The position numbers were made by a program, and so were the translations under genes. Below are positions 1 through 64,000 of a stretch of 64,000 nt of DNA, in pieces. Numbering within the stretch: the stretch's first letter is position 1; each line of letters begins with the position of its first letter. Under the pieces are notes generated by a model. The model was not told the origin of the DNA and ran no database searches. It saw only the letters and a list, made by a program, of their open reading frames with translations. Origin of the DNA: Polyangium spumosum (lineage in GTDB: Bacteria > Myxococcota_A > Polyangia > Polyangiales > Polyangiaceae); contig NZ_WJIE01000009.1 of assembly GCF_009649845.1 (NCBI RefSeq), forward strand, positions 96,685 to 160,684, in the 5' to 3' direction.

Positions 1-838
1 GCGCGCGTTGCGCGAGGTCGAACCACTTCTGCGCGCCCTCCTCGTCCTCCTGGCGGATGCGCAGCACCTCGGCGCCGAGCACGGCGGCGTGGGCGCGCGA
101 GGCGGGCGTCGGCGAGACGCGCGCCTCGGCGTCGAGCACCTCGACCGTGCCTTGCCAGTCCTGGTCCCGCGCGAGCAGGCCGCGGAGCTGGCGGTGCGCG
201 AGCGGAGAGCTCGGCGCGAGCTCGCGCGCCTCGGCCGCGATCGCGCGCGCCGTCTGCTCTTCGCCCGCCATCGCGTAGATCTCGGACACCGCCACGAGCG
301 CCTTCGCGCGCGCGGCCTTGTCCTCCATCGCCTCCGCCTCGGCGCGCAGCCACGCGGCTCGCTCGGCCCACGCGTCACGCTGCTGCGTGCGCACGAGGTG
401 CGCCGTGGCGTCTTGCTCGTCGTCGAACGTGGGCGCCCCCGCGAGCGGCGCGCGCTCTCGCCGCGACGGCGCGACCGGGGCGTCGTCGTCGGCCTCGGCT
501 TCGGCTTCGGCCTCGATCTCGGCGACGACCTCGGCCACCGGCGTCTCCTCGACGGCCGATCCTGTCGGCGTGACGGCCTCGAGATCGACGGCCGGCCGCA
601 CCTTCGTCTCTTCGACGAGGGCCTCGACCAGCCCGTCCTCCTCGGGGACGGTCGGCATCTCGTGCCGCGCGTCCTCCTTTGCTTTCGCCGTCACCTCGCC
701 GATCTCGGGCTCGCCGCGGTTGCCCCGCAGCGACGCCATGAGCTCCTCGGGGACGTGCGCCATGATGGTCGCCGCGTCGTCGTCGTCGTCTTCGACCGCG
801 TCCGCTGCGAGGTCGATCTCGTCTTGGGGCTCGCTCAC
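1..838 (-). CDS. hypothetical acidic/helical (TPR-like) protein, 3' end outside window; GTG start at 838 (alternative ATG at 769)
   Basis: Manual translation of the minus strand gives an open frame from GTG at 838 (VSEPQDEIDLAADAVEDDDDD...AEAEAMEDKAARAKALVAVSEIYAMAGEEQ...) running to the window start. AGGA/GGAG-like RBS 10-17 nt upstream. It lies 32 nt downstream of the stop of the 1624-aa TPR gene. The + strand ORF 8..913 is its Arg-rich antisense. Confidence 0.5.
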   Translation of the reverse strand, partial: MSEPQDEIDLAADAVEDDDDDAATIMAHVPEELMASLRGNRGEPEIGEVTAKAKEDARHEMPTVPEEDGLVEALVEETKVRPAVDLEAVTPTGSAVEETPVAEVVAEIEAEAEAEADDDAPVAPSRRERAPLAGAPTFDDEQDATAHLVRTQQRDAWAERAAWLRAEAEAMEDKAARAKALVAVSEIYAMAGEEQTARAIAAEARELAPSSPLAHRQLRGLLARDQDWQGTVEVLDAEARVSPTPASRAHAAVLGAEVLRIRQEDEEGAQKWFDLAQRA

Positions 839-870
839 GGGACCTTGATCCTTTGCTCCAGAATCGCTGC

Positions 871-3800
871 TCACCGAACACCCATGCCGAGCTTCTTGCG
901 CAGCTCGAGGTAGCTGGGGGAAAGCACGAACGAGAGAAGGCGGCGCGACCGCTCGTTCTCGGTGACCACCGAGCCGAGCTGATCCCGCGGCACGTTCAAG
1001 ATGTCGCTCAGCACGATCGACACGTCGCCGGCGGCGATCACCGCCATGCGGTCCAGGCTTCGCCGTGCCGCGTGTGTCCACGCGCGCGCGTCCTGCTTGC
1101 TCGCGACGACCTTCTGGCAGACCTCGCCGATGCTCTTGCGGATCTTGCGCGAGATCTCCTTGTGCACCGCGCGCTGGATCTCGCCGTAGACGGCGTAGCC
1201 GGGGTTCGCCACCTTGATGTCGACCTCGTTGCACGCCGCGATGACGACAGACGCGACCGTGGCCTCGTCGCGCGTGCGGAGCGAGGTGATCCCGCGCCGC
1301 AAGGCGAAGACCGTCCGCGCGATGGCCGAGCGCGCCGCCGCGTCGAGCGGCGTCGTGATCCCGGAGCCGATGACGATCGAGGGCACCTCGCCGGCGACGC
1401 CGTGAACGCGCATCGGCTCGGGGCCGCCGACGTAGACCTCGAAGTCACCCTCGAAGCCCACCGCGCCCATCCACTCCGCGACCGCCACGCGCAGCGGGTG
1501 GCCGCCGCGCGAGTCGACGCGCTCCTTCTTGCCGACGCCGAGCGAGCCGAGCGTCGGGCCGAGCGCGAGCGTCACCGTCTCGGCCATGAGCACGAAGAGC
1601 TCCGCGATCGGGCCGTGGTCCTCCGGATCGGCGATCTCGGCCATGGCCCTCGCGTCGAGCACGATCTGGGGCCGCGTCGCGACGCGACCGTCGATCCGCT
1701 TGAGCTCCGTGGAGATCGCGTCGTCGTCGCGGCCGAGCGAGACGAGGCAGCCGAGCGTCGCCTGACGCAGCGCCGCGTCCTGCCCTGCCTGCGCGATCTT
1801 CGCGAGCCGCTCGACGCGATCGGCGTCGCACGGATCCTCGGAGAGCTTCTGCACGAGCACGCTCTTCGCGCGGCCGAGCAGCTTCTGGCGGAGCGCCGCG
1901 TCGTAGCTCGTCGTGAGCACGAGATCGAGCGCCTCGCCGTCGTCCGGCGACTCGTCGAGCAGCTTCACGACCGCGCCCTCGGCCTTGAGCGGCTCGTTGA
2001 TCTTGTCGCGCCAGATCGCCATCGCGAGCCGCGCGGCCTCCATGCGGCCCTCGCGCTTCTCGCGCTCCTGCATGAGCTGCTCGAGGATCGCCGTCGCGCG
2101 CGACCAGGCGCCCGTCTTGGCCGCGACACGCGCGAGGCGCTCGCGCACGGGCGGCGTGGACAAACCGGCCTCGTGGAGGCCGACGAGCACCTTGAGCGCC
2201 TTCTCGGGGGCGTTCAGCTTGTTCTCGTAGATGTCCACCGCCGCGACGCCTGACATCAGCCGCTGCTGCGCCGGCGCCTCGCCGATGCCCGAGAGCCGGC
2301 CGAGGAAATCCGCGGCCTCGGCGAACTTGCCCATCGTGATCGAGATCTCGCCCGAGAGCGCGAGCGCGCCGACGTGATCGGGCTCGAGCATCGTGACGTT
2401 CTCGAGCGCCGAGAGCGCGCCCTCGCGATCACCCTTCTTGCGGAGCACGCGCGCGCGCTCCCAGAAGAGCTTGCCGATCTCTGCCTCGTCGTCGGCGACG
2501 TCGAGGCGGCGCCCGATGATGTCGAGCAGCCTGTCGTCCTCGTTGCGCCCGCGGACGCGGCGGAAGAGTTTGTCGAAGGCGATCGAGCGGCTCGGGTCCC
2601 GATCGAACGCCCGGGCGAACGCGATCTCCGCGTCGTCGTGCGCGTCGGTGTGCTCGAGCAGGATGACGCCCGCGGACTCCCAGAACACGGCGCCCCGCGT
2701 ATCGTCCCGGCTGAGCGCGCCGAGCTGCGCGAGCGCGAGCGCCGTCGACACGTGATCGCCGAGCGCCTCGCTCGCCGCGCGCACGCCTTCCCACGACACG
2801 ATGTCGTCCTGGCGCCGCTCGACGGCCGCGCGGAAGGTGGCGAGCGCCGCCTCCACGTTGCCCGCCGCGAGCTCCGACCAGCCGGCGAGCGCGGCCGCGT
2901 CGTGACCCGCGTCCTCGCCGAGCGCATGGCTCACGTTCTTCAGGGCGAACGCGCGGCGGCGCGGATCGCAGCCGGGCATCGCGAGCTCCAGGTTCGCGAG
3001 GCGCGTCGCGTCCGACGTGCCGGCGAGCATGGGCTGCGGCGTGCTCGGCTGATCCAGCATCGCCACGAGCGCGGCCGACGCATCCATCGCCGACCACGGC
3101 TCGTCGTCGAGGAACGCGCCCACCGCGCGGCGCGCGGACACCTCGGCCTCGCGATCCTTCGCCGCGAGCGCCGCGCCGAGCCACTCGAGCGCGGCGTAGA
3201 GCTTCGGCTCCGCGTCCGCCCAGGCCGCCGCGCGCGACACCGCCGCGCCCGGGTCCTGATCGACCACGCGCGCCAGCCGGTACGCCTCGGCCCGCGCGAT
3301 CGCCGTCGCCTCGTCGCCCTGATCCTCCAGCCGATCGAGCGCGCGATCGATCGCCGCCCGATCGCTCTGCGCATCCGGCCACGTGAGCCGCGCGAGCCCC
3401 GCGGCGACCGTGATGTCGCCCGAGCCCTCGGCCTCCGCCGTCTCCAGCGCCGTCAGCGCCTCGGCGCGATCCCCCGCCTCGCCCTGACCGACCTCCAGGC
3501 CGAAGCGCTCGATCGCGATGCTCGCCGGATCTGCGCCTGCCTCCGCCGCCGTCACGAGCGCGCGGCGACGACCGTCGAGGCTGTCCGGATCGGCCCCGCG
3601 CAGCGCCCACGCGAGCAGCGCCGCCGCCGCCTTCGAGGCGCTGCCGCGCGCCTGCTCGACGAGCTCGATCGTCTTCTGCCGATCGCCGAGCCGCCACGTG
3701 AGAAGCGCAGCTTCCAGGTAGAGCGCCGCGCCGAGCTCGATGTCCTCGGTCGACGTCGCGCACGCCGACAGGATCGTCGACGCGGCCGTGAGGTCACCCG

Positions 3801-5745
3801 CGCGGCGCTCGAGCTCCGCGAGGAAGAGCGCAACCACCTCGTCCGACGGTGACGCCTCGTGCAGCTCGCGCAGCCGCGCGCGGGCGTGATCGACGTTGCC
3901 CGAGCGCACGCTGCGCAGCGCAGCGACCACCCAGAGGCCACGCGCGAGGTCCGGGTCCGTCTCGGCCTTGGCGAGCTCCTCGATCGTCTGTGCGATCGGG
4001 CGGAAGGCGACCACCTCGCCCGGCGTGAGCTTCTTCGCGCCGAGCGCGTACGCCGCGAGCACGTGGCCGAGCCACGCGGAGGCGTCACCGCCCTGCGCTG
4101 CGAGCTGCGAGAACGCCTCGGCCGCGCCGGCGGAGTCACCACGCAGCGCGCGGCTCCGGCCGAGCTCGAACCAAAGGCTCTCCTCTTCGCCCCGCTCCGC
4201 GCCGCTCGCGACGAGCTCCGCCGTCACCTGCTCGTACCACGCCGCGTCGCCGCGGACCGAGGCGAGGGTGCGCGCGATCCGCGCGAGCAGCGGCGCTGGC
4301 GTGCCGAGCGCCGCGGCCCGCCCGAGCGCGGCCTTCGCCGCGTCCGAGTCGCCCGCCTGGCATGCCCAGACGTAGGCCGCGATGATCTCCGCGCGCGCCT
4401 TCGCCTCGTTCGTCGGGCACGAGGCGCCCGACGCCTCGAGTGATCGCGCGAGCGCCGCCGGATCTTGCGCGTCGCTCAGCAGATCGAGCTCGAGCGCGCG
4501 CGCCATGATCGACGCCGGGTCCGCTTCGAGCGCGCTGCGGAGCGCGCCGAGCGCGCCGTCCCGGTCGTTGTCGAGCATCGCCGCCTCGGCGATCCGCAGC
4601 CAGAGCGCCGCGGCGCCCGGTCCTGCGACGCCGCGCTCGAGCTCCGCCTTCGCGAGCTCCGCCGCGCCCTTCGCGTCGCCGTTCGTCTCCAGCGAGGCGA
4701 GGCGCGAGCGCGCGATGACCGACGACTGCGGGAGCTGCTCGGCGGCGCGCGCGAGCAGCTTCACCCAGCCCTCTTGATCACCTGCGCGCCGCTTCAGCTC
4801 CGCCGCGCGCAGCCACGCGTCGGCCGCGTACTCCGCGCGCCGCGCGTAACGCGGCACGCCGCTCGCGTCGCCGCGTGTTTCCTCTTCGAGGGCCTCCTCG
4901 ATGAGCTGCGCTTGACCTTCCAGGGCCCGCGCGAGCGCCGTCGGGTTGTCCTCCCGCGCGGCGATCGACTCGAGCGTCACCTGCGACCGGAAACGCCCCT
5001 GACCATCCAGCGCGGCGGCGGCGTCGATCAGATCGTACGCGCGCTGCGCGTCGCCTGCCTTCGCCGAGAGCTCCGCGAGCTCGATGAACAGGATCGCCTT
5101 CCACGTCGGATCCGTGGCGAGCTCGGCGCGCGCCTCGATGGCGCGCATGCGCCCTGGCAGGTCGCCGTCCTTCGCCGCGATGAGCTCGAGCTCGAGCCAC
5201 GGCGTCGGGTCCTCGGGGCTCGCGCCGACGGCCTCTTCGAGCGCTTCCTTCGCGCCGGCGAGGCTCTGCTCGTAGTCCTGCAGGAACGCGGCGCGCTCCC
5301 AGAACGCGCGGGCGCGCTCCTCGGGGGAGACGGAGGCGCGCGTGAGCGCCTCGAGCAGTTTCCCGAGGTTCTTGATGGACTTGCGTCGGGTCAAGATCCG
5401 GACGAGGGCCTCGAGCGGCTCGCGGAACTGCGGGTCCGCGTTGAACGCCGCGAGGTAGTCCCGCGCGGCGGACGGCTCCTCCCCGTGTTTCTCCTCGAGT
5501 ACGCCGCACTCGTGCAGGAGGAGCGCTTGGAGCGCGTTGTCCTCCTGCGCGGCGTGCTCGGACCTCAAACGATTGAGCAAGGCCGCCGCATCCTCGGCCT
5601 GCCCCGTGGGCATCGGTGTCTCTACCGTCATTGGGCTCGACGCTCCCGCGGAGACGGGTTTCTGGTCCATTGCATGCTGCGTGGGGAGACTAGCCAAACG
5701 GTGCGTCGGGAGTAAAGCGTGCTCGCGACGGATCGCGACGATCAC
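871..5745 (-). CDS. large TPR-repeat protein (1624 aa as tracked; true start may be an internal Met near 5631-5670)
   Basis: Long ORF with non-degenerate Ala/Leu/Glu/Arg-rich helical-repeat composition typical of TPR arrays. Diverse C-terminal about 300 aa. Antisense frames are R/G-rich junk. Confidence 0.75.
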   Translation of the reverse strand: MIVAIRREHALLPTHRLASLPTQHAMDQKPVSAGASSPMTVETPMPTGQAEDAAALLNRLRSEHAAQEDNALQALLLHECGVLEEKHGEEPSAARDYLAAFNADPQFREPLEALVRILTRRKSIKNLGKLLEALTRASVSPEERARAFWERAAFLQDYEQSLAGAKEALEEAVGASPEDPTPWLELELIAAKDGDLPGRMRAIEARAELATDPTWKAILFIELAELSAKAGDAQRAYDLIDAAAALDGQGRFRSQVTLESIAAREDNPTALARALEGQAQLIEEALEEETRGDASGVPRYARRAEYAADAWLRAAELKRRAGDQEGWVKLLARAAEQLPQSSVIARSRLASLETNGDAKGAAELAKAELERGVAGPGAAALWLRIAEAAMLDNDRDGALGALRSALEADPASIMARALELDLLSDAQDPAALARSLEASGASCPTNEAKARAEIIAAYVWACQAGDSDAAKAALGRAAALGTPAPLLARIARTLASVRGDAAWYEQVTAELVASGAERGEEESLWFELGRSRALRGDSAGAAEAFSQLAAQGGDASAWLGHVLAAYALGAKKLTPGEVVAFRPIAQTIEELAKAETDPDLARGLWVVAALRSVRSGNVDHARARLRELHEASPSDEVVALFLAELERRAGDLTAASTILSACATSTEDIELGAALYLEAALLTWRLGDRQKTIELVEQARGSASKAAAALLAWALRGADPDSLDGRRRALVTAAEAGADPASIAIERFGLEVGQGEAGDRAEALTALETAEAEGSGDITVAAGLARLTWPDAQSDRAAIDRALDRLEDQGDEATAIARAEAYRLARVVDQDPGAAVSRAAAWADAEPKLYAALEWLGAALAAKDREAEVSARRAVGAFLDDEPWSAMDASAALVAMLDQPSTPQPMLAGTSDATRLANLELAMPGCDPRRRAFALKNVSHALGEDAGHDAAALAGWSELAAGNVEAALATFRAAVERRQDDIVSWEGVRAASEALGDHVSTALALAQLGALSRDDTRGAVFWESAGVILLEHTDAHDDAEIAFARAFDRDPSRSIAFDKLFRRVRGRNEDDRLLDIIGRRLDVADDEAEIGKLFWERARVLRKKGDREGALSALENVTMLEPDHVGALALSGEISITMGKFAEAADFLGRLSGIGEAPAQQRLMSGVAAVDIYENKLNAPEKALKVLVGLHEAGLSTPPVRERLARVAAKTGAWSRATAILEQLMQEREKREGRMEAARLAMAIWRDKINEPLKAEGAVVKLLDESPDDGEALDLVLTTSYDAALRQKLLGRAKSVLVQKLSEDPCDADRVERLAKIAQAGQDAALRQATLGCLVSLGRDDDAISTELKRIDGRVATRPQIVLDARAMAEIADPEDHGPIAELFVLMAETVTLALGPTLGSLGVGKKERVDSRGGHPLRVAVAEWMGAVGFEGDFEVYVGGPEPMRVHGVAGEVPSIVIGSGITTPLDAAARSAIARTVFALRRGITSLRTRDEATVASVVIAACNEVDIKVANPGYAVYGEIQRAVHKEISRKIRKSIGEVCQKVVASKQDARAWTHAARRSLDRMAVIAAGDVSIVLSDILNVPRDQLGSVVTENERSRRLLSFVLSPSYLELRKKLGMGVR

Positions 5746-5834
5746 GCGCGCCGCCGTGATGTGCGCGTATTCCTGCGCGGATCGTGGGCCGACTTGCCGG
5801 CTTGGTTGGGGGGAAAGGGAGACCGCCCGCTCGC

Positions 5835-6131
5835 TCAGCTCTTGCCGAGCATCGCGTCGAGCTTCTCGCGCAGCTTCGTCTCGACCACGGGGCGCATCGG
5901 GCGCAAGAAGAGCGGCAGCTCCACCCGGATCCGCACGACCTCTGCGTCGACCCGCACCGACCCCCGCGTCCCCTTCGCGGGCCCGCTCGGCGCGTCGAGC
6001 CGCAGCTCGTCACCCTCCCAGCGCCAGCGCACCCCGCGGCGTTGCTCCAGGCGCCTCGCGAGATCCTCCGCGCGCCTCCGCGCCGCGTCCTCGCTCATCC
6101 CGTGCGGCCTGTGGATGTCGATCTGCGCCAT
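5835..6131 (-). CDS. putative polyhydroxyalkanoic acid system protein (PHA_gran_rgn family)
   Basis: 98 aa; MAQIDIHRPH...RWRWEGDELRL... pattern matches the small PHA-system protein family (TIGR02610-like) as I recall it. Confidence 0.6.
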   Translation of the reverse strand: MAQIDIHRPHGMSEDAARRRAEDLARRLEQRRGVRWRWEGDELRLDAPSGPAKGTRGSVRVDAEVVRIRVELPLFLRPMRPVVETKLREKLDAMLGKS

Positions 6132-6159
6132 CGCGTGTTGTCCCCTCCGCCTCCGCGCC

Positions 6160-6756
6160 TCAGTCGATCCGCTGCACGATCCAGTAGCCGCGCGGCGTGT
6201 CCACGACGTCGCTCACGCTGCCCTTGGCGAGGCTGAAGAGAACATACTCGGGCGCCGGCTCCAAAATTCCGCGCGGCAAGCGCCCCGCGTTCTCCATCGA
6301 GCCCTTGTCGCCCTTCGCCACCGTCGCCTTGAAGTCCGTCTTGGCCTCCTCGGCGAGCTGCTTGGCGAGCGTCAGCGCCTCCTCGCGGGGCCGCGCGTTC
6401 TGCGGCGCCCCCTGCGCGCCCTTGTACTGCACGAGGATCACCCCGAACACGACCGACTTCGGCGCCTCCCCCGCGAGCGGCGGCGGCGCCTCGCCCGTGA
6501 GCAGCAACGCCCCGCCCGCGTCGACCGGACCGCCGCCCGTCGGATCGGCTTCGCCCGTGGGATCGCCGGCCCCTGCGTCCGCGCTCTCTTCGCCTGCGTC
6601 GGCCGACGCCGTCGCGTCCGGCCCTGCGTCGCTCGGCGCGCCTGCGTCGGGCGTGCTCTCGGTGGGCGACGCTCCGCGGCGACCGCCCGGAAGGACGACG
6701 AGCGCGATGGCCCCGAGGACCAACGCTGCGAAGAGGAGGGCGGTCAGCTTCTGCAT
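6160..6756 (-). CDS. secreted PpiC/parvulin-type peptidyl-prolyl cis-trans isomerase
   Basis: N-terminal signal peptide (MQKLTALLFAALVLGAIALVV). Acidic low-complexity linker. C-terminal rotamase-like region (ILVQYKGAQGAP...EEAKTDF...KGDKGSMENAG...DVVDTPRGYWIVQRID). Confidence 0.75.
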   Translation of the reverse strand: MQKLTALLFAALVLGAIALVVLPGGRRGASPTESTPDAGAPSDAGPDATASADAGEESADAGAGDPTGEADPTGGGPVDAGGALLLTGEAPPPLAGEAPKSVVFGVILVQYKGAQGAPQNARPREEALTLAKQLAEEAKTDFKATVAKGDKGSMENAGRLPRGILEPAPEYVLFSLAKGSVSDVVDTPRGYWIVQRID

Positions 6757-6939
6757 GGCGCGAGCGCGTTAGCACATTTCCCCAGCCCAGCGGAAGCGCG
6801 CGGGCGATGCCACGCCGCCCGCCCGCTCGCCGGACGGGCCCCGCGCCCGGGACGCGTGTCGAAAAGAGCCGCGCAGCCTCGAACCCTGGTAGAAGTGAGC
6901 GACGCGGAACGATCTCGCGCAAAAGGGCCCCTCGAAGGC

Positions 6940-9900
6940 ATGAGCATGGTCAAGGTCGAGTGCGACTCCTGTACGTCCCCGTACCAGGTGGAGGAACGGC
7001 GGATCCCGGCGGCGGGGCTCAAGATGCGTTGCTCGAAGTGCGGCAACAGCATCCTCGTGAAGAAGCCCACGGACGTCGCCGAGGAGATCGATCTCCCGTC
7101 GCCGGTGGCGCCGCGCGCGAAGGCCGGCACCGAGCCGCTGATGCCGCGCCCCTCGCCGGGCAAGGCGCCGACCGCTCCGCTCGCGCCGAAGCCCCCCGTG
7201 CTTCCCGCCGTCAAGCCGAAGCCGCCCGCGCCTGCGCCGAAGCCCGCGCCGAAGCCCGAGGAGGCCACGGAGCTCGATCTCTGGGGCGCCGACGAAGACC
7301 CCGGCTTCGGCGAGATCGATCTGCCCTCGCCCGCGAAGCCGACCGTGAAGCAACGGGCCGTCTCCGCGCCCCCCGCCGACGAGGAAGAAATCGCGGACCT
7401 GCCCGTGCCCGCGAAGCCAACCGTTCGGCAGATGCCCGCGGCCGTCCACGAGTTCCCCCTCGACGACGACGAGGAGGAGGACGCGGCGCTCGCGGCGATC
7501 GAGATGTCGTCGCCGAGCAAGCCGACGGTCCGGCAGATGACGACCCCCGTGACGGCGTCCCTCGAAGTGGACTTGCCGTCCCCCTCGCCGACACGCGCGG
7601 CCCCGGCGAAGGCCGCGCCGCCGAAGCGCGACGACAAGCCGACCGCGCCCGCGCGCCCCGCGGCGAAGGGCTTCGGCGAGATCGACCTGCCCTCGCCCGC
7701 GCGCCCGGCCGCGCCGAAGCCGCCGCCGCAGAGGCCCCAGGAGAAGCCGACCGCGCCCGCGCGCCCCGCGGCGAAGAGCGAGCCGGACGCCGACCTGCCC
7801 GCGCCCGCGCGCCCCACGAGGAAAAGCGCGCCCGAGATCGACCTGCCCGCGCCTGCGCGTCCCGCGCCGCCGGCCGCCAAAGGCTTCGGCGAGATCGATC
7901 TACCCGCGCCCGCGCGCCCCGCCCCGGCCGCCGCAAAAGGCTTCGGCGAGATCGACCTTCCCGCGCCCGCCCGGCCCGGCCCGGCGCGTCGGTCCTCGGC
8001 CGCGCTGCCGGCCGCGTTGCGCGAAAAACCCGTCAGCAGCTTCGATCTGCCTGCCGTCGCCGCCGACGCCGCGCTCGACATGGGCGCGTTCGGCGAGATC
8101 GACCTGCCCGCGCCGGACCTCGGCGGCTTCGGCGAGATCGACCTGCCCGCGCCCGAAGCCTCGTTCGGTGACATCGAGCTCTCCCTGCCGCCGCCCGCGG
8201 CCGCCGCGCCCCGCGCCGAGACGTCTGGCAAGGCCACGTCCATCTCCTCGTCCGTCACCGCCATCGCGCCGCCCATGTCCGCCGTCGCGGCCTTCGACGC
8301 GGGTGACTTCGGCGAGCTCGACCTTCCCCTCGCGAGTGATCCTCCGCCCGCGCCTCTCGCGGCTCCGCCCGCTTCGCCGCCACGCGCCGCGCCTCCCGTG
8401 ACCGCCGGCTTCGAGCTCGACGACGCCGCCTTCGACGCCGCGTTCGCCGATCCGCCGCCCCCCAAGGCCGCCGCCGTCGCTGCCCCCGTCATCACGCCGA
8501 TGCCGGCGAGCACGCGCGCCGCGGCCCCCGTCTCCAAGCCGGGCGAGGAGTTTTCCCTCGGCGAGCCCGACATGGACCTCTCCACCGGCGCGCCCATCAG
8601 CGTCGGCGCCGAGACCCAGCGCGCCGAGCCCCTCGTCGTCGAGGCGCCTCCTGCTCCGCCGCCCGAGAGCGACGGCATCGGCGACGAGGTCGACCTCGCG
8701 CCGGGCTCCTCGGCCAGCCTCGACGCGCTCGCCAGGCGCGACAAGGCTCCGAAGAGCCTCGCGAGGCCCGACAGCGAGCCCCGTCGCCGCGGCCGTGGGC
8801 GTGTCTACGCGATCGGCGCGGCCGTCCTCTTCGCGATCGGCGGCGGCGCCCTCGCGCTCTTGCCCGACATCGGCCCCTTCGGCGCGCACGCCGTGAGTGA
8901 TCTCCTGAACGCCTCCGCGCACGCCGACGCGCTCGCCGCCCTCGAACGAACCACACAAGCGACCCTCGACGAGGACACCGCCGCTGCCGCCGCGCGCGCC
9001 ATCGAAGCTGCCAAGGCCGCGCAGCTCGCGCGCCCGCGCCACCGCGCGACGGCCGCCTACGCCGCGTACGTCGCCTTCGCGCGCAGCATCCGCCACGGCC
9101 GGCGCGGCGACGACGAGACCCTCGGCAAGCAGCTCCTCGGCCAGACCGAAGAGCCGAGCCGCGAGCGCACCCTCGCCGTCGCCGCGCAACACGCGCTCGC
9201 CGGCCGCCTCGAGCCGGCCCGCCGCCTCACCAAGGATGCGCTCGACGCTTCCCCGAACGACATCGACGCGGCCGTGCTGCTCGGCGAGATCGAGCTCGCC
9301 TCGAACGCCACGGCCGACGCGCTCGTCGCCTGGAAACGCGCTGTCTCGATCCGCAGCGGCGCCCGCTCGCTCTTTGGCCTCGCCCGCGCCGAGCTCCGGA
9401 AGGGTGACCTCGCGGCGGCCGAGAAGGCCGCGCGCGCCGCGCTCGAGGCCTCGCCCAAGCACGCCGCCGCGCGCGCCTTGCTCGCCGCGATCCTCGGCCG
9501 CGACAAGGCAAAAGAGGCCGAGGCCCTCGAGCTGCTCGGCAAGGTCACGGCCGAGGGCGACGTCCGCGCCTCCGGCAGCGAGCGCGAGCTCGTCGACGCC
9601 TACGTCGAGACCGGCCTCATCCACCTCGCGCGTTCGCGCATCACCGCCGCCGAGCAGGCCTTCGCCGCTGCCCTCGCGATCGACCCGCGCGACGTCGACG
9701 CGCTCGTCGGCCACGGCGAGCTCTTCTACCGGTCGAGCCGCTACTCGCAGGCGCTCCTCCGCTTCGAGGAGGCCATGCGCGCCGACGAGACCAGCGTCGC
9801 GGCGCGCGCCGGCGCGACGAAGACCCTGGTCGCGCTCGAGCGCCCCAAGGACGCGAAGGTCCTCGCCGAGAAGCTCCGCAAGGACAAGCCCGACCTGGCC

Positions 9901-11220
9901 GTGGGCGCCTATTGGCTCGCCCTCACCGAGGCCGCGCTCGGCAACAGGCAGGGCGCCGAGGCCCTCCTCAACGAGGCCATCAAGCTCGGCGGCGCGCAGC
10001 ACGAGCTCGTCGTCGCGTCTTACGTCGGGCTCGCGGAGATCCTCGCCGCCGTCGGCCGCGGCGACGAGGCGCAGGCCAAGCTCACCGAGGCGAGCGCCAA
10101 GTTCCCTGGCTTCGCCGCGCTCCACCGCGCCAAGGCCGAGGTCCACGTGGAGGCGGGCCGCTACCCCGAGGCGCGCGCCGAGTTCGAGGCGGCGCTCGCC
10201 AAGGAGGACGACCTCGCCACGCGCTTCCGCCTCGGCGTCACGCTCCGCCGCATGCGCGCCTTCGACGAATCGGCGAAGGTCTTCGACCAGGTCGCGGCCG
10301 TCGACAAGGAGTACCCGGGCCTCTCGCTCGAGCGCGGCCTCCTGTACGAGGAGACGGGCGAGAGCGAGCGCGCGCTCGAGATGTACGCGGCGGCGCTGGC
10401 GAAGGCGCCTTCGGACATCGACCTCAAGATGCGCGTCGGCTCGGCGCAGGTGATGGCGGGCCACGCGGCGCAGGCCGAGCCCATCTTGCGCGAGGTCCTG
10501 AAGGAGCGCGCCGGCTCCTCGGACGCGAACCATTTCCTCGGCCGCGCCCTGCTCATGAAGGGCGGCTCTTCGGCCGTGGGCGAGGCGATCCGGTTCCTCG
10601 AGCGCGCGACGGAGATCGACGGCAATCGCGCCGAGTATTTCCTTTACGTCGGCTGGGCGGCGAACACGCTCGGCCAGTTCCCGAAGGCCGAGATGGCCTT
10701 GAAGCGCGCGCTCGAGCTCGACCGCGAGCTCGCGGACGCCTACTGGCAACGCGGCGTCCTCCTCCACAAGCAGGGCCGCACCCTCGACGCATTGGCGGAC
10801 CTGGAGATTGCCTTGCAAAAGCGCCCCTCCCGGCACGAGGCGCACGCCACGATGGCGCTTTGTTATCAGGAGCTCGGCCGCTGGCCGGAGGCGCAAGCGG
10901 CGTGGCAAAAGGCGATCGCGGGTAATGGCTCGGTGGCCGAGTGGCATTACCGGCTGGGGAAGATCTTCGAATCGAACGGCAACAAGCTCGCCGCGACGCC
11001 GGAGCTCGACAAGGCCGTGGAGCTGCTCGCGCAGAAGGGCGGGGCCGTGGAGAGCTGGCACGCGGACGTGTACTTCCTCCACGGCGAGGCGATGCGCGCG
11101 ACGGGGCAAAAGGACAAGGCCGTGAAGAGCTACCTCCGATTCAAGGAGGTGGCCCCGATGGAGCATGCGTACCGGCCGGATGTGGACCGGGCGTTGATAT
11201 CGCTGGGGCAGGCGCCGTAG
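6940..11220 (+). CDS. MJ0042-type zinc-ribbon / Pro-rich repeat / single-TM / TPR protein (1426 aa); architecture reminiscent of GltJ/AgmX-class gliding-motility proteins
   Basis: ATG at 6940 (MSMVKVECDSCTSPYQV...MRCSKCGNSILV: CxxC...CxxC zinc ribbon), in frame with tracked ORF 5719..11220, whose 5' 1.2 kb is non-coding read-through. About 14 'FGEIDLP(A/S)P' motifs in a Pro/Ala linker (7300-8340). Hydrophobic segment RVYAIGAAVLFAIGGGALALL. C-terminal multiple TPR-like repeats. Confidence 0.8.
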   Translation: MSMVKVECDSCTSPYQVEERRIPAAGLKMRCSKCGNSILVKKPTDVAEEIDLPSPVAPRAKAGTEPLMPRPSPGKAPTAPLAPKPPVLPAVKPKPPAPAPKPAPKPEEATELDLWGADEDPGFGEIDLPSPAKPTVKQRAVSAPPADEEEIADLPVPAKPTVRQMPAAVHEFPLDDDEEEDAALAAIEMSSPSKPTVRQMTTPVTASLEVDLPSPSPTRAAPAKAAPPKRDDKPTAPARPAAKGFGEIDLPSPARPAAPKPPPQRPQEKPTAPARPAAKSEPDADLPAPARPTRKSAPEIDLPAPARPAPPAAKGFGEIDLPAPARPAPAAAKGFGEIDLPAPARPGPARRSSAALPAALREKPVSSFDLPAVAADAALDMGAFGEIDLPAPDLGGFGEIDLPAPEASFGDIELSLPPPAAAAPRAETSGKATSISSSVTAIAPPMSAVAAFDAGDFGELDLPLASDPPPAPLAAPPASPPRAAPPVTAGFELDDAAFDAAFADPPPPKAAAVAAPVITPMPASTRAAAPVSKPGEEFSLGEPDMDLSTGAPISVGAETQRAEPLVVEAPPAPPPESDGIGDEVDLAPGSSASLDALARRDKAPKSLARPDSEPRRRGRGRVYAIGAAVLFAIGGGALALLPDIGPFGAHAVSDLLNASAHADALAALERTTQATLDEDTAAAAARAIEAAKAAQLARPRHRATAAYAAYVAFARSIRHGRRGDDETLGKQLLGQTEEPSRERTLAVAAQHALAGRLEPARRLTKDALDASPNDIDAAVLLGEIELASNATADALVAWKRAVSIRSGARSLFGLARAELRKGDLAAAEKAARAALEASPKHAAARALLAAILGRDKAKEAEALELLGKVTAEGDVRASGSERELVDAYVETGLIHLARSRITAAEQAFAAALAIDPRDVDALVGHGELFYRSSRYSQALLRFEEAMRADETSVAARAGATKTLVALERPKDAKVLAEKLRKDKPDLAVGAYWLALTEAALGNRQGAEALLNEAIKLGGAQHELVVASYVGLAEILAAVGRGDEAQAKLTEASAKFPGFAALHRAKAEVHVEAGRYPEARAEFEAALAKEDDLATRFRLGVTLRRMRAFDESAKVFDQVAAVDKEYPGLSLERGLLYEETGESERALEMYAAALAKAPSDIDLKMRVGSAQVMAGHAAQAEPILREVLKERAGSSDANHFLGRALLMKGGSSAVGEAIRFLERATEIDGNRAEYFLYVGWAANTLGQFPKAEMALKRALELDRELADAYWQRGVLLHKQGRTLDALADLEIALQKRPSRHEAHATMALCYQELGRWPEAQAAWQKAIAGNGSVAEWHYRLGKIFESNGNKLAATPELDKAVELLAQKGGAVESWHADVYFLHGEAMRATGQKDKAVKSYLRFKEVAPMEHAYRPDVDRALISLGQAP

Positions 11221-11293
11221 GCGGGGGCGGGAGCGGAGGCGCAAACGCGGAGCGGGTCAGCTCCGGCGGCGGCGCGCGAGGACCATTTCCGGA

Positions 11294-11515
11294 TCACTTC
11301 ACGAACAGATCCGCATACGTGAGCGCCACCCGGCCCTCGGCGTCGACGAGCCGGACCACCTCCCCGCGCCCGTCCCCGTCCGCGTCGTCGAGCTCTGACC
11401 CCTGCTCGAGCCCGAGCGGCCCGTTGAGGTACCACGCCGAGAGCCCTTCGTGCCGGTACGAGACCCAGCCTTGCGTTTTTTGAAGAGCGCGCGCCGGGGA
11501 GGATGCGACCGTCAA
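11294..11515 (-). CDS. possible small ORF or gene remnant with FG-GAP-like fragment (LDDADGDGRGEVV)
   Basis: 73-aa ORF convergent with the zinc-ribbon/TPR gene. Composition plausible, but no start-context or homology support. Confidence 0.25.
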   Translation of the reverse strand: MTVASSPARALQKTQGWVSYRHEGLSAWYLNGPLGLEQGSELDDADGDGRGEVVRLVDAEGRVALTYADLFVK

Positions 11516-11658
11516 TGCATCCGCCTGCTCATCTTGCCGTTCGTGGATAGTTCGCTGCCGATTTTGGACAGGCGAATGGAGGATATGCAGCTTGACGTGC
11601 CCGAATGTGTCTGTAACAGTCGCCGCCGAAAAGCTCGAATCGCGCGGAGAGGTTCAGA

Positions 11659-13239
11659 ATGACGAAGGCATCCATGACACCCCTATTGCTCGCTCTGCTG
11701 GCGGGCGGCTCGCTCGGCTGCGAGACCGGCGAAGGAGGCGGGAGCGGCGGCCAAGGCGGCCAAGGTGGCCAAGGCGGCCAAGGCGGCCAAGGCGGCCAAG
11801 GTGGCGGCACGTGCACCCCCGAGGACGACGGCAATCCCTGCACGGAGGACGTCTGCGAGGACGGCGTGCCCACGCATGCGCCCACGGCCGCGGGGACCAC
11901 CTTGCCCGATCAGGTGAGCGGTGATTGCCAGCAGGCCGTGTGCGACGGCAATGGCACCGTGACCCAGCAAAATGACGACGCCGACCTGCCGCCGGACGAC
12001 GCGGACCCCTGCAAGGTGCCCGCGTGCAGCGCCGGTCAGCCCGCCATGGCCGACGCGCCGGACGGTACCACCTGCGGGGAGGGCGACGCGTGCACGCCGA
12101 CGTATACCTGCCAGGCCGGCATGTGCCACGGGGACTCGCTCGTCTGCGGCGCGAACGAGGGCTGCGACGCGGGCGCGTGCGTCTGCTTGGTCGGCCCTTA
12201 CAAGCCCGTCGGCACGACCGTCGCCATGGCGCCCGAGAACGGGGATACCGAGGTCGCGGATCTGGATGGAGACGGCAAGCTCGATTTGATCACCGTCGAG
12301 AGCAAGTTCGACGGCGCCGGCAATGTCAGCGTGCGCCTCGGCCTGGGCGACGGCACGTTTGGCCCGCTGGTTCAATACGCCGTCGCGATGAGCCACGGCG
12401 TCACCGCGGCGGACGTGAACGGCGACGGCAAGCCGGACGTCGCGCTCGTCGGCGCCCAGAGCAACAACGTGCACGTGCTGCTGAACCAGGGCGATGGCAC
12501 CCTCGCCGCTGCCGTGGGTTACCCGACGAACGGGTTCCCGTATTACATCGCGGCCGCGGACGTGAACGACGACGGCGCGGTCGACCTCGCCGTCGCGTAC
12601 CTCTCCGACAGCAACGTGAGCGTGTTCCTCAACCAGGGCGCCGGCACGTTCGCGGCCAAGGCCGACTACCTGATCGCGGGCTTTGGCGGCTCCGACGGTC
12701 TCAGGGCCGGGGACCTCGACGGCGACGGCAAACCCGACCTCGTGTACTTGCGCGACGACGCGGCCCACGTCCTCCTCAACCAGGGCGACGGCACGTTCGG
12801 CGCCGCGACGTCCTACCCCGTGGGCTTTGGCATTCGCGCCGTGGACATCGCCGATCTGAACGCCGACGGGAGCCTCGATCTCGCGGCGGCCTACTTCAAC
12901 GGAGGTGCCGCCAACGGCATGGGCGTGCTCCTCAACCAGGGCAACGGCACGTTCGCCGCCGCGGTCGACCATGCCGTCACCTTTGGCGCCACCGGCATCG
13001 CGGCCGGTGACATCGACGGCGACGGCGACCCGGACCTCACCGTCGCTAGCCCGAGCAACACCACCTTGTCGGTGTTCCTCAACGCGGGGGACGCGAGCTT
13101 CGGCGCGCCGACCACGTACGCCATGGCAAACGGCGCCTACGGCATGACGGCGGGCGATCTGAACGCGGACGGCCGGTCGGACTTCCTCATCGGGGGCATC
13201 GGCGCCGTGCAGGTGTTCCTCTCGACCTGCGCGCCCTGA
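11659..13239 (+). CDS. FG-GAP/VCBS-repeat (integrin-alpha-like beta-propeller) lipoprotein
   Basis: Signal peptide plus lipobox (LLAGGSLGC). (GGQ)n linker. Cys-rich module. Repeated DxDGDGKxD...LLNQGDGTF motifs typical of FG-GAP repeats. Confidence 0.85.
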   Translation: MTKASMTPLLLALLAGGSLGCETGEGGGSGGQGGQGGQGGQGGQGGQGGGTCTPEDDGNPCTEDVCEDGVPTHAPTAAGTTLPDQVSGDCQQAVCDGNGTVTQQNDDADLPPDDADPCKVPACSAGQPAMADAPDGTTCGEGDACTPTYTCQAGMCHGDSLVCGANEGCDAGACVCLVGPYKPVGTTVAMAPENGDTEVADLDGDGKLDLITVESKFDGAGNVSVRLGLGDGTFGPLVQYAVAMSHGVTAADVNGDGKPDVALVGAQSNNVHVLLNQGDGTLAAAVGYPTNGFPYYIAAADVNDDGAVDLAVAYLSDSNVSVFLNQGAGTFAAKADYLIAGFGGSDGLRAGDLDGDGKPDLVYLRDDAAHVLLNQGDGTFGAATSYPVGFGIRAVDIADLNADGSLDLAAAYFNGGAANGMGVLLNQGNGTFAAAVDHAVTFGATGIAAGDIDGDGDPDLTVASPSNTTLSVFLNAGDASFGAPTTYAMANGAYGMTAGDLNADGRSDFLIGGIGAVQVFLSTCAP

Positions 13240-13284
13240 CGCGCCGCGCCCGCCGCGCCTGCGCCCGCGCGCGCTCGTGAACGT

Positions 13285-14364
13285 TCACGGCCGGCGTCGC
13301 GGCTGCAGGCGCGGCAGGCCCGCGGCCGCGCGCCCCGCGGACAACGTCGCGGAGGGGCTCTCGCCGAACCGGCGCTTGTATTCGACGCTGAATCGCCCTG
13401 GATGACCGAGCCCGAGCGCGGCCATGACGCTCGCGACCGATGTACTGGCCGAGGGCTCGGCCAGGTGGCGGCGCGCGAGCTCGAACCGGCGCCGACGCAG
13501 GAAATCCATCGGGGGCATTCCCCGGCACGCCACGAAGGCTGCCCGGAGGGACCGCTCCGGCGCGCCTGCCGCGGCGACGATGTCGGCCAGGGTGATGGGC
13601 TCCGCGGCGTGCGCGGCCATGAATTCCTCCGCCCTGCGGACGCAATCCGGGGCCACGCGCGGCTGCGGCGCATCGAGGATCGCCGAATGGTTGTGCCGGG
13701 TGTGTACGAGGAGGCTCGTGAAGAGCGCGCCACGCAGCGCGCCGAGCACCATCGGCGAGGCCCATGGCTGCTCGATCTGGCGGCGAAAGAGCTGCGCGAC
13801 CTCGTGTACCGTGCTCCCCGGTCCGTCCTCGAGGTCGAGCGCCACATCGAAGCAGATCGGGCCGCGCAGCGCAGCGCCCGTGAGCGCGGCGAAGTGGGCG
13901 TCGAGCGCTCCGCGATCGATCACCAGGGTCCGCCCGTGAAACGCCGCGGTGACATCGATGAAGCAGGACCGCCCTGGTGAAAACAGCGCACCCCGCCGGC
14001 CCGGCGCGACGTGGAAGGGCTCGCCCGCGTGGTCACCGGCGCTCTCTCCTTCGTCCGAGAGACACAGGATGTAGTGCTCCCCGCTGTCCGGCAGGGAGGC
14101 CTGCCCTCCGCCGGCCCAGTCGCCCATCACGACACGGGTCGCGCCGAAGGAGACGAAGCCCAGCGCACAGCCGAAAGTTTGGTCGCGCTTGGGCTCGAGG
14201 GTCGCCTCTGCATAAACGTGGCTGAAGACCTCCCGGGCCTCGCCGACGTCGCTGGTGCACACGAGCTGAGCCCGCGCAATCCCGGCCTCCTGCGCCGCCG
14301 TGGCGCGCGAGGGCCCTTCAGCTCGAGGGCTTGTTCGGTCGAACCGACGCGCACCATCCGGCAT
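13285..14364 (-). CDS. AraC-family transcriptional regulator (start uncertain)
   Basis: C-terminal twin HTH (ITLADIVAAAGAPERSLRAAF...MPPMDFLRRRRFELARRHL...SVASVMAALGLGHPGRFSVEYKRRFGESP). N-terminal ligand-binding-like region. Confidence 0.75.
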   Translation of the reverse strand: MPDGARRFDRTSPRAEGPSRATAAQEAGIARAQLVCTSDVGEAREVFSHVYAEATLEPKRDQTFGCALGFVSFGATRVVMGDWAGGGQASLPDSGEHYILCLSDEGESAGDHAGEPFHVAPGRRGALFSPGRSCFIDVTAAFHGRTLVIDRGALDAHFAALTGAALRGPICFDVALDLEDGPGSTVHEVAQLFRRQIEQPWASPMVLGALRGALFTSLLVHTRHNHSAILDAPQPRVAPDCVRRAEEFMAAHAAEPITLADIVAAAGAPERSLRAAFVACRGMPPMDFLRRRRFELARRHLAEPSASTSVASVMAALGLGHPGRFSVEYKRRFGESPSATLSAGRAAAGLPRLQPRRRP

Positions 14365-14443
14365 TGGCGAGGAAGGAAGCGCAAGTATTTCGAGGATGTC
14401 AAGCGATTGCGAGCCCTGCGCACGTCCTCCCTCAGCCCGTCCT

Positions 14444-14715
14444 CATCCTCCCGCAGGCTGATTTCATCCTCCCGCAGGCTGAACGCATCCTCCCGCCAGG
14501 CCGATTTCATCCTCCCGCCGGGCTGACCTCATCCTCTCGCAGGCTGATTTCCTCCTCCCGCCAGGCAGACCTCATCCTCCCGCAGGCAGACCTCATCCTC
14601 CCGCCAGACCGACCTCATCCTCCCGCCAGACCGACCTCATCCTCCCGCAGGCAGACCTCATCCTCCCGCAGGCTGATTTCATCCTCCCGCATGCAGACCT
14701 CATCCTCCCTCCCTG
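14444..14715. repeat. minisatellite: about 13 tandem copies of a degenerate 21-22 bp unit (CATCCTCCCGCAGGCTGATTT / ...CCGCCAGACCGACCT)
   Basis: Read directly in the sequence. Lies in the intergenic region between the divergent AraC gene and the small gene at 14790. No unique spacers, so it is not CRISPR. Confidence 0.85.
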
Positions 14716-14789
14716 ACGAGATCGTGCTGCCCCTGAAGGAAATCTCCGTCGCCGGCGTCTCTCCCGCACCCCAACAACGGAGGTGCTCG

Positions 14790-15287
14790 ATGACGACGAC
14801 GTACGCCCCTTATACAGGCCCCATGGACGCGACCCTCACCGACGTGCAGGACGACCTCGTCGACCTCGCCGCTGGAGCCTCCAAAGGCTTCCGCGGCGTC
14901 CAGCCCGGGATCGAAGGTGTCTGCGACGAGCTCGCGGGCTCCGTCGCCGTGTTCGGCGAGGCCGCCGGCATCTCCCCCAAGCTCTACGAGCGGTTCGTCG
15001 GCGAGACCAAGAGCATCGACGCCCTCGTGAAGAAGGAGGCCATCCTCGAGAAGATGCTCGAGGCCACCCGCGAGTCCCGCCGCCTCAAGACCCACCAGCG
15101 CGAGAACACCATCGCCCAGATGGTCGACATCACGAAATCCACCGCCCAGCGCACCGGCGACAAGGCCCTCCTCGCCCCCTTCGAGAAGACCATCCGCTAC
15201 AACGCCCAGACCGCGCTCCGGGCCGCCAAGACCCGCCGCAAGAACAAGGCCGCGAAATCGGAGGCCCCGTCAAGCTCCGAAGCGTGA
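14790..15287 (+). CDS. hypothetical helical protein (165 aa), immediately upstream and co-oriented with tssJ
   Basis: GGAGGTG RBS 6-12 nt upstream of ATG at 14790. Balanced amino-acid composition. The upstream part of tracked ORF 14331..15287 runs through the minisatellite and is rejected. Confidence 0.6.
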   Translation: MTTTYAPYTGPMDATLTDVQDDLVDLAAGASKGFRGVQPGIEGVCDELAGSVAVFGEAAGISPKLYERFVGETKSIDALVKKEAILEKMLEATRESRRLKTHQRENTIAQMVDITKSTAQRTGDKALLAPFEKTIRYNAQTALRAAKTRRKNKAAKSEAPSSSEA

Positions 15288-15456
15288 GCCCGCCCGGGCC
15301 CCGCCTCGCCCCGCTCGCCTCCTCCCGCCCCCCCGTCCCGCCCCCTCGGCCACCCCACAGCCGTCCTCTCTAACCCATCGTTTCCATTCTCCTCCGCGCC
15401 CCGTCTTCGCGACTTTGTAGACCCGTCCCGCACGATCGCTCTACCCTTCACGTCGC

Positions 15457-15957
15457 ATGGCCTCCTCCAGGCACCGTCCGGGCGGGACGACGAGCAGGGC
15501 GCGATTCATCGTGGCCCTCGCCTCGTGCCTTGCCCTCTCGAGCCTCGGCTGCTCCGCGGGCCCCCCGCCGACGCGTTTTCTCGTCGAGGTCGCCATCACC
15601 GCCAGGGCGAACCGCAATTCGCCCGTCCCCATGACCCTCGTCGCGGTCCAGGAGCCGAAGCTCTTCGACCAGATCGTCAAGCTCACCGCCAAGCAGTGGT
15701 ACGACCAGCGCGAGCAGATGCGCCGGGATTATCCGAGCGGCACCGCCTTCACCGAGTGGGATTGGGAGTTCGTCCCCGGCCAGTCGCCCCCGCCCGTGGT
15801 CGTCGAGGTCGACGGCAAGGCCGTCGGCGCCGTCATCTTTGCCAATTATCGCTCGCCCGGCGATCATCGCTTCCGGATCGGCCCGCAGCGCCGCATGCGC
15901 GTCGACCTCGGTGACGATGATCTCGTCGTGAGCCCCCTCGATGCTCCGGAGGAATGA
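15457..15957 (+). CDS. tssJ: type VI secretion lipoprotein TssJ
   Basis: 166 aa. Lipobox (LSSLGCS). Size and internal pattern (ARANRNSPVPMTLVAVQEPKLFDQ...RFRIGPQRRMRVDL) match TssJ/SciN. First gene of the T6SS operon; 4-nt overlap with tssK. Confidence 0.8.
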   Translation: MASSRHRPGGTTSRARFIVALASCLALSSLGCSAGPPPTRFLVEVAITARANRNSPVPMTLVAVQEPKLFDQIVKLTAKQWYDQREQMRRDYPSGTAFTEWDWEFVPGQSPPPVVVEVDGKAVGAVIFANYRSPGDHRFRIGPQRRMRVDLGDDDLVVSPLDAPEE

Positions 15958-17288
15958 GCATGCGCGCCGACGACATTCCGCTCGCGATTCAATGGCACGA
16001 CGGGATGCTCCTGTCGCCGCAGCACTTCCAGGAGGCCGATCGCAGGGCCGAGCGCCTCCTCGCTTATCACCTCGGCCAGGCGAGCCCCTACCACCACGGC
16101 ATCGTCACCCTCAAGCTCGCCGAGGGCACCCTCGCGAGTGGCCTGCTCCGCGTCCAGCACGTCGAGGCCATCATGCCCGACGGCACCCTCGTCCATCACG
16201 TCGCCGGCAAGCACGACCTCTCCGTCGACCTGCGCCCCCACGCCGCGCTCGTCCATCACGCGCCCGCCACCGTCTACCTCGCCGTCCCGCGCGCGCAGAT
16301 GGCCGTCTCCGCCTCCGCCGCCGACCTCGCGCGCCACCGCTCCGCCGAGGGCGCCGCCGTCGTCGACGAGCACACCGGCGAGGACCCGCTCGAGATCCCC
16401 CGCATCGCCCCGAGCTGCCGCCTGCTCGTCGCCGCCGAGCCGCCCCCGCGCCTCGTCTGCTTGCCCATCGCCCAGGTCCGCCTCGAAGGCGAGGCCTTCG
16501 TCGCCACCGACTACATCCCGCCCACGCTCGGCGTCGCCCAGGGCTCGCCGCTCGACGAGATGTGCCAGCGCCTCACCGGCCGCCTGCGCGAGAAGGCCAT
16601 GCGCCTCGCCGAGAAGTCGAACTTCCTCTCCCGCACCACCGATCGCGAGCTCATCGGCGAGATCCGGCGCCAGATCCAGTGCCTCGTCGCCGCGCTCCCG
16701 CCCTTCGAGGCCGTCCTCTATTCCGAGCGCCCGCACCCCTTCAGCCTCTTCGTCGCGCTCACCGGCCTCGTCGGGCAGATCTCCTCCCTCGCGCGTACAC
16801 CCGTCCCGCCGCTCCTGCCCCGCTACCGGCACGACGACCTGCGCGCGACCTTCGAGACCGCCCGCGATCACATCTTCCGCATGGTCGACGAGGGCATCAT
16901 CGAGTCCTTCACCGCGTACCCCTTCGACCTCAAGGAGGGGAAGTACAACGTCCTCTTCCAGCGCGAGTTCCGCACGCGCGCCCTCGTCGTCGCCGTCCGT
17001 GTCCAGCGCGGCGTGCGCGAGGATCAGCTCCTCAACTGGATGAACGGCGCGCTCATCGGCGCCCCGGCCCGCCTGCGTACCATGCAGGAGAGCCGCATCC
17101 TCGGCGCGGGTCGCAAGCGCGTCGAGCGCTGCGGCGACCTCGTCGCCACGCCCGGGACCTTGCTCTTCGAGCTCGAAGAGCAGAGCGTCTACCTCGACCC
17201 GGGCGAGCCGCTCACCTTGTGCAACACGGCCGATCCGACGGGGCAGAGCGGCCCCTCCGAGGCGGTCCTCTACGTGAAGAGCGGGTAA
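15954..17288 (+). CDS. tssK: type VI secretion baseplate protein TssK
   Basis: N-terminus IQWHDGMLLSPQHFQEADRRAERLL is the TssK signature; 444 aa. Confidence 0.9.
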   Translation: MSMRADDIPLAIQWHDGMLLSPQHFQEADRRAERLLAYHLGQASPYHHGIVTLKLAEGTLASGLLRVQHVEAIMPDGTLVHHVAGKHDLSVDLRPHAALVHHAPATVYLAVPRAQMAVSASAADLARHRSAEGAAVVDEHTGEDPLEIPRIAPSCRLLVAAEPPPRLVCLPIAQVRLEGEAFVATDYIPPTLGVAQGSPLDEMCQRLTGRLREKAMRLAEKSNFLSRTTDRELIGEIRRQIQCLVAALPPFEAVLYSERPHPFSLFVALTGLVGQISSLARTPVPPLLPRYRHDDLRATFETARDHIFRMVDEGIIESFTAYPFDLKEGKYNVLFQREFRTRALVVAVRVQRGVREDQLLNWMNGALIGAPARLRTMQESRILGAGRKRVERCGDLVATPGTLLFELEEQSVYLDPGEPLTLCNTADPTGQSGPSEAVLYVKSG

Positions 17289-17295
17289 CGGGCCG

Positions 17296-18048
17296 ATGGC
17301 TTCTCCGGGACGACCCGCGCTCAGCTCGAAGCACGCGACGCACCGCGACCAGCGCGTCCTCGTCGACGCGTTCTGCAACTTCCACGCGGACGTCGTCACG
17401 CAGAAGCGCCTCGTGGTCGCCTCGGGCGGCGCCCTCCCCCACGACGCCATCCAGCAGCGCCTGCTCGACGCCTTCGAGCAGCAGGCGAGCAAGATCCAGG
17501 GCTCGCTCCCCGAGCACGAGCGCCGCCTCTTCGAGGAGACCCGCTACGTCATGATCGCCATGGCCGACGAGGTCTTCCTCCACCTCGACTGGCCCGGCCG
17601 CGCGCCCTGGGCCGACAAACCCCTCGAGTCGGTCGTCTTCCAGACCCGCGACTCGGGCGACCGCTTCTTCAACCGCATCGACGACGCCCTCTACGGCCGC
17701 GCGCCTGCCTCCTCGCAGCTCCTCACCGTCTACCTCACGGCCCTCGCCCTCGGCTTCCGCGGCCGTTACGCGCCCCTCGGCACCGGCGAGCCCGAGACCT
17801 ACCGCGCCCGCATCGTCGACTTCCTCGCCCGCACCGATCCCGAGATCGTCCGCGGCGAAGACCTCTGCCCCCAGGCGCACGAGCACACCGCGACGGACGC
17901 GCCGCTGAAGCGCTTGCCCTCCCTCTCCCGAGGCCTCTTGCCGTTCCTCGTCGTCCTGCTCGGCTGGATCGTCATCGGCGAGATCCTCTGGCTCTATCGC
18001 ACGGCCGAGCTCGACAAGGTGCTCGACCGCATCGAGGGCGCCTCGTGA
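17296..18048 (+). CDS. tssL: type VI secretion membrane protein TssL (DotU/IcmH family); no peptidoglycan-binding extension
   Basis: DotU-like core (LLTVYLTALALGFRGRY) followed by a C-terminal TM helix; 250 aa. Confidence 0.85.
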   Translation: MASPGRPALSSKHATHRDQRVLVDAFCNFHADVVTQKRLVVASGGALPHDAIQQRLLDAFEQQASKIQGSLPEHERRLFEETRYVMIAMADEVFLHLDWPGRAPWADKPLESVVFQTRDSGDRFFNRIDDALYGRAPASSQLLTVYLTALALGFRGRYAPLGTGEPETYRARIVDFLARTDPEIVRGEDLCPQAHEHTATDAPLKRLPSLSRGLLPFLVVLLGWIVIGEILWLYRTAELDKVLDRIEGAS

Positions 18049-21000
18049 CCGTCGGCTTGCTCCTCAAGATCCTCGCGGGCCTCGCCGCGCTCGCCGTCGT
18101 CGGCGTGGGTGTCTACGCGCTCGTCCTCGCGCAGAAAAAGAAGGCGCAGAAGGCCGCCGAGCTCGCCAGGCGCGAGGGCAAACCCGACGCCGTCGCCGAG
18201 ATCCGCGCCTCCGTAGGCAAGGCCAAGGCCGCCCTCGTCAAGAAGGTGCCCGACAAGGCCGCGCGCGAGGAGATGCCGCGGTTCCTCGTCCTCGGCGAAC
18301 CTTCCTCCGGGAAGACCACGCTGCTCGGCGGCTCGGGCCTCAGCGTCGGGCTGCACGAGGGCGGCGATCCCGCGCCCGGCGACAGGTCCGCCGTCCACCT
18401 CTGGATGCTCGGCAAGGCGCTGCTCGTCGACGTCGCCGGTGGCCTGCTCTTCGGCGAGGGCGGCACCGCCGCGCCCGATGGGCCGTATCGCGCGCTGCTG
18501 CACGAGCTCAAGCGCCTCTACCCCGATCGCCCCGTCGACGGCATCCTCCTCACGGTCCCCTGCAACGAGGTCATGCCCCAGGCGCGCTCCACGCCCGCCG
18601 AGCGCAAGCGCAAGGCGACGGTCCTGCGCGCCGCGATCGCCCTCGCGCAGCAGACCCTCGGCATGAACGTCCCGGTCTACGTGGTCGTCACGCAGACCGA
18701 TCGCCTCTCCGGCTTCCGCAGCCTCGGCACGGAGGTCACGCAAAACGGCAAGGACGACATCCTCGGCTGGTCGAGCCCGCACCCGCCCTTCACCGAGGGC
18801 TCGGACGACTGGGCCTCCGAGGCGATCGGCTCCGTCCGCGACGCGCTCCTCCGCTACCAGGCGCGGCGCTTCGCCGGCGCCCCCGTCGTCCGCTCGCCCG
18901 ACGACTTCTTCCTCTTCCCGAGCGAGATCGAGTCCCTCGGCGACGGCCTGCGCACCTACGTCGATCCCGTCTTCCTCGAGGGCGCCGGCCAGGAGACGCT
19001 CACGCTCCGCGGCATCTACTTCACGGGCCTCGCCGATCCGCCCGCCGGCCCTCTGCCGCTGCCGGCTCCCGGCGCCTCGCCCGCCGCGCTCGCGCCCCCC
19101 GCCAAACCTGCCGCCGCGGCCGCGCCGCCGGGCAAGGTCCTCTTCACGAAGGACCTGTTCGAGCACAAGGTCTTCGCCGAGCGCAACCTCGGCAAACCCG
19201 CCGCCGCCGCGCTCCGCCGTCGCCAGCGCGTGAACCTCGGGCTCCAGCTCGTCGCGGGTTGCCTCGCGGGCATGTTCCTCGCGGCCCTCTGGATCGACGC
19301 CTCGCGCCTCGAGCGCCGCACCACGGCGGTCATGCCCTTCCTGCGCGACGTCCAGAGCAGCGTCCTCTCGGCGAAGAGCGAGGCCCCCGGCACCGAGACG
19401 AGCTTCGAGGCGAAGAAGCTGCGCGCCAAGGCCCTCATCGAGAAGCTCGAGACGATCGAGGAGTCGGGCCGCCTGCGCTCCCCGCTGAACCCTGCCTCCT
19501 GGTGGAGCCGCCTCGACGGCCGCGTCGACAGCGCCTTCGTCATCGCCCTCGAGCAGGTCCTCGTCGACACCTTCCGCGCCGGCCTCGACGAGGAGGCCAA
19601 CCACCTCCTGCGCCCGCTGCCGCCGCAAGCTCCGCCCGACACGTTTTTCCCGCTCAGCGTCGAGAAGAGCCAGGAGTACATCCTGCTCGAGACGTGGCTG
19701 CGCGAGCTCGGCGCGTTCGAGGCCCACGTCGCGCGCCACGACGCCCTGCTCGGCGAGCTGCCGAAGGACGCCACGCCCGACGCGCGTATGCAGGGCGTCG
19801 CCGACCTCTCGGACTACCTGCTCGGCTACAAGACCTCACCCACGATCGCGGTCGAGTACTACCGCAACGCCCTCGCCCGCGGCGCGCGCCGCCAGCCCTT
19901 CGACCTCGCCCCGCGGCGTGATCCGGCCCGCGAGAAGGCGCAGGCCCTCTTCAAGGGCTTGCAGGATCGTGTGCTCGAGGCCTACAGCGACGCCGTCGTC
20001 CGCGCCGACGTCGAGCAGCTCGTCCAGAGCCTGAAGGACCTCGAGACGAAGGGCGCCGAGTACACCGCGCAGGACCTCTGGACCTTGCGTGACGCGATCG
20101 CCCGCGTCGAGGCGCACCTCGGCGCGCCCACGCTCGCCTGGGTGTCGAGCGAGTCGCTGCCGCCGAACGAAGGCATCGCGGGCCTGCTCAAGGCCGTCAA
20201 GACCTCGCGCCTGCTCGGCCCCGACGTCGAGGCGGCCCTGCGCGGCGGCGTCGACGCGCGCCTGCTCGATCTCAAGACGTACGTCGCGAGCGCGGGCGCG
20301 CCCCTCTCCGGGCCCATCCTGGAGCGCAAGGGCGGCGTCCTGCTCATGCGCCTCTCGCCCTTCATCCTCGGGCTCAAGGCGCCCATCGACGCGCTCCGCC
20401 AGCAGACGTTCATGACGGCCGAGGAGGAGCAGACCCTCACGGCCGAGCTCGATCGCGCCCGCGTCGACTGGGACGCCGAGGTCCTCAAGGAGGCCTCGCG
20501 TTTGCCCAAGGACTACGAGACCTTCCTCCAGGGCAAACTCCTCACGACCATCGACCCGCGCGTCCGCAACACGATCTCCGATCTCACGGTCCGTCAGGTC
20601 AAGGCGAGCACCCTCGGCGCCGTCGCCCGCGCCGCGCGGCCGGCCACGCCCCTGCCTGGGAACAGCAATCGCCAGTTCGAGACCGTACGCGCCGACGCCG
20701 CGAACCTCGGCCAGGCGATGGCCCCCATCCGCGAGATGATCGGCGCGTTCGTGCGCCTGCGCATGGACGACGCCCGCGACAGGTTGCGCGAGCTCTTGCG
20801 CGGCCAGGGCTCCGAGGTCCTCGGCCGCGGCGCGGAGGTCCTGCGCGCCGAGAACCTCTACGGCCTCAAGAAGGGCGGCTTCACCTGGTGGGACGGCCGG
20901 TCCACGCCTGCCTTCGAGGCCTTCAGCGTGCCCGACGCGGGGCGGTTGTCCGAGTACGCCGCGGCCCAGCGCACGCGCGCGGCCACGCTGCACAAGGAGC

Positions 21001-22112
21001 TCGCCGAGCCCGTGCTCGCCGCGATGGAGAGCCCCGAGGTCGCGGGCGACGGCGCCGGGGATCCAAACGTCGCGCTTTGGCAGAACGTCGCCTGGCCGCT
21101 CAAGGACCACGAGAACAAGAAGGCGGGCAACGGGGTCTCGAACCTCGAGACCTTCATGCTCTCGGACCTCCCGCTCATCACGGGGAAGAACTGCATCGCC
21201 GAGCTCGACAAACGCGCGAACGTCGACGGCTCGGGCGGGTTCTTCGCGGGCAAACAGAAGTACATCGTCGAGGAGCTACGCGAGCGCTGCCGCGCCCTCG
21301 CCGGCGACGAGATGCGTGATCGGTACGCCGCGCTCCGCCGCACCTTCAACCGCGAGCTCTCGGGCAAGTTCCCCTTCGTCAAGATCGAGCCTGGCATCCG
21401 CGTCGAGGACGCGCGGCCCGAGGTCGTCCGCCGCTTCCTCCAGGACGCCGGCGATTTCCGCGCCGATTTTGGCTACGTCCTCGGCAAGGAGACGAAGGCC
21501 TCGGCGGGCGAGGTCGGCCGCTTCCTCGACAAGATCGAGGCCGTCCGCGCCTTCATGATGCCCATGTGGGCGCAGGTCGAGTCGGCCGAGGACGGCATCT
21601 ACGACGTCAAGGTCGAGTTCCGCGTCAACCCCGGCCTCGAGGTCGGCGGCAACCGCATCGCCGAGTGGGCCATGCGGCTCGCGGACGAGCGCCTCTTCCG
21701 TGACGGCCCCAAGGTCGAGGCGAGCTGGCGCGTGAACGATCCGGTCCGCGTCGATCTGCGCTGGGCGAAGTCGAGCCTCGACGTGCCTCTGTCGACGCAG
21801 GGCCCGAACGTCTTCGTGAACGACAGGACCGTCACCTTCGAGGAGCGCGGCCCCTGGGCGCTGCTCCGCATGATCGCGTTCCACCAGACCTCCGCGCGGG
21901 ACGCGTCGCAGAAGTCCGAGGGCGGCTCGCACGTGCTCGGCTTCGTCATCCAGTCCTCGCCGGATCCCACGGGTGGCTTCATCGAGCGCGTCGGGACCGA
22001 GGCCAACACCGTACGTGTCTTCATCCGCATCGGGATCACCGGCGTCGAGAAGGACCGGTTCCTCCGCTACCCCGAGTTCCCCGCGGTCGCCCCGACCCTC
22101 TACGAGAGATAA
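18045..22112 (+). CDS. tssM: type VI secretion membrane protein TssM (IcmF family)
   Basis: 1355 aa. N-terminal TM helices. Walker A motif (LGEPSSGKTTLL). IcmF-like length. 4-nt overlap with tssL. Confidence 0.9.
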   Translation: MTVGLLLKILAGLAALAVVGVGVYALVLAQKKKAQKAAELARREGKPDAVAEIRASVGKAKAALVKKVPDKAAREEMPRFLVLGEPSSGKTTLLGGSGLSVGLHEGGDPAPGDRSAVHLWMLGKALLVDVAGGLLFGEGGTAAPDGPYRALLHELKRLYPDRPVDGILLTVPCNEVMPQARSTPAERKRKATVLRAAIALAQQTLGMNVPVYVVVTQTDRLSGFRSLGTEVTQNGKDDILGWSSPHPPFTEGSDDWASEAIGSVRDALLRYQARRFAGAPVVRSPDDFFLFPSEIESLGDGLRTYVDPVFLEGAGQETLTLRGIYFTGLADPPAGPLPLPAPGASPAALAPPAKPAAAAAPPGKVLFTKDLFEHKVFAERNLGKPAAAALRRRQRVNLGLQLVAGCLAGMFLAALWIDASRLERRTTAVMPFLRDVQSSVLSAKSEAPGTETSFEAKKLRAKALIEKLETIEESGRLRSPLNPASWWSRLDGRVDSAFVIALEQVLVDTFRAGLDEEANHLLRPLPPQAPPDTFFPLSVEKSQEYILLETWLRELGAFEAHVARHDALLGELPKDATPDARMQGVADLSDYLLGYKTSPTIAVEYYRNALARGARRQPFDLAPRRDPAREKAQALFKGLQDRVLEAYSDAVVRADVEQLVQSLKDLETKGAEYTAQDLWTLRDAIARVEAHLGAPTLAWVSSESLPPNEGIAGLLKAVKTSRLLGPDVEAALRGGVDARLLDLKTYVASAGAPLSGPILERKGGVLLMRLSPFILGLKAPIDALRQQTFMTAEEEQTLTAELDRARVDWDAEVLKEASRLPKDYETFLQGKLLTTIDPRVRNTISDLTVRQVKASTLGAVARAARPATPLPGNSNRQFETVRADAANLGQAMAPIREMIGAFVRLRMDDARDRLRELLRGQGSEVLGRGAEVLRAENLYGLKKGGFTWWDGRSTPAFEAFSVPDAGRLSEYAAAQRTRAATLHKELAEPVLAAMESPEVAGDGAGDPNVALWQNVAWPLKDHENKKAGNGVSNLETFMLSDLPLITGKNCIAELDKRANVDGSGGFFAGKQKYIVEELRERCRALAGDEMRDRYAALRRTFNRELSGKFPFVKIEPGIRVEDARPEVVRRFLQDAGDFRADFGYVLGKETKASAGEVGRFLDKIEAVRAFMMPMWAQVESAEDGIYDVKVEFRVNPGLEVGGNRIAEWAMRLADERLFRDGPKVEASWRVNDPVRVDLRWAKSSLDVPLSTQGPNVFVNDRTVTFEERGPWALLRMIAFHQTSARDASQKSEGGSHVLGFVIQSSPDPTGGFIERVGTEANTVRVFIRIGITGVEKDRFLRYPEFPAVAPTLYER

Positions 22113-22117
22113 CCGCG

Positions 22118-23197
22118 ATGTCGTCGACGAACGCCCTGCACATCGATCTGGAGACGTTGCTCCAGCCCATCTCCGAGGAGGCGCCGTGTGGCGCGTCTCT
22201 CCGGTACGAAGGCACGTACGACCGGGTCCGCGAGGCGCGCCGCGAGGACGATCCGTCGCTGCCCATGGGCGACTGGGAGACCAAGCTCAAGGTCGCCGAC
22301 TTCGCGCTCGTGGACAAACTTTGCCAGGAGGCGCTGCGCAAGAAATCGAAGGACCTCCAGATCGCGGCGTGGCTCGTGGAGGCTTGGCTGCGGCGCTATC
22401 GCGTGAAGGGCCTCGGCCAGGGTTTGTCGCTCGTCGCCGCGCTCTGCGAGCGGTACTGGGACGGCCTCTTCCCCGCGCTCGGCGACGACGAGGACGCCTC
22501 CGCGCGCGCGGCGCTTTACGAGTGGATGGACGACGTCCTCTCCGATCGCCTGCGCCAGACGCCGTTCGCGGACGGGGACGCGTCGTTCTCGCTGCTCGAT
22601 TGGGAGCTCGGCGCGAAGGCCGGGCCTGTGGACGGGGAGGGGGAGGCGGCGCGGCCGACGCGGGAGTCGCTGCTCGCCAAGATCTCGCTCGGCGGCGCGC
22701 GCTTCACGGACGTCGCGCTCGACGCGGGCACGGCGATCATCGCGGCCGAGGCGGCCGAGGCGGCGATCGCCGCGCAGATCCCGCGCCCGCCCACGCTGCG
22801 CCGCGTGCGTGAGGTCCTCGCGCAGATCGAGATGCTCGCGCGGGACGCGGCGCGTATCAACGGCGAGAGCGCTCCCTCCGCGGCGAGCGCGCCCGGGGAG
22901 AGCCCGCCGCTGCTCGGATCGGCCGCGGCGGCGGCGGCGGCGTTCACGGCCTCGGGCGGCGCGGGGGCGTCGGGCTCCTTCGCCATCTCGAGCCGCGCCG
23001 ACGCGTATTACCGCCTCGCCGAGGCGGCCGAGTACCTCATGCGGACCGAGCCGCACAGCCCCGTCCCGTACCTGGTCAAACGTGCGGTGCAGTGGGGCAA
23101 CATGTCGCTCGCGCAGCTCCTCTACGAGTTCGTCGGAAACCCTGATGATCTCGTGGCGATACAGCGCTTGCTCGGGATGCGCGGGAGGGAGGAATAA
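22118..23197 (+). CDS. tssA: type VI secretion protein TssA (ImpA N-terminal domain)
   Basis: ImpA_N-like N-terminus (LLQPISEEAPCGASLRYEGTYDRVREARRED). Confidence 0.85.
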   Translation: MSSTNALHIDLETLLQPISEEAPCGASLRYEGTYDRVREARREDDPSLPMGDWETKLKVADFALVDKLCQEALRKKSKDLQIAAWLVEAWLRRYRVKGLGQGLSLVAALCERYWDGLFPALGDDEDASARAALYEWMDDVLSDRLRQTPFADGDASFSLLDWELGAKAGPVDGEGEAARPTRESLLAKISLGGARFTDVALDAGTAIIAAEAAEAAIAAQIPRPPTLRRVREVLAQIEMLARDAARINGESAPSAASAPGESPPLLGSAAAAAAAFTASGGAGASGSFAISSRADAYYRLAEAAEYLMRTEPHSPVPYLVKRAVQWGNMSLAQLLYEFVGNPDDLVAIQRLLGMRGREE

Positions 23198-23358
23198 CGG
23201 GGGATCCGCGAGCGCGCCCCTACGAGGGTGTTGTGTTTTCGAGCCCGAGCACGGTAAGAAGGAAAATGCGCCAGAAGTAGACCCCGTGCGCGGGCGGTGT
23301 TTCGGGAAGTTCGCAAAGCCGCGGCTGCCGCCGCGAGAGCCGAGGAAGGGAGCCATCG

Positions 23359-23862
23359 ATGGCAGAGAGCAAGCAGCACTGGCTGGACCGGAACCGTCCG
23401 CCGCGTGTGCAGATCACGTATGACGTCGAGACGGGCAACGCAATCGAGAAGAAAGAGATCCCGTTCGTCGTCGGCGTGCTGAGCGATCTGGGGCAGAACC
23501 CGGCGAATCCGCTGCCCAAGCTGAAGGATCGCAAGTTCGTCGAGGTCGACCGCGACAATTTCAACGACGTCCTGGCCTCCACGAAGCCGGAGATCACGGT
23601 GAAGGTCGACGACGTGATCAAGGGGACGGGCAAGATCGCGATTCCCCTGACGTTCACGCACATGGACGATTTCCGGCCCGAGCGCCTCGTCGAGCGGATC
23701 CCGGAGCTCCGCAAGCTGCTCCGCGCGCGCGAGCGCCTGAACGACCTCCTCGCCAAGCTCGAAGGCAACGACGAGCTCTCGGCGGCGCTGCGTGAGGTCA
23801 TGGAGAGCACCGAGGCTCTCGAGAAGATCAAGGCGGAAGTTTCGAAGGACGACCAGAGCTGA
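23359..23862 (+). CDS. tssB: type VI secretion sheath small subunit TssB (VipA)
   Basis: 167 aa; PPRVQITYDVETGNAIEKKEIPFVVGVLSDL matches the TssB consensus. Confidence 0.9.
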   Translation: MAESKQHWLDRNRPPRVQITYDVETGNAIEKKEIPFVVGVLSDLGQNPANPLPKLKDRKFVEVDRDNFNDVLASTKPEITVKVDDVIKGTGKIAIPLTFTHMDDFRPERLVERIPELRKLLRARERLNDLLAKLEGNDELSAALREVMESTEALEKIKAEVSKDDQS

Positions 23863-23883
23863 GTCCGCGCGGAGGATACGAAC

Positions 23884-25386
23884 ATGCCGGAGACGAGCAG
23901 CGCGAAACAACACATCGACACGAGCGCGGATGGCGCGGCGATCATCGATCAGATCCTCGCCGAGGGCGCGATGGTCCGGGGGGACAACCCCGCCCAGAAG
24001 CAACACGCCCGCGACATCGTCGGGGAGTTCTGCCAGCAGATCCTCGATGAGCGGGATCCTGCGGACAAGCAGCGGGCCATCGACCTCGGCGCGGTCGCGG
24101 CCATTCAGGATCGCATCAACGAGATCGACGAGATCATCGGCAAGCAGCTCGACGTGATCCTGCACGCGGCCGAGTTCCAGTCGCTCGAGGCGCGCTGGCG
24201 GGGGCTGCACTACCTCGTCATGAACACGGAGACGAGCACGCGGCTCAAGATTCGCGTGATGAACGTCCGCAAGGACGAGCTCCGCAAGGATTTCGAGTCG
24301 GCGCCCGACTTCGATCGCAGCGCGCTCTTCAAGAAGGTCTACGAGGAGGAGTACGGCACCTTCGGCGGCGCGCCGTATGGCCTGCTCCTCGGCGACTACG
24401 AGTTCGACGGATCGAGCCCGGACGTCGGCCTCTTGACCGAGCTTTCGAAGGTCGCGGCGGCGGCGCACGCGCCCTTCATCTCGGCGGCGAGCCCGTTCCT
24501 CTTCGACATGGAGAACTTCGGGCAGATCGGCGTGCCCGGCGATCTCGCCAAGCTCTTCGAGAGCACGCAGCTCATCAAGTGGCGCGAGTTCCGCGAGAGC
24601 GAGGACAGCCGTTACGTCGGCCTCGTGCTCCCGCATGTGCTCATGCGCCTCCCGTACGGCCCGAAGGGCGTGCCCGTGGACGGCTTCATGTACGAGGAGA
24701 ACGTCGGCGCCGAGGACAAGAACTTCCTCTGGGGCAACGCGGCGTACGCGCTCGGCCAGCGGATCACGAACGCGTTCGCGCATTATGGCTGGTGCGCGGC
24801 GATCCGCGGCGTCGAGGGCGGCGGCCTCGTCGAGAACCTCCCGGTGCACGTCTTCAAGACGAGCGACGGCGACCTCGCGGTGAAGACGCCGACCGAGGTG
24901 GCGATCACCGATCGCCGCGAGAACGAGCTCTCCGAGCTCGGGTTCATCGGGCTCTGCTATCGCAAGAACAGCGGCCAGGCTGCGTTCTTCGGCGGCGCGA
25001 CCGCGAACAAGCCCAAGGTGTACAACCTGCCCTCGGCGACGGCGAACGCGCGTCTGTCGGCGCAGCTCCCGTACATCATGGCGACGAGCCGGTTCGCCCA
25101 TTACATCAAGGTCATGATGCGCGACAAGATCGGCAGCTTCATGACCAAGGACAACGTGTCGTCGTACCTCAACAACTGGATCGCGGACTACGTGCTCCTC
25201 AACGACGACGCGGGTCAGGACACGAAGGCGCGGCTGCCTCTTCGTGAGGCGCGGATCGACGTCACCGACGTTCCGGGCAAGCCGGGCGCGTACCGCGCCG
25301 TGGTCTTCCTGAAGCCGCACTTCCAGCTCAACGAGCTCACGGTCTCGATGCGCCTCGTGGCGGATCTTCCGCCTCCTGCAGCGTGA
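23884..25386 (+). CDS. tssC: type VI secretion sheath large subunit TssC (VipB)
   Basis: 500 aa; conserved TssC stretches (FQSLEARWRGLHYLV, GAPYGLLLGDYEFD, LPHVLMRLPYG). Confidence 0.95.
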   Translation: MPETSSAKQHIDTSADGAAIIDQILAEGAMVRGDNPAQKQHARDIVGEFCQQILDERDPADKQRAIDLGAVAAIQDRINEIDEIIGKQLDVILHAAEFQSLEARWRGLHYLVMNTETSTRLKIRVMNVRKDELRKDFESAPDFDRSALFKKVYEEEYGTFGGAPYGLLLGDYEFDGSSPDVGLLTELSKVAAAAHAPFISAASPFLFDMENFGQIGVPGDLAKLFESTQLIKWREFRESEDSRYVGLVLPHVLMRLPYGPKGVPVDGFMYEENVGAEDKNFLWGNAAYALGQRITNAFAHYGWCAAIRGVEGGGLVENLPVHVFKTSDGDLAVKTPTEVAITDRRENELSELGFIGLCYRKNSGQAAFFGGATANKPKVYNLPSATANARLSAQLPYIMATSRFAHYIKVMMRDKIGSFMTKDNVSSYLNNWIADYVLLNDDAGQDTKARLPLREARIDVTDVPGKPGAYRAVVFLKPHFQLNELTVSMRLVADLPPPAA

Positions 25387-25492
25387 CGGGCTTCGCAGAT
25401 CGGTGTAGGGTGTAAATCATGGAGATCGCCGTCCCACGCGCGGATACTCGCGCGCGGGCGGCGATCATCGACGGGGACGCGGAGGATTTACG

Positions 25493-25987
25493 ATGGAAAC
25501 CAGCTTTTTGGAGATCGAGGGCGTCAAGGGCGAGAGCACGGCGGCGCAGGGCAAGGACAAGATCGAGGTCATGTCCTTCAGCCACGGCGTGGCGATGCCG
25601 CTGACGAGCGGCGCCTCGGCGAACGCGCGCGCGCACGGCCGCTGCGTGCATCAGGACTTCACGTTCAGCAAGTACCTCGACATCACCTCGCCGACGCTGA
25701 ACCTCAAGTGCAGCGGCGGCGACAACATCAAGAAGGCCGAGCTCACCGTCTTCCAGGCCGACAAGAACGACGGCGACATGGTCCTTTATTACAAGATCAC
25801 GTTCGAGGACGTGATCCTGACGAACATCTCGGTGAGCGGCGGCTCGGGTGGCCGTCCCATCGAGACGGTCACGTTCAACTACCGCAAGATCAAGTGGTCG
25901 TACGCCCAGCAGGGCCAGCCTTCGCCGGCGGGCAAGAAGGGCACGGCCGAGGCGGGCTGGACGCTCGAGGAGAACAAGAAGCTCTAA
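25493..25987 (+). CDS. hcp: Hcp (TssD) tube protein
   Basis: 164 aa; FLEIEGVKGEST...VMSFSHGV pattern typical of Hcp. Confidence 0.9.
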   Translation: METSFLEIEGVKGESTAAQGKDKIEVMSFSHGVAMPLTSGASANARAHGRCVHQDFTFSKYLDITSPTLNLKCSGGDNIKKAELTVFQADKNDGDMVLYYKITFEDVILTNISVSGGSGGRPIETVTFNYRKIKWSYAQQGQPSPAGKKGTAEAGWTLEENKKL

Positions 25988-26023
25988 CCCGAGGACGTAT
26001 TCTCGTCCCAGGGGAGCGACAGA

Positions 26024-26500
26024 ATGGCGAAGGCGTGGGGATCCACGAGCGCGGGCAGGGTTCCCCTGTTCGATCGGCTGATCGACGAGAACCCTGCTCA
26101 AAAACAGGAAGTGGTCCCCTATTGCACCCTCGACCGAGACGGGCTGCGCGCCTCCGTGGCCCGCGAGCTCGGTCGAATCCTCGGCACCCGCAGCCCCATC
26201 TCCGGCGACGAGGCCCTCTCCCGACCGCGCACGACCATCGATTACGGGTTGCCCGACCTCGAGCTCGGCGGCCGTGCGCTCGTGCCGGAGGAGCTGCGCC
26301 GCCTCGTGCGCCTCGTGCAGAAGACGATCGAGGCGTACGAGCCGAGGCTCCAGAACGTACGCGTGGAGATCAAGCGACGCGAGGACGCGCCGCCGCACGC
26401 GCGGCTCGTCGTCGCGCTCACGGCGACGCTCGTCACGGACGAGGTGCGTGAGCCCCTCTCGTTCGAGGCGCCGCTCGAAGCGAGCTCGGGGGCCGCATGA
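26024..26500 (+). CDS. tssE: type VI secretion baseplate protein TssE (gp25-like)
   Basis: 158 aa; gp25/GPW-like pattern (LFDRLIDENP...TIDYGLPDL). 4-nt overlap with tssF. Confidence 0.85.
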   Translation: MAKAWGSTSAGRVPLFDRLIDENPAQKQEVVPYCTLDRDGLRASVARELGRILGTRSPISGDEALSRPRTTIDYGLPDLELGGRALVPEELRRLVRLVQKTIEAYEPRLQNVRVEIKRREDAPPHARLVVALTATLVTDEVREPLSFEAPLEASSGAA

Positions 26501-28305
26501 GCCGGGGTGATCCCGATCGGGAGATGCTCGAGCTCTACGCGCGCGAGCTCGTGTATCTGCGCGAGCGCGGCGCCGAGTTCGCCAAGGACTATCCGAAGAT
26601 CGCGGCGCGCCTCGGCACGTCGAGCCAGGCCTCGGCCGATCCACACGTCGAGCGCCTCGTCGAGGCCTTCGCGTTCCTCTCGGCGCGCCTCACGCGCGAC
26701 ATGGAGGCCGAGCTGCCGATTTACACGACGTCGCTGCTCGGCGTCCTCTATCCGCAGCTCGTTTGCCCCGTCCCTGCGATGGCGATCGCCGCCTTCGAGG
26801 TCGACCCGAAGGAGCAGAAGCTCGGCTCCGGCTACACGGTCGACAAGCACACGCCGCTCTTCGCGGCCTCGCAGAGCGGGCCCGTTTGTCATTTTCGCAC
26901 CGCGTATCCGGTCACGCTCTGGCCGATCGAGATCACGCACGCGGGCATGGTCCCGCCCGAGAACCTCGACCTGCCCGGCTGGCTCGTCGCGAACGCCGCG
27001 GCCGTGCTCGAGATCGAGCTCTCGACCGGCGGGGTCCCGCTCGACAAACTCGGCATGCGCTCGCTGCGCTTCCACGTCGCGGGCGGGGGCATGGGCGCGG
27101 CGCGGCTCTACGACCTCGTCGCCGCGCACGCCGTCGGCGTCCTCGTGGTCGGGGACAACCCTTCGCAGGACTGGGCCCACGGCAAGATCCGCCCCGTCGG
27201 CTTCGAGGCGAGCGAGGACGTCCTGCCGTATCCGCCCCACGCGCACCGCGGCCATCGCCTCGTGCAGGAGTATTTCGCGTTCCCGGAGAAGTTTCATTTC
27301 TTCGACATCGAGCTCCCGAAGCTCCCGCCCCGGAAGAACGCGAAGATCCTCGTCCTCTTCGACCAGAAGCCGCCGGCCGGCGCCGCGGTCCGCAAGACGA
27401 CGCTCTCGCTCGGCTGCACCCCGATCATCAACCTCTTCCCGCGCAGCGCCGAGCCCATCCGCGTCGATCACACCCGGCCCGAGTATCGCCTCGTCGCCGA
27501 CGCGCGCCGCGAGCGGACCACCGAGGTCCACTCGATCACGCGTGTGGCCGCCACCGCGCCCGGCGAGCCCAAGCAGATCGATTACGCGTCCTTTTTCTCC
27601 TTCGTGCACCACCAGAAGGGCGAGCGGCCGCGCGCCTTCTGGCACGCGCGCCGTGTCGCCACGGGCCGCAAGGACCTGCCGGGCACCGACCTCTGGCTCA
27701 CCTTCGTCGACACCGACTTCAAGCTCGCGCGTCCGCCCTCGGAGACCGTCTACGCGGGCGTCCTCTGCACGAACCGCGACCTCGCGAACGAGATCGCCAA
27801 GGACACCCAGCTCTCCCCCGAGCGCCCCATCCCGGCCCGGAAAATCGTTTGTCTCACGAAACCGACGCCCCAGCGCGCGGCGCCCATGGGCGGCGAGGCC
27901 CTCTGGCGGCTCGTCTCGAACCTCTCGCAGAACCACCTCTCGATCACCGACGGCAAGGCCGGCGTCTCCGCGCTCCGCGAGATCCTGCGCGCGTACGTCT
28001 TCGGCGATTCGCCCGACGCCGAGCGCCAGATCGACGCGCTTCTCGACATCTCGAGCCGCGTCGTCACGCGCCGCCTCGGCAGCGACGCGTGGCGCGGCTA
28101 CTGTCGTGGCCTCGAGATCACGCTCACGCTCGCGGACGAGCAGTTCGCCGGATCGAGCCCGGTCCTTTTGGCCTCGGTGCTGAGCCGCTTCTTCGCCTTG
28201 CAGGCGCACATCAATGCGTTCACCGAGCTCGTCCTGAAGCGCGCCTCGCGCGCGGAGGTCTGGAAGCGATGGCCGCCCACGGCTGGCGAAAGAGCCCTTC
28301 TGTAG
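26497..28305 (+). CDS. tssF: type VI secretion baseplate protein TssF
   Basis: 602 aa; N-terminus LELYARELVYLRERGAEFAKDYPKIAARLG is the TssF signature. Confidence 0.9.
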   Translation: MSRGDPDREMLELYARELVYLRERGAEFAKDYPKIAARLGTSSQASADPHVERLVEAFAFLSARLTRDMEAELPIYTTSLLGVLYPQLVCPVPAMAIAAFEVDPKEQKLGSGYTVDKHTPLFAASQSGPVCHFRTAYPVTLWPIEITHAGMVPPENLDLPGWLVANAAAVLEIELSTGGVPLDKLGMRSLRFHVAGGGMGAARLYDLVAAHAVGVLVVGDNPSQDWAHGKIRPVGFEASEDVLPYPPHAHRGHRLVQEYFAFPEKFHFFDIELPKLPPRKNAKILVLFDQKPPAGAAVRKTTLSLGCTPIINLFPRSAEPIRVDHTRPEYRLVADARRERTTEVHSITRVAATAPGEPKQIDYASFFSFVHHQKGERPRAFWHARRVATGRKDLPGTDLWLTFVDTDFKLARPPSETVYAGVLCTNRDLANEIAKDTQLSPERPIPARKIVCLTKPTPQRAAPMGGEALWRLVSNLSQNHLSITDGKAGVSALREILRAYVFGDSPDAERQIDALLDISSRVVTRRLGSDAWRGYCRGLEITLTLADEQFAGSSPVLLASVLSRFFALQAHINAFTELVLKRASRAEVWKRWPPTAGERALL

Positions 28306-29324
28306 AGGCCTGGCTCTTCGACGAGGGGCACGCCTTCGATTTTTATCAGGCCGTCTCCCTCCTCGAGCGCTGGCGCGAGGGCGACGCCGTCCCCGTCGGC
28401 GAGGGCTCCGATCCTTCACGCGAGGCCGTGCGGTTCTCGTCGAGCATCGCGCTCTCCTTCCCCGAGACCGACGTCGCGAAGATTCGCCCGCCGCACCGCG
28501 AGGGCCAGCCGGCGAAGATGCTCGTCAACTTCCTCGGCCTCGGCGGCGCCCTCGGCCCTCTGCCGCCGCCCATCGTCGAGTCGATCTTCATGCGCGCCGT
28601 CCGCGGCGACACCGCGGCGCGTGATTTCCTCGACATCTTCAATCACCGCCTCGTCTCCTTCGCTTATCGGATCCGCAAGGGCCACCGCGTCGGCCTCGGC
28701 GCCTCCTCGCCCGAGAAAGACGCCGCGGCGCGGCACCTCTTTTCGCTGCTCGGGCTCGGCTTTCGCGCGCTCGAAGGCCGCCTCGCGGTCCAGGATCGCG
28801 CCCTGCTCGAGCACGCGGCGAACCTCTCGAGCGAGAGGCGCTCGCTCGAGGGCCTCGTGGCCATCCTCCGCCGCCATTTTGGCGTCTCGATCGAGCCCAT
28901 CCCGCTCACCGGGGCGTTTCATCCCATCGAGGACGGTGATCGTACTGCGATCGGCCGCTCCGGCCAGAACCGCGCCCTCGGCCGCGACGCCTGCCTCGGG
29001 GGGCGCTTCTGGGATCAGGAGTCGACCTTCGACCTGCGCATCGGGCCGATGAAGCTCGACGAATTCCTTCGATTCCTCCCGGGCGGCGACGCGCTCGCGC
29101 CGCTCTGCTCCCTCGTGCGGTTTTATGCTGGCGCCCGATTCCACTTCGGCCTCGTCCTCGTGCTCGCCGAGGGCGAGGCGCCGCGGGCGGCGCTTGGTCG
29201 CCCTGGGCGCGCGCTCCTCGGCCAGATCGCGTGGCTCGGCGACGTGGGCAAGGTGGGCAGGAGGGACCGCGAGGTGCGTTTGTCCCGTGCGGCCATTCGG
29301 AAGGGGCTCGGGGAGGCTGGCTGA
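28269..29324 (+). CDS. tssG: type VI secretion baseplate protein TssG
   Basis: ATG at 28269, in frame with the 3' part of tracked ORF 26763..29324 (MAAHGWRKSPSVEAWLFDEGHAFDFYQAVSLLER...). TssG-like; overlaps tssF by 37 nt. The 5' 1.5 kb of that tracked ORF is an off-frame artefact inside tssF. Confidence 0.85.
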   Translation: MAAHGWRKSPSVEAWLFDEGHAFDFYQAVSLLERWREGDAVPVGEGSDPSREAVRFSSSIALSFPETDVAKIRPPHREGQPAKMLVNFLGLGGALGPLPPPIVESIFMRAVRGDTAARDFLDIFNHRLVSFAYRIRKGHRVGLGASSPEKDAAARHLFSLLGLGFRALEGRLAVQDRALLEHAANLSSERRSLEGLVAILRRHFGVSIEPIPLTGAFHPIEDGDRTAIGRSGQNRALGRDACLGGRFWDQESTFDLRIGPMKLDEFLRFLPGGDALAPLCSLVRFYAGARFHFGLVLVLAEGEAPRAALGRPGRALLGQIAWLGDVGKVGRRDREVRLSRAAIRKGLGEAG

Positions 29325-29377
29325 GGCTTGTCAACCGAGCGTGTGCCGGGATATCGTTCGACTGAGGCTTTTTTCGC

Positions 29378-32300
29378 ATGACGACCGAAGACCAGAGCCA
29401 GGGCGCCACGGAGAGCATTCCGAGCAAGCTCGGGAAGTTCGCGCAGGAGCAGATCGACAAGGCCGAGGTCACGGTCACGAAGGGCGTCTCCACCGTCCGC
29501 GACTCCACGAACGGGATCATCGGCAAGGCCGAAGAGCAGATCCTCAAGCTCAACAAGGCCCTCTACGAGACCAAAAACGGCATCTCCTCCGGCATCGACA
29601 CGGCGATCAAGGAGACCGAAGGGCAGCTCAAGGGCATCACGCCCGAGCTCAAGAAGATGGGCGAGGACGCCATCGCGTCCGCGAAGTCGAAGCTCGACGG
29701 GCTCGTCGGCGAGGTCGAGGGCAAACTCGAATCGCAGAAGGACTCGCTCGTCACGACGGCGAAGGATCAGATCCAGAGCGCGGCCGACGCGGCGAAGGGC
29801 AAGATCGACGAGATCGGAGAGCTCGGCGAGGAGCAGGCGACGAAGGTCCTCGACGCGGTGAAGGCGCAGGCCGACACGGTCGAGCAGAAGCTCGGGGACA
29901 TCGCGGGCGAGATCGACGGCAAGATCGAGGCGATCGGCGACGACGTCCGGAGCAAGTTCGAGGCGGCGATCGCGAAGGTTCCCGATCACGACGGCGCCAA
30001 GGCCGAGATGTCGGCGAACATCGACGCCGTCGTGGGCGAGCTACGCGAGGCCACGAAGGGCTCGATCGATCAGGCGCGCGAGACGCTGAAGAGCCTCGTC
30101 CAGCAGACCGACGACACGATCAAGCAGACGATCGGCGACGTGCGGCGCGCGATCGGCGAGGTCCCGACCCGCATCAACCAGTGCGCGCAGGACATCCTCG
30201 CGAAGGTCGACGACGCCATCCAGAAGACGATCGACGAGATCGCGAACCTCGCGCGTGGTCTCGTCGCGCGCACGGCGGAGCTGCTCAACGAGGCGCTGCT
30301 CACGATCACGAGCACGATCGACAAACTGCTCGCCGACGGCTTCGCGCTCGTGCGGGGGATCAAGGCCGACCTCGATCGGCTGCTCGACCAACTGCTCGAG
30401 CAGATCCGCGACCTGACGCTCGGCACGCTCGAGGACGTGCGCAAGGCGGCGAACGAGCTTCTCGGCACGTTCGAGGCCGAATGCAAGAAGATCCTCCAGA
30501 CGATGGAGGACTCGGTCATCGTCTCGGTCGAGGAGCTCGGCGGCAAGATGAACGCCTCGATCAAGGCGCTCCAGGCCGACTTGAACCTCGAGGCGGACAA
30601 GATCGTCCGGGACCTCGTGGCGGAGGGCGCGAAGGGGCACGACGACGCGCTCGCGGACTTCATCAGCGCCGGTTATGAAGAGGACACCTCGGTCATCCCC
30701 AAGATCCGGGCCAAGGGCGAGGCTGCGATCAAGCAGATCGAGGCCAAGACCAAGGCGCAAGGGGAGAAGCTGATCAAGGACTTCGAGCTGCAAGCGACGC
30801 TCTTGAAGCCGAAGATCCAGGCGCAGGGCATCAAGGTCATCGCGCAGATCGCCGCGCTCGGACCGAAGCTCGCGATGCAGGCCATGCAGATCGCGACGAG
30901 CATCGCGTCGTCGATCAAGGACAAGGGCGAGGCGGTCAAGAAGACGTTCGAGGAGCTGCAATCGACGCTCGTCGACGCGATCACGAAGAAGATCCCCGAT
31001 TACCTCGAGAGCTGCAAGAAGCAGATCAAGGCCGCGGCGGACGCGCTCGTCGAGGCGGGCAAGACGTTCTACGAGAAGACGCTCGCCGACATCATGGGGG
31101 CGATCAAGGCGGCGGAGCAGCGGTTCAAGCAGCTCGCCTCCGAGATGAAGGACCTCATCGAGACGCAGGTGCTCGAGCTCGTGGCCTCCATTCGCCGGAC
31201 GGTGGAGACCTCGATCCAGCGCTTCAAGGACCTCGGCGCGGCGTTCGAGGACAAGACGAACGCGCTCGTGAACGACATCCCGGCGCGGATCCTCAAGCTG
31301 GAGCAGGTCGCGCGGACGGCGGTCGAGAGTCAGATCGCGCTCGCGCAGGGGCTCGCGAATGCGACGAAGGAGGACATCCTCCTCAAGGCGCGGACGGCGC
31401 TCGCGGAGATCAAGAAGGCGGCGTACGGGGTCACGGCGGGCATTTCGGGTGATCTGGGCGCATTGAAGGGGACGCTCGCCGCGATCGTGCCGGCGGGCGG
31501 GGGGCTCGACGCGGCGGGGGCGATCAACCTCGTGGTCTCGGGCGGGCTCGAGCAGATGGTCACGTCGGCGGCGAACGCGGCGTCCGCGGCGGTGACGGCG
31601 GGCGTGAACGCGGCCGAGGCCGTGAACAACGCGGCGGAGCAGGCGGCGGCCGCGATGGGGGCGGCGGGGTTCGAGGGCGCCTCGAAGGCATTGACGGACG
31701 TGCTGAACCAGCAAATGGGGGAGGTGCGGACGGAGGGCGAGAAGGCGAAAAACGTCATCGCCGCGGCGAAGGAGAAGACGATGGCGGTCGCCAAGGAGGC
31801 GAACGACGCGTGCTCCGAGGCGGCGGCGGCGGCGCAGGCCGAGGCGGCGAAGGTCGTGGAGGCCGCGCAATCGACGGGCGACGCGATCAAGGCCTCGGCG
31901 GACAACCTGACGAAGAGCCTCGAGAAGGCGAAGGAGATCGTCAAGGACGCCGGCAAGACCGCGATGCAATCGATGAAGGAGGCCCAGGACGCGCGCAAGG
32001 GCGGCGACGGCGCGCAGGCCGGCGCGGGGGCACAAGCCGGGGCGGCGGCAGGCGCGGACGCGGGTGGGGCGGACGCGGCGGCGGACGCGGGTGGCGCGGA
32101 GGCGGCGGCGGACGCGGGCGGGGCGGAGGCGGCGGCGGATGCGGGTGGCGCGGAAGCTCCGGCGGCGGAGGCGGCGGCTCCCGAGGCAGCGGCTCCCGAG
32201 GCCAAGGCAGAGGTTCCGGGCGCCAAGGCAGAGGTTCCGGGCGCCAAGGCAGAGGTTCCGGGCGCCTCGAAACCGGAAGCGGGCGCCGATGTAGCGGCGC

Positions 32301-33091
32301 CGGCCGTCCCGAAGGCGCCTCCGGGCGCCAAGGTGCCGGAAGCGGCCGCCAAGGTACCGGAAGCGGGCGCCAAGGTACCGGAAGCGGGCGCCAAGGTACC
32401 GGAAGCGGGCGCCGGTGTAGCGGCGCCGGCCGTCCCGAAGGCGCCTCCGGCCGCCAAGGTACCGGAAGCGGCTGCCAAGGTACCGGAAGCGGGCGCCAAG
32501 GTACCGGAAGCGGGCGCCGGTGTAGCGGCGCCGGCCGTCCCGAAGGCGCCTCCGGCTGCCAAGGTACCGGAAGCGGCCGCCAAGGTACCGGAAGCGGCTG
32601 CCAAGGTACCGGAAGCGGCTGCCAAGGTACCGGAAGCGGGCGCCAAGGTACCGGAAGCGGCTGCCAAGGTACCGGAAGCGGGCGCCGATGTAGCGGCGCC
32701 GGCCGTCCCGAAGGCGCCTCCGGCCGCCAAGGTACCGGAAGCGGGCGCCAAGGTACCGGAAGCAGCCGCCCCTGCGGCGGCGCCGGCCGTCCCGAAGGCG
32801 CCTCCGGCCGCCAAGGTGCCGGAAGCGGCCGCCAAGGCAGCGGTCCCGGGCGCCCCGGCGGCCGCCCCGAAGGCCCCCGAACCCCCGGCCGCGCCGGCCG
32901 ACGCCGCGCTCTTCGCCCCGAAGGCCGCGCCCGCGGCGCCCAAACCCCCGGCCGCGCCCGCGCCGCCCGCCGCTCCTTCCATGCCCGGCGCCGCGAAACC
33001 TCCCGCCGCGCCCGCCGCGCCCGCCGCCCCCAAGCCCGTCCTCCCCGGCGGCGGCAAATGGCCCGGCCCCGGCGGCAAGCCCGGCCCCTGA
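29378..33091 (+). CDS. large (1237 aa) Lys/Glu/Ala/Ile-rich all-helical protein of unknown function with C-terminal AKVPEA(A/G) tandem repeats and a Pro/Ala-rich tail; T6SS-operon-associated
   Basis: Starts 54 nt after the tssG stop on the same strand. About 900 aa of amphipathic-helix/coiled-coil-like sequence. Then about 25 perfect 8-aa repeats. Composition is atypical for this genome (high Lys/Ile). Confidence 0.75.
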   Translation: MTTEDQSQGATESIPSKLGKFAQEQIDKAEVTVTKGVSTVRDSTNGIIGKAEEQILKLNKALYETKNGISSGIDTAIKETEGQLKGITPELKKMGEDAIASAKSKLDGLVGEVEGKLESQKDSLVTTAKDQIQSAADAAKGKIDEIGELGEEQATKVLDAVKAQADTVEQKLGDIAGEIDGKIEAIGDDVRSKFEAAIAKVPDHDGAKAEMSANIDAVVGELREATKGSIDQARETLKSLVQQTDDTIKQTIGDVRRAIGEVPTRINQCAQDILAKVDDAIQKTIDEIANLARGLVARTAELLNEALLTITSTIDKLLADGFALVRGIKADLDRLLDQLLEQIRDLTLGTLEDVRKAANELLGTFEAECKKILQTMEDSVIVSVEELGGKMNASIKALQADLNLEADKIVRDLVAEGAKGHDDALADFISAGYEEDTSVIPKIRAKGEAAIKQIEAKTKAQGEKLIKDFELQATLLKPKIQAQGIKVIAQIAALGPKLAMQAMQIATSIASSIKDKGEAVKKTFEELQSTLVDAITKKIPDYLESCKKQIKAAADALVEAGKTFYEKTLADIMGAIKAAEQRFKQLASEMKDLIETQVLELVASIRRTVETSIQRFKDLGAAFEDKTNALVNDIPARILKLEQVARTAVESQIALAQGLANATKEDILLKARTALAEIKKAAYGVTAGISGDLGALKGTLAAIVPAGGGLDAAGAINLVVSGGLEQMVTSAANAASAAVTAGVNAAEAVNNAAEQAAAAMGAAGFEGASKALTDVLNQQMGEVRTEGEKAKNVIAAAKEKTMAVAKEANDACSEAAAAAQAEAAKVVEAAQSTGDAIKASADNLTKSLEKAKEIVKDAGKTAMQSMKEAQDARKGGDGAQAGAGAQAGAAAGADAGGADAAADAGGAEAAADAGGAEAAADAGGAEAPAAEAAAPEAAAPEAKAEVPGAKAEVPGAKAEVPGASKPEAGADVAAPAVPKAPPGAKVPEAAAKVPEAGAKVPEAGAKVPEAGAGVAAPAVPKAPPAAKVPEAAAKVPEAGAKVPEAGAGVAAPAVPKAPPAAKVPEAAAKVPEAAAKVPEAAAKVPEAGAKVPEAAAKVPEAGADVAAPAVPKAPPAAKVPEAGAKVPEAAAPAAAPAVPKAPPAAKVPEAAAKAAVPGAPAAAPKAPEPPAAPADAALFAPKAAPAAPKPPAAPAPPAAPSMPGAAKPPAAPAAPAAPKPVLPGGGKWPGPGGKPGP
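32200..32840 (+). repeat. intragenic perfect 24-bp tandem repeats (GCCAAGGTACCGGAAGCGGGCGCC...; about 25 copies, encoding AKVPEAGA/AKVPEAAA)
   Basis: Visible directly in the DNA; interspersed GVAAPAVPKAPPAAKVPEA variants. Likely copy-number variable. Confidence 0.85.
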
Positions 33092-33174
33092 CGCGACGAG
33101 CGCGAGGGCACGACTTCCACGTTTCTCGAAGAAGCCCCTTGCGGACTTAGTTCGAGGATGTTAGAAGTAGGCCC

Positions 33175-33501
33175 GTGACCTCGAAGCTGGATCGTCACGC
33201 GCAGCAGCTCAGCGCGCTTGGCCATCCCGTTCGCCTTCAGATCCTGCGCTTCGTCGTGCAGGGGGGCGAAGGGGGGACGTCGGCGGGCGAGATCCAGGCG
33301 CATGTCGATCTGCCGGCGTCGACCTTGAGCCATCACCTGAAGCGGCTCGTCGAGGCGGGCCTGTTCACGACCCGCCTCGAAGGCACATTTCACTACTACG
33401 CCGCCGATTACGCGGCGCTCCTGGCCCTCACGGGTTACCTCTGGGAAGACTGCTGCAATCGTGGCAAAGGCGGCAAAGTCGTGAAGAGCGGCTGCTGCTG
33501 A
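33175..33501 (+). CDS. ArsR/SmtB-family metalloregulatory transcriptional repressor
   Basis: HTH region (LSALGHPVRLQILRFV...ASTLSHHLKRLVEAGL). Cys-rich C-terminus (CCNRG...SGCC), consistent with metal sensing. Confidence 0.85.
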   Translation: MTSKLDRHAQQLSALGHPVRLQILRFVVQGGEGGTSAGEIQAHVDLPASTLSHHLKRLVEAGLFTTRLEGTFHYYAADYAALLALTGYLWEDCCNRGKGGKVVKSGCC

Positions 33502-33566
33502 ACGGCCGCTTTTTTTGGGCCCCAAGGTTCGAGTTTTTTGGAAGCAAGAAGAAAAGGAGACTCCCC

Positions 33567-34070
33567 ATGAACGTCCTCAAGCCCCACGTGTCCCTGAACG
33601 TCACCAACATCGAGCAATCCGTGGCCTTTTACGAGAAGGCGTTCGGCGTCGCGGCGACGAAGCGGCGGGCCGGATATGCGAAATTCGATCTGCAGGTCCC
33701 CTCGCTCAACCTGACGATGCAGGAGGCCCCTCGCACGGGGATCAACGTCAGCCATTTCGGCGTGCAGGTCGCGAGCACCGAGGATGTCCTCGAAGCCAAG
33801 GCCCGCTTCGAGGCCCAGGGGCTGAAGACCCTCACGGAGGAGGAGACGTCTTGCTGCTACGCCGTGCAGGACAAGGTGTGGGTCGAGGATCCGGACGGCA
33901 ATTCGTGGGAGGTGTTCGTCGTGAAGGCGGACGCCGACGTGATGGGGACGTCCACGGCGCTGAACAAAGACGCGAGCGCGTGCTGCACGCCCGTCGGCCT
34001 CTCGGAGAAAAGCGAAGTGAAGAGCGAGGTCAAGCCGACGGCGTCGTCCTGCTGCGGCCCGAAGACCTGA
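33567..34070 (+). CDS. ArsI/CadI-family metalloenzyme (glyoxalase/VOC fold; C-As lyase or Cd-induced type)
   Basis: Strong resemblance to ArsI/CadI (LNVTNIEQSVAFYEKAFG...YAKF...SLNLTMQE...HFGVQVASTEDV...CCYAVQDKVWVEDPDGNSWEVF) with a C-terminal Cys-pair tail. Confidence 0.85.
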   Translation: MNVLKPHVSLNVTNIEQSVAFYEKAFGVAATKRRAGYAKFDLQVPSLNLTMQEAPRTGINVSHFGVQVASTEDVLEAKARFEAQGLKTLTEEETSCCYAVQDKVWVEDPDGNSWEVFVVKADADVMGTSTALNKDASACCTPVGLSEKSEVKSEVKPTASSCCGPKT

Positions 34071-34073
34071 GGC

Positions 34074-34463
34074 TCAAGGCACCTGCACGGTGACCTGCCC
34101 CGGGAACGAGATCTGAATCACCCCGCCCCACATACACATCAGCTTCGAGCTGTTGTTCAGCGCGGGCATGTTCGCCAGTAACACCGTCGGAGCACCCACG
34201 ATCCACGGCGCCGGCGTGTTCGGGATACACGGCATCGGCGTGAGCACCCCCATCGCCGCCGCCGTCGCCGCGGCCACCGTCGGGTTCGCCAGGCTCTGAC
34301 ACATCCCGAACGGCAGCACGTTCAGCATCGGCTTGCCGTCCATGATGTTCGCGAGTGGCCCCGGGGCGGTCATCGTCCGGTTTGCGGGCAGCACCGTGAG
34401 CGAGCTCGGCGCCACGCCGAAGCTGCATTGCATCATCGCCCCCATGCATACGTGCTGGCCCAT
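34074..34463 (-). CDS. DUF4280-family protein (PAAR-like T6SS spike-tip candidate)
   Basis: Internal Met start at 34463 (MGQHVCMGAMMQCSFGVAPSSLTVLPANR...TPMPCIPNTPAPWIVGAPTVLLANMPALNNSSKLMCMWGGVIQI), characteristic of DUF4280. Its start codon abuts the stop of the upstream MORN gene (ATG...TGA junction). The tracked ORF's first 27 codons are rejected. Confidence 0.8.
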   Translation of the reverse strand: MGQHVCMGAMMQCSFGVAPSSLTVLPANRTMTAPGPLANIMDGKPMLNVLPFGMCQSLANPTVAAATAAAMGVLTPMPCIPNTPAPWIVGAPTVLLANMPALNNSSKLMCMWGGVIQISFPGQVTVQVP

Positions 34464-34465
34464 CG

Positions 34466-35221
34466 TCAGCCTCCCGCGAGTTTGTTCACGATCTTGTCGA
34501 AGAAGGACGTCTCCTTCTCCTCGGACTTCGACTTCGGGAGGCACTTGTCGTCGTACTCGACCTCGCCGCGCTTCTCGCCGTCCTTGTACGTCGCCTTCGC
34601 CTTGAGCTTGCCGTTCACGTCGTAGCTGAAGGTGTCGCCTTGTTTCTTGCCGTCGTCGTAGGTGGCCCGCTCGCGCACCTCGCCGTCCGGGAAGTATTCG
34701 ATCACCTCCCCGTGCAGCTTGTCCGCCTTGTAGTGCGCTTTCCGCAGCGTATTGCCCTTGCCGTCGAGGAAAAGCGACTCCCCCTCGAGCTTGCCGTTCT
34801 TGTAGAACGAACGTACGACCTCGCCCCCCTGCTCGTCGAACGATTGAAACGGTCCGTTTTGCTTGCCCTTCTCGAAGAGCAACAACGTCCGCAGGCGCCC
34901 GTCCTCGTAGAGCCGCGTCGGCCCGTGTTGCTCGCCCTTCACGAACGTGACGACCTGCGAGAGCTTGCCGTTCTCGTCGAAGAGCTTCGTCTCGCCGTGC
35001 AGGAGGCCGTCCTCGAACGACGAGCGCTCGACCTCGCGCCCCTCCGGGTCGTACGTGATCGACAAACCGTGGAGTTTTCCCTTCTGATAACTCGCCCGGT
35101 GCGCGATCTGTTTTTCGGTCTCCCCGTACTGGACGAACTCGCCGTGCAGCGCGCCGTCTTCCATCTGGAACCGGGTGAGCAGCTTGCCGTTCTCGTCGCG
35201 CTCTTCGTGGTCGGTCGGCAT
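34466..35221 (-). CDS. MORN-variant (YwqK-like) repeat protein
   Basis: About 10 repeats of YxDGKLxGExxxYDENGKL, typical of the MORN_2/YwqK family. Between vgrG and the DUF4280 gene on the same strand. Confidence 0.8.
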   Translation of the reverse strand: MPTDHEERDENGKLLTRFQMEDGALHGEFVQYGETEKQIAHRASYQKGKLHGLSITYDPEGREVERSSFEDGLLHGETKLFDENGKLSQVVTFVKGEQHGPTRLYEDGRLRTLLLFEKGKQNGPFQSFDEQGGEVVRSFYKNGKLEGESLFLDGKGNTLRKAHYKADKLHGEVIEYFPDGEVRERATYDDGKKQGDTFSYDVNGKLKAKATYKDGEKRGEVEYDDKCLPKSKSEEKETSFFDKIVNKLAGG

Positions 35222-35234
35222 GAATGGCCTCGCC

Positions 35235-37235
35235 TCAGTTGATCTTCACCATGCCGCCCTTCAAGGTCAGCATGCCGCCGCCCTCCACGGCGGCCTGCGC
35301 GCCGCCCTTCGCCTTCAGCGCGATCGCGCCCTCGAGCGTCATGTTCGTCCCGCCCTTGGCCTTGAAATCGGTGCCGGCCTTGAGCGTCATCCCCGTCCCG
35401 CTCTCGGCCTTGAAGTCCGTGCCCGCCTTCATCGTGAAGGCCTGCTTGGCCTTGATCGTCACGCTCTTCGCCTCGATCACGAGGTCGCCGTCGACCTTGA
35501 TCGTGTAGTTCTTCGTCACCTTGTAATCGAGGTTCGCCTTGTTCGTGTGCGCCTCGTCCTTCGTGACCTCGAGCGTGCGTTTGCCCTTCACGGCGTGGAG
35601 CTCGTCGCCCTTGTCCACCTTGATCGTGCGGTTGCCCTTCGTGACGGTGAGCGTCTCGTCGCCCTCCTCGATCGTCACCTTCCGCTCGTTCTTGACGTTC
35701 ATCGCGACATCGTGGAGGACCTTCACGGTCCAGTCGTTCTCCACCTCGAAGAGCATGTCCTTCTGGGCGTGCGCGTAGAACTCCTCGTTATCCTTCTTGT
35801 CGTCGAAGCGCAGCTCGTTGCCCGCGTCGCCCTCCTTCGAGGAGCGGCTCAGGATCGTGCTCTTCGTCTGCATGTCCGGCAAACCGTAGGGCACCGTCTG
35901 CTCGGCGTTGTACACCGAGCCCGTCACGAGCGGCCGATCCGGGTCGCCGTCGATGAAGCTCACGACGACCTCCTGCCCGATCCGCGGCAAGAACCACGTG
36001 CCCCAGCTCTTGCCCGCCCAGGCCTGCACCACGCGCACGAAGCACGAGCTCTTGTCGTCCTTCGCGCCCTTGCGATCCCAGTGGAACTGGACCTTGATGC
36101 GCCCGTATTCGTCCGTCCACTGCTCCTCGCCGCTCTTGCCCACGACGACGGCCGTCTGCGTGCCCGGGATCGCCGGCTTCGGCGTGATACGCGGCGCGCG
36201 GTACGAGGTCTTCTTCGGGAACGCCTCGAAGGTATTCGTGTACCCCTCCTGGCTCGCCCGGTGCGAGACCGAGAGCAGCACCCAGTCGGTGTTCGCGTCG
36301 TCCCGATCATGCTCGTCGAGCTTGAACGCGTGCCCCGCCGTGAACGCGCGGCACGTGGACGTGCCCGCCAGACGCACGGCCCGCGCCTCCTCGGCCTCGA
36401 TGCGCAGCTTCGCCCGCGCGTCCCCCGGGCTCTTCTCGACGTGACCGCCCGGGTATTCGAAGAGCTCGAGCTTGCCCGATTCGCCCGCGACCTCCGCGAG
36501 GAGCGACGTGCTCGGCATCTCGAAGTTGTAATCCGTCGCCGCGTATTTGCCCGCGACGATCTCCTCCTCGAGCGTGCACTCGAGGACGGCGTCCTCGTCC
36601 GTCGACGTGGAGAACTGCTCGACGAAGCGCGCCTTGTCGAGGTTCGGGCACGCCGCGGCCGACGCGCTGTCGTCGGAGAGCACCATGACGTGCTTGCCGT
36701 CCTCGTGCGCGAAATAATAGTGGATGCCCTCGTCCTCCATGAGGCGCGAGACGAAATCGAGCGCGGTCTCCTGGTACTGCACGCAGTACGGGCGCGGCGT
36801 GTAGGAGCCCTTCAGCGAATCCTTGAAGTGCTCGCCCGACGAGAACCCGAGCTCCTGGAAGAGCTCCTTCAGGATGTCGGGCACGCTCTTCTCCTGGAAG
36901 ATGCGGCAATCGCTGGTCTTGCCGAGCAGCCATAACCACGGGTGCAGCTCCGCCCGGTAGCGCGTCTGCTTGCCGACCCGCCCCGCCTGGACGAACCGCG
37001 TGCAGATCCCGTGGATGAAGCGCGGCTTCTCCTTCGCCATGCCCCGCACGGTCAAGGTCACGCCCTTGCCGACGATCGCCTTGAAGTCGAGGGCCTTCTC
37101 CGGCGAGACGAGCTCGAGCTCGAAGCGGAACAGCCCCGAGATCCGCTCCTCCCCGTGCAGATCGACGAGGAGCACGGCGTCGGGTCCGAACGGCGTCGCG
37201 ATGCCGATGCCAAGTGTGCCCTGCGGATAAGGCAT
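35235..37235 (-). CDS. vgrG: VgrG (TssI) spike protein; no C-terminal effector extension
   Basis: 666 aa. gp27/gp5-like VgrG core (LFRFELELVS..., SVSHRASQEGYTNTFEAFP, WAGKSWGTWFLPRIGQEVVVSFIDGDPDRPLVTGSVYNAEQ). C-terminal gp5 beta-helix repeats (TLEVTKDEAHT...VTKNYTIKVDGDLVIEA...). Confidence 0.9.
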   Translation of the reverse strand: MPYPQGTLGIGIATPFGPDAVLLVDLHGEERISGLFRFELELVSPEKALDFKAIVGKGVTLTVRGMAKEKPRFIHGICTRFVQAGRVGKQTRYRAELHPWLWLLGKTSDCRIFQEKSVPDILKELFQELGFSSGEHFKDSLKGSYTPRPYCVQYQETALDFVSRLMEDEGIHYYFAHEDGKHVMVLSDDSASAAACPNLDKARFVEQFSTSTDEDAVLECTLEEEIVAGKYAATDYNFEMPSTSLLAEVAGESGKLELFEYPGGHVEKSPGDARAKLRIEAEEARAVRLAGTSTCRAFTAGHAFKLDEHDRDDANTDWVLLSVSHRASQEGYTNTFEAFPKKTSYRAPRITPKPAIPGTQTAVVVGKSGEEQWTDEYGRIKVQFHWDRKGAKDDKSSCFVRVVQAWAGKSWGTWFLPRIGQEVVVSFIDGDPDRPLVTGSVYNAEQTVPYGLPDMQTKSTILSRSSKEGDAGNELRFDDKKDNEEFYAHAQKDMLFEVENDWTVKVLHDVAMNVKNERKVTIEEGDETLTVTKGNRTIKVDKGDELHAVKGKRTLEVTKDEAHTNKANLDYKVTKNYTIKVDGDLVIEAKSVTIKAKQAFTMKAGTDFKAESGTGMTLKAGTDFKAKGGTNMTLEGAIALKAKGGAQAAVEGGGMLTLKGGMVKIN

Positions 37236-37348
37236 GGAGCTCCGAGCGAGCGTACCGGGGATCGTCGCCTCCCGGCAAGAGGCTTGATCTCTGGCGCGCG
37301 CGTTGCGAAGATCGGTATCGTGCCCCGGCCCGAGAGAGAGACCCGCCG

Positions 37349-38191
37349 ATGACGTTCTTCCGGACGGGCCACGGTCTCTTCCAGTTCGGGAGGCCGAAGC
37401 GCCTCGACAGGCACGGGATCCTCTCGTTTTTGCGCGGCATCGCGCTCGATCGCCGCGGCATGCTGGAGCTGCGGCGTATGCTCGCCGAGGAGCTGCATCG
37501 CAGCTCGATCCACAACCTGCGCGACGATGTCGTGATCGAGCAGCTCGCGGAGCGGTACCTGCGCGGCTCGCTCACGCTCGTCCACGTGCGCCCGCCCGAC
37601 GTTGGGCTCGAGCTCGAAGGTTTCCTCGTCGAGGGCGCCGACGTCACGCCGCTCGTCGGCCCCAAGAACGAGGCCGGGGACCTGCGCCCCGCGCCCGAGG
37701 TCCCGCCGGAGTATCCCGTCCTCGCGCGGGTCGAGTCCGATCAGATCGTCGACTCCACGCTGAAGCTCTGCGCGAAGCTCGCGGACCTGCTCTTCGGGGC
37801 GTTTGGCCTGCAAAAACGCCCGTCGACCCTGGCGAAGGAGCTCGTGTTGCTCGCGGCCGAAGAGGCGAGCGGCGTGAAGCTCGCGAACACGAAGGTCGAC
37901 CTCGGCCTCGGCCTGCAGCTCCACCCGCAAGGGAAGGTCCTGCTGCCCGATCCGCAGGTGAAGGACGCGTACGTCGCCGCGGCGGCCGAGATCGCCGCGG
38001 GCCCGCGCCCGGCCGCGAAGGGCCTCATCGATCTGATGCTGCCGCTCACGCGGGTCGATACGAAGCGCCGCTTCGAAAACCCCGTCGGCGCCGGGCTGGT
38101 GAAGAGCGAGTCGGTCGAGGAAGCGGCCCCTCCGCCCGCGCCCGCGCCCGAGGACAAACCGGCGCCGAACCGCTGGATCTTCTCGCTCTGA
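37349..38191 (+). CDS. hypothetical protein (280 aa), divergent from vgrG
   Basis: Internal Met at 37349 (MTFFRTGHGLFQFGRPKRLDRHGILSFLRG...) with balanced composition and a Pro-rich C-terminus. The competing minus ORF 37058..38344 is Arg/Gly-rich junk. No recognisable domain. Confidence 0.5.
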   Translation: MTFFRTGHGLFQFGRPKRLDRHGILSFLRGIALDRRGMLELRRMLAEELHRSSIHNLRDDVVIEQLAERYLRGSLTLVHVRPPDVGLELEGFLVEGADVTPLVGPKNEAGDLRPAPEVPPEYPVLARVESDQIVDSTLKLCAKLADLLFGAFGLQKRPSTLAKELVLLAAEEASGVKLANTKVDLGLGLQLHPQGKVLLPDPQVKDAYVAAAAEIAAGPRPAAKGLIDLMLPLTRVDTKRRFENPVGAGLVKSESVEEAAPPPAPAPEDKPAPNRWIFSL

Positions 38192-38205
38192 CGTCGCGGC
38201 TCCCG

Positions 38206-38988
38206 TCAACGCACGACGCGTAACGCGCCGTCGACCTTCGCCACGTAGACGGGGATCTGGAGCTGCGAGCCGTCCTTGTCCGGCACCGTCTGGAGCAGCG
38301 GGCGCTTCGGCTTTCGCATGAGCTCCCAGATCCGGCCCTCGCACATCGAGACCGGCAGGATGTCCGTCGCCCCGAACGCGAGGTCCATCGGGCCCGGCAG
38401 CAGCTTGCCCTGCACGAACTCCACGAAGTCGTCGCGCATGCGCGCCTCCGTCTCGTAATACGCTTGCCCGAAATCGCGTATCTTCGGCGCGAACTCCTTC
38501 ACGAGCCCCACCACGTCCGACGCGGCGAAGAGGTCCCGCAGGCGCGTCGCGTAGGCGAGCAGCGGCTCCGGATCCTCGATCGGCTCCGCTTCCCGGAGGA
38601 GCTCGGGGAACGCGGGGCCCTCGTTGTCGAATTCGAACGAGAGCTGCAAAGGGATCGCCGGGACCTGCCCGGCGAGCGCTTTTTGTACGTCGATGGAGAG
38701 CACGACGTCGCCGGCCTCGTCCGGCGCCACGATGTCCCCGGCCTTGTACGCCGACACCGAGCCGGTGATGTCGATGTCGAGCGGCGAGCTCATCCCTTTC
38801 CGCGTGATCGTCGGGAGCGCCTGGATGCCGAGCACGTTCCCCTTGCCGACGAGGAGCTGGTTCACCGGCGGCGCCACGCTGATCGGCGCCCGCGCGTCCA
38901 CGGCGAGGAGCTGAAAGCCGTTCAGCGTGACCCGCGCGAGGCAGGCGCGCAGCGACAGGTTCAGGTGGAAGATCGGTTTGTCCTGCAT
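38206..38988 (-). CDS. hypothetical protein (260 aa), immediately downstream of the giant toxin gene; candidate immunity/adaptor
   Basis: Balanced composition; 4-nt gap to the upstream gene's stop. No signal peptide or known domain recognised. Confidence 0.6.
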   Translation of the reverse strand: MQDKPIFHLNLSLRACLARVTLNGFQLLAVDARAPISVAPPVNQLLVGKGNVLGIQALPTITRKGMSSPLDIDITGSVSAYKAGDIVAPDEAGDVVLSIDVQKALAGQVPAIPLQLSFEFDNEGPAFPELLREAEPIEDPEPLLAYATRLRDLFAASDVVGLVKEFAPKIRDFGQAYYETEARMRDDFVEFVQGKLLPGPMDLAFGATDILPVSMCEGRIWELMRKPKRPLLQTVPDKDGSQLQIPVYVAKVDGALRVVR

Positions 38989-38992
38989 GCGC

Positions 38993-41900
38993 TCACTTGC
39001 ACTTGTCCACGAGTTCCTTGCACGGATCGATGTAGCTGGCCGACATGATCTTATCGAGCTCCTTGTTCACGAAGCTCAGGAAGGTCTTGTCGTCGATCCA
39101 GTCGCGCGCCCAGTCGCGCGTGCCGATGATGTCGAGCCGCTGCCGGATGTCGTGCGCGAGCCCCTCGATCGAGCTCGAGTCGCGGAAGATGTCCTTGCGG
39201 GCGTCGATCTTCGCCGCGAGCGTCTGCGCGATCTTCTCGGTGGACCATTGCGTGTCCGGTGTCCACGCGCTCCCGGACTCCGTGAACACCCGGATGTTCA
39301 GCCCGTCGGTGAGTTTGTCCTCGAGGATCTCCTCGATCTGGCTCCGCGTGATGAAGGGGGCCGTGTAGGGCTCGTCCGGCCATTCGAAGTCCCCGAGGTC
39401 CTCGGCTTCGATGAACGTCTGCTGCGAGACGTGGTTGCCCAGCCAGCCGCCCGGGCCCACCGACGCCTTGATCTTCCCCGCGAGCCCCGTCCAGCTCATG
39501 GAGCTCTTCATCGAGAAGCCTTCCCGGCTGTGGATCTGGAGCTTCCCCTGGAATTCGAACCCGCTCTCCAGCGTGGCCTCGAATTCGACGCAGCTCCCTG
39601 CCTGGACACGCGCCCCCACGGCGCCCGCGATGCTCAAGGTGAACGGGATCGCGACGGTGGCGTCCACGCCCGGGCTGACGCGCTCGATCTCGTAGTTGAT
39701 GGAGACGCCCCCCTCGATCTTCGCGAAGAGCTGCGCCTTGAAGCTGCAGCTCGCGATCCCGACGCCGATCTCGGCGGAGGCCGAGAACAGGTTGAACTGG
39801 AAGATCAGCTTCGCCCCGGCGTACGCCCGTTCGTCCTTGTATTCCTTCTGCTGCCATTCGAGGTTGAAGACGCCCTGGAGGACCTGGAACTCCCACTGGG
39901 CATACCAGCCGATCTTGGGGACCGCGTCCTGGATGCCCTTCATGATCTTGAGCGCGTGCTGCACGAGCCCCACGATGCCCAGGATCGGCTGGATGACGTC
40001 GGCCGCGTTGACGAGCGACTTGCCATCCATCGTGATGGTGACGCCCTCCCCGAAGGGTTTTTTCTCCGCCCCCTTCTTGGGTTTTTCCCAGCCGGCTGGC
40101 TCCTCGAGCGACTCTCCTGCGTCGACCCACGCGAGGCCCTTGCTGCCGTCGGAGAGCGTGACCTCGTCGAGCTTCTCCCCGAGCTTCGAGCCCATCTTGG
40201 CGCTGCGCACCTTGGGCATTTTGATCGCGAGCGCGAGCTTGTTCGGCGCGTAGACCGCGATGGTGAGGGGCTTTTCGAATCCCTCGACCTTGTACTCCGT
40301 CGCCGCGGTGAAGGCCTTCCAGAACGTGGCGCCGAGGATGTTGTGGCCCAGGGTGCCCTTGAACGCGACCTTGACGTCGTATTGCGTGTAGCCCTCGCCC
40401 GCGGCCTTCCCCTGCACCGTGACCTTCTCGCCCCCGCGCGACACCGTGATCGCGCTCGGCGAAGGCTTCGCGCCGCCCCGGTAGAGGAGCGTCACCACGT
40501 CCTCGAGCGTCTGCGCGTCGGGGACCACCTCGAAGCGGGCCACGTTTTTCACGCGGCTCTTTCGGCTCGCGAGCTCGTGCGCGCAAAAAACGACGAGCTC
40601 GCTCTCCCCCGCGCCCGTCGTCGCCCCGCCCGACGTCGAGCCGGCCGTCTCGCCCTCCTCGGACGTCTCCTCCGTCGCCTCGTTCTCCGCCGGCGGCGCC
40701 TGCAAAAGCGAGAGCGTGCGCCAGTGCTCGATGAGGCCGATCGGGTGCAGGTGCCAGACCTTGTCCTTCGAGGGCAAACCCGCGCTCGATGCGTCTCCCC
40801 AGAAGCCGAGCTTCTTGATGTACTCACGCGTCGTCGCGAGCGACGCGTCGTCGAGGTTCCACGGCGGCCCCTTCAATCGATCGAGCCCCGGCACCTCGCC
40901 GGCCCACTCCGTCGGATGCAGGCACGCGATCCGCCGCAGCTTCTCGGCGATCGCGGGGTCCTTCAAGGCCGCCTTGATCTCCGCCGCCGAGACCTTCCCG
41001 TCCTTGTTCTCGTCGACGAGCCCGAGCAGGCTCGGCGCGTCGCAGAGCCCATCCTGGCTGAATTTGCCGGGCTCCTCGATCCGCTGCCAGCGCGGCCAGT
41101 CGTACGCGAAGAGGACCTTCGTATCCTTGTCGACTTCGATCCAGCCCTTCCCCCCGCCGAAATCCACCTCTTGCCAGACCTTGCCCTCCTTGTCCTTGAA
41201 GACCCGCGCGTCCGAGGCGGGCAAGATCTCGGTGAAGATCTCCGCCGCGTTCGAGCCCGCCCCGTCCTCGAACACGACCGCGCCGTCGGGTTTTTCCTTG
41301 GAAAGGACGGGCAACGCGCTCTTCAGCGTGTAGCGCGACGTCTTGCCGTCCCAGTCCCCGAGCAGCTCGCGCTTCGTCCAGCCCGTGCGTTTCTCCTGCT
41401 CCGCTTTCGGGAGCACATACCGCACCTGGCGGTCGCTCTCGCCCTTCTGCGCGACCCAGTACACCTTCGCGCCCTTCGGCGCGTTGATTTCAATCGTCGC
41501 GCCCCCGCCGGGCTCGGTCGTGAGCGTCGCGAGTGGCGCCGCCAGCGTATACGCCGCGCTCCCCTGGTCATACGCCCCGAGCAGCTCGCGCTTCGTCCAT
41601 CCCACGGCCTCGCTGCAAGCGACCTTGCGCAGATCGCCGGGCGGCTGCTCCACGAGGCTGAGGCGTGCGCCGGCGGGCCAGTCGACCTTCACCTCGGGCG
41701 GCGTGACGTTCTTGCGTGTCTTGAACTTCGTGCCCGCCGCGATCTGCAAGAGCCCCGGGCCGCCCTTGTCGCCCTTGGGGTTCTTCATGAACTCGACGTC
41801 GCCCGTCAGCACCTCGAAATGGGTCGTCGCCGGCCGCGTGAAGAACACGCCCGGATACCCGAGAATGGCGCCCGCCGTGACCGGGATCTTGCACGCGACC

Positions 41901-44017
41901 ACCTGATCGAACTTCTCGGGCTCGAGCTTGCACTCGTATTTGATGTTCGGGTCGCCCTCGCCGCCCACGTAGACCCAGCCGCCGCCCGAGAGCTCGTGCC
42001 AGCCGGTCCCGATCTTCCCCCCGGGCGCGACCGCGTTCGGGTCCTTGAAGCTCACCTCCTCGCCGAGCTTGGCCACCCGCAAGACCTTGCTCCCCCGGCC
42101 CGTCTCGCGCACGTTGAGCCCCCCCGAATCCTCGGTGGTCGCAATCGTGAACTTGTGCTTCTTGAACATCACGGGCGGGTTCTTCTTCTGCGCGTCGGTG
42201 TACTCCTCGAAAGGCAAGAGGTGCATCACCAGCGAGAAGAGCTCGAGCTTCGCGCCCTTCGGCGTGTACCGCTCGTGCCGGACGAGCACGAAGCCATTCG
42301 AATACCGCATCGGCTCGCCCGCGAGCTCCACCTCGAGCGCCTTCTTGTTGATGCGATACGCCACGATGTCGCCGTCGGCGATGGCCTGGAGCGCATCCGC
42401 GCCCGCGTCGAGGTGCACGCCCCCGTGCCAGAAGTTGTTGGCCCCGATGGGGAAGAACCCGCCCTCGCCCCCCTCGTTCAGCGAATAATGGGCCTCGGCG
42501 TCCTTGCCGACGATCGGGAGGCGGATGCTCGCGCTCGCGCTCGCAGGCGTGAGGAAATCCCCCTCGACGAGGGTGTAAATGAGCGAACGCGTGCCGTCCT
42601 TGGCCGGCTTGCCGGAGAGCTCGTTCTGGAGCGTGCCCTTGATCGAGGTGTCCGCCTCGATCTTCTTGATGAAATCGACGTAGCTCTTGATCCCCGCGAT
42701 CACCTGGCAGCCCGCGGACCAGGCGCGGCTGCGGTCCGCGGCGACCAGGCCCGTGTCGCCGCCGTAATGGATGTTGATGTCGCCCGCGTCGTACGCCGTC
42801 GCGTGGGTGTCGCCGACCGCGCCGACCTGCTCCTCGTCGCCGACGAGCGCCGTCCGTACGGTCGGGTCCGGCCGGAGCGCGCGATAGTTCTTCCCGCTCA
42901 GGTCCTTCCCCGTCATGCCGTCCTTCAGGCTGACGTGTGTCCCGTACCGCGAGATCCCGTGATTGCCGAGCGCATACTTGTGTTGCCCGAGCAAGAGCAC
43001 CGACTGGCTGCCCTTGATCGTCCACTCCGTGGTGCACTGGTAGAGCGCGACCTTCTTCTGCCCCGCCGTCGTCTTGTAGACGAGGAACATGCAATCGTCG
43101 TACTTCGTGTTCGTGCTCTGGACCGGCTTCTTCTCCTTGTGATCGAAGCCGCGCGCCGCGAGCAGGTTCACGCGCCCGTTCTCGTCCTGGAAGTCGTACG
43201 CGCTTTTCCCCTCGTTGCCGAACCGCTTCTGCGCCCGCTTCCACACCTCGCGCAGGTGGTCGTAGAGCACGTCCTCGGGCATCGTGGAGAGGTCGAACTG
43301 CGTCGTCGGCTCGCGATACACCACGAGCGGCGCGTCGTCGTCGTCGTCGTCCTCCGCCCCCGTGCCGCCGGCCTTCTTCAGGAAATCCGAGCGATCGAGG
43401 ATGCGCCAGTTGTACCCGCCGCGTTGCGCCACCGCGAACGAGCCGTCCGCGTTCCGGGGCTTCTGGTTCTTGAGGTTGGTATTGTCCCTCCAGTAATCGA
43501 GGTCGTGGATGAGCGCGCAGAAGCCCGGGTAATCGTTGTCCTTGACGCAAGCGACGAGCCGCGGGTGCTTCGTCGAGAGGTCCCCGCGATACGCGAGGTC
43601 GACGAGCACCTCCTTCATCGGCGTCGGGTACTTCTCCCAGTCGCCGCCGTAGTCCGCGACCCTCGTCTTCGCCTTCTCGACGTAGGCGGGATAAATCTTC
43701 TGGTAGAGCGTCTTCGCGACGTCCTTCGAGATCGTCGGCAGGCTCGCGACGTTGTCCGCGACCCACTTCTTGGCCGCGTCCCCCTTCTTCCCCGCGCCAT
43801 TGCTCAGCTTCTCCGCGTCGGCCGCGGACACGCCCGCCGCGACGAGGTCGGCCTTGACCACCGCCTTCGTGCGGCCCCCCATGTCGTAACCGGCCCCGAG
43901 CGTCACCCCGGACGCGGCCGAATCGGGCCAATGTACCTCGAGGATGTCCTTGGTGTTGCCCCCCTCGACGGCGAACGTGAGCTCGGAGAAATGGGGGAAG
44001 ACGTGGGTGCCGCTCAT
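38993..44017 (-). CDS. giant (1675 aa) putative polymorphic toxin / T6SS cargo effector: lysozyme-like (GH24-like) N-terminal domain, EF-hand-like loop, hydrophobic beta-rich C-terminal domain
   Basis: ATG at 44017 (MSGTHVFPHF...), an internal Met of tracked ORF 38993..44140. N-terminal region resembles phage lysozyme (E...D...T spacing, then KEVLVDLAYRGDL...LVACVKDNDYPGFCALIHDLDYW). EF-hand-like loop DENKDGKVSAAEIKAAL at about 40955-41014. Duplicated GWTKRELLG modules. C-terminal Gly/Ala/hydrophobic segments. Lys-rich, lower-GC composition than neighbours. Confidence 0.75.
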   Translation of the reverse strand: MSGTHVFPHFSELTFAVEGGNTKDILEVHWPDSAASGVTLGAGYDMGGRTKAVVKADLVAAGVSAADAEKLSNGAGKKGDAAKKWVADNVASLPTISKDVAKTLYQKIYPAYVEKAKTRVADYGGDWEKYPTPMKEVLVDLAYRGDLSTKHPRLVACVKDNDYPGFCALIHDLDYWRDNTNLKNQKPRNADGSFAVAQRGGYNWRILDRSDFLKKAGGTGAEDDDDDDAPLVVYREPTTQFDLSTMPEDVLYDHLREVWKRAQKRFGNEGKSAYDFQDENGRVNLLAARGFDHKEKKPVQSTNTKYDDCMFLVYKTTAGQKKVALYQCTTEWTIKGSQSVLLLGQHKYALGNHGISRYGTHVSLKDGMTGKDLSGKNYRALRPDPTVRTALVGDEEQVGAVGDTHATAYDAGDINIHYGGDTGLVAADRSRAWSAGCQVIAGIKSYVDFIKKIEADTSIKGTLQNELSGKPAKDGTRSLIYTLVEGDFLTPASASASIRLPIVGKDAEAHYSLNEGGEGGFFPIGANNFWHGGVHLDAGADALQAIADGDIVAYRINKKALEVELAGEPMRYSNGFVLVRHERYTPKGAKLELFSLVMHLLPFEEYTDAQKKNPPVMFKKHKFTIATTEDSGGLNVRETGRGSKVLRVAKLGEEVSFKDPNAVAPGGKIGTGWHELSGGGWVYVGGEGDPNIKYECKLEPEKFDQVVACKIPVTAGAILGYPGVFFTRPATTHFEVLTGDVEFMKNPKGDKGGPGLLQIAAGTKFKTRKNVTPPEVKVDWPAGARLSLVEQPPGDLRKVACSEAVGWTKRELLGAYDQGSAAYTLAAPLATLTTEPGGGATIEINAPKGAKVYWVAQKGESDRQVRYVLPKAEQEKRTGWTKRELLGDWDGKTSRYTLKSALPVLSKEKPDGAVVFEDGAGSNAAEIFTEILPASDARVFKDKEGKVWQEVDFGGGKGWIEVDKDTKVLFAYDWPRWQRIEEPGKFSQDGLCDAPSLLGLVDENKDGKVSAAEIKAALKDPAIAEKLRRIACLHPTEWAGEVPGLDRLKGPPWNLDDASLATTREYIKKLGFWGDASSAGLPSKDKVWHLHPIGLIEHWRTLSLLQAPPAENEATEETSEEGETAGSTSGGATTGAGESELVVFCAHELASRKSRVKNVARFEVVPDAQTLEDVVTLLYRGGAKPSPSAITVSRGGEKVTVQGKAAGEGYTQYDVKVAFKGTLGHNILGATFWKAFTAATEYKVEGFEKPLTIAVYAPNKLALAIKMPKVRSAKMGSKLGEKLDEVTLSDGSKGLAWVDAGESLEEPAGWEKPKKGAEKKPFGEGVTITMDGKSLVNAADVIQPILGIVGLVQHALKIMKGIQDAVPKIGWYAQWEFQVLQGVFNLEWQQKEYKDERAYAGAKLIFQFNLFSASAEIGVGIASCSFKAQLFAKIEGGVSINYEIERVSPGVDATVAIPFTLSIAGAVGARVQAGSCVEFEATLESGFEFQGKLQIHSREGFSMKSSMSWTGLAGKIKASVGPGGWLGNHVSQQTFIEAEDLGDFEWPDEPYTAPFITRSQIEEILEDKLTDGLNIRVFTESGSAWTPDTQWSTEKIAQTLAAKIDARKDIFRDSSSIEGLAHDIRQRLDIIGTRDWARDWIDDKTFLSFVNKELDKIMSASYIDPCKELVDKCK

Positions 44018-44058
44018 GATGCCACCGGACGTGGGATGATACACGTCGGCGCGGCGGA

Positions 44059-45603
44059 TCACTCCATCAAAAGACCCATCCGCGCGAAGCGCAGGAGCTT
44101 CTGCTCGGTGATCTCGGCGAAGACGTCGGCCGACACGCAAGGCGCGCCGTTCATCTCCACCGACACCTCGCCGCGCCGCGCCTCCTCGAGCGCGGCCTCC
44201 GTGAGCGCCGCGGCGTCACGTGTCCCGTCCATCCGCGCGAGGATCACCCGATCGAAGCTGTCGACCTGCACGCCCTCGTGCAGGAGCGTCGTGCAAAACG
44301 GGCTGCCCACGCTCGCCTGGTAACGCGCGAACGAAAAGGCCCGCGGGCGCTCGCTCACCCCACGCGCGACGGGCTTCGGCGAGGCCCAGAGCCGGAGCGC
44401 GTTTTTCGTGTACAACCCGAGCAGGTTCCGCGCGAGCCGCGCCCGCGCCTCCCCCTCGAACGCGGCGAGCCCGAGCCTCTCGCCCGCCTCCCAGGCGAGC
44501 GCGTCGAACGGCAAGCCCCCCGGCGCGCGCGCCGCGAGCGCGACGAGCGCGGCCTTGAGCGTCGCCTGATCCGTGGAGATCGTGCCGCCCGGCCCGAGGA
44601 ACGTCTCCTCGACGCCCTCGCCGAGGTTCGGGCTCGTCGCGCCCGGCGTGAGCGGCGAGGCGACGACGAGCGGAAAGAGGCGATCGACCGAGACACGGCG
44701 CGAGATCGCCACGTCGTCGCGGCAGAGGACGGCGCGGCGAAAGCAGCGGAGCTCGAGCAGGTCGAGGGATTGCTGCATGGCCACGACGTCCCCGCCCGAC
44801 CGCGCGCGTACGGCCTCCGCGGCGGCGGGGCCGAGGCGCTCGGGGAGGACGAGCGGGACGTGCGCGTCGGTGACGAAGGCGAGCCCGGCGTCCTGCATGT
44901 CGCGGGCGAAGTCGGAGAAATACTCGGCGCGGTTGTACGCGACGAGGTGCTCGCCGAGCAGGTAATCGTCCGCGAGCTGGCCGAGGGTCTGGAGCTCGCT
45001 CGCGAGCCAGGCGCGCGCCGGATCGGCGGCGAGGGTCTCGGCGGCGCCGAGGAACTGCAAAAAAGCGCGCGCCTTCACGACGCGCTCGGCGGCCGATCCT
45101 TCCGCGCCGACCTCGCGGCGGAGCATGTCGCGCAAGGCGCCGCGCAGGTGCCAGCCGGGGAGGGTATTGAAGCTGATGTAGGCGAGCCCGTGGGGCGCGA
45201 GGTGCCTGCGGACGAGGCGTCGCAGGGCCGCGCGCGCGTCGTCGGGGATCCACGAGTACACGCCGTGACAGACGATGTAATCGAAGGAGGCGGGCTCGTC
45301 CTCGAATTCGCGGACGTCGGCGAGGTGGAGGGCGAGGTTCTGGAGCCGCGCGCCCTCGGCGTGCTTGCGGGCGACGGCGAGCGAGTCTTCGGCGCGGTCG
45401 AGGGCGACGAAGCGGCTCTCGGGGAAGGCGGCGGCCATGGGCAGGACGTTGCCGCCGGTGGCGCAGCCGATCTCGAGGAGGCGGCAGCGAGCGGGCGGAG
45501 CGGGCCGGAGGCCGAAGAGGGCGCCGACCGCGCCGAGGTGGTCGGGGTGTGTCTCGGCGAAGGGCAGGGCCTCGTAGAAATAGTCCTCGTTCGGGGGGGC
45601 CAA
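44059..45603 (-). CDS. class I SAM-dependent methyltransferase with C-terminal methyltransferase-regulatory-like domain (start uncertain, possibly TTG at 45603)
   Basis: C-terminal 510 aa of tracked ORF 44059..46536. SAM-binding motif region (RLLEIGCATGGNVLPMAAAFPESRFVALD...FDYIVCHGVYSWIP). The 5' part of the tracked ORF is an off-frame read through a repeat region. Confidence 0.7.
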   Translation of the reverse strand: MAPPNEDYFYEALPFAETHPDHLGAVGALFGLRPAPPARCRLLEIGCATGGNVLPMAAAFPESRFVALDRAEDSLAVARKHAEGARLQNLALHLADVREFEDEPASFDYIVCHGVYSWIPDDARAALRRLVRRHLAPHGLAYISFNTLPGWHLRGALRDMLRREVGAEGSAAERVVKARAFLQFLGAAETLAADPARAWLASELQTLGQLADDYLLGEHLVAYNRAEYFSDFARDMQDAGLAFVTDAHVPLVLPERLGPAAAEAVRARSGGDVVAMQQSLDLLELRCFRRAVLCRDDVAISRRVSVDRLFPLVVASPLTPGATSPNLGEGVEETFLGPGGTISTDQATLKAALVALAARAPGGLPFDALAWEAGERLGLAAFEGEARARLARNLLGLYTKNALRLWASPKPVARGVSERPRAFSFARYQASVGSPFCTTLLHEGVQVDSFDRVILARMDGTRDAAALTEAALEEARRGEVSVEMNGAPCVSADVFAEITEQKLLRFARMGLLME

Positions 45604-45709
45604 GCGTTTTCTCCGGGAGGGCGGGCACCTTGGCGAGATCGGGGTGCGGGCGCAAGTGTTTGCCTTCCCGGGCCAGCCTGCCCCATGCTGCTCGCCCGTC
45701 GGTCTGCGT

Positions 45710-46609
45710 ATGGATGGTCTTTCCCTGGTCCTTCTCGCCGTGCTCGCGGCGCTCGTGCTGGTGATCGTGGTGCTCCTGCAGTCGCGAGGCGCGCTCGCGC
45801 GGGAGCTCGCGGCGGCGCGGGAGGAGGCGGCGAAGAGCGGAACGGCACTGGCGAAGAGCGGAACGGAGCCGGCGAAGAGCGGAACGGAGCCGGCGAAGAG
45901 CGGAACGGCACTGGCGAAGAGCGGAACGGAGCCGGCGAAGAGCGGAACGGAGCCGGCGAAGAGCGGAACGGAGCTGGCGAAGGCGCGGGAGGAGCTCGCG
46001 AAGAGCGGAACGGAGCTGGCGAAGGCGCGGGAGGAGGCGGCGAAGAGCGGAACGGAGCTGGCGAAGGCGCGGGAGGAGGCGGCGAAGAGCGGGGAGGCGC
46101 TGGCGAAGACGCGGGAGGCGCTTGCGAAGACCGGGGAGGACCTGGCGAAGACGCGGGAGGCGCTTGCGAAGAGCGGGGAGGAGCTGGCGAAAGCGCGGGA
46201 GGACCTGGCGAAGAGCGAGGAGGCGCTGGCGAAGACACGCGAGCAGCCCGCGAAGCGTGAAGGGGACCTCGTGGCCGCGATGCAACGCGTCGAGGCGCTC
46301 TCCCGCGCCCTGCGGCAAGCCGAGCAGGAGGCCGAGGCGCTGTCCATCCAGAAGGACGCGTTCGCCGCGGAGGCGCGCGCGCTGCGCGACGAGCTCGAGC
46401 GGCGCAAGAAGGCCGCCGAGCAAGCCGCCGCCGCCGAGGGCAAGCCGCTCCCCACGCAGAAGCCGAAGGCCCGGCCGTCGAAGCCGCCGGAGCCAATCAC
46501 GGCATTTTTCTGTCTGATCTGCGGGGAGGGGAGCAACGGGGCGAAGCCGCACCGCTGCCTCGTCGAGGAGGAGGAGCAGCGGAAGAAGGTGGCGATGGGG
46601 AGGAAGTAG
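45710..46609 (+). CDS. membrane-anchored coiled-coil repeat protein with C-terminal Cys motif (300 aa)
   Basis: Met at 45710 (MDGLSLVLLAVLAALVLVIVVLL = TM helix). Heptad/14-aa repeats AKSGTEP / ELAKAREEAAKSGT. C-terminal FFCLICGEGSNGAKPHRC. Both strands are open through the repeats; the plus frame is preferred because of the TM helix and coiled-coil logic. Confidence 0.55.
   Translation: MDGLSLVLLAVLAALVLVIVVLLQSRGALARELAAAREEAAKSGTALAKSGTEPAKSGTEPAKSGTALAKSGTEPAKSGTEPAKSGTELAKAREELAKSGTELAKAREEAAKSGTELAKAREEAAKSGEALAKTREALAKTGEDLAKTREALAKSGEELAKAREDLAKSEEALAKTREQPAKREGDLVAAMQRVEALSRALRQAEQEAEALSIQKDAFAAEARALRDELERRKKAAEQAAAAEGKPLPTQKPKARPSKPPEPITAFFCLICGEGSNGAKPHRCLVEEEEQRKKVAMGRK
45820..46260 (+). 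repeat. intragenic 21-bp tandem repeats (GGCGAAGAGCGGAACGGAGCC; about 20 copies, partly degenerate)
   Basis: Seen directly in the DNA; encodes the AKSGTEP / LAKAREE repeats. Confidence 0.8.
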
Positions 46610-46697
46610 CCTCACCCACCAGCCCCCTCTCCCGCCCCCCAACCCCCTCACCCCCCAACCCCCTCTCCCGCGGGGCGGGAGAGGGGGAGGGGAGCGG

Positions 46698-52640
<5,943 letters not shown>

Positions 52641-52744
52641 CGAACCTCGACCTCCACGCGCGACACACGCCGGGGAGCTACGGACGCGGCCAGGCCGCAA
52701 GGAAAAGGAGTTATTGTGACCATGCTAAGGCCGGCGACGCCCCG

Positions 52745-53776
52745 CTAGAAGCTGTAATCGATCTCGACGCCGCCCCTGCCCGGGCTCGCGTCGGCGCGGA
52801 GGCGCAACCGGGGCTCGGTCGAGCCGAATTTCGAGGGCGGGGGCTCCGTGAGATACAAGATGACGCCGGCCGCCAGGGCGCCGAGACCCACGGGCAACGC
52901 GACGCTGCTGACGACGCCGGTGATCGCCGCCGTGTCCTTGGCGCCCTCCCCGGTCGGATTGCAGATCCTGCCGGAGCAATTCTTCTCGATCGGCTCCTTT
53001 TGCGCCCAGGTGATGACCCCCGTCACGATGCCGCCGAGGATACCCACGGCGCCCACGCCGCCGAGCGTGTAGGCCATCACGCGCCGCCCCGAGATCCCGG
53101 GATCGAGCGCGGGCATCATCGACGGCACCGGCTGGAGGGGCTTCGCCGTCTTCGTGGGATCGCCGCCGGTCGCCGTCGCCGGCGGCATCACGACGTTGAC
53201 CACCTGGTTGTCTTTCTCCTTCACGGTGAATTTCGTGAACGACGAGGCGCGCCCCGGGACCTCCGTCGTGAGCACGTGTTCGCCCGGATCGATCGGGAGA
53301 GGGATGCCGATGGCCAGCGGGACGAGCGGGCCGCCGTCGAGCGGCTTGCGCAGCACACGCGTCGTTGACGGGGCGTCGCGCGGGACGCGCAGGATGACCT
53401 TGGGGATACGCTTCTCGAGCTCCTCCCGCCGCGCCGAAGCCGCCTCCTCGTTGTCGCGCTCCGCCTTCTTTTCGAGGTCCGTGAGCTCGCCGAACTTGTC
53501 GAGGTAGTCGTCGTAGTGCACCGCCGCCGTCGCGATGCGCCCCCACTTGTCGTAACACTGGGCGATGCGGTAGAGGGTCGCGGGCCGCGGATCCTCCCGG
53601 TAGAGCTGCTTCAGCGCCTTGCACGCCTCCTCGAAGCGGCCGGCGTCGATGTTCGCCTGCGCCTCGTCGAGCGCGCTCTTCGGCTGCGCGGGCGCGTCAG
53701 CGTCCTCGGCCCAGGCTTGCTCGGTCCCGGCGTGAAACACAACGACGCCCGCGAGAAACCACAATACACACCGCAT
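52745..53776 (-). CDS. secreted TPR-like / PEGA-like protein with C-terminal TM segment
   Basis: Internal Met at 53776 (MRCVLWFLAGVVVFHAGTEQAWA = signal peptide). Helical N-terminal region. PEGA-like beta segment (GEHVLTTEVPGRASSFTKFTV). TM helix near the C-terminus. Confidence 0.6.
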   Translation of the reverse strand: MRCVLWFLAGVVVFHAGTEQAWAEDADAPAQPKSALDEAQANIDAGRFEEACKALKQLYREDPRPATLYRIAQCYDKWGRIATAAVHYDDYLDKFGELTDLEKKAERDNEEAASARREELEKRIPKVILRVPRDAPSTTRVLRKPLDGGPLVPLAIGIPLPIDPGEHVLTTEVPGRASSFTKFTVKEKDNQVVNVVMPPATATGGDPTKTAKPLQPVPSMMPALDPGISGRRVMAYTLGGVGAVGILGGIVTGVITWAQKEPIEKNCSGRICNPTGEGAKDTAAITGVVSSVALPVGLGALAAGVILYLTEPPPSKFGSTEPRLRLRADASPGRGGVEIDYSF

Positions 53777-53968
53777 CGTTTGCGATGTTACGGGTCGATC
53801 GCGCGCAGGATCAAGAACATTGCAGGGCGCGACGGCCGTTCGTGGGCAGCCCCTGATCGTCGGCCGGCGCGCCGGTCTGGGCGCGACACTTCGCTCATGC
53901 CCGAGCGCGACCGTGGACGCGTTCACCACGGCGCCCTCTGGATGGGGACGCTCGCCCTCGATCCGTGA

Positions 53969-54943
53969 TTACTTCGTCGCGGGGGCGGGCGCGGTCGTGG
54001 GCGCGGGGGCGGGCGCGGCGCCGTGTCCGCCGTGCGGATCCCCTGCTGCCGCCTCGGCGTCGACCGAGACGCCCTTGCGGGTCGTCTTCGTCAGCGGGCC
54101 CTCGAGGGGCTTTCCGTCCTTGTCCACGAGCTCGACCGTGACCTCGTAGTCGCCCTTGGGCAGGTTCTTCGCGACCTTCGGCGCCCAGGTGGTGAACTCG
54201 CCGGTGAGCGGCGTGGCGAGGGCGGGGCTCGTGACCGTGTATTTGACCTTCTCGCCTTTGTCGAGCTGCGTGCCGAAGAGGTAAAAATCGAGCAGCAGCT
54301 CCTTGCCCATCGCGCCCTTGTTTTCGCCCTTGGGGCGGCTGTAGACGACGTGCGGCTTCTTCGGGTCGAAGGTGCTCTTGCCCTTCTTGCCGACCCAGAA
54401 CGTCAAGAGCTGCTGCGCGCCCTGGCCCTTGACCGACTCGTGCGTCGCGCGGCTCGCGAAGGCGACGAGCGTGTGCTCGCCCTCGGTGAGCTCGGCGCCG
54501 GCGGGCAGGAGCTCGGCGATCTTCACGGGCTTCTTCGTGTCGTAGATCGGCTTGTACGGGTGATCGTCGAGGATGAGGTGGACGTGCGGCCCGTTCACCA
54601 CCGTGGCCCAGTCCTTCACGTCGAGCTTGACCTCGAAGTCCTTGGCCTTGGCGAGGTCCCCGACCGACGCGTCGTTCTTCGGCGCCGTGATCTTCACGCT
54701 CGGCAGCGGCTTCGGGTCCTCGCTCGGCTTCATGTCCTCGACCACGGGCGCCGGCGCTGCGGGCTTCGCCTCGGTCGTCGTCGTCGTCGCCGTCGACGTC
54801 GCCGCCGCCTCGGGCGTCTGCGTCGCCGTCTCCGCCGGCTTCGCCTCCGTCGACGGATCCTTCACCTCGGTCTCCCCGCCGCCGCACGCGAAGGCGCCCA
54901 CGGCGAGGGAGAGCATCCCGACAAACGATAACGTGGTTTTCAT
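53969..54943 (-). CDS. hypothetical lipoprotein (Thr/Ala/Pro-rich linker plus beta-rich domain)
   Basis: Met at 54943 (MKTTLSFVGMLSLAVGAFACGGG = lipobox). The long frame 53895..57449 on this strand is an antisense artefact. Confidence 0.7.
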   Translation of the reverse strand: MKTTLSFVGMLSLAVGAFACGGGETEVKDPSTEAKPAETATQTPEAAATSTATTTTTEAKPAAPAPVVEDMKPSEDPKPLPSVKITAPKNDASVGDLAKAKDFEVKLDVKDWATVVNGPHVHLILDDHPYKPIYDTKKPVKIAELLPAGAELTEGEHTLVAFASRATHESVKGQGAQQLLTFWVGKKGKSTFDPKKPHVVYSRPKGENKGAMGKELLLDFYLFGTQLDKGEKVKYTVTSPALATPLTGEFTTWAPKVAKNLPKGDYEVTVELVDKDGKPLEGPLTKTTRKGVSVDAEAAAGDPHGGHGAAPAPAPTTAPAPATK

Positions 54944-55008
54944 GGTCCGCCCCTCTAACGCGGCGCCGGGCGCGCGTCGAGAGGTGCGCGCCGGGTTTCG
55001 TCCGTTCG

Positions 55009-55623
55009 TCAGTAGAAAAACGCCGCGCAGCACCCCTCCTGGTTGTCACACGCGCCCTTCGGCTCCTCGCACGTCCCGCGCAGGGATTGGTTCTCCCGGC
55101 ACGCACACTGCCACGTCCCGTCGGCTCGCATCGTGCACGCCGATCGCATCTCGCCCACCGCCGCGCACGTCGTCGAGCAGCTACACACATGCGACCCCGA
55201 GGTGCAGCTCTGCCCCACGCACGCGCTCGTCTCGGGCCGGGTTTGTCCCTGCGCGCACGCCCGGAACGCCTCCTCCTCGGCCTTGCACGCGGCGGGCGGC
55301 ACGACCTGGGACGGGATACACGCGAAGTCCGCTTTCTGATCGGCCCAGCACCCGAGCAGCGCCTCGAACGCGCCTTCACAGGCCTCCTCCGCGCCGAGGT
55401 AGGCCGCGCAGTCGTCCGCGCACTTCGACCACACGAAGCAGTTGATCTGCGCGACGTGATCGCAGAGCTCGCCGCAACGCGCCGGGGGCGGGCTCGGGCC
55501 TTCGCCGCCCGCGCCGCCCGCGCCGCCCGTCGGGGGAGGGGGAGGGGCCTCGTCTCCGCCACAGGCGGCGAGGCCCAGCAAGGTCCCGAAGACGAGCATT
55601 TTCCAGCCGATTCCGATACGCAT
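55009..55623 (-). CDS. Cys-rich lipoprotein (204 aa, about 26 Cys)
   Basis: MRIGIGWKMLVFGTLLGLAACGG lipobox; Gly/Pro linker; Cys-rich globular region. Confidence 0.65.
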   Translation of the reverse strand: MRIGIGWKMLVFGTLLGLAACGGDEAPPPPPTGGAGGAGGEGPSPPPARCGELCDHVAQINCFVWSKCADDCAAYLGAEEACEGAFEALLGCWADQKADFACIPSQVVPPAACKAEEEAFRACAQGQTRPETSACVGQSCTSGSHVCSCSTTCAAVGEMRSACTMRADGTWQCACRENQSLRGTCEEPKGACDNQEGCCAAFFY

Positions 55624-55666
55624 CGGGCGACTGTATCCCGGCGCGTCGGCCTTCGGGAAGCGCCGT

Positions 55667-57163
<1,497 letters not shown>

Positions 57164-57324
57164 GGCGGGCGCGAGTTTGGCGCAAGTCGGCGGGGATGAA
57201 AATGGTCGGATCACGCGTGAACCGTGCCTCTTCCTCGGAGCATCGGGCCTGTCGCGATTGTCCGGAGCATCGCGTTGACCCGGCAAGAACGTGAGGGTAC
57301 CCTCGAATCACCCCCGGACTCGCC

Positions 57325-58137
57325 ATGCAGACCAGCCACGAACGCCCCCCCATCAAGCCCCGCGATCCCGGCCTCACCTTCGACGAGACCGTCCCGCGCC
57401 ACTGGTTCGGGGGGAATGCGCTCGCCACGCACATCGCGAACGGGGTCAACCTGCTCTTCCCCGCGGGCGAGCGCTTCTTCGTGCGCAGCGTCCACCATTA
57501 CCTCGACAAGCTCGACGACCCCGCGCTCCGCGAGCAGGTGAAGGGCTTCTTCGGCCAGGAGGGCCGCCACGCGAAGCTCCACGAGCGGTTCTTCGAGCGG
57601 CTCGAGCAGCAAGGTTACGAGATCAAGCCCTTCCTCCGCGTCTACGAGCGTATCGCCTACGGCCTCCTCGAACCCGCGTTCCCTCCGGCGTTTCGGCTCT
57701 CCGTGACCGCGGCGGCCGAGCATTTCACCGCCATCATGGCCGAGAATGCGCTCCGCGAGCGGTTCCTGGATCACGCGCACCCCGCGCTGCGCGACCTGCT
57801 CTTCTGGCACGCCGCTGAGGAGATCGAGCACCGCGCCGTCGCCTTCGAGGTGCTCTCCAGGGTCGCGCCGAGTTACCCCCTGCGCGTCGCCGGCATGGCC
57901 ATGGCCGCTACCACGCTCGCGGCGTTCTGGATCGCCGGGACGATCGTCTTGCTCGATCAGGACCGCCGTCGCGGCCTCGACCTCCGGGCCGAGCTCGCGA
58001 AGCTCGGCGATCATCCGATCGGCCAGCGCGTGTTCTTGCGGGGCATCAAGTCCTACCTCCGCCGCGATTTCCACCCCTTGCAGGCCGAGATCGACGACCT
58101 CGCGCGGCAATGGCTAGAAGCGAAGGGCATGGCATGA
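57325..58137 (+). CDS. predicted metal-dependent hydrolase (PF10118-like)
   Basis: 270 aa; HYLDKLDDP...FFGQEGRHAKLHERFF...AAEEIEHRAVAFEVL motifs typical of that family. Confidence 0.65.
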   Translation: MQTSHERPPIKPRDPGLTFDETVPRHWFGGNALATHIANGVNLLFPAGERFFVRSVHHYLDKLDDPALREQVKGFFGQEGRHAKLHERFFERLEQQGYEIKPFLRVYERIAYGLLEPAFPPAFRLSVTAAAEHFTAIMAENALRERFLDHAHPALRDLLFWHAAEEIEHRAVAFEVLSRVAPSYPLRVAGMAMAATTLAAFWIAGTIVLLDQDRRRGLDLRAELAKLGDHPIGQRVFLRGIKSYLRRDFHPLQAEIDDLARQWLEAKGMA

Positions 58138-58781
58138 CCCTGCCCGTGGATCCCGGCCCGCGGGCGGCGCGCCGCGTCCTCTCGATCGACAGCGCGTACG
58201 ACGAGGACACGGTCGAGATCCAGCGGATGCGGGATTCACTTTATGCCGGCCTCGGGGGCCACGTCGTGCGGCTCGGCCGGACGCTCACCGAGCGCGGCAC
58301 CGTGCTCGAGGTGCTGCGAAACGCGGACGCCGAGGGGCGGCCTTTCTCGACGATCCTCGTCACCTCCCACGGCGAGCCGAGCCGCGTCCTCGACACGAAT
58401 TCGCCGGACGGGCTGCTGCTCGCCGCCGATTTCCCCGAGGACGAACTCCGGGTCTGGGCCCAGGGTCGGGCGATCCATTTCATGTGCTGCGACACGGGCG
58501 CGGGCCCGCTGCTCACGCGGCTCTCGGGCCTCGGCGCGCGCCTCGTCGTGGGGTTCGAGGGCAAGCCGCGCTGGCATTCGGCCGAAGGGCGGCAGCGCTG
58601 GCGCGAATTCGACGCCGAGAGCGTGGGCGTCGTGATCGACGCGCCTTCTCCGGAGGCCGTGAGCGAGCTGCGCGCGCGCTGGCTCGGCCTCCTCGAGGCG
58701 TGGCTCCCGACGGCGGCTCCGGGGTATGCGGAGGATTTGCGCGAGATGCGGCAGACGCTCCGGACGATGGTGATCCTGTGA
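58134..58781 (+). CDS. hypothetical protein (215 aa) with putative His/Cys dyad (ILVTSHGEP ... IHFMCCDTGAG)
   Basis: ATG at 58134 overlaps the upstream stop (ATGA). Balanced composition. The caspase/CHAT-like dyad spacing is an inference only. Confidence 0.55.
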   Translation: MTLPVDPGPRAARRVLSIDSAYDEDTVEIQRMRDSLYAGLGGHVVRLGRTLTERGTVLEVLRNADAEGRPFSTILVTSHGEPSRVLDTNSPDGLLLAADFPEDELRVWAQGRAIHFMCCDTGAGPLLTRLSGLGARLVVGFEGKPRWHSAEGRQRWREFDAESVGVVIDAPSPEAVSELRARWLGLLEAWLPTAAPGYAEDLREMRQTLRTMVIL

Positions 58782-60151
58782 GGCGCATCGATCGGACGAG
58801 GCGCGTCCTCGCGGCGGCGCTCGTGGGCCTGCTCTGGGCCGGCTGCGGCGGGACGCGGATGATCGGCAGCGGCCCGCACGCCCACGGCGAGGCCGCGCCC
58901 GAGGGCATCCGGTACCATTTGCCGAAGACGCTCGTCGAGGTGCACGTCCGGACCACGCTCACGTCGCGCAAGAGCGTCTCGTACGAGAAAAACGACGCGG
59001 GGCTCTTCGAGTTCGTGGTGAAGAGCCTGCCCTTCGACGTCGAGGAGAGCGCGGCGACGGTCACGGTCCTCTACGTGCCGGACACGCGGGCGTTTTATGC
59101 GCTGCGCCTCGAGCCGGGCCGAACCTCCGACGATAAGCTCGTCGTCGAGACGTACGGCAATGGGCTCCTGAAGTCGATCAACATGGAGAGCGCGGGGCAG
59201 GAGGGGCAGATCGTCACGAAGACGCTCGAGGCGGCGGCGAACATCGCCGACTTCCTCGTGGGGCTCGCGGATCGCGGGACCGACGCGGCGAGGGCGTTCG
59301 CCTGCAAGAAGCTCCAGGCCGATCCCTCGGCCGCGAAATTCCCCTGCGAGGACCTCGAAGGTTTGCCCATGCAGACGTTGTATTTCCTCGCGGCGGACGC
59401 GGAGGGCCGGAAGCTCTTCTCGCGCGCCCACGAGCTCGACCGCGTGGTCCGCGCGCGCAGGAAGGCGAGGGAGGAGATCGACGACAGGATCGCCGCCGCG
59501 GATGGGAAAGAGCTCGCCGTGCTCGAATCGAAGCGCGCCTTGCTCGAAGCCTCGGTCCGCGCCGCGCAAGACGAATGCAAGGAGGTGCGCCTCGCGTTCG
59601 AGGCCGGGCTCCGGGCCTTCGCGCAGGAGCAGCGGTTCGCGCCGGAGTCGATCACGCGGGACGTCGTGCGGGTCTTCGACGTCGCGGAGATCCCCGACGA
59701 GGCCACGCTGCCCGAGGGCACGAAATCGGCTGACGTCCCGGCCAAACTCGCGCATCACCCGGCCATGCTGGAGCTCTGGAACGGGGCACGTTTTGCGCTC
59801 GCCCTGACCCCCGAGCGAGGCGCGGCGGCGAAGAGCCCGACGAGCGCCCCGCCGGACGAGGAAGCGGAGGGGCGCGTGTTTTATCGCCCGTCCCGCGCGG
59901 CCACGCTCCGGCTCCTCTCGCAAGGGAAAATCGCGGATTCGTCGGAGGGACACGTCGGCGAGGCGTTCGAGGGGGTGCGTATCGTGGACGCGCGGCGCAT
60001 CGACGTGATGGATCCACGCGAGCCTCCGGCCACGGTCTCCTTCGACCCGGCCGCGTTCGCCGAGCGCAGGCTCGCGCTCGTCTTCGACACGAAGGGCCGC
60101 CTCGTGCGTTTTTCGCAGAGCAGCAGCTCGTCCCTCACCGGTTCGCGTTGA
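58778..60151 (+). CDS. hypothetical lipoprotein (GTG start, 457 aa)
   Basis: GTG at 58778 overlapping the upstream stop (GTGA). VRRIDRTRRVLAAALVGLLWAGCGG lipobox. No known domain recognised. Confidence 0.6.
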   Translation: MRRIDRTRRVLAAALVGLLWAGCGGTRMIGSGPHAHGEAAPEGIRYHLPKTLVEVHVRTTLTSRKSVSYEKNDAGLFEFVVKSLPFDVEESAATVTVLYVPDTRAFYALRLEPGRTSDDKLVVETYGNGLLKSINMESAGQEGQIVTKTLEAAANIADFLVGLADRGTDAARAFACKKLQADPSAAKFPCEDLEGLPMQTLYFLAADAEGRKLFSRAHELDRVVRARRKAREEIDDRIAAADGKELAVLESKRALLEASVRAAQDECKEVRLAFEAGLRAFAQEQRFAPESITRDVVRVFDVAEIPDEATLPEGTKSADVPAKLAHHPAMLELWNGARFALALTPERGAAAKSPTSAPPDEEAEGRVFYRPSRAATLRLLSQGKIADSSEGHVGEAFEGVRIVDARRIDVMDPREPPATVSFDPAAFAERRLALVFDTKGRLVRFSQSSSSSLTGSR

Positions 60152-60161
60152 TCCGACCGGC

Positions 60162-61854
60162 TCAAGGGGCCCGCCGCGGCAACTGCACCACGAAGGTCGC
60201 GCCGGGGCCCTCCGTGCTCTCGACCCAGATGGCCCCGTCGTGCGCCATGACGATCTGGTGGGCAATGAAGAGGCCGAGCCCGAGACCGCCGTAATGCTCG
60301 GAGGGGACGGCCCGCTCGAATTTGCTGAAGATCCGGGCGCGCGCCTCCTCGGGGATGCCGATGCCATGATCACGCACGACGAGGCGCGCCGTGTGAGCGT
60401 CGGCGGACAGGTCGACGTCGACGGGCTTGCCCCTGCCGTATTTGAGCGCGTTCGAGACCAGGTTCGTCACCACCTGCTCGACACGAAGCGCGTCCCACTG
60501 GCCCGTCACGGGCCCCTCGCACGTGAAGTGAAACGTGCTGCCGACGCGGGCCGCGTCCGGCTCGAGGCGCTCGAGCACCACGCGGACGATCTGCGCGAGA
60601 TCGACCTCCTCGCGCCGCAACGAGAGGCGGCCGAGCGTGATGCGTGACACGTCGAGCAGGTTCTCGATCAAGGCCTCCAGGCGCTCGGTATGGCGCTCGA
60701 GGGCCTGCTGCTTCTGGACGAGCCGCGCGTCCGGAGACGCCGCCTTGTGCAGCGCGACGCGCAGGCTGCCGAGCTGGAGCTTCAGGCTCGTGAGCGGCGT
60801 TCGGAGCTCGTGCGAGGCGATGGCCAGGAAGTCGTCGCGCGCGCGGACCGCGGCGCGTTGCTCCTCGAGCGCCGCGTCTCGCGCGCTCTCCGCGTGTTTG
60901 CGCTCGGTGATGTCGAGGACCACGGCGCCGACGCCATAAAGCTCGCCCGACCGCGCTCGCACCGCATAAAAGCTCGCAAGCCAATGACGCCGCTGTTCCG
61001 GGGGGGTCGCCGCCGTTCGTCCCGAGGCCTCGATGTCGCGGGCGGGCTCTCCTGTCGTGAGCACGCGCCTGAGCACGGGCTCGAGCTCCACGCCGACGTC
61101 CGGCACGACCTCCGAGGGCGTGCGGCCGAGGTGCGCCTCCACGGGCAGCCCGTTCATCGCGGCCAGCGCCTCGTTCATTCGCACGTATCGCAGGGCGGTG
61201 TCCAGGAACGCGAGGCCGACCGGGGCTCGCGTGAACAACGCGTCGAGCAACGCGCCTGCCTTGCGCGCCTCCTCGGACGCGCGCTCGGCGACCTCTCGGG
61301 CGTGCCGCTCGGCCTCCTCGGCGCGCTTGCGGGCCGTGATGTCCATGAAGAACCCCTCGATCGCGATGAGCTCCCCGTTGGGCCCGAAGACACCGACGCC
61401 CCGCTCCCAGATCCATTTCTCCTCGCCGGATCGGGTCCGCAGGCGCCAGTCGACCTCGAAGGGCCTGCGCGCCTCGAGGGCGGTTTGCACCTCGTTCCAG
61501 GTCCGGTCGAGATCGTCTGGATGATAGAGCGAAGCGAAGGTGACCTCCCGCGTCTCGACGAAGGCCTCCGGCGGGTAGCCGGTGAGCTCGCGGATGCCCT
61601 CGCTCACCGATATCACGGTCCAGTCGTGATCGTTTTTGCATCGATAAGCCGCGCCTGGCAGGGTGCTCATGAGGGTCGAGACCACGCGCTCCGTGGCCGC
61701 GCGCGCGGCGAGGCACCGGCGCAGGCGCGTGGCCAGGAGCACGCAGAGCGACACGGCCAGGAGGATGGCAAAAAGCAGCCCGACGAGCACGCTCGGGTGG
61801 ACCGCCGCGCTGCACGGGGTTTGCCAGGTGGACAGGCCGCCCACGGTGGGGCGT
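60162..61854 (-). CDS. PAS-domain sensor histidine kinase (start tentatively GTG at 61854)
   Basis: N-terminal TM helix, PAS-like repeats, H-box (ASHELRTPLTSLKLQLGSL), HATPase_c motifs (NLVSNALKYGRG..., RDHGIGIPEE..., GGLGLGLFIAHQI). Confidence 0.85.
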
Positions 61855-61917
61855 GGGTGTGCAAGCGCCGGACCGTGATCGGGGAGGGAGGCGCCGCCCG
61901 CGGAGGGCGGGCATCGA

Positions 61918-63168
61918 TCACTTCTTCTTTTTCTTCTTTTTCCTCGGGGGAGGCGGAGGCCGCGTCTTTCCCGGCGCGGCGGGGACCCAGGGCGCGGCCC
62001 GATCGATCGGGCGGGGCGTATCGACGGGTAATGCCTTTTCGCCGGCGCGTTTGACCGTGAACGACGAATAAACGACGTTGTACATGTGGGCGCCGCCGAA
62101 ATTCGAGAGGTCACCGACGGCCGCGACGCCGATCGGAATGCAGAAGAGGCTGCGGCGCTCGTCGTCGAGCTCGCTGTAGGGGATGAAGTTGCCCTTGTCG
62201 TCGCGCACGCCGCGCGTGTAGCCGCCGCCGCCGCCTTGCGACATCCCGTCCTCGATCGCCTGGGCGAGCTGCAAGATGATCTCGTTCGCGCAGATGGGCT
62301 TGATGATGCCCCTCTCCTTGGTCCCGGCCGGATACTGGACCTTCGACTCGATCTTCACGACGACGGTGACGCCCTGTTTGTCCGCGCCCATTTGCAAGGA
62401 CCGCGCGGCGAGCTTGCCCTTCACGGATTCGGCGATGCCGGCCCAGCGGCTCGCGTCGCTGTCGTTGGTGCTGACGAGGCGCACGCCCTCGACCTTGCCT
62501 TGCCCGTCGAGCTTGACCTCGAACGTGGCGCGGGCGTCCTTGACGGCGGAGCCGCGGACGGCGTCGGCGAGGGTGGAGGAGACCACGCCGGCCGCGGGGA
62601 CGTCGATGCCGGTGGATTTGTCCTTGTTGTGGAGGGTGCCGGAGAGGACGCGGCTCGCGACGTCGGATTCGACGGGGCGCGGCGCCTCGATGGTGGTGGG
62701 CGCGGGCCGCGCCGCCGGCGCGCCGGGCACGACGCCCGGGACGGCCCAGACGGGCGTGGACAAACCGGGCAGCGCACCCACGACGGGGGACGGCGGGGGC
62801 GCGCCGCCATATTCGTCCACGGGAGGGCTCGGCGTCGCGGGGGTGGGTTCGGGCGCGGGTTCGGGCGCCGGTTCGGGCGCGGCAGCCGCAGCGGCAGCGG
62901 GCGCGGCAGCGGCAGCGGCAGCAGGAGCGGGCGCGGAAGCGGCAGCAGGAGCGGATTCGGCAGCGGGAGCGGGCGCCGGCGCTTGCGTCACCGTGCCGGG
63001 CGGGCCTTCCGTCTCGATATCGACCGTCGTATCCGCAGGCGGCTCGACGCGGGGCGGGAGGAGCTCGAGCTCCGGCGTGGGCCTCTTCGGGGCGACGGCG
63101 AGGAAAAGCACGTGCGCGGCGAGCGCGACGGCGACCGCCCCGAGTTCGCGCCCCCGTTCCTTCACCAC
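61918..63168 (-). CDS. membrane protein with Pro/Ala-rich linker, C-terminal globular domain and poly-lysine tail (…PPPPRKKKKKKK)
   Basis: N-terminal TM (LGAVAVALAAHVLFLAV). (PEPA/AAAAA)n linker. About 250-aa C-terminal domain. Ends in K7 encoded by an AAG/AAA homopurine tract at 61921-61950. TonB-like topology, but the C-terminal domain is not recognisably TonB. Confidence 0.65.
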   Translation of the reverse strand: MVKERGRELGAVAVALAAHVLFLAVAPKRPTPELELLPPRVEPPADTTVDIETEGPPGTVTQAPAPAPAAESAPAAASAPAPAAAAAAAPAAAAAAAPEPAPEPAPEPTPATPSPPVDEYGGAPPPSPVVGALPGLSTPVWAVPGVVPGAPAARPAPTTIEAPRPVESDVASRVLSGTLHNKDKSTGIDVPAAGVVSSTLADAVRGSAVKDARATFEVKLDGQGKVEGVRLVSTNDSDASRWAGIAESVKGKLAARSLQMGADKQGVTVVVKIESKVQYPAGTKERGIIKPICANEIILQLAQAIEDGMSQGGGGGYTRGVRDDKGNFIPYSELDDERRSLFCIPIGVAAVGDLSNFGGAHMYNVVYSSFTVKRAGEKALPVDTPRPIDRAAPWVPAAPGKTRPPPPPRKKKKKKK

Positions 63169-63205
63169 AGGCCGAGGCTAGCACGAGCGCCGGCCCTCGG
63201 GCACC

Positions 63206-64000
63206 TCACAGCGTGATGTAAAAGAATGCGATACACATCTCGTCCTCGGTCCCTTCGCCCTGGGTCGTCACCGTGTCGCGGCCCGTCGTGTCGTAACCGC
63301 AGGTGATCCGGGTCGTGCTGCCGCCCTTCACCTTCGGGGGCGTCTCGTACATCGAGAACGATTGCCAGTGGAAATCCCAGTTGCTCACCTCGACCAGGCA
63401 TTGCTTCTGCCCATCGAGCTCGTTCTCCACGTACATCGTCTTGCCCGCCCCGTGCATGTGCGGCGCCACGCCCCACACGGTCACCTCGGGGATCTGCGCC
63501 GGGATCGTCTCCTCGTTCGTCACGGCCGTCATCGGCTGCCCCGGCGGCAGGTTGATCCCGTTCGCCGCGACGCGCTGGATGCTCGCCTCCTTGTCGACCG
63601 AATCGGCGACGACGGTCGCGATACGCGTCTGGTCGGGGAACGCGCCGCCCGCGAGGTTGTAATGGACCTGCACGACCATCTTGCGCCCGCCCGGCAGCCT
63701 CAAGCCCGTGCCCGCGGGGTAACGCGTCGGCCCGCCGCCCGGGGCCCAGCCCACGACGAACCGCGAGGCCGAGACGCCCGAGCCACCATAACACGTATAC
63801 CCCGGGCCCGGCTCGGCGGCGTCGAGCGCTTCGGCCTGCGCCTCGGCCTCGGCCGTATCGAGCGCGAACGCGATCACGTGGTGGACGACACGAGGATCCC
63901 CCGGGAGGACCTCGTAAGCCGTGAGGAACTTGTCCGTGGGGATCCCCGGATCGACCACGAAGCAACGATAATCGTCGATCTTCGACCCGTCGGGCGTGTA
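63206..64000 (-). CDS. copper type II ascorbate-dependent monooxygenase-like (PHM/DBH-like) protein, 5' end outside window
   Basis: HH (VVHHVIAF) ... and H-x-H...M (APHMHGAGKTMYVENELDG...) arrangement resembles the CuH/CuM sites of the Cu2_monooxygenase fold. The upstream part of the gene extends past coordinate 64000. Confidence 0.45.
   Translation of the reverse strand, partial: YTPDGSKIDDYRCFVVDPGIPTDKFLTAYEVLPGDPRVVHHVIAFALDTAEAEAQAEALDAAEPGPGYTCYGGSGVSASRFVVGWAPGGGPTRYPAGTGLRLPGGRKMVVQVHYNLAGGAFPDQTRIATVVADSVDKEASIQRVAANGINLPPGQPMTAVTNEETIPAQIPEVTVWGVAPHMHGAGKTMYVENELDGQKQCLVEVSNWDFHWQSFSMYETPPKVKGGSTTRITCGYDTTGRDTVTTQGEGTEDEMCIAFFYITL

Follow-up and report, generated by a model that had tools for sequence, protein, structure and literature searches.

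An in-frame 21-bp tandem array within the predicted disordered tail of a long helical protein encoded beside type VI secretion genes in Polyangium spumosum

Disordered linkers rich in alanine and proline or of the PEVK type are familiar from the PEVK segment of titin, the inter-domain linkers of 2-oxo-acid dehydrogenase E2 and the Pro-rich spacer of TonB. In-frame variation in repeat size is known from the alpha C/Rib proteins of group B streptococci, which bear export signals and face the host's immune system; in the simple-sequence contingency loci of Haemophilus and Neisseria, the units shift the reading frame or sit in promoters. The locus described here is an in-frame coding tandem array at 32201–32851 on the plus strand, within an ORF of 1237 aa; all coordinates are positions in the whole 64-kb stretch of DNA that was analysed, hereafter the window. 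It may be likened to the PEVK-type linkers, in that P, A, K, E and V dominate, the tandem units are short and the chain is predicted to be unfolded, with sequence drift at a kept length and composition and the expected behaviour of an extended, flexible spacer. Unlike those linkers, the tail that holds the array is C-terminal and is followed by a short motif rather than placed between two folded domains, and it repeats in strict heptads whose DNA sequences show very high identity; we claim no homology. We propose, with a probability of roughly 0.6, that an in-frame minisatellite builds a disordered Pro/Ala/Lys/Glu/Val-rich tail on a long helical protein, and that the tail serves as a flexible spacer or tether, or as an entropic bristle.

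The array-bearing ORF directly follows tssB–tssC–hcp–tssE–tssF–tssG, beginning 53 bp beyond the end of tssG at 29324, and its description in the earlier note as T6SS-associated holds by position, immediately 3′ of tssG. Its GC3 of 0.90 is typical for genes of the window. An overlapping minus-strand ORF (31330–33525) failed the GC3/GC2 coding filter, unlike the plus-strand ORF, and is probably a long open frame due to high G+C. The features of the locus are as follows.

15954–29324, plus strand: T6SS core genes tssK, tssL, tssM, tssA, tssB, tssC, hcp, tssE, tssF and tssG (Pfam and NCBIfam above cut-offs).
29328–29357, plus strand: promoter-like site TTGTCA-18-TATCGT in the gap between tssG and the ORF (a consensus match only; 1 found against 0.2 expected).
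29378–33091, plus strand: ORF of 1237 aa, ATG to TGA, carrying the array (ORF list and translation, GC3, orthologs after tssG).
29378–31996, plus strand: N-terminal helical domain, aa 1–873 (AlphaFold2, ortholog identity).
31997–33088, plus strand: C-terminal tail, predicted disordered, aa 874–1237 (AlphaFold2, composition).
32039–32165, plus strand: 27-bp repeat at the start of the tail, 4.7 copies, Gly/Ala/Asp/Glu units of GGAEAAADA type (TRF, 86% matches).
32201–32284, plus strand: three identical 21-bp AKAEVPG units and one degenerate ASKPEAG (codon-level parse; TRF, 100% matches over 32201–32266).
32285–32830, plus strand: core array of 16 21-bp AKVPEA[A/G] units with five 42-bp units among them (codon-level parse, unit matches against shuffles, TRF).
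32285, 32411, 32516, 32684 and 32768, plus strand: starts of the 42-bp units, A[D/G/P]xAAPAVPKAPP[A/G] (codon-level parse).
32831–32851, plus strand: terminal degenerate heptad AKAAVPG (codon-level parse).
32852–33055, plus strand: Pro/Ala-rich segment with weak 9/18/27-bp periodicity (TRF).
33056–33088, plus strand: conserved C-terminal end KWPGPGGKPGP (KWPGSGNKP in P. jinanense).

The coding array reported in the earlier note is present at the place given there and lies far above chance expectation: the unit GCCAAGGTACCGGAAGCGGSC was matched 16 times with at most two mismatches, always within 32327–32830, against 0.00 expected in 100 shuffles, and the core of the longer unit was matched five times against 0 expected. 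Other details of that description required revision. The period is 21 bp, or seven codons, rather than 24 bp, because the 24-mer of the note takes in the first codon of the next unit. Nor is the array perfect, as had been stated: eight of the 16 AKVPEA[A/G] units are identical (mean pairwise identity 93.8%), agreement among the five 42-bp units is 93%, and identity reaches 100% solely in the three AKAEVPG units at 32201–32263. The figure of about 25 copies stands only when every token is counted, the parse comprising three AKAEVPG, one ASKPEAG, 16 AKVPEAx, one AKAAVPG and five double-length units, 26 tokens or 31 heptad equivalents. Five degenerate heptads flank the core array. Elsewhere in the window, where such arrays are common, other 21-bp arrays occur at 14425–14709 and 45817–46235.

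Codon usage within the array bears the mark of amplification. GTA accounts for 18 of its 29 valine codons, compared with 2.2% in 18 neighbouring genes and 0/52 in the protein's own N-terminal domain; GAA is similarly raised, at 17/20 against 8.6% in the neighbouring genes. The core array has a higher-order period of 105 bp (TRF, 96% matches over 32343–32618), and an 83-bp stretch that starts at 32369, the longest to be repeated internally without mismatch, recurs at an offset of 105 bp. Together with the differently homogenised array of an ortholog described below, the fixation of rare codons in the units and the 83-bp block lend support to the claimed recent expansion by slippage or recombination, with slippage a probable mechanism.

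Comparison with other Polyangium genomes points to turnover of the array between species. Among orthologs in the genus, the N-terminal domain is 86–89% identical and gap-free. In P. jinanense, it is 88.9% identical with 0 gaps, and the tail is 51% identical with 50 gap columns. The array of P. jinanense is homologous but has been homogenised differently, into 11 AKVEAPA/AKVEIPA units that open with the same GCC-AAG-GTA and then diverge; GTA makes up 0/56 valine codons in the N-terminal domain of that protein and 11/34 in its tail. A third repeat type, GEEKKAGEDKQAAA, is found in a relative with 71% identity. We propose that the ancestor shared by the Polyangium orthologs already carried the array and that replication slippage, unequal recombination, or both, between units and multi-unit blocks would continually rebuild it, so that each lineage would come to possess its own homogenised unit while the length and composition of the tail would stay similar. 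Its units have locked in rare codons and differ from lineage to lineage, which makes the array a clean example of concerted evolution. As a repeat, it is an ordinary coding minisatellite building a disordered Pro/Ala-rich region.

The same evidence bears on the interpretation offered in the earlier note, namely that this is a plausible contingency locus that tunes how long a surface-exposed or secreted spacer is. Spelled out, a hypermutable site with frequent changes in copy number would adaptively adjust, within populations, the size of a protein that is exposed on the surface or secreted by the T6SS. The high identity of the units and the exact repeats of up to 83 bp would be good substrates for slippage, unit type and number vary between species, and the gene adjoins T6SS, VgrG and effector genes of a kind typical of antagonism. 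The array may be compared with the alpha C/Rib and the Haemophilus and Neisseria loci, in having near-identical coding tandem units whose number would be expected to rise and fall through slippage or recombination. Its units keep the frame, unlike those of the classical contingency loci, and its protein has no export signal, unlike the streptococcal surface proteins. Since every unit measures 21 or 42 bp and lies in frame inside the ORF, changes in copy number affect length alone and cannot switch expression on and off. Neither a signal peptide nor a membrane segment is present in the 1237-aa protein (maximal 19-residue Kyte–Doolittle mean, 1.47), which leaves a surface-exposed or secreted spacer without support in the sequence, although export dependent on the T6SS would be compatible with it. 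Homologs are also found away from T6SS genes, both in archaeal-looking contigs and in other bacteria, and the total length of the tail is nearly equal in the two complete close orthologs (370 aa here and 358 aa in P. jinanense). This near-equality favours a length constraint over free tuning, on the basis of two complete close orthologs and four complete distant ones. With units that are a multiple of three and a protein with neither signal peptide nor membrane segment, a contingency locus on a surface protein is unsupported, as is one in the usual sense, and we found no evidence in this analysis that the array works as a switch; we judge the reading unlikely.

The predicted properties of the tail speak for the disordered spacer that we favour. 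Its composition is 39% A, 19% P, 11% G, 9% K, 8% V and 8% E, with a net charge of about −3 and aromatic residues at two of 370 positions. AlphaFold2 assigned residues 875–1200 a pLDDT of approximately 28 (26–35), with no DSSP elements. In its low-complexity composition, its predicted lack of stable structure, and the retention of length and composition while sequence diverged (370 and 358 aa at 51% identity), the tail agrees with Pro/Ala-rich disordered linkers, and the array is a fast-evolving low-complexity linker of this familiar kind. The array contributes 217 residues of the approximately 364–370-residue tail and would span about 70–80 nm at full extension. Such a tail could act through its bulk physical properties, with no specific folded structure, and would link the helical domain as an extended spacer, tether or bristle to the short conserved C-terminal motif KWPGxGxKP; a change in copy number would shift its length in 7-residue steps without on/off switching. 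The segment between the array and this motif also retains a sequence common to the ortholog, PADAALFAPK here and PADVAPFAP in P. jinanense.

Two other readings of the tail were weighed against these data. In the first, the repeats would present a short hydrophobic–Pro–acidic motif, here VPE, in many copies to a partner bound at high avidity, and copy number would set valency rather than length. The pattern [IVLM]P[ED] occurs 16 times in the tail against 0.6 expected from shuffles, a count whose members are non-independent, the units within one tail being copies of one another. It is also enriched in independently evolved tails, those of P. jinanense (8 against 0.9), P0003 (9 against 0.7), P0007 and P0013, and strong over-representation in several independent tails could mean motif-specific binding rather than a pure spacer. 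However, the pattern is absent from the tail of P0006 and from the visible part of that of L012, it shows no significant enrichment in P0001 or P0004, and the main units of P. jinanense, AKVEAPA, do not contain it; we consider motif display rather improbable. In the second reading, the tail would be functionless, a product of slippage tolerated in a GC-rich genome. The frequency of 21-bp arrays in the window and the poor conservation of the tail sequence are consistent with this, but every full-length member of the family, from bacteria and archaeal-looking contigs alike, keeps a repetitive charged tail despite its unconserved sequence, and from one species to another the reading frame is kept, as is the KWPG motif at the C-terminal side of the array. 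Neutral expansion is accordingly quite unlikely.

The quality of the assembly was considered as well, since unit number or order could be wrong where repeats have been collapsed or expanded. Of seven other contigs with an ortholog, six terminate within the tail, so the region is evidently hard to assemble; five short-read Polyangium contigs stop at a region matching the 27-bp repeat. Contigs of P. fumosum DSM 14668 and of strains 6x1, 15x6 and y55x31 are interrupted at this locus. The main practical effect of the array is that, in related genomes, short-read assemblies break in this gene. Against an artefact in the present sequence, the ORF is in frame throughout the array, the independently assembled P. 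jinanense gene ends in the same motif after a tail of almost equal length, and the unit variants follow an ordered higher-order pattern that does not resemble a collapsed consensus. A misassembled array is thus very improbable.

Turning to the N-terminal domain, AlphaFold2 with a 21-sequence alignment predicted helices at aa 14–200, 204–431, 439–644, 712–762 and 765–871, with a pLDDT of approximately 70 over residues 14–871 and a pTM of 0.36, a modest overall confidence. A GY-ED-SVIP-IR-KGE turn at aa 432–448 is conserved across the family. The domain resembles apolipoproteins A1, A4 and E (PF01442), and long amphipathic-helix proteins more generally, in its long helices, predicted at about 200 residues, and in sub-threshold matches, including to ApoLp-III and Baculo_PEP_C; it matched apolipoprotein A-IV chains in the PDB with E = 2e-4. 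Unlike true members, it scored 58.7 bits against the Pfam Apolipoprotein model, under the gathering cut-off of 90, and the likeness is taken to be compositional. A phage or contractile injection system (CIS) tail tape measure protein was considered on the basis of PHROG matches with E values down to 8.8e-14; this was rejected because the reversed sequence matches the same kind of families as well (down to 5.5e-16), and since reversal scores equally, the sub-threshold matches to Apolipoprotein and to the ZorA tail are likewise treated as compositional. A Foldseek search of the PDB with the predicted structure returned generic coiled coils alone (SMC, MukB), with TM scores of about 0.1. The host protein is predicted to be soluble and very long helical, and it belongs to an uncharacterised family.

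That family is very small. An exhaustive HMMER search, by which the homologs were gathered, gave 36 matches among 1.84 billion representative proteins. Word-indexed searches with the N-terminal domain or an eight-sequence profile yielded nothing useful among at most 8,000 candidates scored, nor did a 93-column profile built on the best-conserved stretch, which recovered one 97-aa fragment among 889 scored candidates. Exact look-ups of the 1237-aa protein, ArsR and TssC found no identical entry in the collections searched, and no relatives were found in viral contigs. Distant homologs are 22–27% identical and have a helical domain of about 860 aa in common. The family architecture comprises three helices of about 200 residues each, the invariant turn and a lineage-specific repetitive tail, with an OmpA-like insert in some members. 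Each full-length member has its own repetitive charged tail of 259–370 aa, with periods of 7, 7, 32, 24, 12 and 15; in the four distant full-length homologs, the tails are 259–312 aa and their repeats are unrelated to one another. The recurrence of a repetitive disordered tail of similar length in every full-length member suggests that its length or physical character matters.

The association with the T6SS is variable across this family. In seven Polyangium-type loci (that of the window, L001–L005 and L007), the ORF lies after tssG and in the same orientation; L006, a Polyangium MAG, has the same T6SS cluster and lacks the array-bearing gene. In L008–L015 the gene is not beside T6SS genes, and distant homologs, three of them in archaeal-looking contigs, have no T6SS neighbours. 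Its place behind tssG, with no terminator-like site in between, is a likeness to the known T6SS components and accessory factors (TssA–M, Tag proteins). Unlike them, it is absent from L006, present away from T6SS genes elsewhere, and its product matches no T6SS family in Pfam or NCBIfam. No tssH/ClpV gene was found within the window. No T6SS accessory factor of such a kind was found described in the literature, and in a word search of a 2026 review on T6SS accessory factors the terms "coiled-coil", "disordered" and "Myxococc" were absent.

In the three members from archaeal-looking contigs, a conserved upstream partner gene is weakly similar to the PHROG family "baseplate hub" (E = 1.5e-5 and 5e-3), a possible likeness that we regard as a weak lead. 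Assignment of this partner as a VgrG/gpD-like hub was rejected: hhalign gave 0.1% probability against the VgrG of the window, and the PDB returned no match.

Any link of the array protein to T6SS function is putative. One speculative arrangement, which we consider highly unlikely, is that an undescribed family of Myxococcota-like bacteria and archaeal-looking contigs had a member recruited by Polyangium into its T6SS operon as an accessory part, for example a tether or spacer whose reach would depend on the repetitive tail; in that case, turnover of the repeats would adjust one of the physical dimensions of a T6SS. In Polyangium, where the gene closes the T6SS core operon, a role in the T6SS is testable.

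The dense tandem array occupies 32200–32850, as read directly from the sequence, and lies in frame within a 1237-aa ORF (29378–33091, + strand), hereafter the array gene, whose GC3 of 0.90 is the same as that of real genes in this window of roughly 70% G+C. Tandem Repeats Finder reported a 21-bp period at 32201–32266 (3.1 copies, 100% matches) and at 32322–32770 (21.4 copies, 76% matches), together with higher-order periods of 63, 84, 105, and 126 bp. The presence of a tandem array at this place, described in an earlier note, was borne out: the 21-mer has 16 matches at ≤2 mismatches versus 0.00 in shuffles, and the long-unit core has 5 versus 0. The period is 21 bp rather than the 24 bp claimed there, because the 24-mer used runs into the next unit; nor is the array perfect, as only 8 of the 16 AKVPEA[A/G] units are identical (mean pairwise identity 93.8%). 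The estimate of about 25 copies holds if all unit tokens are counted, and not otherwise. A codon-level parse from 32201 to 32851 identified an in-frame heptad minisatellite of the following composition:

Units of the coding array, 32201–32851 (+ strand)
AKAEVPG unit, 3 copies
ASKPEAG unit, 1 copy
AKVPEA[A/G] unit, 16 copies
AKAAVPG unit, 1 copy
42-bp unit A[D/G/P]xAAPAVPKAPP[A/G], five copies

The array carries signatures of recent amplification. GTA makes up 2.2% of Val codons in 18 neighboring genes and 0/52 in the gene's own N-domain (residues 1–873), versus 18/29 in the array; similarly, GAA accounts for 8.6% of Glu codons in neighboring genes versus 17/20 in the array. The fixation of these rare codons in the units shows recent descent from a single founder, and an 83-bp exact block repeated at a 105-bp offset indicates that multi-unit blocks were duplicated; both lines of evidence support the recent expansion proposed earlier. 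The units would gain and lose copies by replication slippage or unequal recombination, expansion and contraction by these routes being the established behavior of near-identical tandem repeats. The proposed reading as a contingency locus fails on its defining point, namely that copy change switches or modulates expression, as the array units are in frame.

Turning to orthologs, a scan with TssG as query and one genome per species yielded seven Polyangium loci, six of which carry an array-gene ortholog directly 3′ of tssG: Polyangium sp. 6x1, P. fumosum DSM 14668, sp. 15x6, sp. y55x31, one MAG, and P. jinanense SDU13. Their N-domains are 86–89% identical to that in the window, a conservation about equal to that of TssG. 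At the remaining locus, from a more distant Polyangium MAG (L006; TssG 73% identical), the gene is absent and an amidase-type gene stands in its place. Five of the six ortholog contigs stop within the Gly/Ala/Asp-rich beginning of the tail, so short-read assembly fails in this repetitive region. A metagenome relative (L012), whose N-domain is 71% identical and which adjoins neither tssF nor tssG, also stops within its tail, there composed of GEEKKAGEDKQAAA-type repeats. Thus 6/7 other assemblies with the array gene end in the repetitive tail (Polyangium genome contigs L001–L005 and metagenome contig L012), and their annotations probably lack the gene or carry it truncated.

The only complete gene among the six orthologs is that of P. 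jinanense (1225 aa). Its units open with GCC-AAG-GTA, as in the window, and GTA accounts for 0/56 Val codons in its N-domain and 11/34 in its tail. Beyond this start the units differ, reading AKVEAPA, AKVEIPA, or AKVDIPA, and only three of the 11 AKV units are identical. The common start and differing continuation show that the array is ancestral and that its units were homogenized separately in each lineage. The two N-domains align at 88.9% identity with zero gaps, and the tails at 51% identity with 50 gap columns. Despite this divergence, the tails are similar in length after the last conserved motif (370 aa in the window, 358 aa in P. jinanense), and the C-terminal end KWPGxGxKP is kept.

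In an AlphaFold2 model based on 21 aligned sequences, helices are predicted at residues 14–200, 204–431, 439–644, 712–762, and 765–871 (pLDDT about 70), and residues 875–1200 have no secondary structure (pLDDT about 28); the array (aa 942–1158) sits wholly inside this predicted disordered tail. Matches of residues 1–873 to helical low-complexity families were all sub-threshold, including Pfam Apolipoprotein (58.7 bits versus a cut-off of 90); PDB apolipoprotein A-IV chains matched at E = 2e-4, and ZorA tails were also among the matches. Foldseek against the PDB returned nothing beyond generic coiled coils (TM about 0.1). PHROG phage tape-measure families matched with E down to 8.8e-14; because the reversed sequence matches such families equally well (5.5e-16), these hits were judged compositional and a tape-measure identity was dropped. 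The protein has neither a signal peptide nor a membrane segment, leaving the suggestion that it is surface-exposed without support.

When 1.84 billion representative proteins were searched exhaustively with HMMER, only 36 matched. Four full-length homologs (P0001, P0003, P0004, and P0006; 1119–1167 aa, 22–27% identity) share with the array protein a helical domain of about 860 aa, in which a GY-ED-SVIP-IR-KGE turn is invariant within the family. Each has a separate repetitive charged tail of 259–312 aa, predicted by composition to be disordered, whose repeat periods include 32, 24, and 12 residues; tails that are repetitive and similar in size are thus retained family-wide. The tail of the array protein would act by its length and flexibility, serving as a spacer, a tether, or an entropic bristle, its nearest physical analogues being the Ala/Pro-rich E2 linkers, the TonB Pro-rich spacer, and titin PEVK. 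Alternatively, the repeats could provide multivalent display of a hydrophobic-Pro-acidic motif, which is enriched in several independent tails but lacking both in other tails and in the main P. jinanense units. We favor the flexible-tail reading, which makes the array a feature of an ordinary kind, namely a coding minisatellite building a predicted disordered linker, in a rare, uncharacterized protein family.

The array gene directly follows tssG, with a gap of 53 bp to the ORF that contains a promoter-like hexamer pair and no terminator-like site (both by consensus matching only). Upstream on the same strand are tssK, tssL, tssM, tssA, tssB, tssC, hcp, tssE, tssF, and tssG, all ten exceeding Pfam or NCBIfam cut-offs. 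This T6SS cluster spans 15954–29324, and the set in the window comprises tssA, B, C, E, F, G, K, L, M, hcp, and vgrG; no Clp/AAA+ ATPase family (e.g. ClpV/TssH) matched among the scanned ORFs, including all those ≥600 aa. Downstream are an ArsR-type regulator and a glyoxalase and, on the minus strand, a PAAR-like DUF4280 protein, a MORN protein, VgrG, and a 1715-aa protein. The last (38993–44140, − strand) lies downstream of vgrG and a 260-aa ORF; with a pesticin/phage-lysozyme-like domain at its N-terminus (Pfam E = 1.7e-9), it is likely a T6SS cargo effector.

Genomic context was taken for three of the full-length homologs (P0001, P0003, and P0006). Their contigs look archaeal, with genes for archaeal flagellin, geranylgeranyl reductase, or TFIIS, and neither T6SS nor contractile-tail genes lie near any of the three homologs. 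A conserved 500–570-aa gene (mutual identity 48–58%) always precedes the homolog:

Upstream partner gene in archaeal-looking contigs
L008, 8427–9917
L011, 7027–8634
L015, 6215–7930

This partner belongs to no Pfam family, and its weak PHROG 'baseplate hub' match (E = 1.5e-5 and 5e-3) was unsupported by hhalign against VgrG or by PDB search; with the distant homolog it may form a conserved two-gene module. The bacterial members P0007, P0009, and P0010 bear an OmpA-like (peptidoglycan-binding type) insert after the first ~640–720 residues of the helical region, and have no obvious signal peptide and no T6SS neighbors. As T6SS neighbors are missing at these family members, the T6SS association is positional and confined to one Polyangium clade. 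The importance of the locus would rise if the protein were a functional T6SS accessory with its reach set by the repeat tail.

The window contains further repeats. Upstream of the T6SS cluster, a 21/43-bp array at 14425–14709 (about 13 copies, consensus TCCTCCCGCAGGCTGACCTCA, 83–85% matches) lies between an AraC-family regulator (13285–14364, − strand) and a + strand gene apparently starting near 14790. Its GC3 is 0.60–0.72 across the frames, below the roughly 0.9 of genes; the array thus appears non-coding and could be either a set of repeats bound by a regulator or a genuine repeat locus in a promoter region. For a second 21-bp array at 45817–46235 (about 20 copies, 79% matches), codon-position GC makes AKSGTEP/LAKAREE heptads read from the + strand the most likely product (ORF about 45584–46609); this array overlaps an implausibly long N-terminal extension of a methyltransferase ORF (44059–46536, − strand). 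A 2000-aa ORF (46698–52700, − strand) with 15 MopE-type putative metal-binding motifs is built from a 165-bp tandem repeat (48430–50564; 12.9 copies, 82% matches). Finally, coding repeats at 7582–7985, with periods of 108, 48, and 57 bp, encode a Pro/Ala-rich segment inside a 1833-aa TPR/zinc-ribbon ORF (5719–11220); repetitive Pro/Ala-rich linkers seem common in the P. spumosum genome.

Follow-up and report, generated by a model that had tools for sequence, protein, structure and literature searches.

What does a protein built solely of MORN repeats do when it is encoded between a VgrG spike and its putative tip? The question is raised by three neighboring genes of Polyangium spumosum, encoding a VgrG, a MORN_2-repeat protein, and a DUF4280 protein, in the 64,000-nt stretch of contig NZ_WJIE01000009.1 that was analyzed as a whole (the window). 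The first-pass annotation took the trio for a spike-tip module, and proposed that the MORN protein may represent a new class of adaptor or chaperone, possibly linking a giant toxin encoded nearby to the spike. The trio is probably the Polyangium counterpart of vgrG3-tseF-PA2375, the spike module belonging to the H3-T6SS of Pseudomonas aeruginosa, and would extend a known vgrG-tseF-DUF4280 arrangement to the myxobacteria.

Gene Layout and Junctions

All three genes are carried on the minus strand, in the order vgrG (tssI; 35235-37235; 666 aa), the TseF-family MORN_2-repeat gene (34466-35221; 251 aa), and a standalone gene of the DUF4280 (PAAR-like) family (34074-34463; 129 aa). Their annotation as real genes holds, as the ORF listing, the sequence, and the domain matches all agree, and their GC3 of 0.90-0.95 is at the level usual for coding sequence, given the ~70% GC of the window. 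A 156-aa ORF with a GTG start (34074-34544) was rejected as an over-extended version of the DUF4280 gene. A T6SS core cluster comprising tssA, B, C, hcp, tssE, F, and G (22118-29324) is convergent with the trio.

Reading of the sequence places a 13-nt spacer (35222-35234, minus strand), which includes GAGG, between the vgrG TGA (35237-35235) and the MORN ATG (35221). At the second junction, the MORN TGA (34468-34466) is separated from the DUF4280 ATG (34463) only by the dinucleotide CG; stop and start thus stand side by side as first claimed, with 2 nt between the codons and the plus strand reading CATCGTCA. At its 3′ end, the MORN gene also contains a GGGAGG Shine-Dalgarno-like motif (34470-34475, minus strand), which precedes the DUF4280 ATG by 6 nt. 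Judged from these sequence features, the MORN and DUF4280 genes are likely to be translationally coupled, and the MORN protein would be made together with the DUF4280 protein because of the 2-nt stop/start junction and the internal Shine-Dalgarno motif. Stop and start of the MORN-DUF4280 pair overlap by 1 nt in loci of Duganella, Rugamonas, Limnohabitans, and others. A scan for promoters and terminators gave no promoter-like sites, and terminator-like sites at chance level.

The Spike and Its Putative Tip

The Pfam domains of VgrG are Phage_GPD (4.6e-97), Phage_base_V (8e-16), and Gp5_trimer_C (1.7e-23), with no further domain, and NCBIfam gives a match to TIGR03361 (1e-181). The Pfam domains end at residue 543 and are followed by beta-helix repeats up to the C-terminal ...GGMVKIN. 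The earlier statement that VgrG lacks a C-terminal toxin domain is therefore upheld, since the protein has its gp27/gp5 domains and ends with the beta-helix; it is 93-95% identical in other Polyangium genomes, and forms the spike with no effector domain of its own.

The DUF4280 protein was correctly assigned to the PAAR-like tip family (Pfam PF14107, 1.2e-35), and would accordingly by membership be the tip; an NCBIfam IglG-like match (4e-17) lies below the family cut-off. Five cysteines (C6, C13, C55, C79, and C110) never vary among the 32 sequences of alignment A4, as would suit the metal site of such proteins, and a four-Cys signature has been described for the DUF4280/PAAR-like family (PMC5349215). 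Sequence and profile searches against the PDB gave no significant match, and the AF2 model reached a pLDDT of 33.7 from a shallow alignment in which all sequences are at least 74% identical; the PAAR-like fold of the family comes from published modeling (PMC5014421; PMC5349215). A toxin-free VgrG next to a PAAR-like family member agrees with the description of a spike-tip module.

A MORN_2 Solenoid

The middle gene encodes a cytoplasmic, all-beta solenoid of the MORN_2 type. As was first noted, the protein consists of MORN_2 repeats only (Pfam, 3.6e-21), with no second domain above cut-off. In the AF2 model (pLDDT 93.6), residues 1-223 are all-beta and form ~8.5 beta-hairpin repeats, after which a disordered linker leads to a short helix at the C-terminus (240-248); the C-terminal tail is conserved (SFFDKIVNKLAGG; alignments A1/A2), and no signal peptide is visible at the N-terminus (MPTDHEERDENG). 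The best Foldseek matches of the model are MORN1 and junctophilin. Pfam and NCBIfam gave no match in this protein to the adaptor families DUF4123 (Tap-Tec), DUF1795 (Eag), and DUF2169, only MORN_2.

Homology to TseF of Pseudomonas aeruginosa

Searches of 5.8 billion proteins with the MORN protein, both single-sequence and profile, yielded so many generic MORN_2 repeat proteins that neither TseF nor members of the triad were recovered. TseF was found instead via tblastn of the DUF4280 protein against plasmid records, which led to a P. aeruginosa locus with the order tssH, tssI, a 178-aa 'YwqK family antitoxin,' and DUF4280 (L088). The MORN protein matches P. aeruginosa TseF (PA2374) by BLASTP (33% over 125 aa, E 1e-18) and by hhalign (probability 99.5%, E 5.9e-23), where TseF 16-160 aligns with residues 89-231, and the Pfam match of TseF itself is to MORN_2 (55 bits). 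After three extra N-terminal repeats, six repeats and the C-terminal tail are co-linear with TseF at an identity of 28-33%, although the repeats align in several registers, and the case for orthology, beyond membership in one family, is made by this co-linearity, the shared tail, and synteny. By sequence comparison, the MORN protein is a homologue of TseF and a member of a described VgrG-binding family.

TseF has 178 aa and three MORN motifs, and its gene adjoins vgrG3; it was pulled down with both VgrG3 and VgrG1b, its release depends on the H3-T6SS, it was found in supernatants with reported extracellular partners, and its homologues mostly co-localize with VgrG (PMC5379069). It was published as a secreted, VgrG-binding effector, not as an adaptor (PMC5379069). 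PA2375 is the DUF4280 protein of the H3 locus (PMC7376260). By analogy with the P. aeruginosa experiments on TseF, the Polyangium MORN protein may bind the VgrG spike directly, with no separate adaptor, and would then leave the cell with the spike upon sheath contraction. The protein may also serve the DUF4280 tip itself, as a chaperone or adaptor.

The two loci share their main features: in P. aeruginosa, vgrG3 (PA2373), tseF (PA2374), and PA2375 bring the three families together at the edge of a T6SS cluster, as in Polyangium, and in both a MORN_2-only gene lies directly 3′ of vgrG. They differ in the length of the MORN protein (251 aa in Polyangium and 178 aa for TseF) and in the orientation of the DUF4280 gene, which is co-directional and coupled in Polyangium but convergent with tseF in P. 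aeruginosa. The TseF partners PQS, FptA, and OprF are Pseudomonas-specific, and delivery of OMV-bound iron is not transferable to Polyangium. The Polyangium host, a myxobacterium, is not known to make PQS.

Distribution of the Triad

Neighborhoods were compared for the 80 closest DUF4280 loci, which come from many phyla and whose DUF4280 proteins are 67-100% identical. An iterated repeat HMM that started from the window protein was used. VgrG, MORN, and DUF4280 genes lie on one strand in 28 of these loci, spanning Polyangiaceae, Oxalobacteraceae, Limnohabitans, Stellaceae, Pyrinomonadaceae, and Melioribacteraceae. A MORN-type protein is encoded directly beside DUF4280 in 45 of the 80, Firmicutes included; the Firmicutes partner is a MORN protein of another kind, anchored in the membrane, and a Brevibacillus locus also has eCIS genes. 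There is no MORN neighbor in 35 of the loci; DUF4280 directly follows VgrG in one locus (L023), and a PP2C gene stands upstream in place of MORN in eight of the 80. The conserved DUF4280 partner has 128-129 aa across phyla and is without extension. The MORN protein evolves faster, with 46% identity at Minicystis distance versus 80% for DUF4280.

The arrangement also appears in the Paraburkholderia phymatum T6SS-b, where vgrG Bphy_5985, the 'YwqK family antitoxin' gene Bphy_5986, and the PAAR-like gene Bphy_5987 are mentioned descriptively, with no function assigned (PMC8356804). As in Polyangium, these genes form a one-strand triad (L089; VgrG, 641 aa; MORN, 240 aa; DUF4280, 128 aa), with a DUF4280 protein 68% identical to that of Polyangium and a MORN protein ~27% identical. 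The suggestion of an undescribed class of adaptor can therefore be retained only in part: the MORN protein falls outside the DUF4123, DUF1795, and DUF2169 families, but the gene layout is known in P. aeruginosa and P. phymatum.

Alternative Roles for the MORN Protein

The proposed link between the MORN protein and the giant toxin is not borne out. The toxin gene (38993-44140, same strand as vgrG) encodes 1715 aa with a pesticin/lysozyme-like domain at aa 73-204, and lies on the upstream side of vgrG at a distance of ~1.8 kb; some relatives (L001, L005, L008, and L011) repeat the order toxin, p260, 280-aa gene, VgrG, MORN, DUF4280, and the MORN gene has a position often taken by adaptors, as would suit a protein that loads the toxin onto the VgrG/DUF4280 spike. 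However, a plus-strand gene (37349-38191, GC3 0.88) parts the toxin/p260 unit from vgrG, and the triad is found in many phyla beside unrelated neighbors. An effector-specific adaptor is expected to co-vary with its own effector. Across Polyangium strains, the toxin cassette is swapped, being replaced or inverted, while the MORN protein stays 85-89% and the DUF4280 protein 94-100% identical. In P. jinanense and relatives (L003, L004, and L010), a PG_binding_1/Peptidase_M74 protein in opposite orientation takes the place of the cassette; it matches toxin residues 54-623 at just 41% identity, and p260 is missing, yet MORN identity is 87-88%, compared with 85-88% where the toxin type is kept. With no co-variation between the MORN protein and the cassette, and with a gene of the opposite strand separating the toxin from vgrG, a toxin-specific adaptor is rejected as very unlikely. 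An immunity function against an unrecognized toxin is suggested by the name that NCBI automatically gives to homologues, 'toxin-antitoxin system YwqK family antitoxin'; given this naming of MORN_2 homologues, we take B. subtilis YwqK to have the same repeat type. A cytoplasmic protein with no visible signal peptide would fit such a function, and B. subtilis ywqJ-ywqK is given as a toxin/antitoxin pair of the LXG type (PMC8321402). Against this, Pfam and NCBIfam find VgrG and DUF4280 free of toxin domains and the operon free of LXG and deaminase genes, no cognate polymorphic toxin was found beside the MORN gene in the Polyangium operon or in related triads, the partner conserved across phyla is the extension-free DUF4280 protein, and TseF acts as a secreted VgrG-binding protein (PMC5379069). 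YwqK belongs to a T7SS LXG locus, whereas the Polyangium protein belongs to a contractile-injection spike with no cognate toxin. As no such toxin is present, we reject an immunity role, which appears extremely improbable; the 'YwqK' name reflects a shared repeat type, not a tested function, and 'YwqK family antitoxin' is corrected here as misleading.

A different possibility, which we regard as doubtful but worth weighing, is that the MORN protein chiefly serves the DUF4280 tip as its dedicated chaperone or accessory, comparable to DUF2169 for DUF4150/PIPY, and keeps the poorly soluble DUF4280 or VgrG-DUF4280 secretion-competent; the co-secretion of TseF and its iron/PQS role would then be secondary or lineage-specific. 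Consistent with this are the adjacency of MORN-type genes to DUF4280 in more than half of the loci, among them the Brevibacillus locus with eCIS genes, the recurrence of MORN/DUF4280 stop-start coupling or overlap across distant lineages, the lack of a toxin domain and of an immunity gene in the trio by Pfam, and the constancy of the MORN protein beside changing effector cassettes. In addition, DUF4280 proteins, PA2375 included, resisted purification as soluble proteins (PMC5014421), MORN repeats are protein-protein interaction modules (PMC7725318), and DUF2169-PIPY provides a precedent (PMC11883445). On the other side stand the 35 close DUF4280 loci without an adjacent MORN gene, including the direct VgrG-DUF4280 succession and the PP2C genes described above, the faster evolution of the MORN protein relative to DUF4280, and the presence of TseF in supernatants with reported extracellular partners (PMC5379069).

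MORN-DUF4280 pairing is far wider than the quinolone/iron role of TseF explains, which hints at a general tip-accessory function; the iron-uptake role cannot explain why the pairing is retained, because it is kept in lineages without PQS and apparently in Firmicutes too. Tentatively, MORN-type proteins, with TseF as one member, could form a general class of partner for the DUF4280 tips of contractile injection systems. They may serve as chaperones or adaptors that keep an insoluble tip or a VgrG-tip complex loadable, or may tether the tip; such a partnership may span the T6SSs of several Gram-negative phyla and the Firmicutes DUF4280 loci, and the PQS/iron activity of TseF may be a Pseudomonas-specific addition. 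The literature searched contained no mention of a TseF/MORN-DUF4280 pairing as such. If an accessory function is true, the MORN protein would be the DUF4280 counterpart of the DUF2169-PIPY chaperone system, and the mechanism of TseF would merit a second look.

IglF of Francisella is not known to be a MORN protein. The IglG-IglF pair resembles MORN-DUF4280 in that a DUF4280 tip has a dedicated partner encoded nearby, but the N-terminal helix of IglG binds IglF, and the Polyangium DUF4280 protein has no such extension (PMC5349215). The DUF2169-DUF4150/PIPY-VgrG system similarly links an accessory gene to a non-canonical PAAR-like tip and a VgrG (PMC11883445), although both its families and its folds are unrelated to those of the MORN trio (DUF2169 in place of a MORN solenoid, DUF4150 in place of DUF4280).

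Organization of the vgrG Locus

Because the window has a GC content of ~70% and many spurious ORFs, real genes were picked by codon-position GC. Convergent with a plus-strand T6SS core cluster (tssA, tssB, tssC, hcp, tssE, tssF, and tssG; 22118-29324) are three minus-strand genes, encoding VgrG (35235-37235; 666 aa; Phage_GPD, Phage_base_V, Gp5_trimer_C, and TIGR03361 at 1e-181), a MORN protein (34466-35221; 251 aa; Pfam MORN_2, 3.6e-21), and a DUF4280 protein (34074-34463; 129 aa; Pfam DUF4280, 1.2e-35). Pfam and NCBIfam matched no domain past the VgrG beta-helix, in agreement with the first-pass annotation of a VgrG lacking a C-terminal toxin domain, and found no family other than MORN_2 above cut-off in the 251-aa protein, which had been described as consisting of MORN-type repeats only. 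In the sequence, vgrG and the MORN gene are separated by 13 nt with GAGG inside the spacer, and the MORN/DUF4280 junction reads TGA-CG-ATG as previously given, stop and start lying 2 nt apart, with GGGAGG just 5′ of it inside the MORN gene. Among database sequences, Polyangium genomes are the nearest relatives (DUF4280 95-100% identical, VgrG 93-95%). The three genes and their junctions thus stand as first annotated, while the interpretation attached to them held only in part.

Relationship of the MORN Protein to TseF

TseF (PA2374) of P. aeruginosa, 178 aa long and "predicted to contain three MORN motifs," is encoded beside vgrG3 where the H3-T6SS cluster ends; it pulls down with both VgrG3 and VgrG1b, its release is H3-T6SS-dependent, and its homologues elsewhere mostly co-localize with a VgrG (PMC5379069). 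That locus also encodes a DUF4280 protein, PA2375 (PMC7376260), and in Paraburkholderia phymatum a "YwqK family antitoxin" and then a PAAR-like gene come after vgrG (PMC8356804). In the P. aeruginosa locus, tssH is followed by a hypothetical gene, an M91 peptidase gene, and tssI, and then by a 178-aa "YwqK family antitoxin" and DUF4280. There, DUF4280 is convergent with the 178-aa gene, whereas the two share a strand in the window; in P. phymatum, VgrG, a 240-aa MORN protein, and DUF4280 all lie on one strand, as in the window. A MORN protein between VgrG and a PAAR-like protein, initially taken for an undescribed layout, is therefore already on record in both species, and the three window genes are a further example of the vgrG–tseF–DUF4280 module. 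In the literature searched, only the TseF paper ties MORN proteins to contractile injection systems, and TseF and DUF4280 are nowhere discussed as a pair.

Family assignment and synteny were both established here. BLASTP aligned the window MORN protein to TseF with 33% identity across 125 residues (E 1e-18), and a profile built from 15 MORN proteins linked to spike genes matched TseF with a probability of 99.5% (E 5.9e-23); by these comparisons the two are homologous. Since residues 16-160 of TseF align with residues 89-231 of the window protein, the latter corresponds to TseF plus three additional N-terminal repeats. Every spike-linked member tested, including TseF, passed the Pfam MORN_2 threshold, and alignments revealed a common short C-terminal tail beyond the repeats, reading SFFDKIVNKLAGG in the window protein, AILDRLQKLVRGS in Rugamonas (Duganella is almost the same), and SILRRLETMVRGQ in Limnohabitans. 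The AlphaFold2 model (pLDDT 93.6) places 19 beta-strands in residues 1-223, with a disordered linker and then a terminal helix, and in structure it most resembles MORN1 proteins and junctophilins; a sequence search for a solved structure of a bacterial relative found none.

For DUF4280, AlphaFold2 gave a pLDDT of 33.7 from a shallow alignment, and PDB searches found no homologue; a PAAR-like fold is predicted from family membership, five cysteines invariant in the alignment, and published modeling. A full-length but non-significant profile alignment (E 4.4) to residues 7-114 of PDB 9jg8_B, a "DUF3289 family protein," raises the idea that this N-terminal region could be a solved DUF4280-like domain.

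Distribution of the MORN–DUF4280 Pairing

Scanning one genome for each species returned more than 576 DUF4280 relatives, of which the best 80, from many phyla and 66-100% identical to the window protein, were examined for MORN neighbors by tblastn, an iterated MORN_2 repeat HMM, and Pfam. Such conservation of a standalone 128-129-aa protein across Myxococcota, Acidobacteriota, Pseudomonadota, Bacteroidota-related MAGs, and Firmicutes is unusual, implying that constraint is very strong, that horizontal spread was recent, or both. Among these best 80, 45 loci have a MORN-type neighbor. VgrG, MORN, and DUF4280 genes share one strand at 28, in Polyangium, Polyangiaceae, Minicystis, and other Polyangia, and also in Duganella, Rugamonas, an Oxalobacteraceae isolate, Limnohabitans, Stellaceae, Pyrinomonadaceae, and Melioribacteraceae, many with the MORN stop overlapping or abutting the DUF4280 start; at one more locus, truncated by the end of its contig, a MORN gene precedes DUF4280. 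At 16 loci, in Firmicutes (Paenibacillus, Brevibacillus, Cohnella, and Bacillota MAGs), a different MORN protein, ~510-590 aa, membrane-anchored, and of the canonical family PF02493, lies directly beside DUF4280. In the Firmicutes loci L021, L025, L027-L029, L034, L036, L049-L051, L059, L064, L079, and L084, this DUF4280 is 71-75% identical to that of Polyangium, and most of them also carry a ~935-aa HAMP/cyclase-like protein. In Brevibacillus (L034), the MORN–DUF4280 pair adjoins Pvc16_N together with an AAA ATPase and an eCIS_core protein, which makes this a locus for an extracellular contractile injection system. The three methods identified no MORN-type neighbor at 35 of the 80 loci, where the genes upstream include those for PP2C phosphatases, a protein that looks DUF4123-like by eye, VgrG itself, and unrelated proteins. 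The main interest lies in the unexplained breadth of this association rather than in the window locus.

Proteins with eCIS_core (DUF4157), ~50% identical to that of Brevibacillus, are also encoded downstream of DUF4280 in Acidobacteriota T6SS loci (L023, 9873-10277; L024, 3229-3573; L062, 9060-9404), which hints that T6SS and eCIS may share cargo.

Possible Roles of the MORN Protein

We consider it probable that the locus is a spike module in which the MORN solenoid would bind the spike, as TseF binds VgrG3, would be made together with the DUF4280 tip protein, and would exit the cell along with the spike; binding and export are proposed by analogy with TseF. The extracellular role of TseF is not transferable, because its partners are Pseudomonas-specific. 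Alternatively, though this seems rather unlikely, the MORN protein could be chiefly an accessory or chaperone of the tip. Its pairing with DUF4280 across phyla, in T6SS loci and in Firmicutes loci including one with eCIS genes, would fit such a role, as would the likely translational coupling of the two genes, an operon with neither toxin nor immunity gene, the reported insolubility of DUF4280 proteins alone, PA2375 among them (PMC5014421), and the DUF2169–PIPY precedent (PMC11883445). However, 35 of the 80 close DUF4280 loci lack a MORN neighbor, and evolution of the MORN protein outpaces that of DUF4280. The NCBI name "YwqK family antitoxin" implies an immunity protein, a reading left unsupported because no cognate toxin is present.

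The first-pass annotation had also raised the possibility of an adaptor for the giant toxin upstream of vgrG, a 1715-aa ORF (38993-44140, minus strand) with a pesticin/lysozyme-like domain at residues 73-204, followed by a 260-aa ORF (the two spanning 38206-44140). Related toxins with the 260-aa gene occur at three Polyangium loci (L005, L008, L011), whereas P. jinanense and relatives (L003, L004, L010) lack that gene and carry, in opposite orientation, a 1295-aa PG_binding_1/Peptidase_M74 protein only 41% identical to toxin residues 54-623. In either group, identity of the MORN protein is 85-89%; constancy beside a varying cassette is not the behavior of an effector-specific adaptor, and that role was rejected. 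Moreover, a plus-strand 280-aa ORF (37349-38191; GC3 0.88, coding-type), divergent from vgrG, separates the toxin and the 260-aa ORF from it. This 280-aa ORF has no Pfam or NCBIfam match, and almost every Polyangium locus keeps it beside vgrG (55-86% identity) regardless of the cassette. Nothing connects the toxin to the MORN protein.

Toxin and Other Neighboring Genes

The toxin is modular and polymorphic; that of L005 shares 69% identity over residues 253-1715, but its lysozyme-like part does not align. The toxin may be T6SS cargo, because large peptidoglycan hydrolases encoded next to vgrG make plausible effectors; the 260-aa ORF, which travels with this toxin type, is possibly its immunity gene. 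A related metagenome contig (L001; ENA ERZ25039597 contig_85825) preserves the gene order toxin, 260-aa, 280-aa, VgrG, MORN, DUF4280, with the genes in fragments, pointing to assembly frameshift errors; parts of its VgrG are 100% identical to the window, yet its DUF4280 just 45%.

Directly after tssG, a highly repetitive 1237-aa protein (29378-33091, plus strand) has only Apolipoprotein and Baculo_PEP_C as Pfam matches, both below curated cut-offs. Further along, between the T6SS core and DUF4280 genes, lie plus-strand genes (33175-34070) for a 108-aa ArsR-like regulator and a 167-aa glyoxalase-fold protein (Cys-rich tail), the latter ending 3 nt from the DUF4280 stop; as neither has a tblastn match in related Polyangium loci, the pair is probably an insertion.

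Follow-up and report, generated by a model that had tools for sequence, protein, structure and literature searches.

WHIX is a loading domain of T6SS effectors (Fridman et al., PLoS Biol 2025, PMC12135965). It is not toxic on its own, more than 98% of the genomes that contain it encode a T6SS, and in most WHIX effectors each toxic domain has periplasmic immunity genes encoded on its own side (PMC12135965). Docking of WHIX on VgrG4 has been demonstrated for Awe1 from Aeromonas jandaei (PMC12135965). Two other kinds of T6SS effector are related to the locus described here. The pesticin-like muramidases VgrG3cp (Vibrio cholerae) and TssI2 (V. fluvialis) (PMC9927483, PMC9620997) have a Pfam Pesticin domain in common with Yersinia pestis pesticin, in which E178, T201, and D207 are the catalytic residues (PMC9927483). 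The Tlde1 family (Salmonella; PMC9638812) acts against peptidoglycan peptide stems and combines the YkuD fold with an H-x(14-17)-[S/T]-x-G-C motif.

We analyzed a 64,000-nucleotide stretch of DNA from Polyangium spumosum (the window) and a gene in it that opens with ATG and runs for 1674 codons before its stop (38993..44017, delimited by its open reading frame and translation; coordinates refer to the minus strand unless stated otherwise). Its product is NCBI protein WP_153822643.1 of this species (100% identity, 100% coverage), in which a pesticin-like muramidase domain, a YkuD-fold domain, WHIX, a low-complexity linker, and a 534-residue C-terminal module follow one another. An antisense open reading frame longer than that of the effector (38927..44323, plus strand) was rejected as a high-GC shadow. 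The gene product is probably a cargo effector of the P. spumosum T6SS that belongs to WHIX subclass II (multi-blade). An earlier, sequence-only reading had proposed a new polymorphic cargo effector of the T6SS, armed with a peptidoglycan hydrolase and encoded beside a vgrG/PAAR-like module. Our analysis supports this proposal in all but its novelty, as the protein belongs to the published WHIX class, in which a 65%-identical ortholog is already listed. A literature search found no characterised myxobacterial homolog, and phmmer with the full protein returned no match among PDB sequences at E <= 1.

The WHIX domain

Comparison with Awe1, whose sequence we transcribed from the model file of PMC12135965, identifies residues ~496-1099 (40721..42532) as a predicted bipartite WHIX domain, a feature overlooked in the sequence-only reading. 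In the first region, BLASTP aligns Awe1 160-302 with effector residues 496-606 (30% identity, E = 7e-12) and hhalign returns a probability of 99.1% (E = 1.1e-18). The WHxxxH motif that gives WHIX its name is present as WHGGVH (residues 530-535; 42413..42430) and aligns with WHGGIH at positions 197-202 of Awe1. In the second region, collinear BLASTP segments pair Awe1 507-545 with effector 711-740 and Awe1 681-692 with effector 1086-1097, and hhalign gives 92.7% (E = 4e-7) over Awe1 597-693; similarity is moderate here and weak in the middle, and the effector has ~210 extra residues. The conserved C-terminal end motif, KVWHLHP (residues 1086-1092; 40742..40762), is identical to Awe1 681-687.

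WHxxxH, the bipartite arrangement, and the terminal KVWHLHP are thus common to Awe1 and the effector. As in Awe1 and the subclass II 'double-blade' proteins, predicted peptidoglycan-targeting domains precede WHIX and a further domain follows it, and the gene lies beside vgrG in a genome with a T6SS, as do those of other subclass II effectors. With 1674 residues the effector is roughly double the length of Awe1 (862), and the extra residues within its WHIX domain comprise repeats and SH3b-like inserts and are accompanied by a canonical EF-hand loop. The ortholog, 65% identical over the full length (P0004, WP_281319639.1), serves Table 2 of PMC12135965 as its 'Lysozyme-like' example and is also found in the tree and N-terminal-extension files of that work. 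A further relative (P0019, WP_272421927.1) is likewise part of the published WHIX set (PMC12135965), and the accession of the effector itself is absent from the tree file. Awe1-type hosts are gamma- or betaproteobacteria; with the present gene, the 'double-blade' class, whose 2025 description drew mostly on Gamma- and Betaproteobacteria, gains a member from a predatory myxobacterium.

WHIX seems to have a degenerate LytM/M23 core that is interrupted by SH3b-like inserts and in which WHxxxH replaces the HxxxD zinc motif. The HxxxD and HxH motifs of active M23 metallopeptidases are absent from the domain, which has an incomplete set (HxxxH and T-T-H-F-E) instead. This incomplete set and the insert-split fold distinguish WHIX from LytM/M23 proteins, including the degenerate members EnvC, SpoIIQ, and DipM; its predicted role is docking, not peptide cleavage. 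By analogy with Awe1 and VgrG4, the central WHIX domain would bind the C-terminal tail of the VgrG encoded nearby, and the spike would carry the whole 1674-residue protein into an adjacent Gram-negative cell.

Two elements that had been taken for independent modules in the middle of the protein are parts of WHIX. The duplicated GWTKRELLG motif is indeed present at residues 806 and 879, within two ~47-residue repeats (residues 796-915; 41273..41632) that an internal BLAST comparison detects at 43% identity (E = 5e-10) and that lie in the insert between the WHIX regions. The 12-residue EF-hand-like loop DENKDGKVSAAE (residues 1002-1013; 40979..41014) follows the canonical pattern D-x-N-x-D-G-x-V-x-x-x-E and is found where the terminal helical part of WHIX begins. 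It is placed between predicted helices (helix-loop-helix in the model), and the 13 closest WHIX relatives retain it. The loop is an unpaired motif and scores 16.6 bits with Pfam EF-hand_1, for which the cut-off is 25.4. The only NCBIfam match to the effector, a 12.8-bit hit to XopAW (calcium-binding effector), falls on the same loop, and Pfam searches with five separate segments of the protein at E <= 10 returned weak EF-hand matches and nothing more.

The domains preceding WHIX

Residues 1-205 (43403..44017) correspond to a pesticin-like domain, and the assignment of a lysozyme-fold muramidase with predicted activity holds. Pfam Pesticin (PF16754) matches residues 32-163 with E = 1.7e-9 (38.3 bits compared with a gathering cut-off of 25.8), and no substitution occurs at the triad candidates E18, T39, and D45 among 16-17 homologs, which bears out the lysozyme-like N-terminus noted earlier. 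T39 and D45 have the T-x5-D spacing seen in pesticin E178/T201/D207, with the glutamate 21 residues upstream; the proposed equivalence of the triads draws on conservation and residue spacing rather than a superposition of structures. T-x5-D and the upstream catalytic glutamate are likewise conserved in the pesticin-like T6SS muramidases and in pesticin, and the predicted action is also the cleavage of glycan strands in the periplasm after T6SS delivery: the effector domain would cut these strands in the target cell. The Pesticin domain is a C-terminal extension of VgrG or a bacteriocin domain in those proteins, whereas here it forms the N-terminus of a cargo effector.

A second enzyme domain of YkuD fold, overlooked in the earlier reading, follows at residues ~240-495 (42533..43300). 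Besides the YkuD (L,D-transpeptidase) fold, this segment contains the catalytic motif H-x(14-17)-[S/T]-x-G-C as H417-x16-S434-A-G-C437, and the His, Ser, Gly, and Cys residues of the motif (with H417 and C437 as the putative catalytic pair) are invariant in 19 sequences. No Pfam family matches the domain at E <= 10, and its profile retrieved no YkuD protein from the PDB sequences, the one match being to a primase and due to chance. A word-index search with the profile returned just seven proteins, and relatives of 340-390 residues exist in which the YkuD-fold domain is joined to peptidoglycan-binding domains. The fold and the motif are common to the effector domain and Tlde1. They differ in that the effector domain has no detectable sequence similarity to Tlde1 and no Pfam YkuD match, and in that it is one domain inside a multi-domain protein. 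By analogy with Tlde1, it may attack or miswire peptide stems, with L,D-carboxypeptidase or exchange activity. In PMC12135965 the ortholog's N-terminus was filed under 'Lysozyme-like' alone, whereas two predicted enzymatic domains precede WHIX here.

No immunity gene with a signal peptide is found on either side of the effector, which sets the locus apart from most published WHIX effectors. In a further difference from the pesticin-like T6SS muramidases, no lysozyme-inhibitor-type immunity gene adjoins it, and a Tldi-like periplasmic immunity gene, as for Tlde1, is not seen at the locus. Two peptidoglycan-targeting domains with no adjoining periplasmic immunity gene raise the question of how Polyangium protects itself.

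The C-terminal module and its 260-residue partner

The C-terminal 534 residues (residues 1141-1674; 38996..40597) are a T6SS-linked family that stands on its own elsewhere, which the sequence-only reading had missed. The family comprises 370 representative clusters (50% identity), mostly stand-alone proteins of 550-780 residues, and this sets the payload apart from those of Awe1-type effectors. Among 64 members scanned, N-terminal fusions to PAAR (three), LysM (five), and M23 (one) occur, and a Minicystis protein combines GH25, WHIX, and the same module. A PAAR gene is located directly upstream of the homolog in all five non-myxobacterial genome loci and a VgrG is encoded within 10 kb at six loci. 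In Myxococcota, Bacteroidota, and Fibrobacterota, family members have a PAAR or VgrG gene next to them.

The module consists of an Ig-like β-sandwich, an amphipathic helix, eight long amphipathic strands, and a helical end domain. Six long strands show a strict alternation of hydrophobic and polar residues across the 64 family members, and the most hydrophobic 19-residue window of the effector (residues 1334-1352, Kyte-Doolittle mean 1.66) immediately precedes the sheet. The C-terminus had earlier been described as rich in Gly, Ala, hydrophobic residues, and β-structure; this applies to residues ~1372-1546, but the last ~120 residues are helical and polar. The module belongs to no Pfam family, and the family profile has no match among PDB sequences. 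Foldseek with the module model returned no PDB match at E <= 0.001 and no pore-forming toxin, and the similarity to OmpA-like β-barrels is weak and below significance. Invariant residues of catalytic type are absent from the family, the conserved positions being mostly Gly, Pro, and aromatic.

A gene for a 260-residue protein (38206..38988), a candidate immunity protein, starts 4 nucleotides after the effector stop, as a direct reading of the junction shows, and is translationally coupled downstream of the effector. A homolog of it is found directly downstream of the C-terminal module in nine of nine informative loci from three phyla, a locus counting as informative if its sequence continues for ~1.5 kb or more downstream (L014, with 1 kb only, was left out). 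The gene is dedicated to the effector, in keeping with the pairing proposed earlier, but far from being an orphan it is a partner conserved across phyla. Profile searches with the 260-residue protein against PDB and Pfam returned no match, and its 19 homologs are all annotated as 'hypothetical'. The cognate partners have no signal peptide, the 260-residue protein beginning directly at the conserved core, and they look cytoplasmic. At an Anaeromyxobacter locus (L012) there are two tandem paralogs of the partner family that do have signal peptides and are not paired with a toxin.

From this context we infer that the module is toxic and has a target in the recipient cell. It would be a third, non-enzymatic payload, probably membrane-acting via its amphipathic β-sheet or an OmpA-like barrel, and the 260-residue protein would bind and neutralise it. 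Module and partner constitute a large family missed by effector catalogues and Pfam, which spans three phyla and includes the Bacteroidota-type T6SS; the activity of the module, once defined, would add a toxin class. A single WHIX chassis with three candidate payloads (muramidase, YkuD-fold enzyme, and C-terminal module) bears on the cargo limits of the VgrG tip and on the engineering of WHIX for delivery.

A more specific form of this proposal is tentative and, in our view, rather unlikely. Module and ~260-residue partner would then be a widespread, unnamed T6SS toxin-immunity family, the toxic part of which is an OmpA-like β-barrel that inserts into the target-cell membrane, with a conserved polar interior (E276, Q289, and R330) and a hydrophobic outside. 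If true, this would be the first β-barrel-type membrane toxin delivered by a T6SS. The module differs from 8-stranded OmpA-type outer-membrane barrels in that it lacks sequence similarity to them and a signal peptide and gives no significant match in Foldseek, and in that its barrel-like part would be flanked by the Ig-like sandwich and the helical domain and delivered by a T6SS.

The strand alternation, the hydrophobic window before the sheet, the tight coupling of the partner gene, and the confirmed lysozyme head would also fit the model of the sequence-only reading, namely a novel, horizontally acquired toxin with an EF-hand middle, a pore-forming C-terminus, and a classical immunity protein of 260 residues. 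As a whole we consider this model rather unlikely: WHIX makes the effector one of a known kind, the EF loop and the repeats belong to WHIX, Foldseek finds no pore-forming toxin at the above threshold, and the partner is apparently cytoplasmic, unlike the immunity proteins of known T6SS pore formers, which are membrane proteins. Horizontal acquisition had been deduced from base composition. The gene is rich in lysine (8.4% of residues), and its GC content does show a small drop (66.2% compared with 69.9% for the window), but it is not lower than that of all neighbours, since vgrG (65.6%) and the MORN gene described below (61.9%) are also low. Its third-position GC (0.92) is the same as in the neighbours, and Polyangium species share the synteny, which argues against acquisition. 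As the drop is common to vgrG and the MORN gene, and third-position GC matches the neighbours, we attribute it to amino acid composition and not to foreign origin.

The same lack of signal peptides in all cognate partners, reminiscent of T6SS chaperones and adaptors, could alternatively mean that the module is a second loading or adaptor module for PAAR/VgrG and the 260-residue protein its chaperone, with the two N-terminal enzymes as the only warheads. The position of stand-alone members directly after PAAR genes, the lack of invariant catalytic-type residues, and the lack of a structural match to any toxin would all agree with such a role, which we nevertheless regard as quite improbable. 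The effector already has a loading domain in WHIX, and the module is C-terminal to PAAR in 3 of the 64 members, which is the toxin position in specialised effectors. A large gene followed by a small one is the order of effector and immunity genes, and the genes of known T6SS adaptors usually precede the effector gene. Finally, the Anaeromyxobacter paralogs with signal peptides are typical of orphan immunity genes and would make no sense for a cytoplasmic chaperone.

The vgrG-adjacent slot

The effector gene has a T6SS context. A spike module of vgrG, MORN, and DUF4280 genes is located 1 kb beyond the partner gene, and T6SS core genes (DotU, IcmF, VipA/B, Hcp, gp25, TssF, and ImpA_N) are present within the window. 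The likely effector carrier is the spike protein VgrG (35235..37235; Pfam Phage_GPD E = 4.6e-97, Gp5_trimer_C, and Phage_base_V). Its gene is followed, as in other Polyangium loci, by one for a 251-residue MORN_2-repeat protein (34466..35221; Pfam MORN_2 E = 3.6e-21), and a DUF4280 PAAR-like spike tip is encoded at 34074..34460 (PF14107, E = 1.2e-35). The effector gene does not diverge from vgrG, as had been stated; vgrG lies downstream on the same strand, with the 260-residue gene and a plus-strand frame between them. This conserved frame of ~280 residues (37349..38191, plus strand), which itself diverges from vgrG, has homologs in the same position at four Polyangium loci. We rejected it as an immunity candidate, as well as the ArsR/glyoxalase genes (33175-34070), as all are devoid of signal peptides and either linked to vgrG or unrelated. 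The upstream neighbour of the effector is a methyltransferase gene.

Two relatives, P0010 and P0011, are encoded in housekeeping surroundings where the nearest 10 kb contain no vgrG. The partners of these two show 27-29% identity to the 260-residue protein, though homology of the C-termini is not established (hhalign of the C-terminal module with their alternative C-termini gives a probability of 1.6%). These two relatives, the existence of the short proteins with YkuD-fold and peptidoglycan-binding domains, and the NCBI name of the effector, which is only 'pesticin C-terminus-like muramidase', would suit a cell-wall hydrolase with a housekeeping or predation-related role that leaves the cell by another route and is close to vgrG by chance, a highly improbable explanation given that the N-terminus (beginning MSGTHVFPHFSELTF) has neither a signal peptide nor a hydrophobic segment, that WHIX is tied to T6SS-encoding genomes, and that the position beside vgrG is kept in at least four Polyangium genomes while payloads are swapped.

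What is encoded next to vgrG is polymorphic. The same synteny, with different payloads, is seen in P. fumosum, P. jinanense, and a metagenomic relative, and the WHIX effectors of the sister species carry M74, M15, GH25, NlpC/P60-like domains or a different C-terminal module.

Domain organization of the effector

The effector gene of Polyangium spumosum (44017..38993, minus strand) starts with ATG and spans 1674 codons, and its product corresponds to NCBI protein WP_153822643.1 (identity and coverage 100%), named 'pesticin C-terminus-like muramidase'. A GC3 of 0.92, a Pfam match and 25 homologs favor the minus strand as the coding one. An antisense ORF (38927..44323), which is longer than the effector ORF, was rejected as a shadow, as is usual in high-GC DNA. 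The protein contains 8.4% lysine, as the sequence-only reading had noted, and the gene has a GC content of 66.2%, 3.7 points under that of the window (69.9%). This dip had been taken as a signature of horizontal acquisition, but it is small and common to vgrG (65.6%) and the MORN gene (61.9%), and the GC3 of the effector equals that of its neighbors. We thus attribute the GC difference to a Lys/Asp/Glu-rich composition and not to foreign origin.

The lysozyme-like N terminus proposed earlier could be confirmed: residues 1–205 match Pfam Pesticin over the curated cut-off (E 1.7e-9), and none of E18, T39, and D45 varies among the homologs having this region. They share with the pesticin catalytic residues E178/T201/D207 (PMC9927483) the T-x5-D spacing and a glutamate ∼21–25 residues upstream. 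A YkuD-fold domain follows (residues 240–495). Beyond what has been catalogued for this effector class, this second N-terminal enzyme brings the number of candidate payloads on one chassis to three.

A literature search on pesticin-like T6SS effectors surfaced WHIX, which Fridman et al. 2025 (PMC12135965) define as a bipartite domain for T6SS secretion and name for its WHxxxH motif. In their account, peptidoglycan-targeting domains flank WHIX on one side or on both, and they propose that it caps the VgrG C-terminal tail. We compared our protein with Awe1, a validated WHIX effector from Aeromonas jandaei, using the sequence transcribed from the model file of that study. BLASTP aligned Awe1 160–302 with residues 496–606 (30% identity, E 7e-12), with collinear matches of Awe1 507–545 to 711–740 and of Awe1 681–692 to 1086–1097 (KVWHLHPLSLLD versus KVWHLHPIGLIE). 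Profile comparison returned probabilities of 99.1% for region 1 (E 1.1e-18) and 92.7% for the end of region 2 (E 4e-7). WP_281319639.1 from Polyangium sp. y55x31, a full-length ortholog with 65% identity, is present in the published tree and sequence files, and the accessions of our effector and of the P. fumosum protein are absent from the tree file. The effector thus belongs to the class published in 2025 (PMC12135965), where a close ortholog is already catalogued, and from the Awe1 alignments and this ortholog we assign the WHIX domain to residues ∼496–1099.

Two features picked out by the sequence-only reading are indeed present, and both map within WHIX, together with SH3b-like inserts: GWTKRELLG is duplicated at residues 806 and 879 within a 47-residue repeat (43% identity), and a 12-residue EF-type loop, DENKDGKVSAAE, occupies residues 1002–1013. 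The loop is kept in the 13 closest relatives and forms part of a predicted helix-loop-helix. The matching stretch in Awe1 does not form a canonical EF loop. The bipartite look of WHIX may reflect a degenerate LytM fold interrupted by variable inserts; such a LytM-like nature would extend the published catalogue, as PMC12135965 contains no description of WHIX itself as LytM-like.

A conserved C-terminal module and its partner

A low-complexity linker (residues 1100–1140) precedes a 534-residue C-terminal module, which in our first homolog set was confined to the closest relatives; other WHIX relatives have different C termini, such as an NlpC/P60-like motif in P0012. When 1.84 billion representative proteins were scanned in full with HMMER, the module turned up in 370 clusters (118 with E < 1e-30). 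Most of these proteins measure 550–780 residues, of which the module makes up nearly the whole, and no member has a Pfam family assigned to it. An N-terminal PAAR was present in 3/64 scanned members, LysM in 5/64, and M23 in 1/64.

A confident AlphaFold2 model (pLDDT 86.6, pTM 0.70) predicts an Ig-like β-sandwich, an amphipathic helix, eight strands, and a helical end domain. Six of the strands are 19–26 residues long and show strict hydrophobic/polar alternation throughout the family; on their polar face lie E276, Q289, and R330, the small number of polar residues that are invariant.

The 260-residue protein encoded immediately downstream (38988..38206, minus strand, starting 4 nt past the effector stop) had been regarded as an orphan. 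We find homologs (29–86% identity) directly downstream of the module in 9/9 loci that extend far enough, comprising three further Polyangium genomes, a second locus of Minicystis rosea, a metagenome member that stands alone, and MAGs of Anaeromyxobacter, Cytophagia, Bacteroidales, and Fibrobacteria; a tenth contig stops after 1 kb and is uninformative. A PAAR gene lies immediately upstream of the module gene in 5/5 non-myxobacterial genome loci, and VgrG is found within 10 kb in six loci. Module and partner together represent a large, unannotated, T6SS-linked family spanning three phyla, a further addition to what has been catalogued for the WHIX class. The relatives P0010 and P0011, whose C termini differ from and are not demonstrably homologous to our module, are likewise followed by 250-residue proteins 27–29% identical to the partner. 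The partner family has no Pfam, PDB, or named relative.

No cognate partner has a signal peptide, their sequences starting right at the conserved core, and the cognate partner looks cytoplasmic. The LysM and M23 fusions are a hint that the module acts in the periplasm, at odds with such a partner. In the Anaeromyxobacter locus L012, two tandem partner paralogs (6780..7637 and about 7716..8540, both minus strand) carry clear signal peptides, are divergent from the toxin gene, and lack a dedicated toxin. An arrangement of this kind is reminiscent of orphan immunity genes and speaks against a chaperone-only function of the family.

Two Fibrobacterota MAGs each encode a membrane protein just past the module gene. 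One of 368 residues, with three hydrophobic segments and an internally repeated layout, lies between toxin and partner genes (L013, 11694..12800, plus strand), and the other has 182 residues (L014, 4558..5106, minus strand). Both could be additional immunity or accessory proteins.

Neither gene flanking the effector (44059..46536 and 38206..38988, both minus strand) encodes a signal peptide, and neither offers a candidate for periplasmic immunity to the muramidase or the YkuD-fold domain. Most WHIX effectors, in contrast, are flanked by periplasmic immunity genes (PMC12135965).

These comparisons establish the order of the domains, the class to which the protein belongs, its T6SS setting, and the conserved pairing of module and partner. 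By analogy with Awe1 and VgrG4, WHIX would dock the effector on the VgrG tail, and the spike would carry it into a neighboring Gram-negative cell. There, the muramidase and YkuD-fold enzyme may damage peptidoglycan from the periplasm, with the C-terminal module as a putative additional payload neutralized by the 260-residue protein.

Payload exchange and gene neighborhood

In sister genomes, different WHIX effectors fill the slot that separates the methyltransferase from vgrG: one with Peptidase_M74 and PG_binding_1 in P. jinanense (P0019), and one with Pesticin, Peptidase_M15_3, and PG_binding_1 in a metagenomic relative (P0013), both without the C-terminal module and the 260-residue gene. 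In M. rosea (CP016211.1; L009, 6893..11710, plus strand), a ∼1600-residue protein joins a GH25-like muramidase N terminus, assigned from the motif GIDISHGQGNIDW, to WHIX (NFWHGGIH) and to the C-terminal module described above, and the partner gene follows. P0010, with its different C terminus, brings the WHIX-type effectors of M. rosea to at least two. The payload swaps and the Minicystis combination thus reveal a modular system in the manner of polymorphic toxins. Between species, VgrG is ∼94% identical, and the adjoining effectors are 65–69% identical or swapped.

The effector had been described as divergent from vgrG; the gene order along the minus strand places vgrG (37235..35235) downstream on the same strand. 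It is followed by a 251-residue MORN_2-repeat protein (35221..34466) and a DUF4280 PAAR-like protein (34460..34074), and this trio (34074..37235, minus strand) is kept in every Polyangium locus examined. A ∼280-residue ORF (37349..38191, plus strand), with no Pfam family or signal peptide, goes with vgrG irrespective of the payload: in each of four Polyangium-type loci it separates effector slot and vgrG and is oriented divergently to the latter. P. fumosum has it as a tandem pair of paralogs, and versions of 429 and 333 residues occur elsewhere.

Directly upstream of the effector lies a SAM methyltransferase with a PKMT winged-helix domain (44059..46536, minus strand, 3' end at 44059), found at the same position in other Polyangium genomes. 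Its upstream in-frame extension (45700..46536) translates into a repetitive SSRAFASSVPLFA-like string and is overlapped by a 321-residue ORF (45644..46609, plus strand) with high GC3 and no Pfam match; this ∼900-nt stretch is possibly a DNA tandem repeat. A 2000-residue protein with 15 MopE-type putative metal-binding motif repeats (46698..52700, minus strand; Pfam E 5.6e-104) recurs close to the methyltransferase gene in other loci from Polyangium.

The T6SS core genes (DotU, IcmF, ImpA_N, VipA, VipB, Hcp, gp25, and TssF) occupy 15941..33091 of the plus strand. This cluster and the vgrG module converge, and the gap between their ends (33175..34070, plus strand) encodes an ArsR-family regulator and a Cys-rich-tailed glyoxalase/VOC-family protein, which appear unrelated to the effector. 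The core cluster ends in a 1237-residue ORF (29378..33091, plus strand; local GC up to 0.79), which returned only sub-threshold matches to apolipoprotein-like helical repeats.
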